DNA of 52,117 nt, from the NCBI GenBank assembly GCA_037834085.1, contig JBBMKC010000007.1, forward strand, positions 1 through 52,117, in the 5' to 3' direction. This document shows, one piece after another, positions 1-52,117 of the stretch. The notes under the pieces were generated by a model. It made no database searches. It was not told the DNA's origin and saw only the letters and a list, made by a program, of their open reading frames with translations. Both the position numbers and the translations under genes were made by a program. Source of the DNA: Bipalium vagum. Lineage: Eukaryota. The first letter of the stretch is position 1, and each line of letters begins with the position of its first letter.

Positions 1-64
<64 letters not shown>

Positions 65-73
65 CATTATTAT
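1..73. repeat. (TTA)n microsatellite
   Basis: About 24 units with one interruption, read directly. Confidence 0.98.
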
Positions 74-1670
74 TTTACAAAGAAAATATCTAAATTGTAT
101 TTAACGTATATTAAATTATTTCATGAATTAATTAAAAATAATAAAAAATATTCTTTTTTAAAAAATGCCCATAATTAAGAAATTTAGTCTTTCAAAAAAT
201 TATGTAAAACTTCAAAAATTTTGATTCGTTATTTTTGAGAAATTATTTAATTAGAGAATTAAATATATTCTATAATGTTACATTACAGAACTAATAAAAA
301 TTGGAAAAAATTAAATAGCTTGATTATCTATTGAAAATTTTGAAAAAATGTATTCAGCTTTGACATTTGCGTTCAACTACAGAAATGTTAAAAGTGTTAC
401 AAAGAAATGGAAAATCTCATTAATCTTAAAAGATAAAAAGCATAAAATCTATTCTTTCTATATCCTGCTAAGAATCTCATGCGATTTTAATTACGCAAAT
501 AATAGGGATTGAATGAATTTTTACATAATGCATCATTCCTAAAATCAAATTACATGTCTCAAATTAAAACAAAATTTATTTTCATTTTTTTAACTGAAAA
601 TCTGAATAGAAGCCGACAGTCAAATCAAATACCAAATTTTAAATAGGTCGACACTGAAATATGATAGTGTATTTATTACATGTTTCATTTTAAATTGCAA
701 GTGAATAGAATTAGATATTGGTCGTCGGTTAATATTAATTAAATTCAAGATAATAATTAATGTGGTTAAGTTTAAAATGATATAAATATAAGATTTTCTA
801 TGGAAAAAACATATCATTCTACAACAAACGATAAAAATTATGGAAGGAGTCTAGATTCAAGTAGTTTGCAAGATAAAATAAAGTTCAGCAGAATTTTTTT
901 CTGTTGTAACAAACATGTCATTCAATGTGCTATAAATTATTGATAAATTCAACATTATTTTGATAATTGTGAAGCTTTCGAATTAGACATGATTATAACC
1001 CCCTAAAACAATGTCATTACGGAAGCAGTCTTTCCATTAATTAAACCAATCTCAATAATCTTATTTAGTAAAGAGGTTTTTGATCGATGAATTAAATTTT
1101 GAGAGGTAATGTCGGTACATTTGGCACAATATCCTTATCACCCTTTCAAACTCTTTTACTGTATTAGACTTCTTCAAGGACTATGTAAACTGAAAATGTG
1201 TGCAGGAACAAACCTTCAATCACTAAATTTAAGAAAAAAAATTGCTTTTAAAAAATTTATTAAAGAAATTTTCTAATTTGTACTCCCTTAGTTTAAAACC
1301 CTGTTTAATCAAAAAAGAAAGTCAGATATTTTCTTTAAATAAATTTTATTCAAAAAAATTGTTTTTCTGTACTAAAATATTTAAAATGAAAATATGTTGA
1401 TCCACATAATCAACATTCCATATAACAAGTCAACATTTCAATATGGAATGACAATTATTGAAAATGAAGTTCAAAATTAGAAAATTACGTGACAAACCCT
1501 GTAATTATAATCTACCAAGAATATTGCATACTCGAGTTATTTAGGTACTCACTAAGTTTTTCAAAAATTTAGATCTAAAAAAAGCTTCCAGATAATTTAA
1601 GTATACTAGGAGAAAACTGGATACCCAGATTTAAATGGCAATTTCCAAATATGAATAATATATATACATA

Positions 1671-1991
1671 TTAGGTGTACAACTATGACTCCGGCTTTTT
1701 TTTAAAATGATAATAAAAATTTTGTTTGCATATATATCTAAATTATATTGAATTGATTTATAAACAAAAACATCGTATAATTAATAATATCACGAGACAG
1801 TTGTTTTAATATTCCTTGTTTAAATATTATAGCGATTTAAAATGACATTATTCATCCCAAATAAATGACATTTGTTGGAAGTACTTCTACATTACTTTAT
1901 TGCCAAGAAAACTGCAGCGGAAACTTACCACTTGTTTCGAGATACCGAGGGAGAACATGCTCCTTTGATGACCACATGTAAAGATTGGTTT
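1671..1991 (+). mobile_element. Mariner 5' fragment, Mos1/mauritiana-like
   Basis: TA|TTAGGTGTACAA TIR. From 1842 it reads MTLFIPNK*HLLEVLLHYFIAKKTAAETYHLF...CKDWF, which resembles the Mos1 N-terminus. It has a stop and is truncated. Confidence 0.8.
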
Positions 1992-2928
1992 ATATATAAT
2001 ATATATAGATAAGACATTAATTATAGTGTACACATAATATGTATTATTGGACTATGAAATTTACAAATGAACGAAAAATAAATTCTTTATATATGTTCAA
2101 CAATTTATCTCTATCGATAAATTCTGTTGTATTAATTATTAATAATATAAAATAAAACAGAAATATTTAATAATTAACCATCTAAACATCATCCAATAAT
2201 TGGTAATTGTTAAGAGACCAACGAAAAAAATTATTCAAATAAATATTTGATAAAAGAATTATTTTTCATATTTTTTCGAATTTTTATAAAAAAATATATT
2301 TCACTTTTATCAGTTTTAATGTTCCATTTCTCTATACTTATACTTGATAAAATGTTGTAAAATTCTCAAGAGATTCAAAATTAATCGATTTTTCTAAATT
2401 AATCAACCCTCCAATATAATGGAAGTATTTATGAATAAATAAATGCTTAATAATAAAATGGCCGTGATTTTTATGATTTTGAATTGGTAATGAGTCCAAT
2501 ATTTTAATTTATCCTTAATCAGAACAAAAGGAAAAAATTCCACTTCTACGCTGTAAGCAAAGACTCATTTTTCTCATTGAAAATTTTCAAATTAATAAAA
2601 AGATAAAAAGGACATAACGTGACCACAATCAAATTTAATTACATTTTTAATTAAAAACTAATCATTAAAAAGTATTAATTATGGACGATAAAATTAGAGT
2701 TTCTCTAAAAATAAAGTAGTTTTATTTAACTAAAAATTATTATCTTAAATATACTTTATAAATCACATTATAAAGACAATATTGTTTTAATGGGACTATT
2801 AAAAAAGATAAGTTAATAAATTTATGACTGAAATTAAATAATATAATTTTTTTCGTATCCATTAATTTAATCAAATTCATTTTAATCTTTATATTTTATT
2901 TAATTCATGAAAATAAATTTCTTTTATA

Positions 2929-3685
2929 TAAGGTAACGAACTAAGTTTTCTCGTTTTTTCAGTTGTTTAAATTTGTTAGCCCCTCTGATTCTCATTTATG
3001 TACTGATTTGAATTTTCTTTGTTTTAGTTTGCTGCTTAAACACGTGAGTTTCAAATTTACTGTATAATTAACGTTATTAACCATTATCCACTGGAATAGG
3101 TGCTCCAAAGTTCGCTGGACAAATCACAAATTCTAGCAATTATTTATTAAGAAAAAAAAATATCACAAGCACAAATGAAACTGTCTCAAAACTTAGCGAG
3201 GTGCTTGGTGAAGGAACGATGACACTGCGAATAGTGCACAATTGGTTCAAAAAATTCAATAGTGGCGATTTTTCATTGGAAGACAAAGAGAGGTCTGGAA
3301 GGCCAAAAGAGTTGGAGGATTATCAAATTATGGACAAATCAGATTTTTTAGTGCTAAACAAATCGCTTCTCAGTTAAATATAAGCGATACAACCATAAGA
3401 AACAGATTGAAACTGTTAGGATTCACTTGTAAACAAAGACAAATGGGTTCCCCACCAACTAGCTCAAAAAAACAAGTTGGGTCGCATTGAAATTTGTTCA
3501 AGACTTCTCGAAAGAAACCGAAATGATCCTTTTCTCGACCGGGTAGTCACTTTCGATGAAAAGTGGATCTATCATCACAACATAATCAGGCGAAGATCGT
3601 GGTCGTTGAAAGGAGAGCCTCCACAAAAAATTGAAAAATGCAACCTTACACGAAACTAGGTTTTTTTATGCTTTTTGTGGGATTC
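2929..3685 (+). mobile_element. Degenerate mariner, 3' truncated
   Basis: WFKKFNSGDFSLEDKERSGRP, KWVPHQL (WVPHEL motif) and FLDRVVTFDEKWIY, with frameshifts. Confidence 0.92.
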
Positions 3686-4468
3686 TTTGATAACCTAAGA
3701 CCCTTGAGCCTCTCAATAGTGAGCACTTTTTTATAATTTTCTTTAACGATTAGTTAATTCTTTTCTTTCTTAATTTTTTTAAAAAGCAACTAATCGATTT
3801 GAAATAATTATTCATTTTTCTTAACCCCTATTTTATAGCATTGTTCATTTAATTATTGACATTGACTTAAATACTTAATATTTTCTTCATTTTGTAGACG
3901 TAGAGTGTACCTGAATTGAAAGAAATTCTATTTTTCATTGCATAAAATAAATAAAGGTTATTGTGATTTATGGGTTTTTTCTCCATTATAGACGCAAAAA
4001 TAACACAGGTGAAGAGTCATTGAGTTTGTAAGGGTTAACTTTTAATACCACAGTTCTAAACCTAACAAAATTAAAGAATTTCACTAATACTGCTTTATAA
4101 ATAACGTATATTTTATGTACAATCTCGAGAATTTTTCAAAAACAAATATTTTTTTAATATTTTTAGTGACTTAATAATATAGTTTTTGTTCTTTAAAAAA
4201 TGTAATTTGACAACTTTTCAAACGATAGAATTAAGCTTTTATTAATAATTTATGAAAATATTTGAGCCTAGAAATAAAATATTAAATTATTATTATGAAA
4301 TTATTTATTATTAATTAATATTACTATATAATTAATATTAATATAATATTAATATAATTAGTATTATTAAGTTAATTTTTTTTAAATTTAATGAAAGTTT
4401 CATTAAACTAAAAAAATTAAAGTTTAAAATAAATAATGAAAACTTTAATTAGAAAAAATATTCCGTAC

Positions 4469-4567
4469 CAATGATAATATCTAAATCTCGGTCTCCAACT
4501 AGGTTCCTGAAGAAAACTGTTTAGTGCAGTAGCCAGATTAACAAATCCATAACACATAAGAAAGAAC
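4469..4567 (-). CDS. kcc: KCC exon 13 (not in the ORF track)
   Basis: [32 protein letters not shown](W), with TAG and GTACGG boundaries. Confidence 0.97.
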
Positions 4568-7016
4568 CTAAACAGTTAAAAGTTAAAATAGATAATGTTC
4601 AGATAAATATTCTATTTTATTTGATGTCTCATAAATATCAGCGAAATAATATATATTTAAAATATACAATGATAAAATGAGAATAAGAAGCTTAAATTTC
4701 AAAATTATTACTAGAAAACCGAATTTTTATAATTTAGTAATTAATTTCAGTCTCGAAATTCATTTTTACAAATCTAATACTACTTTTGATAAATTAGTGA
4801 TTAATATAATAGTAATAATAATAATAATAATAATATACAAAATATTTATCAATAATTTTCTTTCAACATTTTTGCATTTACATAAATGGTTTCTATTTTC
4901 CTAAATCCCTTTGAAGTATTTGGATACAAAATGTCTAGTTAAATGAACCAGCTAATAATTCGCAGTATTTTGATACATAATTTTTGAGAATATATTTCTT
5001 TTTTTTGAAAATAAGAACTGATTCTTTGCATAGAGCATTGAATATGTATTATAAAATAGTTCTATTTACATCATGATGCATTATCAATTTGAAAAATTAA
5101 AACTCTGATAATGGATGAATTTAAACAAAGATTATTCAGTTAATTTTGGTGAAGAAATATAATGAAATATTTTAAATAAAATGAAAATAAATACTAAATT
5201 ATTAATTTTTGTCGTGGTATATAAAGTAAAGAAGGAAACAAGAAAAAAATCAGTCAATAACAAAAACTAGTTCGAAGCAGAATATGTAAAGTTGGTAATG
5301 GTTACTTATTACGACCTATATTTAACAAATAATGTGTAATTGAATGGAAGATAATGTGAAGATGTCTTGAGATTCTTAATCAACTTCCAAAATGATAATC
5401 CATGATTTTTGTATCTAAAAATATGACAAAACATTCTATATTTTGAAAATGTTGATGAGCCGGGGATTGGAAAATATTGAAACATTAATATCTATATTCA
5501 AAAAAATTTTGTGATTAACTATTGTGACAATATTTTCTAGGTCACTGACACACTATTCTGTATATACTGTTGGAATTTTAAGATAATTAATATAGTCTGG
5601 TCGTTATTTTATTATTTAATGAACTTCAGAAGTTATCTGCATCACAAAATTCAACTTGTAGCTTTAATAATATTAGTCAACTATTAGTATAAGTAATAGA
5701 TACCCAATTTAATATCTTCGTAGTAAAGAAAATGCTTAAAATTCTTAAGATAGGTAAATTTGACATTATTTTGACAACTTTTCAAAAGTTTCTATGCCAA
5801 ATATAAATACTTTCTATAAATAACAAAAAAACAATAAATAATAATAATATATTAATAATAATAATAATTTTCTGAAAATATAAATATTTTAAGTAAAATC
5901 AATAAAACCAAAGGAATTAAAATATAATCCATTTAAATATCATATATATTTTTCTTTTGGTAATATTCCTATTTGATAAAATAAAAATCTTCATAATGTA
6001 CACAACATATTATGAAAACTAACATAGTTATCAATGGAGCAATGGAGTCAATACTAGCAATGAGAACTCCAAAGAAGGCAATTAAAAATGTTAATGCCTG
6101 TGCTCTTAAAGGCTCTCCTCGACTTGTTGTTACTTTAAAAACTTCCAAAAATGGTATAACATTATCTTGGGCTATTGCTTGTAATAACCGAGGAGCTCCT
6201 GAAAAAATAAAAAAAACAATCGAAATATGAATAAAATATTTAATAATAAAAGATAAAGTACGCAACAGCAACCTGTTAATGATTGCAGTCCGGCTCCAAC
6301 AGTACTCAAAAAAGAACCGATTAGAATGACCCATTCGTTTGGCCAGGCTAGCTTTGCAACTACTAATTCTCCACCAAGACTTATTCCATATCTGAAAAAC
6401 ATTTTGAAATCAATTTTAAAAATAACTGTCTTCAGATAATTAAATGAAATATTTCCTTTAAAAACATTTTTATATTTAAATCTGATAACTTTCTAAAAAA
6501 TCAGTGTATCAATCATGTTTTAATTCAATTAATAATGAAATAGAATTCATATGTGTTCCAGTTCTTCTAAGTAACTTCCTTTCTCCAATGTATATAATTG
6601 CATAATTATATATAATTACATAAATATTAATTGAGATTTAACGGATAGAAAGATTAAAATGTCTCAATTTTCAATGCCATATAAATATTGTATAACTATC
6701 AGTAATAAGTGTATAAAGGCCAAATCTCGTTTAGAACCATCAATTATCAAGTTCAATTTTAATATGATAGTTTGTAGAGAAGACCTCGTTATTGGAACTC
6801 ATGATATATTAGAGCTAAAATTATTGAATTGATTTAAAGTTTTTAAATATTTTCTAAGAGACAGGTGTTACTATTAAATTACCTCTTTAATAAAAGATTT
6901 TAATATTTGGTCAAAAATTGGAAATAATAATATAAAATCTTTTTATAGTTTAATTATAATTAAGAACTAATTATCAAAATTAACAACAAATTTTTAAAAT
7001 CTAAAATGATTATTAA

Positions 7017-7052
<36 letters not shown>

Positions 7053-10000
7053 AAAAATATTAATTAACATTAAAAATTAAATCCAAGAGTTTCAAAAAAA
7101 TGAAAAAATTAATGAAACTTAATTAAATAATAATGAATAATATTAATCAAAATTAAAGAAATGAAAAAGAGTAAATAAACTTAAAATTGTCTTGTTTAAA
7201 TATTTAATTCGACAAACATGGCATTATTTCAAAAGATGTTTATTTCGTTATTTATAACTTATATCTTATAAATTATAAGCATAAAGATGTAATTTATGGG
7301 AAATATTACGTTTAAATAATGCTTGAAATATTAATCTCATGCTTTAGAAAATATTTTTAAATTTATAATAAGACTTGATTTGAAAAATAAAGTCTAAATT
7401 TTTTAATTAATTAACACTATGATGTTATTTAAGTGGTCATAGGTTTATTATCTATTTAAAGAGAAATGAAGTGATCTATTTATAGAAAGCTTGGTGTTAT
7501 GGTTAGAATGATAGAAAAGAGCTATATAAAGCCAGGAAATCTGCGAATTATTGAACCTGGAATGCATAGATGAAGTGTAGAATTTGTTGAAACCTGGAAA
7601 TCTAGAATAATTATCTGTAATTAAATAATTTTCTGTAGTATGAGATTAAAAATATTTAATCAAGTTTTTCCTTTATGTAGCAAAATAAAAAGATTGGTTT
7701 AAATTCAGATTTATTGACACTAATTGAAAACAATATTTGGTCATTTTCAATCAAGATTTATAACATTATCTAAATGATTTTGTCTTTGTCTCTAAGTAAC
7801 AAGCATTAAATGCGAAACATTTTCTAACAAAGTAAATGTTGGAACCGTACAATGATAAACGAAAAATAAAACTTTCAGATATCAAAAACGATGTCAGTTA
7901 TGTTTAAACTTCTTTGTCTTGACCTACAAACTAAATTTTAATATAAACAAATGAAAATTCCTCATTTTATCTCCAATTTTTTATTAAGATTAAAATTGAA
8001 AATTACTAAATCTATTTTTATTTTTCCAAAAATCTATTTAACTAATCGGTAAAAATTTTGAAGTATACAGTAACCTTTTAAATATATTTGAAAAGTTTTA
8101 GGACATTGATTTGAGTATATTTGCGGATGCAAATTGATTTAATATTAAAGTAACTATTTTTATAATTTGAAGTGAGTTGTCAAATCAGTTAATTCGGTAG
8201 ACAAATCTCGAAGAGTGAAAAATCAAAACTTTCTGAGACTATATCTCAAAAATTACTAACATAAAACTGGTCATGAGAAGATTTTGATTGTAAAAAAAGA
8301 TCTTTTGTACTATTTCAGCCTAAAGAATCAGAAAACCGTTATGTATAAATGTGACACCTCAAATTTCAAATGATTAAATTAAATTCAAAATGATTAATTA
8401 TGGAAGCCGAAAGATCATATCAGTTTGAACTTAAGTCTAGGAAAAAAGTAATGTGGTTGCATAATGATAGATTGCCAATAAAATGATAAGATAAAATGAT
8501 GCTTTATCAGAAATTTATGCCATATATAATAGAAAGTAATTAAATCACTTGTCTTAATATTTTGCTAAGAAAATTTTATTGAAATTATTGAAAAGCTAAA
8601 ATTTCCTTATAGTTCATAAGTAAAAATTTTAAAAATGTGAAAAGACCTTGAAAAAATATTCGAGGGATGATCTGATATTTTCGAAATCTTGTAAACAGTC
8701 AAACCTTTTTACAACGTCACGCGTTGGGACCAAGATTTTATGACGTTATTGAAAGGTAATAATATCTAAGGAAAATCTTTATCTATGTAATGTTAAGATA
8801 TCATATGGTGGTTTGACGTCACAGAGAGGTAAATTTTGTTAAAAAAATGATTTTATAGAGGTAATAAAAATTATATTACCTCCATATGCGGAGTTAATTT
8901 TAAAATAAATTATATAAATTTTAAATTTAAGTTATACAGTCAGATAGTTGAAAATTAATCAGAGATACCTGGATTGGAACCTAAAACCTTTTACATGCGC
9001 ATGGACTGCTCTGACCGCTTAGTTATATTTTTAAGTAATACTAAATGACATCACATATAAAGGTGACTTTATAAAGAGGTTCGACTGTATAACATAATAC
9101 TGGAGTAAAAACATTTTAATAATTACATACAGAAGGAGGAGGAGTTATAGAAAATTTTTATGGAACTAATTTTTGTTGTGAAACATTAAGTGCTCAGTAA
9201 TGTCAATCACCAATCAGTCAACAATCAGCAAAAACAGAAAACAGATTAAAAATTATCAGAATAAAAGGTAGCAGATTAAATTTGCTAATAAAAGCAATTA
9301 ATTCTACTAAAAAATCTTTATGAAAATAATATTTTGAAAGACAAGGAACATAAATTAAATAACAATTACCAAATTTTGATTAGCGTTTTAATTAACAGAA
9401 ATAAATTTGTTATAGTGAAAATTCTTACTTTTTCTTCAAAACCCCTAGACAATTAGTTATTATAACAAGTCTACAACTCAAAGGAGAATTATAAAATAGA
9501 AGCTCAATTTTGATGTCCAGTTTTTATTTGTTTTAATGAATAATTAAAATAAAATAATTTAGTATATCGTTGGAAGTCGTTATTTATTTCTGACTGACTT
9601 TAAATTTTTTCGTTAAAAATATCAATTATGTAACACAGATCAAACAATTTACCTGAAAATCCAGACTCGTAATAGATTTTGACACATTAAAGTTAATTAA
9701 TTATAAATGAAAGGAGTAACGAAAGCTTTAATAATAGAAATTGTTTTTCAAGAATTAAAAAATAATTTAATAAAAAATGTTTAAAGACCCAGCTATTGTG
9801 AAAAGATGTACGGCAATAGTAATAGAACATAGTTTCAATTATTTTAATTAAGTCTCAAATTAATTTGAAATTATTTTTTGTCACAAAATTAAGGAAATAT
9901 ATAAATTTATTTATTACTTTATAAAATAAGCAACTTTTTTGTTTATCTTTATGATTTTTTTCATTTGGAAGGTCATTGTCTATAATTAAATTAAGAAAAC

Positions 10001-13000
10001 GCAACCAGTATAAATTAATAATGTAAAATATTACTCTGATTGAACTCTTTCAAAAATTTTCTAATAGTTCCATATAAATAGAAAGTTGAAATATGAAGGC
10101 AGAGAATTCAGATGGATTATAAAATCTTGTTATGCATTCATCAACCCTCCCATAAGTAAAATTAATATTTCAAGCAAAAAATTATCAGAAAAAATTCATA
10201 TATTGAAAGAAAATCAATGAATTGAAAGTTTACACAAGAAAAAATGTTGAAAATATTCGTTTTGACTAAATTTTCAGTTGAGATCATATGAAAATTGTCA
10301 AAGATTCTGCACCCGTCAGTCTACAATGTGCATTATCCGGATTAGTTTACATTCATTTAATATTATCAGCGAATCCAGTGCAGATTAATAATGATTGAAA
10401 ATTGAAATTAATAAAAAAATACCTTTTAAATTAATAATGTTGGAGTGAATAAGGAAATAAGTAATTAAAAAATTCTATTTCTGTTTTTTCAGAGTTTCTG
10501 TGTGAAAGCAAAAGTTTTTGAGAGGAAGGCCTTTAAATAATAAAATAATCAATCCTTCTTTTTCTGTTAATTAAACTTCACTGATTTTTAAATCAGAGAA
10601 TTGCAAAGAATATTTTTCAATGTTTTTTCTATTAATTTATTCTCAAAAACCTCGGTACAACAGCTGCAGAAAATGACATTACACGTGAATGATTGAGCCT
10701 GCAAACATTTCATCACGTTTACCTGATAGTTGAAATGTAGAGTTTGATTTTCTCCAATCAGTTTTGTTAATATTCAATTAGTGTCCTCCGTTTTCCATTC
10801 AATCTTGAATATAGATAAATAACCTTGATGTCACGAACCTTACTTTGATTAAGCTATTATTTCCCTTAGTTCAATGTCAATGTAATTTTGATCGTATCTG
10901 TATATAATTTTTTAATTTTAATTATTTTTTAAAAAAAACAGTGTTAAATGCAAAAGTCCTATCATATTTCATGTTTCTAGTACTTTTCAGGTTAGATGTT
11001 GACATCTTATTATTTTAAGAAAAGATCTTTGCTTCTCAATTTATTAAATATTTATTACTTCCATAGTCAAACATAGTAAAATCGTGAAGAAAATATAAAG
11101 TTGCTTATATACTACTTATATATAGAAATTAACTTTAATTAACTAATTANNNNNNNNNNNNNNNNNNNNNNNNNNNNNNNNNNNNNNNNNNNNNNNNNNN
11201 NNNNNNNNNNNNNNNNNNNNNNNNNNNNNNNNNNNNNNNNNNNNNNNNNNNNNNNNNNNNNNNNNNNNNNNNNNNNNNNNNNNNNNNNNNNNNNNNNNNN
11301 NNNNNNNNNNATATAATTTTTGTTATAAACAATACAATATCGATTTTTACATAAAAATGAAATTTACGAAAATTAAAAAATTTCGATATTATTAATACAT
11401 TTATTATATTTATATTATTAATAAAAATAATATTTATTAAATATATTTCATACTTCAACGAATTTAACAATCATTATTTAATTTATTAATTATTAAAGAA
11501 ATTTAATTAAATTTTTTTATTCGACAATTTCAATTATTAATATATTAAAATTGATTAAATACAATTGTTAATAGAAAAATATTTATTATTTAATCAACAA
11601 GCGGAAATATAAATAAAAAAGAGTCAGGCAATAACAAAAATATATTTGAATTTCTTGTTATATTTATATTATGAATTTTGTAAACATAATGAAACATTGT
11701 TTAATTTTTGTCTATCAAAATATTCGTGCTTTGTCAAAAATCGAAGGACTTGAAAATCATAGAAAAATAAATTACTTTTGTGAATACAAACAAATGTTCA
11801 ATATTTTTCAATGATCAGTAATTTGTAAAAATTGTTTTCATTCCTTAGAATAACAAATGTATTCTCATTGAGTTAAGTTTCGATTAATTGTTTTAATTAT
11901 TTACCAATATCGACTGATTTGTTTTTCTCAAATAATAATTGAACAGTTTAAACTCTAAAGCATCAAAAATTCTATCGTTTTTCACTTGCATTTATCTAAA
12001 AAAAACTTCGGATATTATTATTATGGTGTCCCATAAAAAATGACCGTTTCTGATATATCAACATTAAAGCTAAATAACGTTTTTTATAAAGAATTAATTA
12101 ACTATTGATTTTTTGTATAAAATGTTAAGTAGATCACTTAATAAAATAGTAAGATTAAATTTATATATATTTGTTTTATTTTTCATTTTAGCGCTCAATT
12201 AAAATGTCTATAAGATATGAAATTCTTGTAATTACAAAATCTACTCTTAACGATTTTCTTATTTTCAGTATGGATCTATTGAAACCAGACGTTATTTGTA
12301 TCTTAGATGATCTATGATAACAATTTAAAAAGAAAAAAAATAACTCAAATTTATTTGAAAGTCTTCATTTTAAATAAAACGTAATAAATTCGTACGTTGA
12401 CTAATAATGTGAACAAAATATTATGAAGATAAAAACATGTATAAGGACAGACGAGCTACTTATTTTTATTATAGATATACAATTACAAAATAATAAACAT
12501 GAACAATTACTATTTTAAACTGTAATTATAATTAATGGAACTAATTAATTGGTAACTTTCAGAAGTATTTCTGGCATAGAACGGAGTAGATTAGATAACC
12601 ATTGTTTTTGGATCTGATCGTGAAAGAGAAAAAAATGAACACTGCTGCTGTAACGATGACACTTGGACATTTAATACTAGTCAGTGTTTTACTTAGTTAG
12701 ATGTCATAAATCGTAATATGGTGTAGCCATTTGAAGCAAGGCCTCCCAAAAAGTAAAACTAGCAGAATGCTTAACTGTAGAGGAAAAAAATATTATTGTG
12801 AAATGTCCTTCACGAAGGTGCTTCCTGCCACAGAAGCTAGAGGGGGATGGATTAAATTGATTGCGATATGAAATATGCCAGACTTTCGTCCACAAAGCCC
12901 GGATTTAAATCCAATAGAAAATCTATGGTTTCAATTGAAAAGACTGCTGAAGAAGTCCTTCATGCATAATGTAGACCGATTGAAGCTACATATCTTGAAA

Positions 13001-16000
13001 ACTTTATGAAATCAGATTCCAAAACAATAATTATCTAATCTGACCCGTTCCATGCCAGCAAGACTTGTGGAAGTTATCAAGGCTAACGGAGGTTCGATCA
13101 ATTAATATAGACTAAATAGTATTTGTTCATGTTTATTCTATTATAATTGGATCTCTATGTTAAAAATAAGGAATACATTTTTATCTTCATAATTTTTATT
13201 CACGGTATTAGTTAAAGAACTGTGTCTTTCATTTTTGTAATTTTTTTCTTAATTTTTTCCCCAATATTTGATTATATTTTCATTTGTACTAAATAAAAAT
13301 TGCTTAACAAATCTACAAAATTTTGTTAAATTTCTTTCTTTCTATGATGTTTTTTAAGAATGAAAAAATAATTTTATAAATTATTATTTTTGATATTTTT
13401 ACTATTAATTTTGAAATAATTACTATTTAATTATGTATCTGTGTTTAGTGAGTCTTAGCAGAAAATAAAATTTCATCGAATTTACCCTTTGAAATTACAA
13501 TGAAAATGAAAATTTTATTAAAAAAATTATTAATACATAACAATAATGAAAAATGAAAAATTTTATTTCTATGTATTTATTTTAATGAAAATGAAATTCT
13601 TTAAAATTATTCTATTTTTTAAAATCAGAAAATATTTTAATAGTAGGTTCTATGTTTTTTATTACCGATTTTATAATTAAAATGCTTTTAAATATCAATA
13701 AAAGCTTTTATCAATCTTAATGGATTATAATGAAACCAACGAATATTCTCAAATGGATATTTTTGAAAGTATTTCATAGTTATTTTTTTTAAATGAAAAC
13801 TAAAATTCCAGACTGAGTTACTTCAAAATATATAACTAGTACATAGGGTAATATCAATATTTCATCATTGTTCTTTGCAAATAAATATGATGAAAGGATT
13901 TGGAATTTTTCCATATTTTCCGATTAAAATTAATAAGAAGTGACCCATAAAATCAACCATTAAATGTTACCTAATATTCGTTTTAGTTTAGGACCAATCT
14001 CGAAAGCAAAAAACATTATTATTTTTCGCAATAAATCTTTTTACAAAAGAAATTTTCTTAAAACTAAAACAATTAAACATTCAGCGGAAGCAAAATGACT
14101 TTAAAGAATTGAAATTTAATTAACAAAACCCCAAAAAATCAAACTCAGAAAGAAATTTTTTAAATAAAATGGTTATATTGCCAAAAGGAAGAATTGTAAA
14201 GCCAAATGAAATGATTAAAAAACTGATCCATTCCGAAACCTGGGTCCATGATTCTATTATGTCTTAATTGATACAATGAAATTAACAGTTAGTATTCAGT
14301 TTGAATTGGGGAAATGAAAAGAAAACCAGCAATTTCACAACAGAATATCGGGATCAATTCGATTTTTCCTCCAGAATATTCTCTAATGAATATAAAAAGT
14401 TTCATGGCCGAAACTATCCATTAATTAATCTAAGACTATTCTATAACCAATCACAAATACTTCCCCCTGCATTCAGTTCGAAACTGAGAAGGAAGCAGAT
14501 AATTGTATTCTGTATAAGAAATAGAAATGTTATGATGTCGTAAGCAAAAGAAATATCTCCAAATATTTCTAATTCATTAAATTTTCTTTGAAAATATAAA
14601 ATTGTTATCTATGCTAATTTATTAGAAAATTTCAGACATTCCCTACCAAAATATATTTTAATGATAAGGAAAAATAGCAGAAATTAGAAATTTACAGACT
14701 GATTTAGGTTATTAAATGTTTTAATTGTAAATAAAAAAATGTTTCCCCAAGTTTTGACACATTGCAGAGAATGGGTTAATTTAACTTCTTAGAATATTTT
14801 TAATTTTTTTTCAAAAAAAAAAATTAGATAAAATTTTTTCATTTTTATCCTTGGTTATTAATTATTATTAAAATTATATTTTATTGTTTAAATATTTGAG
14901 AATGAAGTCGATTTTTTATACATTGTTTTACTGATATTAACTGTTTAGTAATAAATAGTTGTATAATTTGTTTCCTTTGAGATTAAAATAGCACTTTTTG
15001 GTATTTTTTATAATGAAATATAAACTTTTAATGATGTATCGAAAAAGTTTCCAACAATATGAACTCCTATAACTTTTTGATAAATTATGTTCACGAGTTT
15101 TAAATTGACAAAAAATATTATGATAATATAATAAAGGAGTTATTTCCGTTGATTTATTAACTAATAGTATTGAGAATTCAAATACTTCTATATTATTTTT
15201 GTTAATTAATTTTTGAGTCTGCTTTTGACCAGAAATTACTTAAATAACCTAAAAAGATAACCTTAGAAACATATCATTTTTAAGTTATTAATATTAATAA
15301 ATAAAATTTTATTATTTTGAAAAATTATAATCAAATAAACCAATGAAATGATAACCAAGCTGTCAAGAAAGAAAAACAGAATATGAAGATATGTAAAATT
15401 ACAAAAATTTTCATTTAAATTAATACTTCGCTTAATTACTAATCCATAGGATTAACATTTTCGGTATTTATTTTTGAAATAATGTGCTGAAAAATCTAAT
15501 AAATAATCAAATTTCCCATTAATATTAAATATATTTAATATAAATTATAATTATTTTTTAATTCAATGATTATTTCTAAAAATATATATTAACGTATAAA
15601 ATTGGAATTTTTATTCACTGTTTTTTAGTTTGTTTAACATATTAAAATATTGAATATAAGTAAAAAAGCGTTAAATTAAAATTGTATATGAAAATAATGC
15701 TATATTTATTTTTTCGTCTAGATATATGTGGATTATTATTTTTTTATTGTAAAGATTGTTTAGTAACGTTTTCCGGTTTATTTATTACAGTTGTGATACG
15801 ATTAAGCCTGTCTTTCATTTTATGAAATTATTTTATTTCTCCGCATCCTATCAGTTACGTTAACTGTCAAAATATTTCAGAATAAAATATATAAACAAAT
15901 AAATTCAAATCCCTAATCAAAAATGACTCAAATCTAAAATCCAATAAATACATAAAATTATTATTATATTTTGAAAAATATTTTCCCATGTTCATGAAAA

Positions 16001-19000
16001 GTAGAAAAAAAAAACAATTCCCTAGATACTCCGAACGAAATACCTAAAGAAATTTTTAGTCACAAGGGAAAATTCATCAGCAAATTAAATCTAGGAGACT
16101 AAATGAAAAGACCAGAATTAGCAGCGAGATTCAAACAATCAGAGATTTAAAATCGGACAAAACAATTCTAGAGAATTGCAGATTAGTAATACAAACGGTT
16201 GACCTTCTGTCCACTGATGTATTATAGTCGATGTTTATAGATTCTATTACAATTGTTATTATTATTGTTTTTGTATATAAAGAATCATTTTTCTTAGAGG
16301 TTTAGGTCTCTACAGAATTATATATGCAGAAATAAAGTATTTCATAATTATTTTCATAATTGTATAGTTTTAATAAGTGCCTTCTTTTTATCGTTTATTT
16401 AAACAAATTAATTATCTAAAACTTTTACTAAAATTAATTTAATTTTTTAAAAACGATTTAAATTTATTAAAAACTTATTTTACATTAAGGATTAAATTTT
16501 AATATATTACTTAAAAAAATATTTATGATTTATTATTTAATATTAATTAAAATTTAATCCTTACAATTTTTTTATTATTGAAAAGTTTATAATTAAATAT
16601 TTAATAAAATTTTCAAATAAATATTTTTAATTTCTACAAGAAATATAAATAAACATATTTTTCGGTCTTTGTCTTCTTAAGAAAAATTAGTCTTATATAG
16701 GTTAATATATATACTGGAATATATATATGTTAGTGAATATATACTGGAATCCATAACTTAGTCATTATAAATAACATTGAATCATCTCATCTGTACAGAG
16801 TGGGGAAAATGATCTTTCAAATTTTTTAAGGACATGATTTTAAGGATTTTCATTAACTTTTCTTTGAAAACAAAATTTTTCATTGCATTTTTATTTATTT
16901 TTAATTTAAAATATTTTTAAAAAAAATTTAACTGAAAATCTTTAAAAATGAATCGAGATTTGGAATAGATGAGGAAAGCGTCAGAACTATTGTCAAAAAG
17001 AAATTAAGTCTATGTTCTTACAAGATTAATCAACATCACTTCTTCAGCGATGCAATGAAAGCAAACAAGTTTCTAAAATGTTGCATAATGTAATGCATGG
17101 CCGTCGAGTCTCTAACAAGTTTGTCTTTCTTTCAATTTGAATTTTACATTTTTCATAATTTCTCTAAATTTAAATTATTATTAGTATTAGACAAAAAACA
17201 GGGAAAGATGAGATCATTTAGGTCAATGTTCTTCAAAAAGGAGGTTACAAGAAATTTCAAAGTTATAGAAAACTATTCATAAGAAAATATTTTTATTTAA
17301 GAAAAGATATCGATCAAATTCTAAAGATCTGGAATTAGTACTGAGAGCATCCATCATGGAAATAGGGCACAGATTTGATGTTTTATGCCAGAATATACAA
17401 AATCTTTATTATTATTAAATAAATATATAAATACATATACAGCGAAACCTGTCAATGTTGGGCACCAAAAAGATCAAACATCTTGCCAAAAATATAGGTT
17501 CATGAAAAAAATCAATTTTTAATTTTTAACAAATTTAGAGGTGCCCAAATTAACAGGTTTTACTGTATTAAATACATTTTATATTTTAATTTTTGGAGAT
17601 AAAAAAATTTAGTTTATTATAGGAATCGCGAAAAGAATTGGACCCGTAAAGTGGGTTTGAACACAAAAAGGTTAATGGATTGCAAAGATTATTTAAGAAG
17701 AAAGTACTACTTCTATGACCTGCAGATAAAAAATTAGCGTTTTAAATTTTTTTTATTATTCTTCAATTTTTTTAACATTGATCAGAAAAATAAGAAATTT
17801 CATTAATATAATTTTGAGCTACAAAACCTAATCACGAATAAATGAATTACACGTACAATGCTCATACTATAAATTCTGTCACCAATTTCAAAGTATACAA
17901 CGTTGTTGATGTAACATTAATGAAATTCATGAAGGTTTGAGAGAGTTTCAAGAACGGCTGTAAATCAAAACTACGTGGTGCTGTAGTTGGAGCACATGTC
18001 ATCTCATGTCAAAAGCAATTTTTTTTATCATTCCAGTATACTAACCACGTACAAACCTATTGAGATATTTGCATCGATTCCGGTCTCTGGATTAATTTGA
18101 TATTATTTTTAACATGAAAATATTTGTAAAACTGAGAATTTATTGTGATGCTGAACAAAGTGCTTGAAAAAATCAATGGTTATTTTACGTATGAAGTTTT
18201 TAATAATTAAAGATAACAACCTGGATTATCTTTGAGTTTTATCAACCGCCTTATAGTGAGAGAAGTTCTTATGACGGAAACAAAAATAAATAAATTTAAT
18301 TTATTAAATAAAAACTGAGCAACATCAAATAAATGATAGATTTTTCTAATACACATAAATTAAAGATCAGTTACTAAAATATAGTATTATTATAACGTAT
18401 TTAATAAAAAAATAAGATTTAAGACAATATATTTAAATAAAACATTGTAGATGAATATAAAAACCAATACGGTAACGTTTATCAATAGCGATCTATATTC
18501 AAATAGGAAATATAGATTACTGTATTATATGACTATGAAATTAAAAATGCACAATATATAATCAATAGATATTAAAAATAATATTTTGGCTCACCTCTCT
18601 AAAAGTGTTTCTCATAGAAAGGAGATTCAAAAAAAATATATTTTAATAAAATATTACATTAGCTTTAAAGAGTTAAAATTATTTCCTAACTCAATTTGAG
18701 AAGTAAATTTTGTAATGTAAACTTACGTAATCGATAATATTTAGAAGCTTACGTGGTATAAATGAGAGATAATTTATCTTTTACAGGAATGGGATAAAGC
18801 TTTCCGGTTCCCTGTGTAGATAAGTATAATTTATTACTTACAATAAAATTGGTAACGATTCCATGTTATTGATGATTTTATTACGGATTTTTTTCATTAA
18901 ATCACCAAATTTTTAGATAAATAAATTTTTTTCATAAAAATTTTCTACCTAAATATTCAAGTTTTAAATTAGAGATATATAACTGAAACAATTCAATTTT

Positions 19001-22000
19001 ATTTCATGGAAAAAACAGTTGACAATACTTAAGAACTTTTAAAATATAATTTAAAATATTTTTTGATAATTTTGTCGATGATTTTTAAAATAAAAATTTT
19101 AAAAAAATTAAAATTGATAGAAAGATATTAACAGAAAAAATTAAACGGTAATAACAAAAAATAGATAGTAACAAAATAATCTAAAACATGTTCATGAAAA
19201 TTTCATTTAATAAAAAATTAATTAAGTAATAAATATTATTAGAAGCTTAATAAAATTTAAATTAAAAAGTTCTTAATTTTTCATTCATTTTAACAAGGAT
19301 TTCTTAATAATGAAGATTAAATACTTTCGGATTCATGTAATTTTCCCAAGGAATGTAACATTTCTATTTAACATTGTAATGTGACAGAGTTTTTGATAAA
19401 GTGTACATAACTCAAGTACAGACAGTTAAAGGTGAAAAGTGGTTGAAAGTCATTCAAATTAGGCTCAAATTAGCAAGCAGCTGAAACTTATGTCTTTCTA
19501 ATTTTCGATTACCCATGTCAAATATAAAAAAACTCTATATAGATTCATGGTAAGTTAGGCAGAAACAACTAAAAAGATATCCTATGGTTTCACGAATCAA
19601 CAACCAATAATCATTTTTATATTATTTTCTTGTCTGTGATGAAAACTGAACCCTAGAAGAAGATTCTAAGTAATATGAACCATGAATTGAGATAACACCT
19701 TTTATAAATCATAAAATTTTATACTTATTTCTTAGTTCACAAGCAGTTCGTTATCTACCAGAACCACATTAATTAAAATAAATAAATCACAATAAATCTA
19801 TTGTACTCAAATATAGATGAAATAATGAATAAACCTGCAGAAAAACAGGCATTATAGACATATTCTATTTCATGATAACGACTGTTCTCCTACTGCACAT
19901 CCACCCAACTCATTAAAAAATATGAATTTGGAAACTGCTTAGTACATAAAACAATGATATAATAAAACTACTGCTGTTAAATTTCAGACTGTTGATATAA
20001 ATGAAAGTGAAAACAAAACTGATACGGTACAACTCAGATATTCATTAAGGAAATTAATGAAAAGTAAAAGACGTCAGTGAAAAATTGATTGAATTTATTA
20101 AGAAAAGAATACAAAATCACAGATGTCCGTGAATCAGTTCATAAATATTAATGAGACGTTTCTTAACAGCTGAGAATATATCTGGGACAATTAATGTTAG
20201 TAATAATACAATTACAGTAATAAAAGAGAGAACTGTAAAATTAAAAAGAATGGTATAATTGGGTCTTAAAATACCGTGAGATTAAATACTCGGACATCAA
20301 TCATAATGACTACGATTAGGTTAATGAGAATGTTTATGAGAATTTTTAATTTTAACATCATAATCAAATAAATTAAAATAATCATAATAAATATTTAAAA
20401 TCAATAAAAGTCAATATGAATTTCATTTTAAATATTAAATATAGATTATAGAAATTTAATGTAATCTATAATTAAACTGTTTGATTTTGAAATTAAATAC
20501 TATTTTTTAAAAAATAAATTAAAAATAAAGAGATGGAAATGAATTTTTCTTAAATATTCAGATATTTGTACCCTAAAAAAATTAATAAAAATATTATGAA
20601 ATGTAAACATATTGATGTTAATAATAATTAATTAAAATTTCTGAAATTTGTCATAGAATATTATGATTTTACATAGTTTGTGACATGCATTATACTTAGA
20701 CGTAAAAATGTGTACTCGTGTGCTCCTGATTCCTTACTTTTATAAATTGACTGTTCGTAACTCCTTTTAACCTTTTCGAATCAAAACACCCACCACAATA
20801 CCGTATCCGCACCCCCAAGAACTGAATCAAACTTCTACAATAAAACTTTATTTGAACAAAACACAATCACACTGGAAAAAAATGACCACAACGACAATCC
20901 ACTTCGTTAAATCACCCTATAATCAATGAGTCCAATGAATAACAATGACACCAAGAATAATGATAAATAAATGAAATAAAATAAAAATAAATACTGTTAC
21001 TATTATAATAAAAGAGAAGAAAAAGAGGATCACAGAAGAAATAGTCAAGAGTAAAAACAAAACGGTCTCACGAAAAGCGACAAGAGGTCCCTGGGTCACC
21101 CTCTTGGTCCTTCTCAGGTCACCTAGGAGTTCCCAAGCTCGCTGGGTCCCCTTGGTAAATCCTTCTGCGTCGCCATATCCACTAGGAGGAAAACCTGATA
21201 TAATTGCCTTTGTCTCGAAATTGATTCCTGAATTGATCCTTGAATTGATTCCTTCCTTTAATTTTTTGAGCCAATTGACGGGAATAGCCGTCTCTTTATA
21301 TGGGCGTAGAGATTGGTCTACGATCACCAATCCCTAAGCTTAGAGACAGCTATTTTCTCTAATAGCTATTCACTCTATCTCCACGCCGAGATAGACTCAT
21401 CAAGGCTAATGGAATCCTGCCTAAACTTGCGAAAAATCACCATGGCGGGATTTGCTCATAAAGAATNNNNNNNNNNNNNNNNNNNNNNNNNNNNNNNNNN
21501 NNNNNNNNNNNNNNNNNNNNNNNNNNNNNNNNNNNNNNNNNNNNNNNNNNNNNNNNNNNNNNNNNNNNNNNNNNNNNNNNNNNNNNNNNNNNNNNNNNNN
21601 NNNNNNNNNNNNNNNNNNNNNNNNNNNNNNNATGATGTTTTCATTTTCAAAACAAAATTAATTTTCTATTCACTTTTTCATATTTTTCCCATAATTTGTG
21701 AAGATTCCTCCAAATTAGCTAAGAACATACTAAAATTGCACGACCAAAAATAAATGGGACTCAAGCTAAGAAAACCAAAACAAATAAGAATCAAAACGAC
21801 GAAACAATTGGCTAAATTAATTAAAACAAAATAGTGATGTTGCATCTGTTACTTTGAGTTACATTTTGATTTTACTTTGATGTTTAGGTGGTATGTATAA
21901 TAATATATATTTTTATATACGTATATTCAGTGTGTTAAATAAGTCCTTTTGGATTTTATATAATGTAATATCAACAGAAATTTATTATATATATGTAACG

Positions 22001-25000
22001 AAATTCTGCATGTAAAGGTTTTAAAAACTGCTTTCAATTTTTTATGATACCATTAATAAAAAAAACAATTATAAATTCATAATAATAAATTAAAATAATA
22101 AATAATTAAGTTAATAAATATAATCTAAGAGAAGCTTAAAAAATTAGAAAATTAAAAACTATTAACAAATATTTAACATTTGCTACTAATTAATTTTAAT
22201 CCTAAATTCAAGCTCTATAGAAGTAGAGCAGTACACAATAAAATGAACAAATAAATAAACAAAGACTACTAGCAGCACATCACAAATGTACAGAATTTAA
22301 AATGAATTACAAGATAATTTCTACTTAATTTCGACGGATCATTTACATAATGTGGACCACTTCTTTGTTTAAATAGTTCAAGTTTATATTTGTTAACGAA
22401 AAAAATTAGCCACAAACTGCTTTTAACAAAATTTAACATTGATTTTGAATTTATACAATATTTAATGAATCCAATAATCATACAGAAAAGAAGCTAAATT
22501 GTAAAAATTGTTAATTATTATTTAATTTTAAATTGAATATCGATATAACCGATTATTTTAAACAAACCAAAATACGAGAAACATATAATACAACTGATTC
22601 ACCTCTACTTTAATATGAGGCAACATTTCATTTGAAAATAACTGGAATAATTGGAGAAGTCAAAACTATTAACTAAATAAAAGGACCAATTTTACTACTG
22701 GAAGTGTATTTGCTGTTGATTTAGATCTGATATGGTAAGTTATATTTTTCCTTAATCTATACATTATCCGCCATAAAACATTTATCAAACTGTATTTTTT
22801 ATTAACATCGAGTGAATAATAATATTTAAGAACTAACTACCAGGATTATTTACCAGGGTTTTTAATTAAACTACATAAATAATCAAAGACCTCTTTATTT
22901 ACATTATTCCTTAATTATAAGTTTTCTTTGAACCAACCTTGTAGGTCCAATTAGCTACTATCAACACTTTTAGTTTGAGAATAGTCTATTCTGAGCACTT
23001 CTCTAGATTTCCTCAAATCGAGAAGAATATAATAATACAAGATAAAAAAGTTTGGAAGCTTATAAAAATTGTACAAAATCGGTTTAAAAAAGTAGTTTAT
23101 ATAACCACAACTTTCCTATTTTTTTGAGTCATTTTTGTTGGGCAATTAGATCAACTGAAAAAAATATGAAATTAATTTAAATATCAGAACCAATATCAAA
23201 TTGTTTAACTAATCATTAATAATAATAACCCATATTATCGACTAAAAGACCAAAAGATACTTACTTGTCTCTAAGAACATTATGGTCAACGGTAGCAGAA
23301 AAAAGGACGACTGCAGATAAATCTATAAATGGATAATAATAAATAGAAGTTAAGAGAAAATAAGGATTCTATTTCATGTTGTTTTAGGATAGTTTTAAAA
23401 GGATACACACAAATGACGATGTCGCACAAGCAGCAATTGATCCGAGAGGAATTGAGAATTGTGGATTGGCTAAGTCCCCAGATCTATTAGACCCAGCCAT
23501 AATACCTTTACAAAATATTCTAGTGTTTTTTCTCTAACCAACCTTACCTGTAACTGAAGGAAAAAATATTCCAATTAAAATGGTGAAAGAGATATATATA
23601 TCAGAAACACTCGGAGACTGACCAAGACCAGTTGGAGGAAATTTACCAGGTCGACCGTAAAAGCTGCCCTTGGTAGTGTAATAATTTTGAAAAAATCCAT
23701 CTAAAAGTTTAAAATGAATAACATTTTTTTGAAAAGTATATATATTTTAATTATTAAATTCTTTAGATGTCTACCAAACAGAAAGAAGATAAATTAACTT
23801 CTGTTTGGAATTTTATTTTATTTCAAAATCAATTGAGGATCTATCTCATTAATGAACCAAGATGTATAGAAAGTTCAACAACTAAAAATTAGCTTGCCAG
23901 AGCAGTCAGTTGTAATAAATAAAAATGAATTTGTATTGTTCCATGATAAGAAAAAATCACATATTTTAAGTGACTCTAGAAGCAATGTATGATAATACTG
24001 AAAAATTCTGGCACATCAACAAATATTCTTCCTTATTTTCTTATCTCATTTTATGACCATATATTTTTGTTATCACGACTTCTTCGGTTATCGTAAAATC
24101 AAGAAAGTAACTTAATAAAGTAATGAATAAAGAAATGTAATTTATATTTCGGCATGATTAGGTACTTAGAAATAATGCAATAATATTCGTAAAACACATG
24201 GAGATTATGTTGTTTATCATCCAATAATTTAGATAAGACAAAATAAGTCTTAAAAACCACCAGGGAGGTAGACGTAAAATTTTTCTGGAAAACATGTTGG
24301 ATTGATATAAAACATTTTTAAACAAAGAGAAATTAGAAATTTTCACAATTCAGTTCGAAAAATGAATCTTTTACAACAATCGCAAAATATTCTACCAATA
24401 AGTTGACAAAAGCGAAGCCACAAAATGTCTTCCAAAGCCATCTTCTCATTCAAAGAAAGGACTGGTATCCGCTGGGTGAGGTCTTATTTAAAAATTATTC
24501 ATTTTTTTCAATTGTCAAATGGTGAAACCATCAATATGGATACATACAGCGATTAAATTGTCAAAATAACTGGAAACCTGAAGAGACAATGTGTTAAACT
24601 AAATCTATTAAGCGCAGAAAACTCCAGACCTTATGTGTCTGTACAAACTTCGAAATTCCTGGATTTGAATTAAGAACCTCTTCGTCATCTAACAGGTCAA
24701 CTAAATTTATATTCAATTTTTTATTCACATATTCAAGAAAAAAACAAGAAAATTTTATCGGACAATTCTTTGACTTCAAAATCAAAATTGTCTATAAATG
24801 TGGAAGTTCTGCAAAGTCAGAAGTTCTTAGAAGCTGACAGAGATTATTTTGATTAATAAAAGATTTTATAAAGTCTTGATCTCATTTAATTTTGAAGCAT
24901 AAAGATAGTATAAAAATAGACACTTAATAGGCACCATCTTAACTAATTTCATAGAAAAAAGAAAATTTTTATTGTCAGTTTTATAAAAGCAGTACCGATT

Positions 25001-28000
25001 ACCTTTTAACAATGGTCTGTAAAATCCAGGAATAGCCGGAACTTCTGAGACATTATTTTCTTGGAAAAATTTACAAGATTCGCTGTCTTCCTGAGTGGTT
25101 CCATTGCAATACACTTTATACAAAGGTCCATCACTTCTTTTATCACATCTGAAAGAACCATTGGCTTGTTTGTCAGTGACTATGTCCATTGTTAACAACC
25201 GGTCTCCCAATATACAGACTCTAATTTTGCCATATCAACAGTACATGATCGGAATCAATTTGAAATTACTTTGGAGATCTTCCGGGATTTGCTACAAATA
25301 TCCCAATATACACACACAATATTGAGCAGAGAACACAGGCCAAACTTAACGTGGAAAATTTACTGACAAACCTAATTCCTATAAACACGAAACTCATCAT
25401 AATACAGAGCAAAATAACTCCATAAATTCTCGTGTTATTGACCAAAATACTTTCATGTGCATCTATAGGGCCGAATAGACTGGCATTTGGGACGATATAT
25501 TTCTAAAATAAGCATTATCAACACGAATAATGAATGGAAATAATTGAATACAAGTAACACTTCTATTGCCCCGATAATGTACATAGCAGCCGCGACTGTG
25601 TTACCAAAATAAAACAGAATTCCCACAGTACCACCAAATTCTGGACCAAGCGATCTACTAATCATAAAATAGGAACCACCAGCTGGAACCTTTCCATTTG
25701 TAGCGATAGCTGACATGCTTAAAACTGTCAGCATAGTCTAAATACATTTATAAATAAAATAAGAAATGTGCTCAGGATGGTAAAGGTATTTTGATATTTA
25801 ATATTTTAATGTTGTGTATTAATTCTTATCAATTTCAAAATTAGTCGAAATAATGAGAAATATAAATAATTCGAAGCTTAGTATAATAATACATAGATGT
25901 GGTATTATATTATTAATATTATAATTGTATTAATATATTGTTAATAAACGCATAATAACAATGTTCGTGGTGTGGATTTAAAGTCGTTAGACGCGTACAA
26001 AAATATGAATGATAATATTAAGATGAAACTTTTTATTTACAAAAACTTAACTATACAGGTAAACATAGACTCATTTTTCTATATAACCACATTCTGGTTT
26101 CAAGCACTTCTTCAATCAGTTTAGTAATGAAAAAAGATCATTTTCATAAAGATCCATCCTTTTCATTGAAAGAATTTTGCAACAGTGTTATCAGATTGAT
26201 TTGATCTAAAAGATAAAGAACTTTCTTTTCTTCTAAAACTCTTTAATACAACCAATAGCCAATCTGTATGAAACTAAAACAAATTTATCATAAAATTAGA
26301 ATTTATTAAGAATACAACTTCTGATCATTGAAATTCAACGAGAAAGACTGAAAGAAAAAACATAAATGTTGCATCAACTGAATGAAATACAAATGAAACC
26401 GAAGTCACTAGAAAGTTAGTTCATATCTGTAACGGTGTATTCAGAAAGTATATTCCAAGCCGTAGAAATGAATTCATCAGATAGAACTGGAATATTATCA
26501 GATAAATTCAATATTACTCAAACATCAGATGCATTACACCTTCATCGGGAAGTGCCTACAATTCAAACAAATAAGGCTAAGTTTTGATCTTGGAAAAAAG
26601 TGAAATCGGTACAAAATAAAATACAAAATCAAATCTCTTTTGAAAGAAACAACGCGGTGTATTAGGAACTTTTAAACCCCAAGAAGCTGTTATTTTTGAA
26701 AATAAAGGAAGTTAAGCAATTAAGCTAGATCAATGTTTGATAGTTAAGCAATCAGAGTCCGCAAAAATGCATATGATGGTATTTTTTACATTAAAATATA
26801 AGAGTTAAAGCCTTTTTGAAGATCTGTCCTGAGAAGTATTCATTAACCAATAATATTCACCTGATCTAACACAGTGAGATTCCTACCTTTTCCCATTGAT
26901 GATAAGCACACTTGCTCAATAACTTTTCAAAACTTAAAAGGAAGTGGTAAATATATCTTTGAATGGGTTGAAATTTGTAGAAATTTGTAGCTAGACTGAC
27001 ATTTTTTGAATATTATTATAAATGTTACTCCTGAAATTATCGTGATTTTATTACAAAATTTGTATTGTTAAACGGTACATCTATTTTTATTGAAATGTAA
27101 CATTAATTATTCAGGAAATTTGTTTTGAAATAAGTTTTAATTTTTGTTTACTCGATCAGTACAATTTTTTTATAAACAATTTTCGAGGAAAAAATTCAGG
27201 GTTTAAAGAATAAAGAAATTAAGATTGTAATTTTTCTTGTCTCAACGTTGAAAATAATTAATTCAGACATTTTTATAATATACAACACATCAAAATATAT
27301 AAATTACGAGAAAAATAAAACATCATTATTAATTTAAATAATATTATATAAAAATGTCTGTAATGTTGCATAACTTAATCAAAATATTAATATTTGATAG
27401 TAAAAATTGGTCTATGTTTTTAGTTTCATATGCACTTCCATATCAGATTAATCAAATTTCTCAATAATCTGCCTGTGTGGAAATGGTGAGAAAATTAATA
27501 AATAATATCGTACCATCTTTTAACAACAGAAAATAAGAATTAATTATTTTCTCACAATTTTATTTATTAAAATTAAAAAATATATTCGCAAATTAACTTC
27601 TAACATGAAATTATAATGTCAAAGAAAATGTTGAAAATTGATTATTGAAAACGACGGAAGTCAAAAAAATATAAGTGGAAATTATTTTTTACATCAATGG
27701 ATTTAAATGTATGTATCGTTTGAATAAAGAAAACAACGATTAACGTCGGATAATGAAATAAAAGTTATCAGACCATACCCCCTCAACAACGACCATGGAT
27801 CTCTGAATGTCAACGTATAAAATCTGTGTCTCGAATAATTGCTATATTAAATTATCTCATTCGAAAATAACTATTTAAGCAATCAAACATTTTATGAAAC
27901 CCAACGAATTTTAATTTTTCTCAATTGAAGATAAAAATTGATTTCTCCTCTCTGAACGACAAAGAGTGAATTTTGATACTTTTAATGAAATTTTGTTCTA

Positions 28001-31000
28001 AAGAATTTAGTTACCCTCATATTCCCAATTGTAATTCTCAATTAATTAATATCAGATAAAGTCAACTTGGTTTTGCTCCAAGAAATTTTTAGATCTCTGA
28101 ATCGATCTAATCAAATATTTCAACCAAGGCTGGAACCGACTGATAATAAAATAAAAAAAAAATATATATATATATGAGTATTTGGTCTCATACAAAGCTT
28201 ACCATTGGTCGTTTGATGAGAACTGCTTTATAATTATATTTTTTTTTCTAACTTAAATATTTCTGTATCAGACAACACTCATATTTAGCTTACATTTAAA
28301 TTATAAATAAATAAATGAATAAGGGGTTTTAATTTAATTTCATCTAAGTTTTCAAAGTCTCAATATATATTTTTATGTTTTATGAATAATATTTTTAATT
28401 TTAGATTTTAAACTTTGAAAGAATAGATGAAACTACGTTTGTTCTTTATTATTAAGTAACAAATCAATGAACCTAAATTCCATCCGGCCTGTGGTTGGTA
28501 AGTCACAAAGCATTACGAGGGATTGTGAAATATCCTAACTAATCAATATAGTTTTTAAGGTAAATCCATAAACTTTTAAAAATTTCCAAGTCCCAAATTT
28601 ACCATCTTTCATTTTCTGTTTTGAAATCTTCAATCAAGTTTTTTCAGAGAAGCAGTTACATTATGTAAAATCCGAAAAGCACCTAACTTTCTCATTTTAA
28701 AAACCATCATTGATCATTCGTGTTACACATTGATTCTGAGATAAATTCCTCTTTAAAAGCAAGTACCAAACAGGAGTCATCTTTAAAAATGGGCCCAACA
28801 CTTTAATAATTGTTTAATTTGATTGGGAATCCAAACCGAAACAGATTTTTGGTCATTGTTTGTTTGAGCGACACATTAGTAAATTGTTTTCTTTCAAAAT
28901 ACAGAGTCCCCCAAGCATTTACAAATTTAGAATGGAAGATAAGTGATTCTATGCCAAACTATGTTCAATTTTAACATATCTCTAATTTGATTAATGCCTA
29001 TTTTATTTATTCTTCTTTGCGCAACTATAAAATATGTATTAAGAAAGAAAATATATAAAAGCAAAATAATTGAATATATTTTTAATATTTACATTATTTA
29101 ATTAAAAATTTTTAATCGAGAAGAATTAATGGTTTTGAAAAATCTTTGCTCCACCACATTAAAAAAAGACTTAACTTTTGGAATGTCAAACATTATTCTC
29201 AAGCGGTGCATCAGAAATTAAATGTTCAATATTAGAATAGATTTATCCAATAAAAGTTTTGTGTAAATTAAAACCAAAATTAAATTAGTTATTTAGTCAT
29301 TATTTAATAATAAATTTAATTTCCATGACAAAGTTAAAATTAAATAAAATGAGATTATTAAGATTTCACGAAAATCTGAACAAGCTATCATCTTTTGGAA
29401 AAGTTAATAAAAGGGAAACTGTAATTTTTGAGAATAAATGAATATTAATTTTTATTTTATTTATAGAATTAGAATTTTGGATGAAATACATAAAAAAGAA
29501 CTTATGAAATTACTTCCTACGGAAGACAATGAAATACGCTTGTACATAACAAGAAAAAATAATCGACTTTATTATAATGAAATCATGGTTGACATTTCCA
29601 CCCAGTTCTACATTAAACCACAAAATCTCTCTATCTCTTAATAAAAATTTGTATAGAGTGACACAAAATTAGATAAAGGAAGTGATAATATTAAGTAATA
29701 AAATAATTGCACTAAATAATAAATTTATAAGAATGGTGTAAATATTTTCTATTGGTCAAATCAAATAAGAGTAATATTATAGAATAGAATATAAAAGAGA
29801 TTTAACATAGACATTTATCTAGAATATTATGAAAAAATAAAGTATTTTATTGAACTAATTAAAAAACACAGGTGTTGCAATATAATTTGGAATTTTCTCA
29901 TTTTAATTTGAAATATTTGTATTATTATAGAAACTTTTATTTGAAAAAATTGAAATTAAAAATAATATATTATATTATATAAATAATATATATATATATT
30001 TTTCCAATTTCCAATTCTTTTCTTACAAGAATTACTGCTTTAGTTGTAAATCTAAAACCAAAGACTTGAGAATTTAACGAAAACTTTTATAATCGGTTTT
30101 TGAGATTGAGAAATAACGATAAAAACATACGATGCGCAAAATTATCCCCACTTTGAAAACGACTATAAAAGCATTCATTTGATAGTTATTATGAATTTTA
30201 TTACCCCAGACATCATAATTTATATATAGTAGTAGCATGGAGGTAGTAGCATGCCACACCGAATTGCGGAATCTGCAGAAAAAAATGATCATAAATCCAT
30301 ACTGATGGAAATTTTATTAATAAATTTTTTGTTGAAATCTGTCTGTTTGTTTTTAACATTGCTTAACTTAATGAAAATTTCAAATTTCAAATTAATTTTT
30401 AAAAGTGAAAGGATAATTTTGGCGCACAGTATATAATATCATTTGATATTTTTTAACGAAACTGGATTTTAACCGTTAAAATAAATTTATTCTTATTAGA
30501 ATATAAAAGTTAAATTCTATTACGTTTATTATTAACATAATATTTTCTTATTAATAATCATTTGAAAATATAGGATCTGTTTTGATATAACTTTCGCATT
30601 TTCTGACAATACTCTGAAGACAAGATGTTAACCAATACATATATCTCCCAATTAACACAGGAGTCGAGACAAATTTATCAATTGGCTAGCAACTCAGATC
30701 CGAAAATTGGTAACGAAGCTATTAAAGCAATTTTTTATATCAATACCATCAAGATTCTCTATTCCTTATACCTGAGACAACTCCGAACTCAATGATACGA
30801 TCTGGTTGCCCAAGGTACCGAATACCACAGAATCGCTCGAGCTATCATATGATATGCTAGCGGTCTTTACAAGTCGCAAAGTTTTTCCAGATTTTTAGAA
30901 TTAAATTAACGTAACAATCAAATCAAATTAAAACCAAAAGTACATTGAAGAGACCAAAAAATTCGGGTAAGAAAAATATTTTATTTAAAAAAATTCAGTA

Positions 31001-34000
31001 AATCACGAGTAAACAAATTAAAACATTTGGCAAAATTATCTTAAATAATTATTGTTCTTATTAGTAATTAACTTTTTTTGTCTTCAGAACTCACTGACCT
31101 AATTTTCCCTGAGTCATCTTATCTCACCACAACAACACGATCTCTTTAAATTCTTTATTTAACTGCTGTGTTTCTTAACCGTTATGCAATCATTTCTCCA
31201 TTTCACGGTTAGCAAGTCGAATATTTCAGACGCTATATGATCACGAAAATATTAATTATCTCAGTTTATTTCTTAAACAAAATACAGATTAAAATATTTA
31301 ACTTAAGCAATCAATTATTTTATTTCAATTTTGTAGTCATCATTTCATAATCTCAATTGTTAAGACTTTCTGTATAACATGCATATACAGAAACCAAGAG
31401 ATTTCGTAAAATTAAAAAGTAAATTATAATAATAAAACTTAATCAATTACCGAACAACAGCAAACAAACACAATTAAAAATCCTAGAGCTGTTCCGGAAA
31501 CACCAATAATCCAACCCAACCGTACGAAAAATAACACTCCAAAAATGTTTTGCAAACACGGAAAGTACACACCAAGTAAAATACCCAACTTGTTGGACTG
31601 AAAAACATTAATTGTGATTATAAATGATATTCAGAACAAAATATTCCGTACGGATTTTTCCTTTAATTTTTTTGTTTCACCCGAGGTGGGTTCGATACCA
31701 CCAGTGTATTGAGCCAATTTATTGAAGATGTTAGCCATGGGTGGTCGGGTATGAAATTCTTCCTGAAAATAAAATGTAGCAATATTAACTTAATCCATAG
31801 ATCAATAATAAACACTAAAAAATAATTATCTTATAAAAGAAATTTATGATCATGTTCGATTTTCTGACAAGACTCAAAAGAATTTAGAATAATGACATAC
31901 TAACAAATTCAATAATATTCTGAAAATTTACAATGGGTAAATCGAATAAGAATCAAATAATAATTGACGTTTTTACTCAAATTATATGTGAAACGAAATG
32001 TGAAAAAATAATAGTGCAACATTTTTCTTTTATTATAATTTTTGTAAAATTATCCTTTTAAAATGTCAGGAAAATATATTTTTACATCTCTTCGTTTTCT
32101 AATTTTAAATATTGATCAAATTTCTATTTAATTTTAAAAAAAACAGACTCGAAAAAATTTTAAAATACAGAAATCATAATCAATATTTGATCACCGTAAT
32201 TCTATTTTGTCAAGTGAGAGTTTACTTGTGTAAAAATTATTATTATTATTATTATTTGAAATATATATCTTTATCTTCGCCTATAATCATTAATACACTA
32301 TTTTAAAAATATTTTCATAATTACCTGCAATACTTAGTCCTTATATAATTATCTATAAAAGAATTATTAATTAGTTTTAGGTATCTCCAAAGTTTCTAAA
32401 ATTGAATTCATTTCCATTTTTTATTTTATGTTGCAAAAAACATTACTTAATATAGTACTCCCAAATACATGTATACATTCCATTTTAAAAAATAAAGATA
32501 AGAATAAATTTAAAAAGTTAACTTTCCTTTTACTTTTGCATTTCTTTTTGGACAACTTCAATATTTGAATGAAATTAGGAAACATTCAAAAAACATTTAT
32601 CTCAACAATTGATTTTAATAACATATGAAACGATTCTGTTAAAGTTCATTCCTCATTTCCAGTTGTTCATGTTATATAGAATCTAACAATACGATTAAAA
32701 TGCTACATTGAGCGAATCTGTTCCTGTCTTCTACAAACACTGAACAGAAAGTCACTAAATATATCCGCGATACTCGGTATATATATATGATAAATGGCTG
32801 TGACAGCAACAATTTCATCAGACCACATCACCATGTCTTGATATTTTTCTGATTTATCTACATGTGTCGACTTTTAACATGTATCTTTCCTGTTCTGTGC
32901 ACAAGAAAAGTTCTTGATTATTTCTAGGTAATAATGTACAAATGTTACTGCAACTCGAACGGTTAACAACTATTTATTGTACATTCAAGCAAACAGAATC
33001 AATGTCACAGGAATTGATATTCTTCATCATACAATTCTGTTTTTTCATTTTATAAATAATAAATAAATCGATTATATAAAAAATTATACAGATCTATGAA
33101 TTCATTTTTGACAGTGTAAATTTAAATTTTTCTATATCCAAGTAATAAAATTACGAGGAAGACATTTCATGAATTACATGCAATAAAAATAAAATCAAAA
33201 AAAGAATACTGGAAACCAATCAAAACGAAGAAAAAACTTATGATGTATAATAATTTGAAAAAATTAATAAATCGTTGTTAATTAAAATTAATTGGATAAG
33301 AGGCTTTAGGGTTCATAAAACATTTCTAGAAGAACATCTCTTTAATTTAAGTATTTACTAAGTTTGCAACAAAATATTTAAAATATGGTCGTCGATGAAT
33401 ACGAGTAAATAAATTAATGATAACAAAGATTGTATAATAGTTCAGAGTATTTTATTTATACAATATTTTATAATAAACATTATAAGGAGTGGTTCGAGCA
33501 ATTAGTTGGCTTGAATTGCTTTAAATAAAGACCTCACGCCTAAATTAACAATTATTAAATGTTTTTAATTTAAAGTTTTAAAAAATTATTAAGTTACAAT
33601 TTTCTAAATATTTAATAACATATTTTAACTAAATGTTAGGAATTTTTTATAAAGTAATTAATTTAGTTTTTAAAAAATAGGTGAGGTCCATGTTTGAAAA
33701 GTTTGTTTAAGTAATCAGATTTAGTAAAATAACTTATCATTCCCTTGATTTTATTAATATAATATATTATTTTTTAAAATAACTACACAAGATTATAACT
33801 TGGCGACATCAACACTGTCGGATTCGATCGCAGACAGAATACTCCTGATGTACCAAGAAAAGGATAAAAATGTAAGGTGTTTTATAAAAAGATGTCAAAG
33901 ATATTTTGACAATAAGTGACCCCAATAAAGAAGAGAGAAACACCGATTTATGCTCTGTTACATGAAGATCTATGGGAAGCCTACGAGGAAATATCTGGGA

Positions 34001-37000
34001 AGGTTATCAAAAATCTGAATGTTGTTCGAAAAAGATGTCGTGGACGACTTAAAGAGTTGATAACGTATAGAAGAGATAGTGAAGAAACCTAAAGAAAATA
34101 AAATCTACAATTTTTTATGGGTGTCATTATACCTCAACAATTTTGAGAATATGGTGGATGTGAGAGATTTTCAAATCGCAGTTGAAAATTTTTTCTTTCA
34201 ATGGGGATCAGCCAGGCGGTGTTTTATTATGGAAAAGCATTTTCTTCAACACTTACCGCCGTTATTCATTAAATGTGTTTTAATTTATCAAGATAATCAA
34301 CAAGAATAACATTTTGTAAATCCAAAAGAATAACAGTCCTTCTGAGGCAATAGATCTGATATCAATTTTTTCAACTCTCTTAGTTTCATGGGTGTAATAG
34401 TTTAAATAATAAGTCGAATATTGATTTTTTTTGGAAAAGGTTCTTTGAAATGTCTACATTTCATAATCACATTTTTATTATGATGAAGTTTGAATTTTAA
34501 TTTTTCACAGATTTATTTATTGAACTATCTTCGTAAATAATTTAATTGGTATAAAAAAACACAATAAGTAAATGAAATTTAAGTGTTTTAAATCATATTT
34601 TCAATAAACAGATCAGATATTTTCTATCAAGTTAATCAACAATTAAAATTAGTAGTCCATCTTGTCAGATTTCGTTGTTGACATTTTTTGGACAGGAAAA
34701 TAAATATTGAGATTAACAATAACTTCTAATTTGGAAACCACTGGGTATATCATTTTCTGTCACTGCCACAACTCATTTTATTAATATAAACATTACAAGT
34801 TCATTTATACTTTTTCTCATTGCATTCTACTACCAAACATTTTTCAATATTTTACTTCTGCTTCAGTAATTTTAATTACAATATCTTTCAAACTAATCCT
34901 TCAGTAAAATCATCCGTCTCAGTCAATATATGTTTTGGAAGTGTTTTCGACAATAAATTCTTTCTGTCAAGTAGTTGAGATCTTCAAAATCAAAGTTCCT
35001 GATATATATAAAGACAGAAAATACAGGGTGCATCAGAAATTTCAGAACAAAGATTTGTTTTAATGTTTTATTATTTAATCGACTGGCAAAAAATCAATCA
35101 CATCGCGATTTTTAATTAATATTTTTTATTTTAGAAATGGAAAAAAAATCTTTAACCTCACACAACACATGAAAAATATGCCGTTCCCAATATAAAATTC
35201 CAAATTGAAATCGTTTTTATTGAGGAAGATGTTATTTTACTGATATACTTTTTAATAGGGACCAAATTTTAATGTACAATGTGTAATTAAAATAGCAATA
35301 GGAACTTAATCTTCAATTACACTTAATTTGCACATAAAAATCCAAAAGTTTTAAAAGCATTGTAACCTTTGTGTAATAAAATTTAAAAATTAAAACTTAA
35401 ATGGTTATAATTGCCCGGAAATATAAAAAATTTAATTTTTATCCATCTTTACAAAACCAATGTCGTTCAAACATAATTTTACGAAAAGACAGAGCAATAG
35501 CTCATTATGATCGAATTCTCAAGAAGATGGTTGGGAAGATGCGGACCAATGATTTTTGATGCAAGTTATCGAATTTGTTCCTTTTGGATTTTTTTATAAA
35601 GATTTTTTATCCAATAGCTTAATATATTTTTTGATAATTGAACAAAAATTACTCTGAAATGTGTACAAGTGCTTTTTCTTCTTTTCATAAACGTTCAAAT
35701 TTTTGTATTGAATAAATGGCGCAAATTTTGAACATAATTAAATTATAATAAATTAATGTTACACCACTTTTAGAATTTCGAGATTTTCATGAATAGTTTA
35801 TCTATAATTTAAAATTAAAATCCTATTGCTACTTTATTTACTCCCAGTATTTGATGTATTCATTTTTTCTTTGCTTACACTCTTTATTAAGTTTTTAAAA
35901 ATAAATTCTGATCCAAAATTAAATCCACACTTTTGGATCATATTTTAAAGTATATTATTATATCATTATTAACTTCACATGTTTATCCAAATTTGTTTAA
36001 ATCTTTCAATTTAATCATATTTTAATCATTATTTTATTTTATTCATTTTAGAACAAAATGAAATTTTTGGAATTGATAGAAGAATTAAAGGATGAAGACA
36101 TCACAACCCCAGTGTTATGAGATTAAACTGGTTGTGTGAAATGATTGTCAGATTAAATTTGGTATAATGTATAATGAGACTATAAATAGTTAAAGATACT
36201 AGTAATAGTCAGATAATAGAGAAAATGGATCCATCATTTTTAGATAAATTAGCAGTTTTCAATAATCTAGAAATTTTTGATTGGCTAAGAAAAGATTAAA
36301 TCAATATGAAGAAATCTGTGTTGAATGCAATTTGACAATGCCACTTAAGAGTGTTTAGGTGACATCAGATGGTTATATATGGAGATACGAAAACAATAGC
36401 TGTAGTCTAAGTATAAGAACAGGTTCTTGGATTTCTGGATCAAAGCTCACAGAGGAAGAACGTATCTTGCAACAACTTGGATTTTAACCATTGTTGATAA
36501 TTCTTTTAAACCAGAAAGAGAATACGCCGAAATTATACCCGATAAAAGAAGTACAGTACAACTTCTATTTTGGACCACAAAATTTCAAAAGTGGTTAAAA
36601 AAAATTGGTCCAATATTAGAAGTTAAGACATAAAAAGGCTATAAAATCTTTTTTATATGAACCTATATGGATGTAATAATAGAAAATAAAAAAACAACAA
36701 TAAGTCCAATAAATAATATATTTCAACGTTTTTGAATAAAATTTTTAACTCATTCCTGATTTTGAAAATGTTATAAATCAAAAAATTATTAAAACAAATT
36801 ATTAATTTTTTAAACAAATTATTGAAATTTTTGGATCAAGAATTTTATTTTTTATATGAAAATATCGAGAAATATGATAAGTACAAATTATTGGTCCAAA
36901 TATGGAGTTTGGTCCGATTATAGAAATGGTGCATTTCAGAAATTGGTCCAAAATAAAAGTTGCACTGTATCACAATTTTGCCTATTACAGAAAAGGTTGT

Positions 37001-40000
37001 TTAGTTTGGATCAACAATTACAGATGAAGCCGTTCTTAAAATGTCTTGGGTCAAAAAGATTCTGAAAACAAACATAATATGGTTGTGCATAAGTACAATT
37101 TTGTTTATCCGGACACTGGCGCTCATATGCAAAATGTAGAAAGCTACAATAACAAATTATAAAGAAAAATAAAAGTTCGTCAAGGAATAGATGAAGACAA
37201 AAGAGAAAATTTTATCAATGAATTTAGATTTATTCAAAGAAAATTCATTTAATGAAATATTTAATTTGAATTTGTCAGTGTTATGAAATTAAATTGGTTG
37301 TATAACGGGGTTGTCAGATTTAACTGGTTGTGTTGACCGGGTTTGGGGATGTCAGACTTAATTCGTCCAATTCGTCCAATGATAAATAAATTTTGTTACA
37401 TTTAAAATATTTAATTGTTACCAATAACAAAAAAATGTAAACAAATGTGGATAAACGTGAAGTTAACCGTCTTAATGATTTTCCAGAATAACACATCCTA
37501 CTATAAATCTCTTTGCGAAACTAAAAAGATCAATGAAATGTGTCAGAAAAACTCTTTTTAAAACTCAGAACACTTTAATACTTCATTGAGTCATTTTTTG
37601 TTTAAATTATTTTCTACACTAATTTTTCTTTTTTATTTACTCTAATGTCAATTCATCAATTTTTTTGTTTTTTACTTATTTTAGTAGTGACTTGAATTTG
37701 AAGATAGAACTTTAGCAGTATAATAGTGTAAGAAGAGGTTTGAACAATTAGTTTGTTTGAATTTTTTAAAATAAGAACCACACGCCTAAATTAACAATTA
37801 TTAAATGTCTTTAAAATGTTTTTACAAATTATTAAGTTACGGTTTTTTAAATATTAAAATAAATATTTTAAATAAATGTGGGAATATTTTATAAAATAAA
37901 TAATTTAGTTTTTAAATAATAGGTGAGGTCCATATTTGAAAAGTGTGTTTAAGTAATCAGATTTAATAAAAAATATATTATTATTGCTTTGATCTTGTAT
38001 TATTATTATATGTAGTATTATTATATCATTAATGTTAAAAATGACAGCTAACAAATACTAAATAAAATCACTAAAACAGTCGACCCTGTAAAGTTAATTT
38101 AAAGATTCATATTTAATTAATAAGAAATATTTGAAATAGTAAAAAAAGAATCAGCTGTTTCTAATAAGTATAAATAACATTAATTTATTACAATTTTAAT
38201 CAAAAACACATTTTCAATTTTTTAAAACTAATGTAACTGAGCATACTTGAAAATAAAATGGTAAAGTAACAATTATATTTATTGATTAAAATGTCTTTAG
38301 TTACGGAATGTTTTAAAGGAAATTATAAATATGAAATATTCAATGGAATGGAGAATGAGATTTTTAAAAATACAAAGGTTTCTATTTTAAAAAGTTTATT
38401 AATAGGTCATTGAAAAGGTTCGTGCCTGGGTTTTTTAAAAAATGCCAAAAGTCAAAATTTTAATAAAATGATTTTATTAATCATCAACATAGTCACCATT
38501 TCTCTCTACAATTAGTTTCCAATGATCTACAAGTTTTTCGAACACAGATTTAAAAATTTGCTCTGATTTCCTAGGATAAAGTCACTGAGATAATTTTTAA
38601 CAGTCTCTTTAGAACAAAACTTCTTTCCACTCAAACTGTTGCTTAAATACCGGAATAGATAAAAATCTGTTGGTGTCATCTGGGGATTAAGGAGGGTTCT
38701 ACAACATTTCATATTATAACTACCGTAGTTTTCCTTAGGTTTTAAATGCAATATGGGGTCTGGTATTATCGTAGTGAAAGATTATTACTTTCCTATTTAT
38801 TAAAACTGGATAACTTTGATGAATTGCATTTTCTCTTGACAGTTGATCAAAGTATTTATCTGCTGTAATTCAACATGTTGGAACAGATCATAAAAATGAT
38901 GCCTCTGCAATCCAACAAAGTACACATCATTACCTTCACTTGGTATTGATCAACCTTTGGAACTTGTTCTGAGTTTTCATTGGTTTTCTTCCAGGTTCAT
39001 ATAACATTACATGACGCAAATGTATTTTATCTATATTCATATTTTAAATAATACTGCAAGGTAAATATATATTATTTAATCAAGCATTTAACTTAAAATG
39101 ATACCTGATAATATCACCTAAACAGTGTTATTCATTTTAATACAAAACATTAGTTATAACGTTCTGATTCCGGTTTGTAATTGTTAGCAGCTATTTCAAT
39201 GAAGTCACTTATAGTTTCAAAAATTTTATTAATCCAATAAAAATAAAAAATACTTAAACAATTTTCCGTCAATTAATTAATTTAAATAAAGTGTCTCTTT
39301 TATTAGTTTTTAAAAAAGATATTTTAAAATTAAATTAATATAATAAAATTAAATTAATATTTTAAAATTAACCAATACATTAAAATAATGAATGAATATC
39401 GAGTTTTAAAAAGGACACTTTATAAAAATTTAAAAATTCAAAAATATGTTCAAATACTCACAGTAATAAAGTATTTAAAAATCTGGCACGAACGTTTGTA
39501 ATGACCCAATATTATTTTTATTACTCATTTATAATAATAATAATAATTATTATTATTATTATTTTTATAAATTAATATTTTATTGATATTGGTGTTTCTG
39601 TCATTTTCAAAGTATTTAATATTATGTAAATACAATTTCCAACTACATTATCCACAAGGATCAAAGAAATTCGTTATACAGGCTCCAGAATAATTGAATT
39701 ATCTTTTCTATTCAAACCACTTCTCTTCTCAATGTGATATTTGATGCATTGTTTGACATAGGCATCTCAGATTATCCTAGCTTGTGATACATACAGAATT
39801 CGTATATTTCATGAAATGTTCCATATTGATTTTTACACTACATTTTAAAGGGATTAATAACGCATACCATAAAATTATTTTTTGCGAAGATTATGTAATT
39901 AAGTTAAATAATTTTCTGTTATTTTATTTAAATTCTTAAATTCTTAAATTATTATTATATTAGCACTTTATATTACCATTTTTATTATATTACCATATAT

Positions 40001-43000
40001 TATCATATTATTACAATAAATAGAATTCTTAATAAAAATAAATAATTTTTCATAAAGAAATTGATTTTCTTGAGCAAAGAGAAAGTCACTTGATCATTGA
40101 TTAAATTTACATAATTACCAAAATTAAACGTTAATTGATTTAAATTCGTCTTTTTATTATTATCATCCAATGAAATTCAGGATAAAACAGAAATAACTTA
40201 AAATTATTGATATTATTTTTCGTAATCTATTTTATTTCTATTTTCCAGAAACGATTGATCTCCCCCTAATCAATTTCGAGTCACAAATATTTCGCTCAAT
40301 TTATAACAGTTAAATTATTCTGTATTTATTCTGAAATTCAATTTAAGGAATTTTTCGATATTCCAATTTCAGTTTTCCCGTTTAAGCACACGTTACTCGT
40401 TAAACAATTTTCAGATATTATCATTATTTTATTAAGTCCAATTGATATTGAAATATCAAAATATTTTGTGTAGCGTCATATTTCAGACTTAATAATCATT
40501 TTCTCCTCGTTCCTTAATTCTCCACAATCAACAAAAATGTTTAAAAAATTTATTTTCAGTTTTTTTGAGAAATCATACAAATGTCCGTTAAGAATTATAT
40601 AAATAAGAAAATGGAGCTTTTGCGAGATGAAAAAAATTAATTATTTGCAAATATTGGAAGATCATATCAGACTCAGATGTCTTGAAACAACCATTGTAAT
40701 TATAGAATTGAATCTGAATTCTGAGACAAAATTATAGTTATTTGTGCAAATTTTCTATTTCAGATTATTATTATTATTATTATTATTTTGTTTATTCTCA
40801 AAAAATGAACTCGTCGATCAATCTAATGATCTGCGTTGATTTATGACCACTTTCAAATATTTCCTCAGAAATTATGGAAATCATTCCCAAATAATAATTA
40901 ATATCGTTTTGAGAGTGACTGCAAAGTATTCATTCAGCTTAACTATCACTATCTGATTAAACTTGTACAATTCGACATTCTTGAAGTTTGGAAAAATTTT
41001 AAACCTTACCGCTTTCTGAGAACGAAATAAAATCTATAGTTAAAAATTTATCTCTATAAATGAGCAACCTGGAAATTTGAGTAATATTTCTCGTCCTACT
41101 GATACCCAATATATAACCAGCCTTCATTGTATTTATGTTTTATATTTATACAAAACATAAAAATACGAGAACTGAAAAATCTAAAGCCTGGAACAGCTAG
41201 TTTTGCTTATTTAACAAACTAATCTACAGAATTATTATTGTTTTTAATATTCAGTAGTTACTATTAGTATAACTTAATATATATTATTTTTTAAAGTTAA
41301 AAAAATTATTATTTAACAAAAATTGAAAAATAATATTTTTTAAAAAGACTTTAAATAAAAATTATTTAAAATAATTTATTTAGCAAAAAAATAAGGAAAA
41401 TAATTTTTTTGAGATTTCCATCAACAAAACTGTAATTTTATCAGTATTTAGAGGGCTTTCCGAAATAGTCAATCTTCTTTTTCAAAATATTTAATTATTT
41501 TTTCAAAATACGTAATCCTTTACAAGAAATTCACAAGTAAATATCGTTCTAAGATTTGAATATGCTAGAAAAATTCTGGATATTGATGTACAAAGATTAA
41601 ATTTTTTAGACGAAATGAGGGTATTTTTTGGGTAGAAATTTTAATTTAAAAAAACAGATACCATATAATTGCTTTAATTTGGTTCTTACTAGTTGGTTAA
41701 ACATTTTGAATAAAATGATTAAATACTTTGATAAAGAGGATTGAATATTTCGGAAAATCCTGTATATTTATATTGATTAATTTGTTTACAATTTAGTGTA
41801 TCGAATTTAAACCTGACTCCAACTCTTAGGTGGTGTAAATAATAACAATCAGTAAAGCAATAACTTGTATTTATACCACAAAATCACAAAATAGAGAATC
41901 AAAATATGGGATCACAATTCTAATGTCTGAAATATCTCACAACTACGTTACAAAAATAATGTCAAATTCAAATAAAATTAAAATATAATGTTCCAATTAA
42001 AAAAGTATTACTAAGTTAATTAATATTAATAATTATTTTAACAAAAAAAAGAAAAAGATAATGGAAAAATCTTACGGTTTATCTTCCGCTAAAACTCCCG
42101 AGTTATCGTCTGAATCCTAACGGTTGCTCACGGACAACACGCTGATGGGAAATTTTAACCATAGTCCTAACACTGAAATAAGCATAGAAATACTTGGTTT
42201 AAAAATATCCTTTTGTGTCGGACAATGGTTCTGCCTTCGTCAATTGGGACTGTGATCTCTTTCGGAACACTCGTCTTCTATAGCAGTAGCAATCCTCTTC
42301 GAAATCCTTTTTTATCAATCTTCTTTAATAAATCTTTGTAATATCAATCGTATTCAAAATTCTTCGTAATCTTCTTCGTGACTAGGTATGACTATAAGCA
42401 CCATTTCTTTTTTTCAATAGTTAATTAACTTTAATTATTAATATTATTTTATGATTTTTTTTAACATTTAAACCCTTTTCATGATTTTCCTTGGTTTTAT
42501 TTTCCCGGGGGGTGTCTTTGGTAACCCAACAAATTATAATGAGACATTTAATTATGTGAATTAAACTTAATAGTAAATAAGACAGCACAGAACTGACATA
42601 AAGTATGGGAACAATAAAATTAAATGAAAAATCTATATATCGATTGTCTGATTAATAAAAACTGAAAATTGTGAATCATTTTGGAAAAGTTATTTTCTCA
42701 AAATAATAATAATAACGATAATAATAAATAAGTTTTTAAAAAAATTATATTTCGAATTATTTTTTATTAGTAAATGTGAAGAAAAAGAAGCTATCACTTA
42801 TACTTCAATATCATTATAATTATTATTTGAAACTGTTAATACCGATAAAAAAGATTTTAATAAATTAAACAACAACATTAGGCCGTCTATTGGTGGTCGC
42901 AAAACGTAGCTGGTATAAATCTTTTTTCACATTGAATAAATTTTATTTTCGTTCAGGAAATATGAAACACGTCACAGTTGAAAGACCAAATCGGAAAAAT

Positions 43001-46000
43001 TATCAGCATCAAGAATCTCTAATAGCAGATGTTATTCTATGATATTAAACAGTATGAAACAACTATTGAAAGATGGCAAATCGAAATATTCTACCACAGA
43101 GAAGCAGTCATCCTAAACATGGATAAAAATCATGTATTTTACCATAGAAAAAAGCATGGGGAAAAATATTGCGTCGATCATTATTTGCAGAAAAATTACG
43201 ATCACATTTTGAAGGCATAGTTGTGCTTATATTTTCTGAGATATAAATTCAGCTAATGAGCTTTTGATTTTTGATTTTAAAGTTAAATGGTTAATTGATT
43301 ATTGTAGTAAAACAATCATAAGACACTTTTTATTGTAGTCGTTTTTCTTCTTTTTCTTGTAAATGAAGTCTGTTTAAAGTCTAGACAAATTCTTTAATTA
43401 TTATAAAGTAACGACTATAATTATTTTTAAGTTATTTTATTCGCTTAAATGAAGTCAAAATATAAATTAAATAAAAATATAATAATTAATTTACAATTAA
43501 TTATTCCAAGTCAAACGATTTCTATGTTCTCTCTCAATGTACTTTAAAAAAAATTTTTTTAAATTCAGCGGAAAATGTATACAGGAGATTAAAGGTTTGG
43601 ATTCTGAGAAACATTTGTACACGTTAGAATTCAGAAAGATTGTCAAAATGTAAGGTTATATTAAGGTAAAATATATTTTGAAATTCTAGAAAAATATCTA
43701 TTGATTAAAATGTTATCAATATAAATATCAACGAAAAAAATTATTCAGATATCAACGAAATAATTTTCAACCCATAAATATCGAGAACAAAATTGATCCA
43801 TTTTATATCGGTTTTTTACTAAGATCAGTTCAATCAGCAAAGGCCACATTACAAATGGATAAATTATTTACAATTTATTTTTGGTTCGATATCAACTTTC
43901 ATATTTGTAATTAATCTTTTGAAAAATATAAATAATATTTTTATGTCAAAAATAATATTTCACAACACGAAATTAATTGGAAATTCAATGAATTCAGATA
44001 TCTGTGGTCGTGCTTAGTTCAAAAACTAAGACCAAAGATTATTTTTACAATCCCAAATTTCCAATTAAGAACAGGACCTTTTAATAAATTGATTTTTGCT
44101 TTTCCTCTTTTATCAAATACATCGACTTGGAGAATTAATTTATCGAAATTGATGGGTTGGGATTTCTTTAATCGTATATCAATCTCAGTTTGTCTTAAAG
44201 CTTTTTCATAGAAAAATTCATAGCGACCACACCACTGATTTATATTTCACAAAATGTTTTTATATAATACAAGAAATACATAAAATTTCTCTTGTTCTCT
44301 GAAAATAATTGCGTAAAAGAATTGGTCATTTTATTAGAGTTATCTGTAAAATAGTTAATATTTTTCTTATGGAAATGTTCAAGAGGAGCTCCAATTCTAG
44401 GAAACGTTTTCAAAGAACAAAAATTGAGTATCATCAAAATTTCCTTTAGGGAAATATTTAAAACAAAATATTAAATGTGCAATGAAAATTTGGAATTAAT
44501 TAAAAATAGAAATAATAACAAAATAAATTAATACGGTTTCATCAAAATATCTTTCGTTTGAGATGGTAATGAAATAGATTTAAGACCGGCAACAAAATTA
44601 TAATTCATGATGATCTTCGCTACATATCTGACTGGACACAGACGGAATTAATTTACGGAACAAACAATGAATACCACCATTTCAATTTTGACAATTTGAC
44701 TTCAGATTTCAGAACGGCAACAATCAATCCTAAAATAGTCCCATTCACAATATAAGGAGCACGAAAGAAAGGGCGAGAGAGAAAGAGAGAATATACCTGT
44801 CCGGTTGTCACTAGTGCAATAATACGTAACTTAAGTGGTCATCCAACTAAAAAAGTCTAAGCTCTGGGGGTTTTGTTTACCGAATAGAAAAATAAGATTT
44901 TTTTTTATCAATGATTAGATTTCTATCACTCATTCAATAGCGTAAAGAAATGGAGCAGTAAAAAGTCTATCGAAACTGTTGTGGGTGAGGAGATCTCTGT
45001 TATAGTAAAAATAGTCGGTCGGTATAAAGAAAATAAACAACTTGACAGAAAATTTGTTAATGATTAATAATAAATCTTGTACTACAATGAAATGAAGCAG
45101 AGAGACGGGAAAATGGTAAAACAATGAGAAAGAGAGGGCAGTTTAAATGAAAAATTTCAACAAGCCGAAACTCTGCCATAAATGATTGCGAAAAGTCAAA
45201 TTGTGAGATATTTTTTACGAAATCGGAATATTATTGGACAGAAAAGTGTGAAAATAAAATAAATTAAATTAAAATTAAAAATATTTTATTTAACATAATT
45301 TAAAAAGAATTACCTCATAAAGATCGAATTTGCTATCGCCTGCCGTATTGTCCTCTTCATCACTCATTTCTATTTCCTCATCGGTTAGAGGTGTAGCTTC
45401 TTTCGTGATATTTTCACCTGCGTTAGATGGTTTACGAAACATGTTTCAATTTTTATAAAGTTCAAGTATAAGCAACAAAAAATTATTTCTTTAAAGTTCG
45501 TCAAATGATTATCATATGGGTTCCATGTCAACTATGAACAGAGGTAATGATTTTTTTTACTTTTCGCTCGATCATTTTTATTATCAACAGTAATATTTCC
45601 AAATGAAAAAACACCGTCGAGATAATTTACTGTAGACTGACTGTAAAACGAAGCGGTCCTATTATTATTATTATAATTATTACAATGTCATGACAAGGAA
45701 TTTGAGAAATTGCACGCCTCAATTTTTAGTATGAATGAAGAATAATCTATCAATGGTGGATGATGATAATAATAATAATATAAATAATAAATGTCAGAAA
45801 ATCTTATCACAGATTTCGTGAAAAAATAAAATCTTGAATCTGATGCAATGAAAGACGAGAGTTATATTTTATATTGGAAAATTTATTCAAATCCACCAAT
45901 ACTAATAACAGAAAATGATTGGAGAAAAAATTGCAAACTGGAAAATATTTTCTTCCTAAATATTGTTGTATACTTTTCCATTCTTATCTCAATCGCATAA

Positions 46001-49000
46001 AATTTGAAAATTCCTTAATTTTTGTCAAGAGATTTTAGAGGAAAATTAGTTTTTATCATCGCTCATGAACAGCGCGTACTAGACATTTAACTTTCTTAAT
46101 TGTGCCCATTGAATCGGGTTGCCGTAAACATTCAGAACCCGCTGGTGATTCCCGAATATTGGAGGGCTGAATCAATAATATTTTGTTTGGTGGTAAAGTT
46201 GCCAGTGATATTAATTGGTAATACTTTAAATTATTATATGCAGATTGGATCTGTTTGATCTTGGTCTTGGATAACTTGGAACAATATTTTTAAATTATTT
46301 TAATGAATTAAGAAAACATAAATATAAAATTAATAATTATAATTATAATTATAAGGAGTGATTCGAAGAATTAGTTTTTTTGAATTTTTTAAATAAGGAC
46401 CTCGCGCCTAGATTAAAAAATATTAAATGTTTTTAATTTAAAGTTTTTAAAAATTATAATGTTACGTTTTTTAAAATTTTTAAAAAAATATTTTAAATAA
46501 ATGTTGATTAATTTTAAAAATGTAAATAATTTAATTTTAATAAAAGGCGAGGTCCAAGTTTGAAAAGTTTGTTTGGTTAATCAGATTTAATGAAATATAT
46601 TATTATTATTGCTTCGACTTTGAATTATTATTTAAAAATGACTACACAAGAATATAACTTGGCGACCACACCAGGACTTTGCGGCATCAACACTGTCGGA
46701 CTCGTTCACAGACAGAATAGCTCCTGATGTACTAAGAAAAGGAGACGATGTGTGGTGTTTTATAAAAAGATGTCAAAGATATTTTGACATTAAGGAGACC
46801 CCAATAATAATAATAATAATTATTATTATTATTATTATAAATTCTGATTACATTAAAACTAAATTTATGAATTATAGAAAATTTTATTTATTTCAATAAA
46901 TGTTACTTTAATTGAACAGTTTATACAAAGGTTTTATTATTTATTAGTATGTTGATCGAAATTTTAATGTTTAATTTACAAAATTGTTAACACAATTTTA
47001 TATAATCTCGTAATCAAAGTAGATATCCACCATGTAAATGATAATAAAAATAACGGTTAATTTTTTTTATTATTATTATTTTATTTATTTTTTATTATTA
47101 TTTTTATTATTATTATTATTATATATTTTGCTAAGGAAATGATGATCTCAAATAAATAGGTTTTATAAATTTTTAGGTTGATTTTATTTTTCACAATAGA
47201 AATATATATTATTTTCCTTTCCGTTCCAATTTATGGATATCAACAATAATTAATAAACTCGGAATTCTTTCTTCAAATCTTATCACAAAATATAATAGAA
47301 AAATTAGAAAGCGAAGTGCATTTAACGATCCTTTGGTAGGAAATCTTCAAAGTTTTTATTAAAGCTAATGGGAAATAATATTCTTAAATATGAAAGGAAT
47401 TTATAACCTGGTTCCATAATAAAAAACGAAAATATTTTATACTTCTTTTAAACACAAGTATTCTTAGTTTTGAGTATTTACATTAATTAAAATACCATTA
47501 ATTACTTACCTTTCAATTTTACCCGAAGAAGGTTTATTTCAACATTTATTATGAGGCAGATATGTGTAGAAAAAATATGCACTGTTGTTTTGCAAATAAA
47601 ATTCAATAAATCATATTATAAATATATATAATATAAAATCAAGTAATAAATTTAACAAGTTTAACAAAAAAAGATAACTGCAACACTTTTACCATAAAAA
47701 TGAAAATAAAACATTTTGAAATTAACGCTAAAGGCAATTAAAATATTAAATCTTAAAACTAAGAAAAACATGTTAAAAAACATTAAAAATGTAATATAAA
47801 TAATGGACTTTATTTAAAAAAATCAAATTGGTACTGAAGTATTTCACAATATTCCTCCTAACTTTTATATTTCTAATGAAGATCGTACTATAAAGTAATT
47901 TCCAGATAATATATTTCTTTGATCATCTAAATATTATATCTTAATAATATATCCTCAGATATTTGCAAAACCCCATTCTCGATGTCTTTATAATTAATAA
48001 AAACCATTACGTAATACGACTTGTCAATTTGATTAAATATTCCTATTTAAACAAATAAATTCTATTTATATCATTTAATGATTCACAAAGAATTTCAAAA
48101 TTTTTCATAATAATCATTCAGTTTGCACTATTTACCAAAATTATTTTATCGGCTTCTTAATGAAGCACGAATAAACGATAGAATGCAGATATAAAAATAA
48201 TAATATCATAATATACTATAATATACTTATGAAAAGTTTTTATTATTTTTTGACAATTGGATTAGACAATAAAAGCGATCAAATAAAACAATAAAAACGG
48301 TTTTCATCCATGAAACAACAAAGATTTCAAGAAGAAAAGGCTTAAAAATTTGAGATTTTCACAAAATATAAAATAACTCTTATTGGGTAAACCATTTAGT
48401 GCACTTATAAATAATTAAAGAAAACAATAGAGAGAATATAAATAAAACGTTTAATTTTTATTCATGTGCCGATGTTTAAATATAAGTGTAAGTATGTGTA
48501 AATATTATGAGTATTCAATAAATATAAATAAAATGGTTAGATAAATAATAATATATAAATAATAAACAATATACAGGGTTTATAACCTCATTTCAAATTT
48601 TTGTAACCTCGTTTCAAATTTTTGTAAATCAATTTCAAAAATAAATAAATTTCAAAAAATAAAAATAAGAAAATGTATTACATATATTTACATATAAACA
48701 TTTAATCATCATAGATGGGCTCCTTATTAATACATTTTGTTAGGAATTTAAGCATGTGTCTGTAATAAGAATTACAATCATCAGCGTCTATTAAATTTCC
48801 TACGTTGTCGATCAATCCAAATAAACCTTTTTCATTTTCAGGACGACCTTGTCTGATGCTTTGAAATACTAAACTTTTCTCTTAATCTGGATCTTAATGT
48901 TTCAAGAGTTATACCAGCATCTGCGTCAATCCAAGACTTTAATGCATTAATATGTTCCGTGTTTAATGATTTCCTTCTTTCACCATTTTTTAATTTATGC

Positions 49001-51201
49001 TCAATACGATTTTTATTTACATAAAGTTTCAAAACTGAATAAACCGTTGATAAATTAACATTTAATACATTCGAAGTTTCCTTTTTCGAATGTCCTTTAT
49101 CATGGGCATCAATTATTCTTTGTCGTATGTCATTTGTAAGCATGCTAAATAACAAATTAAAAGCATGTAAAATTACAAATGTTATACAATGTATAAAATG
49201 TAAACTTGCTTTTCAATTTTAATTATGTAAATTTTGAGATATGCAAATAATAAATTAGTCTAATTAGTGTAATTAAACAATGTAGCTGAGAAAATATGTA
49301 TTTGAAATGAGATTACAAAAATTTGAAATTGAATTAAAATAATTTGAAAGGAGATTATAAACTCTTTAATTTATAATAATATATCTGCTTATCCGAAAAC
49401 AGATAAATACGATCTGAAATGAACTTGTAATTTTATTATCATTGTATTATATTATAATTTATGAATATCATAAAATTAGTTGGATTCAATCAATATTAAC
49501 AACACCCAGAGATTTTATTTGCCACACTGACCAACAACTATTAACTAATCTTAGAAAATCTACTTCTACAAAAATCCACAGGAAAGCAATAAAATTAATC
49601 AATTTTTGAAAAGAAAAGTAATCAATAAGCCCCCGTTTTTCTAACCTTATTGAACAAGTAAAACGAATTTTTATTGTTAATAAATAAATAAAATAAAAAG
49701 CAACACGAAATTCATTAATGGAGAAAAAGATTATAAAAAGACTCCAATTCTCAGTTTCATTGCATCCTTTCATTCTCAAATCAATTTTATTAATATTTGC
49801 CGTCATTGAACAATATTTTAGACAACATTCTGGAGGGGCGAAAAAAACCCACCAACAACGAATCATTAAAATTAGTTAATCAAGTAATTTTTAAAACACT
49901 GTAACTGTTCTCATTTCAGATCTACGATCAGAGAGAAAAAAGAATACGGAAATTATAAAATTGTTGGGGAATTAAATTTTTGAAAAAATTAATAAATTTA
50001 TTAAAAATTTCTTCCTCATATTCGTTGTAATAAAATCTCCATCGAAACTATTATTCAGCTCAAACCGATTTAATTAGCCCAATTTCCACGACTTCGCATA
50101 ATTTCTCGTTTTAGCGACCGGGTTTTCCTTTTTTAAGGATTTGAAGTGAAAAGAAAACACTTGTCTAATGGCTGTATGAAAAAATTATCCTTCATAAAAT
50201 GAAAACCAATTTTTCGAAATATACAAAAAGATAGAGGTGAATAAAAGACCATAAAGAATTACCAAATTATAAAATCGATATTTTTTAAGTTTTCCCGTTA
50301 AATCGAGAGATAAAAATTGGATTTAAGAAAAGAAAATGACCAAATAACTCTTTCGAAATAATTGTCCCAAAAATGTCTGATTATCCCGAATTTCTAAGCC
50401 CCTGCGAAGGAATTAGCCAAATCTATTGTTACATAAGACTACCAGCCGTAGTAATTTGAGAATGTATTTTAGTAAATAGAATTGTGAAAATTATATTTTT
50501 TCTGAAAAATTTTGTTTGAAGAAAAATCCAAAATTGTGCATATTTTTCATACTAAATTTAATAGCGAAATCAATTGCATTTCTGATAGACAAAATTCAAA
50601 TTAATGTCAAGATTAGTGTTATGAAATGTCAGCAAAAAACGACGTCGACTTACTTATATCGCAATTATCAACTTTGCGATCAAATATTTTCATATTTACG
50701 AATCGATTTTCCAATGATTTTTAAAGTGATTATTTAAATTTTTGTTTAAAAAATAATAGGTAATCAACAAAGTTATTGATTCTTTAATTCTTAGCATCTT
50801 TGCACCCTCAGTAAATTAAACAATAGATCAAACTGCTAAAATTCACCTTTGTGAATTAAATAAATGATGGAAAGGAACATAAAATGACCTCTTTTTAAAA
50901 TAGTCATTAAAATGATAAAGTTTTACATAAGCTAAATTCTAAACTTGAAACATGCAATTAATTAAACTATCTCTTACTAACCATTTAACATTTCAGGTGT
51001 TTGTGCTGAATAAACTTAATTAAATTTTCATTCCCAACAAAATTTATTTTATGGAATTTAATCCATGAAATAGTTTTCAAGTAATATTGTACATAAATAC
51101 ATACCATAAAAAGCTGCTTTTTCAGCAGCTATATGATTTTGATCGTTTTCTAGGAGACAGATATCATTCGTTTTATGAACAACAAATTTAGCTTCAGACA
51201 T
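4469..51201 (-). CDS. kcc: K-Cl cotransporter (SLC12A4-7/KCC family) gene, 13 exons, 3' incomplete
   Basis: Join (minus): 51201-51105, 45417-45314, 31762-31652, 31597-31451, 25737-25552, 25502-25270, 25220-25003, 23700-23548, 23505-23407, 23322-23265, 6391-6273, 6198-6024, 4567-4469. This gives 1799 nt, all GT-AG, phases compatible, no stops. Motifs: [81 protein letters not shown]. The four-cysteine loop after TM5 indicates KCC rather than NKCC/NCC. Confidence 0.96.
6024..6198 (-). CDS. kcc: KCC exon 12, TM8-TM10
   Basis: [18 protein letters not shown]...GEPLRA...[12 protein letters not shown](M), with CAG and GTTAGT boundaries. Confidence 0.97.
6273..6391 (-). CDS. kcc: KCC exon 11, TM8
   Basis: [39 protein letters not shown], with CAG and GTTGCT boundaries. 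Confidence 0.97.
7020..7048. repeat. (TA)n microsatellite
   Basis: Read directly. Confidence 0.95.
8696..9087. mobile_element. MITE with about 25-bp TIRs (Tc1/mariner-pogo type)
   Basis: Left end CAGTCAAACCTTTTTACAACGTCAC versus reverse complement of the right end CAGTCGAACCTCTTTATAAAGTCAC. TA follows the right end. Confidence 0.75.
8960..9030 (-). pseudogene. tRNA-Ala-like pseudogene or SINE head inside the MITE
   Basis: Minus strand TATAACTAAGCGGTCAGAGCAGTCCATGCGCATGTAAAAGGTTTTAGGTTCCAATCCAGGTATCTC has A-box and B-box-like motifs and the CGCATGTA..AGGT..GGTTC..ATCC..GG.ATCTC pattern of tRNA-Ala. The stems are degraded. Confidence 0.55.
11150..11310. other. Assembly gap
   Basis: Run of N. 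Confidence 1.
12393..13222 (+). mobile_element. Internally deleted Tc1-like element with about 120-bp inverted ends
   Basis: [13 protein letters not shown] and C-terminal [15 protein letters not shown]. About 12395-12520 is the degenerate reverse complement of about 13110-13220. Confidence 0.85.
16796..17100 (+). mobile_element. DD37D/maT-like transposon fragment
   Basis: TA|CAGAGTGGGG end and [40 protein letters not shown]. The subfamily is assigned by resemblance only. Confidence 0.6.
17440..17565. mobile_element. 126-bp MITE with TA target duplication
   Basis: TA|CAGCGAAACCTGTCAATGTTGGGCACC ... GGTGCCCAAATTAACAGGTTTTACTG|TA. Confidence 0.85.
20679..21466 (-). mobile_element. Probable retrotransposon LTR running into an assembly gap
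   Basis: Abrupt GC rise. The minus strand has TATAAA (about 21295), AATAAA (about 20850) and a terminal TGTCACA, plus 12-bp tandem units at about 21220-21252. The other end is not visible. Confidence 0.5.
21467..21631. other. Assembly gap
   Basis: Run of N. Confidence 1.
23265..23322 (-). CDS. kcc: KCC exon 10
   Basis: [19 protein letters not shown](K), with TAG and GTAAGT boundaries. Confidence 0.95.
23323..23406 (-). other. Putative U12-type (minor spliceosome) GT-AG intron
   Basis: 5' end GTATCCTTTT matches the U12 consensus. The branch-point-like TTTTCTCTTAAC ends 26 nt from the 3' end. The intron is phase 1. Confidence 0.8.
23407..23505 (-). CDS. kcc: KCC exon 9
   Basis: [33 protein letters not shown], with an AAG acceptor and a GTATCCTTT donor. 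Confidence 0.96.
23548..23700 (-). CDS. kcc: KCC exon 8, end of loop and TM6
   Basis: ...[20 protein letters not shown]|GTAAGG. Confidence 0.96.
24360..24670 (+). mobile_element. Degenerate mariner catalytic-domain fragment
   Basis: FYNNRK...[18 protein letters not shown]...[18 protein letters not shown]...NSRPYVS (decayed HDNARPHV). Confidence 0.7.
25003..25220 (-). CDS. kcc: KCC exon 7, large extracellular loop
   Basis: VCILGDRLL...FRCDK...VYCNGT...[19 protein letters not shown]: four Cys and the sequons NGS, NGT and NVS. Donor G|GTAATC. Confidence 0.95.
25270..25502 (-). CDS. kcc: KCC exon 6, TM4-TM5
   Basis: [11 protein letters not shown]...[48 protein letters not shown]..., flanked by two 49-nt GT-AG introns. 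Confidence 0.96.
25552..25737 (-). CDS. kcc: KCC exon 5, TM2-TM3
   Basis: [62 protein letters not shown], with TAG and GTATTC boundaries. Confidence 0.98.
26640..26975 (+). mobile_element. Degenerate mariner C-terminal fragment
   Basis: [21 protein letters not shown] resembles EVLPHPPYSPDLAPSDYHLFRSM. Confidence 0.7.
30600..30850 (+). mobile_element. Possible degraded gag fragment
   Basis: GC-richer patch. [16 protein letters not shown]...EAIKAIF loosely resembles a Gypsy capsid C-domain. Confidence 0.3.
31451..31597 (-). CDS. kcc: KCC exon 4, TM1-TM2
   Basis: [49 protein letters not shown], with CAG and GTAATT boundaries. Confidence 0.97.
31652..31762 (-). CDS. kcc: KCC exon 3 ([37 protein letters not shown])
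   Basis: TTTTCAG acceptor and GTACGG donor. NKLAQYT matches the KCC 'NKLANYT' segment. Confidence 0.92.
33478..34090 (+). mobile_element. LTR family copy 1: LTR, partial PBS and gag relic
   Basis: About 320 bp homologous to 37725-38053 and 46347-46659, followed by TGGCGAC at 33801 and [11 protein letters not shown]...[12 protein letters not shown]. Confidence 0.8.
35024..35740 (+). mobile_element. Highly decayed Tc1/mariner-superfamily element (rosa/DD41D-like)
   Basis: TA|CAGGGTGCATCAGAAA end (echoed at about 29203), a decayed GR.GP...PLDFF segment and a C-terminal [16 protein letters not shown]. Confidence 0.5.
36068..37378 (+). mobile_element. Merlin (IS1595/ISXO2-like) transposon, internally deleted and interrupted
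   Basis: CVECNLTM...SDGYIWR...[17 protein letters not shown]...WILTIVD, and [28 protein letters not shown]. The inverted ends are degenerate. Confidence 0.9.
36554..36967. mobile_element. 414-bp MITE nested in the Merlin
   Basis: TA|CAGTACAACTTCTATTTTGGACCA ... TGGTCCAAAATAAAAGTTGCACTG|TA: 24-bp TIRs with 2 mismatches. Confidence 0.92.
37725..38053 (+). mobile_element. LTR family copy 2 (solo or truncated LTR)
   Basis: Homologous to copies 1 and 3 (CACGCCTAAATTAACAATTATTAAATG, AGGTGAGGTCCA, AGTAATCAGATTTA). No PBS follows. Confidence 0.8.
38402..39509 (-). mobile_element. Internally deleted mariner with both TIRs
   Basis: ATAGGTCATTGAAAAGGTTCGTGCC versus reverse complement TTGGGTCATTACAAACGTTCGTGCC, with TA flanks. 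The minus strand encodes [19 protein letters not shown]. Confidence 0.88.
41451..41762. mobile_element. 312-bp MITE with about 45-bp TIRs
   Basis: TA|GAGGGCTTTCCGAAATAGTCAATCTTCTTTTTCAAAATATTTAAT versus reverse complement CAGGATTTTCCGAAATATTCAATCCTCTTTATCAAAGTATTTAAT. TA follows the right end. Confidence 0.85.
42070..43220. mobile_element. Possible piggyBac-like relics
   Basis: An acidic decayed frame on the minus strand (42070-42405), a GC-rich CCCGGGGGGTGTCTTTGGTAACCC motif, and [14 protein letters not shown] on the plus strand near 42880, which resemble piggyBac. The evidence is weak. Confidence 0.3.
45314..45417 (-). CDS. kcc: KCC exon 2 ([35 protein letters not shown]); could instead start at the in-frame ATG at 45442
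   Basis: Donor GAG|GTAATT. FDLYE joined to EEF of the next exon rebuilds the KCC 'ALFEEE' motif. Confidence 0.85.
46347..46803 (+). mobile_element. LTR family copy 3: LTR, full PBS and gag start
   Basis: PBS TGGCGACCACACCAGGAC at 46660-46677, then [31 protein letters not shown]. It is truncated at an AAT/ATT repeat. Confidence 0.85.
48574..49366 (-). mobile_element. IS630/Tc1-like element, internally deleted, both TIRs present
   Basis: TA|CAGGGTTTATAACC TIR with three roughly 20-bp TTTCAAA-containing repeats, mirrored at 49300-49366. ORF 49155-48838 is the HTH region. A C-terminal tail ([25 protein letters not shown]) follows in another frame, and the DDE core is absent. Confidence 0.88.
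51105..51201 (-). CDS. kcc: Probable KCC exon 1 ([32 protein letters not shown])
   Basis: ATG, 32 open codons and a phase-1 donor G|GTATGT that joins in frame to CAG|GT at 45417. KFVV resembles the N-terminal RFxV of KCCs. The exon has little other homology, so the call is inferred. Confidence 0.65.
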
Positions 51202-51699
51202 TTGTTAATAATGAGTTATCAAATTTGCAGAAATTGTGAAATTTCAAATACCATAACCTTATATATAGTAGAATGTAGTAAAGTAAAACAAACTTTAAAA
51301 ATTTATTTATTTATGGAAGAGTTTTAATAGTCAATGAATTATTAGAATAAATTAGTTTTAATTAACTATTTTTTTTAATAAAATTGGAATACTTATAATC
51401 AAGTATTGTAATTTTATAAAATTTAAACTTTTAAATTTAAATTTTAAATTTATAGTTAAAAGTCTGTATATTAAAAATGAAGATATACGATTTTAACTTT
51501 TTATATTATTATACTGTTTTCTTAAAATTTTTATAGTACATGTTGCCTAATATTTTGATAGATTATTTGAATTTTTCATATTTTAGATTATAATATAAAA
51601 TAAAAGTTATATTAAAATAAATAATTTTGGATCACATTATCTAATACACAGCTTTATTATCAGAAATTTTTTTGATTCCAGAGATGCCGATTTCTGGAA

Positions 51700-52117
51700 C
51701 AATGGCACAGTACTGGACTTGACAACAGGGCCTTTTTCAAATTCACAAATGCTTCTTCTGCAGTTTCATTCCAAACAAACTTTTTATTGACATTTCCACA
51801 CATACATAATCCTTGATGAATTTCCTATAATAATTGCATATTCCTAGGAAACTTCGTAGACCTTTTACGCAGTTTGATTTGTTGAAAGATCTAATGGCTT
51901 CTATCTTCTGTGGATCTGTTTTAATCCATTTCTGATTTATAACGAGTCCCAAGAATTTTACTTCTTCTTTTAAAAACTAGCATTTTTCAGGGTTTACTCG
52001 CAATCTGGCTTCTTTTATTTTTTTAATACCCTATCTAGCTTTGTGTAATGCTGTTCGATGTTGTCTGAGAATACCAAGATATCATCCAGATAAACAATTG
52101 TTCCTTTCAAACCACCA
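51700..52117 (-). mobile_element. Ty3/Gypsy reverse transcriptase fragment, pseudogenised
   Basis: IVYLDDILVFS...RVNPEKC*FLKEEVKFLG...LRSFLGICNYYRKFIKDY...AFVNLKKALLSSPVL, with an in-frame stop. It continues past the right edge. Confidence 0.95.

What the first reader, a model, noticed from the sequence alone, without database searches (positions are those of the whole stretch)
23323..23406. U12-type minor intron in the KCC gene
Seen: the frame-preserving donor of this 84-nt phase-1 intron is GTATCCTTTT, and TTTTCTCTTAAC lies upstream of the AG. Established: RTATCCTTT plus a TCCTTAAC-like branch point defines minor-spliceosome introns, which are rare and lost in several invertebrate and parasite lineages. 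From memory, vertebrate KCC genes also carry a minor intron, which needs verifying. Inference: this organism retains a minor spliceosome or lost it recently, and the intron is longer than most of the short class.
Basis: partly seen in the sequence, partly recalled or inferred. Interest (0 to 1): 0.7.

Follow-up and report, generated by a model that had tools for sequence, protein, structure and literature searches.

The report
Minor-spliceosome intron in planarian KCC gene
A land flatworm's potassium-chloride transporter gene has a short intron with the signals of the rare 'minor' class, likely an ancient intron also kept in vertebrates and likely removed by a minor spliceosome whose four RNAs are in the same assembly; this is ordinary, as planarians were already known to have that machinery.

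Summary
On the minus strand, 23406-23323 is an 84-nt phase-1 GT-AG intron of a KCC (SLC12A4-7-like) gene. Its donor is GTATCCTTTT and it has a branch-like TTTTCTCTTAAC, with the adenosines at -29/-28. This donor/acceptor pair restores the conserved Tyr and is the best of 7 in-frame options. A second KCC copy in the assembly (84% amino-acid identity, near-saturated silent sites) has a 71-nt intron at the same position with the same donor and a textbook branch point.

The assembly holds U11, U12, U6atac, a U4atac that I found and that pairs with U6atac, and SNRNP25. 'Retains' is therefore supported and 'lost recently' is not. COX1 points to a land planarian. All minor snRNAs are already published for Schmidtea (U4atac as a below-threshold, RT-PCR-validated candidate) and schistosomes, and SLC12A4-7 are listed minor-intron genes.

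No RNA run exists to confirm the junction. The one oddity is a weakened, distant branch point in this copy, which could be an intron drifting toward major-type splicing. Verdict: real, a new member of a known class, low interest.

The parts
23323..23406 (-). 84-nt phase-1 GT-AG U12-type intron, splitting the conserved Tyr codon after the TTSxV motif of KCC
   Evidence: best of 7 stop-free in-frame donor/acceptor pairs against 8 homologues (159.5 vs 139.2 for the next); read-through meets TAA at codon 8
23397..23406 (-). U12-type 5' splice site GTATCCTTTT; exon -1 base is T, not G
   Evidence: 8-bp predicted duplex with the assembly's U11 5' end and with the U6atac AAGGAGA region; +3..+9 identical at 6 of 7 positions in the second KCC copy, versus 1-4 of 7 for the 7 other shared donors
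23349..23360 (-). Branch-point-like motif TTTTCTCTTAAC (consensus with one extra T); candidate branch A at 23351 or 23350 (-29/-28)
   Evidence: 13-bp predicted pairing to U12 with one bulge; 23 of 1000 shuffles as good
23323..23324 (-). 3' splice site AG, the first AG downstream of the branch motif
23407..23505 (-). Upstream exon (99 nt), [11 protein letters not shown] motif region of KCC
   Evidence: best PDB matches KCC3, KCC4, KCC2, KCC1
23265..23322 (-). Downstream exon (58 nt), ending at the LRDK motif
4469..31762 (-). Host gene: K-Cl cotransporter (KCC, SLC12A4-7-like); 11 exons of the membrane domain modelled, N- and C-terminal exons not modelled
   Evidence: 532 codons, no stops; the five best-scoring homologues are trematode KCCs, then Macrostomum

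Best explanation
This is an 84-nt GT-AG intron with minor-class (U12-type) signals in a flatworm KCC gene, likely ancestral and likely excised by the animal's own minor spliceosome. Shown: the intron's signals, its frame-restoring position, the same intron with a textbook branch point in a second KCC copy, and U11, U12, U4atac, U6atac and SNRNP25 genes in the assembly. Inferred mechanism, from established minor-spliceosome biology: the U11/U12 di-snRNP binds the donor and the branch motif together, with U12 tolerating a one-base bulge. U4atac/U6atac.U5 then joins, U6atac replaces U11 at the donor, branching occurs at A -29 or -28, and the first downstream AG is used. Retention would put a stop 8 codons into the intron, so failed splicing would yield no functional transporter.
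For: Donor rarity and predicted pairing to this assembly's U11 and U6atac. The second copy G000:C258311 (346 of 413 aa identical; 65 of 157 four-fold sites identical) keeps the donor and has TTTTCCTTAAC with A at -18/-17, while the other donors diverged. U12 71.1 bits, U11 92.6, U6atac 39.6, all over the Rfam cut-off. U4atac at G000:C198672 is a U4-clan hit (E 1.1e-4, below cut-off) with an Sm site; it cofolds with U6atac as a three-way junction at -40.1 kcal/mol versus -25.1 +/- 3.1, with 0 of 500 shuffles as good. SNRNP25-type Ubiquitin_4 domain, E 2.7e-15. The snRNAs closely resemble the published Schmidtea ones by eye, and their loci are 23-28% GC like the window. Mouse Slc12a6 has the donor TGT|GTATCCTTT. 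A goby KCC1 model reads C-I-L at this exact column, the translation expected of an unspliced GTATCCT donor. The -1 base is not G, which the literature links to minor dependence (PMC11347168).
Against: No RNA run was available, so neither the junction nor the spliceosome used is observed. The branch motif lacks the CC dinucleotide that PMC11347168 links to use of the minor-type branch point. It lies about 27 nt from the AG, against a reported optimum of 11-13 nt (PMC3584512). Its pairing score is only modestly beyond chance (23 of 1000 shuffles). CTTAAC at -28 also fits a major-type branch point, and a major intron in the same gene uses GTATTC. A genome-wide exact pattern for short U12 introns gave 7 matches against 8 for the control, so there is no genome-wide enrichment. 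CCDC84/CENATAC was not found (an inconclusive search). The assembly holds two triclad COX1 types and two non-flatworm ones, so which animal owns the snRNAs is inferred. Identity of position with the vertebrate intron is indirect.
Confidence: 0.8

Rival explanations
1. A minor-like or hybrid intron part-way through U12-to-U2 conversion. The donor is still minor-type, but the 3' end has drifted, so that U2 snRNP (alone or alongside U12) recognises the CTTAAC branch point at -28 and the T-rich tract.
For: The branch motif is degenerate and distant compared with the second copy. The 3' region is T-rich like the gene's major introns. Mouse minor introns with suboptimal branch points engage U2 (PMC8848931 abstract and passages), and minor-like introns are described as a conversion intermediate (PMC11347168).
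Against: The donor is a perfect minor consensus through +10 with no G at -1. Predicted U12 pairing is still 13 bp. PMC1557818 notes that a branch point within 10-20 nt is not always needed. The intron bodies of the two copies are too diverged to show the order of events.
Confidence: 0.14
2. A converted relic: the window's animal has lost the minor spliceosome, and the snRNAs and SNRNP25 belong to a second triclad present in the sample.
For: Two triclad COX1 types, 79% identical at the DNA level, are in the assembly. The second KCC copy could come from that other animal.
Against: Each of U11, U12, U6atac and SNRNP25 gave one match (lower bounds). A piece of the U12 contig about 470 nt from the gene has word depth 24.7, against 24.5-27.1 for the window's pieces in run X1 (weak evidence, and the gene itself was not covered). 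An unused donor would not be expected to stay perfect while silent sites approach saturation. Schmidtea keeps the machinery.
Confidence: 0.03
3. The splice sites differ from the model: a GT at -2 or -4 of the GTGTGT run is the donor, or a non-canonical acceptor nearer the branch point is used.
For: Three overlapping GT dinucleotides exist at the donor, and the long branch-to-AG distance leaves room for proximal non-AG acceptors.
Against: All 6 alternative stop-free in-frame pairs add or delete residues in a helix where 54 of 58 homologues have Tyr with fixed spacing. The second copy lacks the GTGT run yet uses the same position. Non-AG/AC acceptors were not enumerated.
Confidence: 0.03

Closest known systems
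GT-AG U12-type introns of vertebrate SLC12A4/5/6/7 (KCC1-4)
   Same: Same gene family and GTATCC donor. The listed donor contexts of mouse Slc12a5/6/7 and human SLC12A5 (TCT|, TGT|, TTT|) fit a Val codon plus the first base of Tyr, as here (inference). The mouse Slc12a4 minor intron is U12-dependent in vitro (PMC8848931; which of its two introns was used was not checked).
   Different: Shorter (84 nt versus 144-1064 nt for the 5'-ward vertebrate introns), with a weaker and more distant branch point. The second, 3'-ward vertebrate minor intron could not be examined because those exons are not in the window.
Minor spliceosome of Schmidtea mediterranea (Schmidt et al. 2018, PMC6312358) and of schistosomes (Copeland et al. 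2009, PMC2770079)
   Same: All four minor snRNA types are present. U6atac, U11, U12 and U4atac are visibly similar to the Schmidtea sequences, and U4atac is likewise below the Rfam threshold.
   Different: A different triclad family (a land planarian by COX1). In the passages I saw, those papers describe the snRNAs, not individual minor introns.
Minor-like / hybrid introns (Olthof et al. 2024, PMC11347168)
   Same: Degenerate branch point lacking the CC dinucleotide.
   Different: No AG or G at exon positions -2/-1, and the donor is a full minor consensus.

Membership tests
U12-type (minor) intron | 5' splice site RTATCCTTT | tested here: met
   GTATCCTTTT; GTATCCTT follows 1 of 4189 GT sites in the window
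U12-type (minor) intron | Branch point TTCCTTAAC-like, able to pair with U12 | tested here: inconclusive
   CTC instead of CC; 13-bp bulged pairing, 23 of 1000 shuffles and 7 of 1500 background as good. Fully met in the second copy (2 of 1000; 0 of 1500).
U12-type (minor) intron | Short branch-to-3' splice site distance (optimum 11-13 nt; 10-20 nt in older schemes, not always required) | tested here: not met
   A at -29/-28; optimum from PMC3584512; not obligatory per PMC1557818. The second copy has -18/-17.
U12-type (minor) intron | Position conserved as a minor intron in homologues | tested here: met
   Direct for the second KCC copy; indirect for vertebrates
U12-type (minor) intron | Genome encodes U11, U12, U4atac and U6atac | tested here: met
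   U4atac is below the Rfam cut-off and rests on its pairing with U6atac and its likeness to the Schmidtea candidate
U12-type (minor) intron | Minor-specific proteins present | tested here: inconclusive
U12-type (minor) intron | intronIC or PWM classification as U12 | not testable with these tools
   intronIC and its matrices are not among the tools listed; pairing energies were used instead
U12-type (minor) intron | Splicing depends on the minor snRNPs, junction seen in RNA | not testable with these tools
   No RNA holder listed; needs experiment
KCC (SLC12A4-7) host gene | Best matches are K-Cl cotransporters rather than NKCC/NCC | tested here: met
   KCC1-4 at E 4e-6 to 2e-5, NKCC1 at 1e-3 or weaker

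The most novel reading that the evidence does not exclude
The two KCC copies capture one ancient minor intron in two states: textbook in one copy, and in the window's copy a minor donor joined to a 3' end that has slid to major-type spacing and is read by U2. This would be a natural U12-to-U2 conversion intermediate in an RNAi-tractable animal that may keep very few minor introns.
Probability: 0.14. Interest if true: 0.45.

Novelty: new member of a known kind. Interest (0 to 1): 0.2.

Why it matters
Modestly. It adds a triclad data point to minor-intron surveys; no triclad appears in the flatworm species list of the pan-eukaryotic survey's supplementary figure. It likely dates the KCC minor intron to before the split of flatworms and vertebrates. 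It also gives a complete minor snRNA set for a land planarian, including the hard-to-find U4atac. For annotation, gene finders are likely to mis-splice KCC here, as some public models appear to (4 of 58 depart at this column). It would matter more only if the weak, distant branch point proved to be a conversion intermediate.

Tried and rejected
RNA evidence: no RNA holder was listed; this is no evidence either way.

U4atac: the Rfam genome search found nothing. Two patterns derived from U6atac complementarity matched at control level (87 vs 99; 150 vs 167). I fetched 20 candidate places picked by eye and none hit U4atac. The best duplex among the 70 fetched loci, G000:C194464, was dropped because it has no Rfam support and no K-turn motif. 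The real candidate came from a third pattern guided by the Schmidtea sequence (1 of 70 matches picked by eye).

Other searches: the genome-wide short-U12 pattern was not enriched (7 vs 8). CCDC84 was not found. Laying run X1 on the U12 contig left the gene itself uncovered, which proves nothing. Two literature searches for exon-boundary variants to fix the human intron position found nothing usable.

Papers: text searches of PMC2846911, PMC2396436, PMC11347168 and PMC8280824 for flatworm terms, of PMC3291851 for KCC terms, and of the PMC2831892 supplement for SLC12A gave no hits. One paper sought by PubMed id was not held. Files 13 and 14 of the PMC6312358 supplements were not searched, and bioRxiv supplements are closed; intron tables there could already list this intron's orthologue.

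Earlier findings: two look-ups in the scan's earlier notes returned nothing.

Nested ORF: the frame at 20926-21333 had no Pfam or homologue hit, and the Atlas could not be queried.

Full report
Observation. The feature is on the minus strand. Window 23406 to 23323 is 84 nt, begins GTATCCTTTT, carries TTTTCTCTTAAC at 23360-23349 and ends in AG. The upstream exon matches KCC1-4 structures better than NKCC or NCC. I mapped the gene with homologues and built an 11-exon model of 532 codons without stops from 31762 to 4469. The N- and C-terminal exons were not modelled. The intron is phase 1 and splits a Tyr codon. I enumerated GT/GC/AT donors and AG/AC acceptors near the ends; 7 pairs were in frame and stop-free, and the proposed one scored best against 8 homologues (159.5 versus 139.2 for the next). 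Read-through meets TAA at codon 8. Of 120 homologues, 58 held the motif and 54 of these have Tyr at that column.

More than chance. GTATCCTT follows 1 of 4189 GT dinucleotides in the window, and GTATCC follows 7. A search of the own genome with the upstream exon gave 3 matches: the window, a close KCC copy on G000:C258311 and a distant SLC12 gene. The close copy is 346 of 413 residues identical, with 65 of 157 four-fold sites identical, which is near saturation for this base composition (the saturation level is my estimate). It has a 71-nt intron at the same position and phase, with donor GTATCCTTA and a textbook TTTTCCTTAAC whose adenosines are at -18/-17. Donor positions +3 to +9 agree at 6 of 7 between the copies for this intron and at 1-4 of 7 for the other 7 shared donors. 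This is the strongest evidence that the signal is under selection.

Machinery. The assembly (441 Mb, 272,664 contigs) gave one match each over the Rfam cut-off for U12 (71.1 bits), U6atac (39.6) and U11 (92.6), and one SNRNP25-type Ubiquitin_4 domain. U4atac was missed by the Rfam search and by two patterns. A third pattern, guided by the published Schmidtea candidate, gave 70 matches against 20 for the control. One of them, G000:C198672 near 3343-3480, is a U4-clan hit (29.8 bits, E 1.1e-4, below cut-off) with an Sm site. It cofolds with the assembly's U6atac into stem II, a 5' stem-loop and stem I at -40.1 kcal/mol, and 0 of 500 shuffles were as good. The pattern fixed part of that complementarity, so the shuffle test overstates the significance; the likeness to the Schmidtea sequence is independent support. 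CCDC84 was not found. RNPC3, ZCRB1 and SNRNP48 were not searched. The window's donor is predicted to pair over 8 bp with U11 and with U6atac. The branch motif pairs with U12 over 13 bp with one bulged base (-11.4 kcal/mol; 23 of 1000 shuffles and 7 of 1500 background segments as good).

Organism and contamination. The KCC model scores best against trematode KCCs, then Macrostomum. Of 25 COX1 matches I examined the best 8 loci. One (L005) is 94% identical in protein to a Bipalium cluster, with other land planarians next, and four degraded or partial copies are 88-94% identical to it, as expected of nuclear copies. The animal is therefore most likely a land planarian (Geoplanidae); this links COX1 to the window by inference. 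The assembly also holds a second triclad-like COX1 (79% identical) and two non-flatworm ones, so the sample is mixed. The snRNA loci have the window's GC content and resemble Schmidtea's snRNAs by eye. A piece of the U12 contig has the same word depth as the window in run X1 (24.7 versus 24.5-27.1; weak evidence). Whether the second KCC copy is a paralogue or belongs to the second triclad is unresolved; either way it shows conservation of the intron.

Mechanism. Shown: the signals, the frame logic, conservation between the copies, and the snRNA and SNRNP25 genes. Inferred from established minor-spliceosome biology (review PMC3584512, passages): cooperative U11/U12 recognition of donor and branch point, U4atac/U6atac.U5 joining, U6atac taking over the donor, branching at -29 or -28, and ligation at the first AG. 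I put this at 0.8. Against it: there are no RNA data, the branch motif lacks the CC dinucleotide associated with minor-type branch use (PMC11347168, passages), and it lies about 27 nt from the AG against an optimum of 11-13 nt, although a close branch point is not always required (PMC1557818, passages). The main rival (0.14) is a minor-like or hybrid intron whose 3' end is read by U2, a behaviour shown for some mouse introns (PMC8848931, abstract and passages). An exact genome-wide pattern for short minor introns gave 7 matches against 8 for the control. This shows no enrichment and suggests that few short consensus minor introns exist here, though the pattern was narrow.

Comparison with what is known. 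Human and mouse SLC12A4, 5, 6 and 7 each have two listed minor introns (PMC6717393 supplement rows). The listed mouse Slc12a6 donor context, TGT|GTATCCTTT, equals the window's, and those of Slc12a5 and Slc12a7 also fit a Val codon plus the first base of Tyr. A goby KCC1 model departs from human KCC1 at exactly this column and reads C-I-L, the translation of an unspliced donor of this type. I could not align genomic boundaries, so shared position with vertebrates is inferred. Schmidtea mediterranea has all spliceosomal snRNA types: U11, U12 and U6atac with small-RNA read support, and a below-threshold U4atac validated by RT-PCR (PMC6312358, passages and supplement rows). Schistosomes have a complete set (PMC2770079, passages) and minor introns (PMC10639083, section 24). 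That survey's supplementary species list has no triclad among its flatworms. Searches listed no paper describing planarian minor introns or this KCC intron in flatworms; subscription papers and online intron databases were not searchable.

Verdict. A real U12-type intron, likely ancient, in an animal group already known to keep the minor spliceosome. It is a new member of a known kind, interest 0.2. The only feature worth an experiment is the contrast between the textbook branch point in one KCC copy and the weakened, distant one in the other.

Noticed in passing
G000:C198672, about 3343-3480, + strand (L129): U4atac snRNA gene missed by the Rfam genome search; it pairs with the assembly's U6atac and resembles the Schmidtea candidate.
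   Followed up: yes
G000:C258311:6317-6387, + strand (L013/L035): Second KCC copy with a 71-nt consensus U12-type intron at the same position. The 16.9-kb intron of the window's copy is 2.3 kb here.
   Followed up: yes
L001, L002 (U12, U6atac): U6atac has GGC where the Rfam consensus has AGC, pairing with U12 GCC, and its 3' stem-loop is much shortened (94 nt). The Schmidtea sequences show the same features.
   Followed up: partly
L004-L011 (COX1 loci of G000): Mixed sample: two triclad-like COX1 types (79% identical), several degraded copies of one of them (likely nuclear), and two non-flatworm COX1 fragments, possibly prey.
   Followed up: partly
window 20926-21333, minus strand (inside the 16.9-kb KCC intron 23264-6392): A 136-codon open frame with a hydrophobic end, next to a masked stretch; possibly an exon of a nested gene. 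No Pfam or homologue hit.
   Followed up: partly
window 48841-49212 (-); also about 1650-1990, 3080-3660, 12700-13000, 38500-39000: Degraded Tc1/mariner-like transposase remnants. HTH domains are shown for 48841-49212; the others are judged by eye from translations.
   Followed up: partly
window 25551-25503, minus strand: A 49-nt KCC intron with donor GTATTC, one base from the minor consensus; the second copy has GTAATT there, so it is taken as major-type.
   Followed up: partly
P0030, P0065, P0068, P0072: Public KCC models (a monogenean, a goby twice, a clam) depart from the family consensus at or next to this intron's column, suggesting mis-annotation at the same minor intron.
   Followed up: partly
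L042, L043, L046 (G000:C205966, C215311, C270805): Other exact donor-plus-branch pattern matches that may be short AT-AC or GT-AG minor introns; host genes not identified, and the count equals the control level.
   Followed up: no
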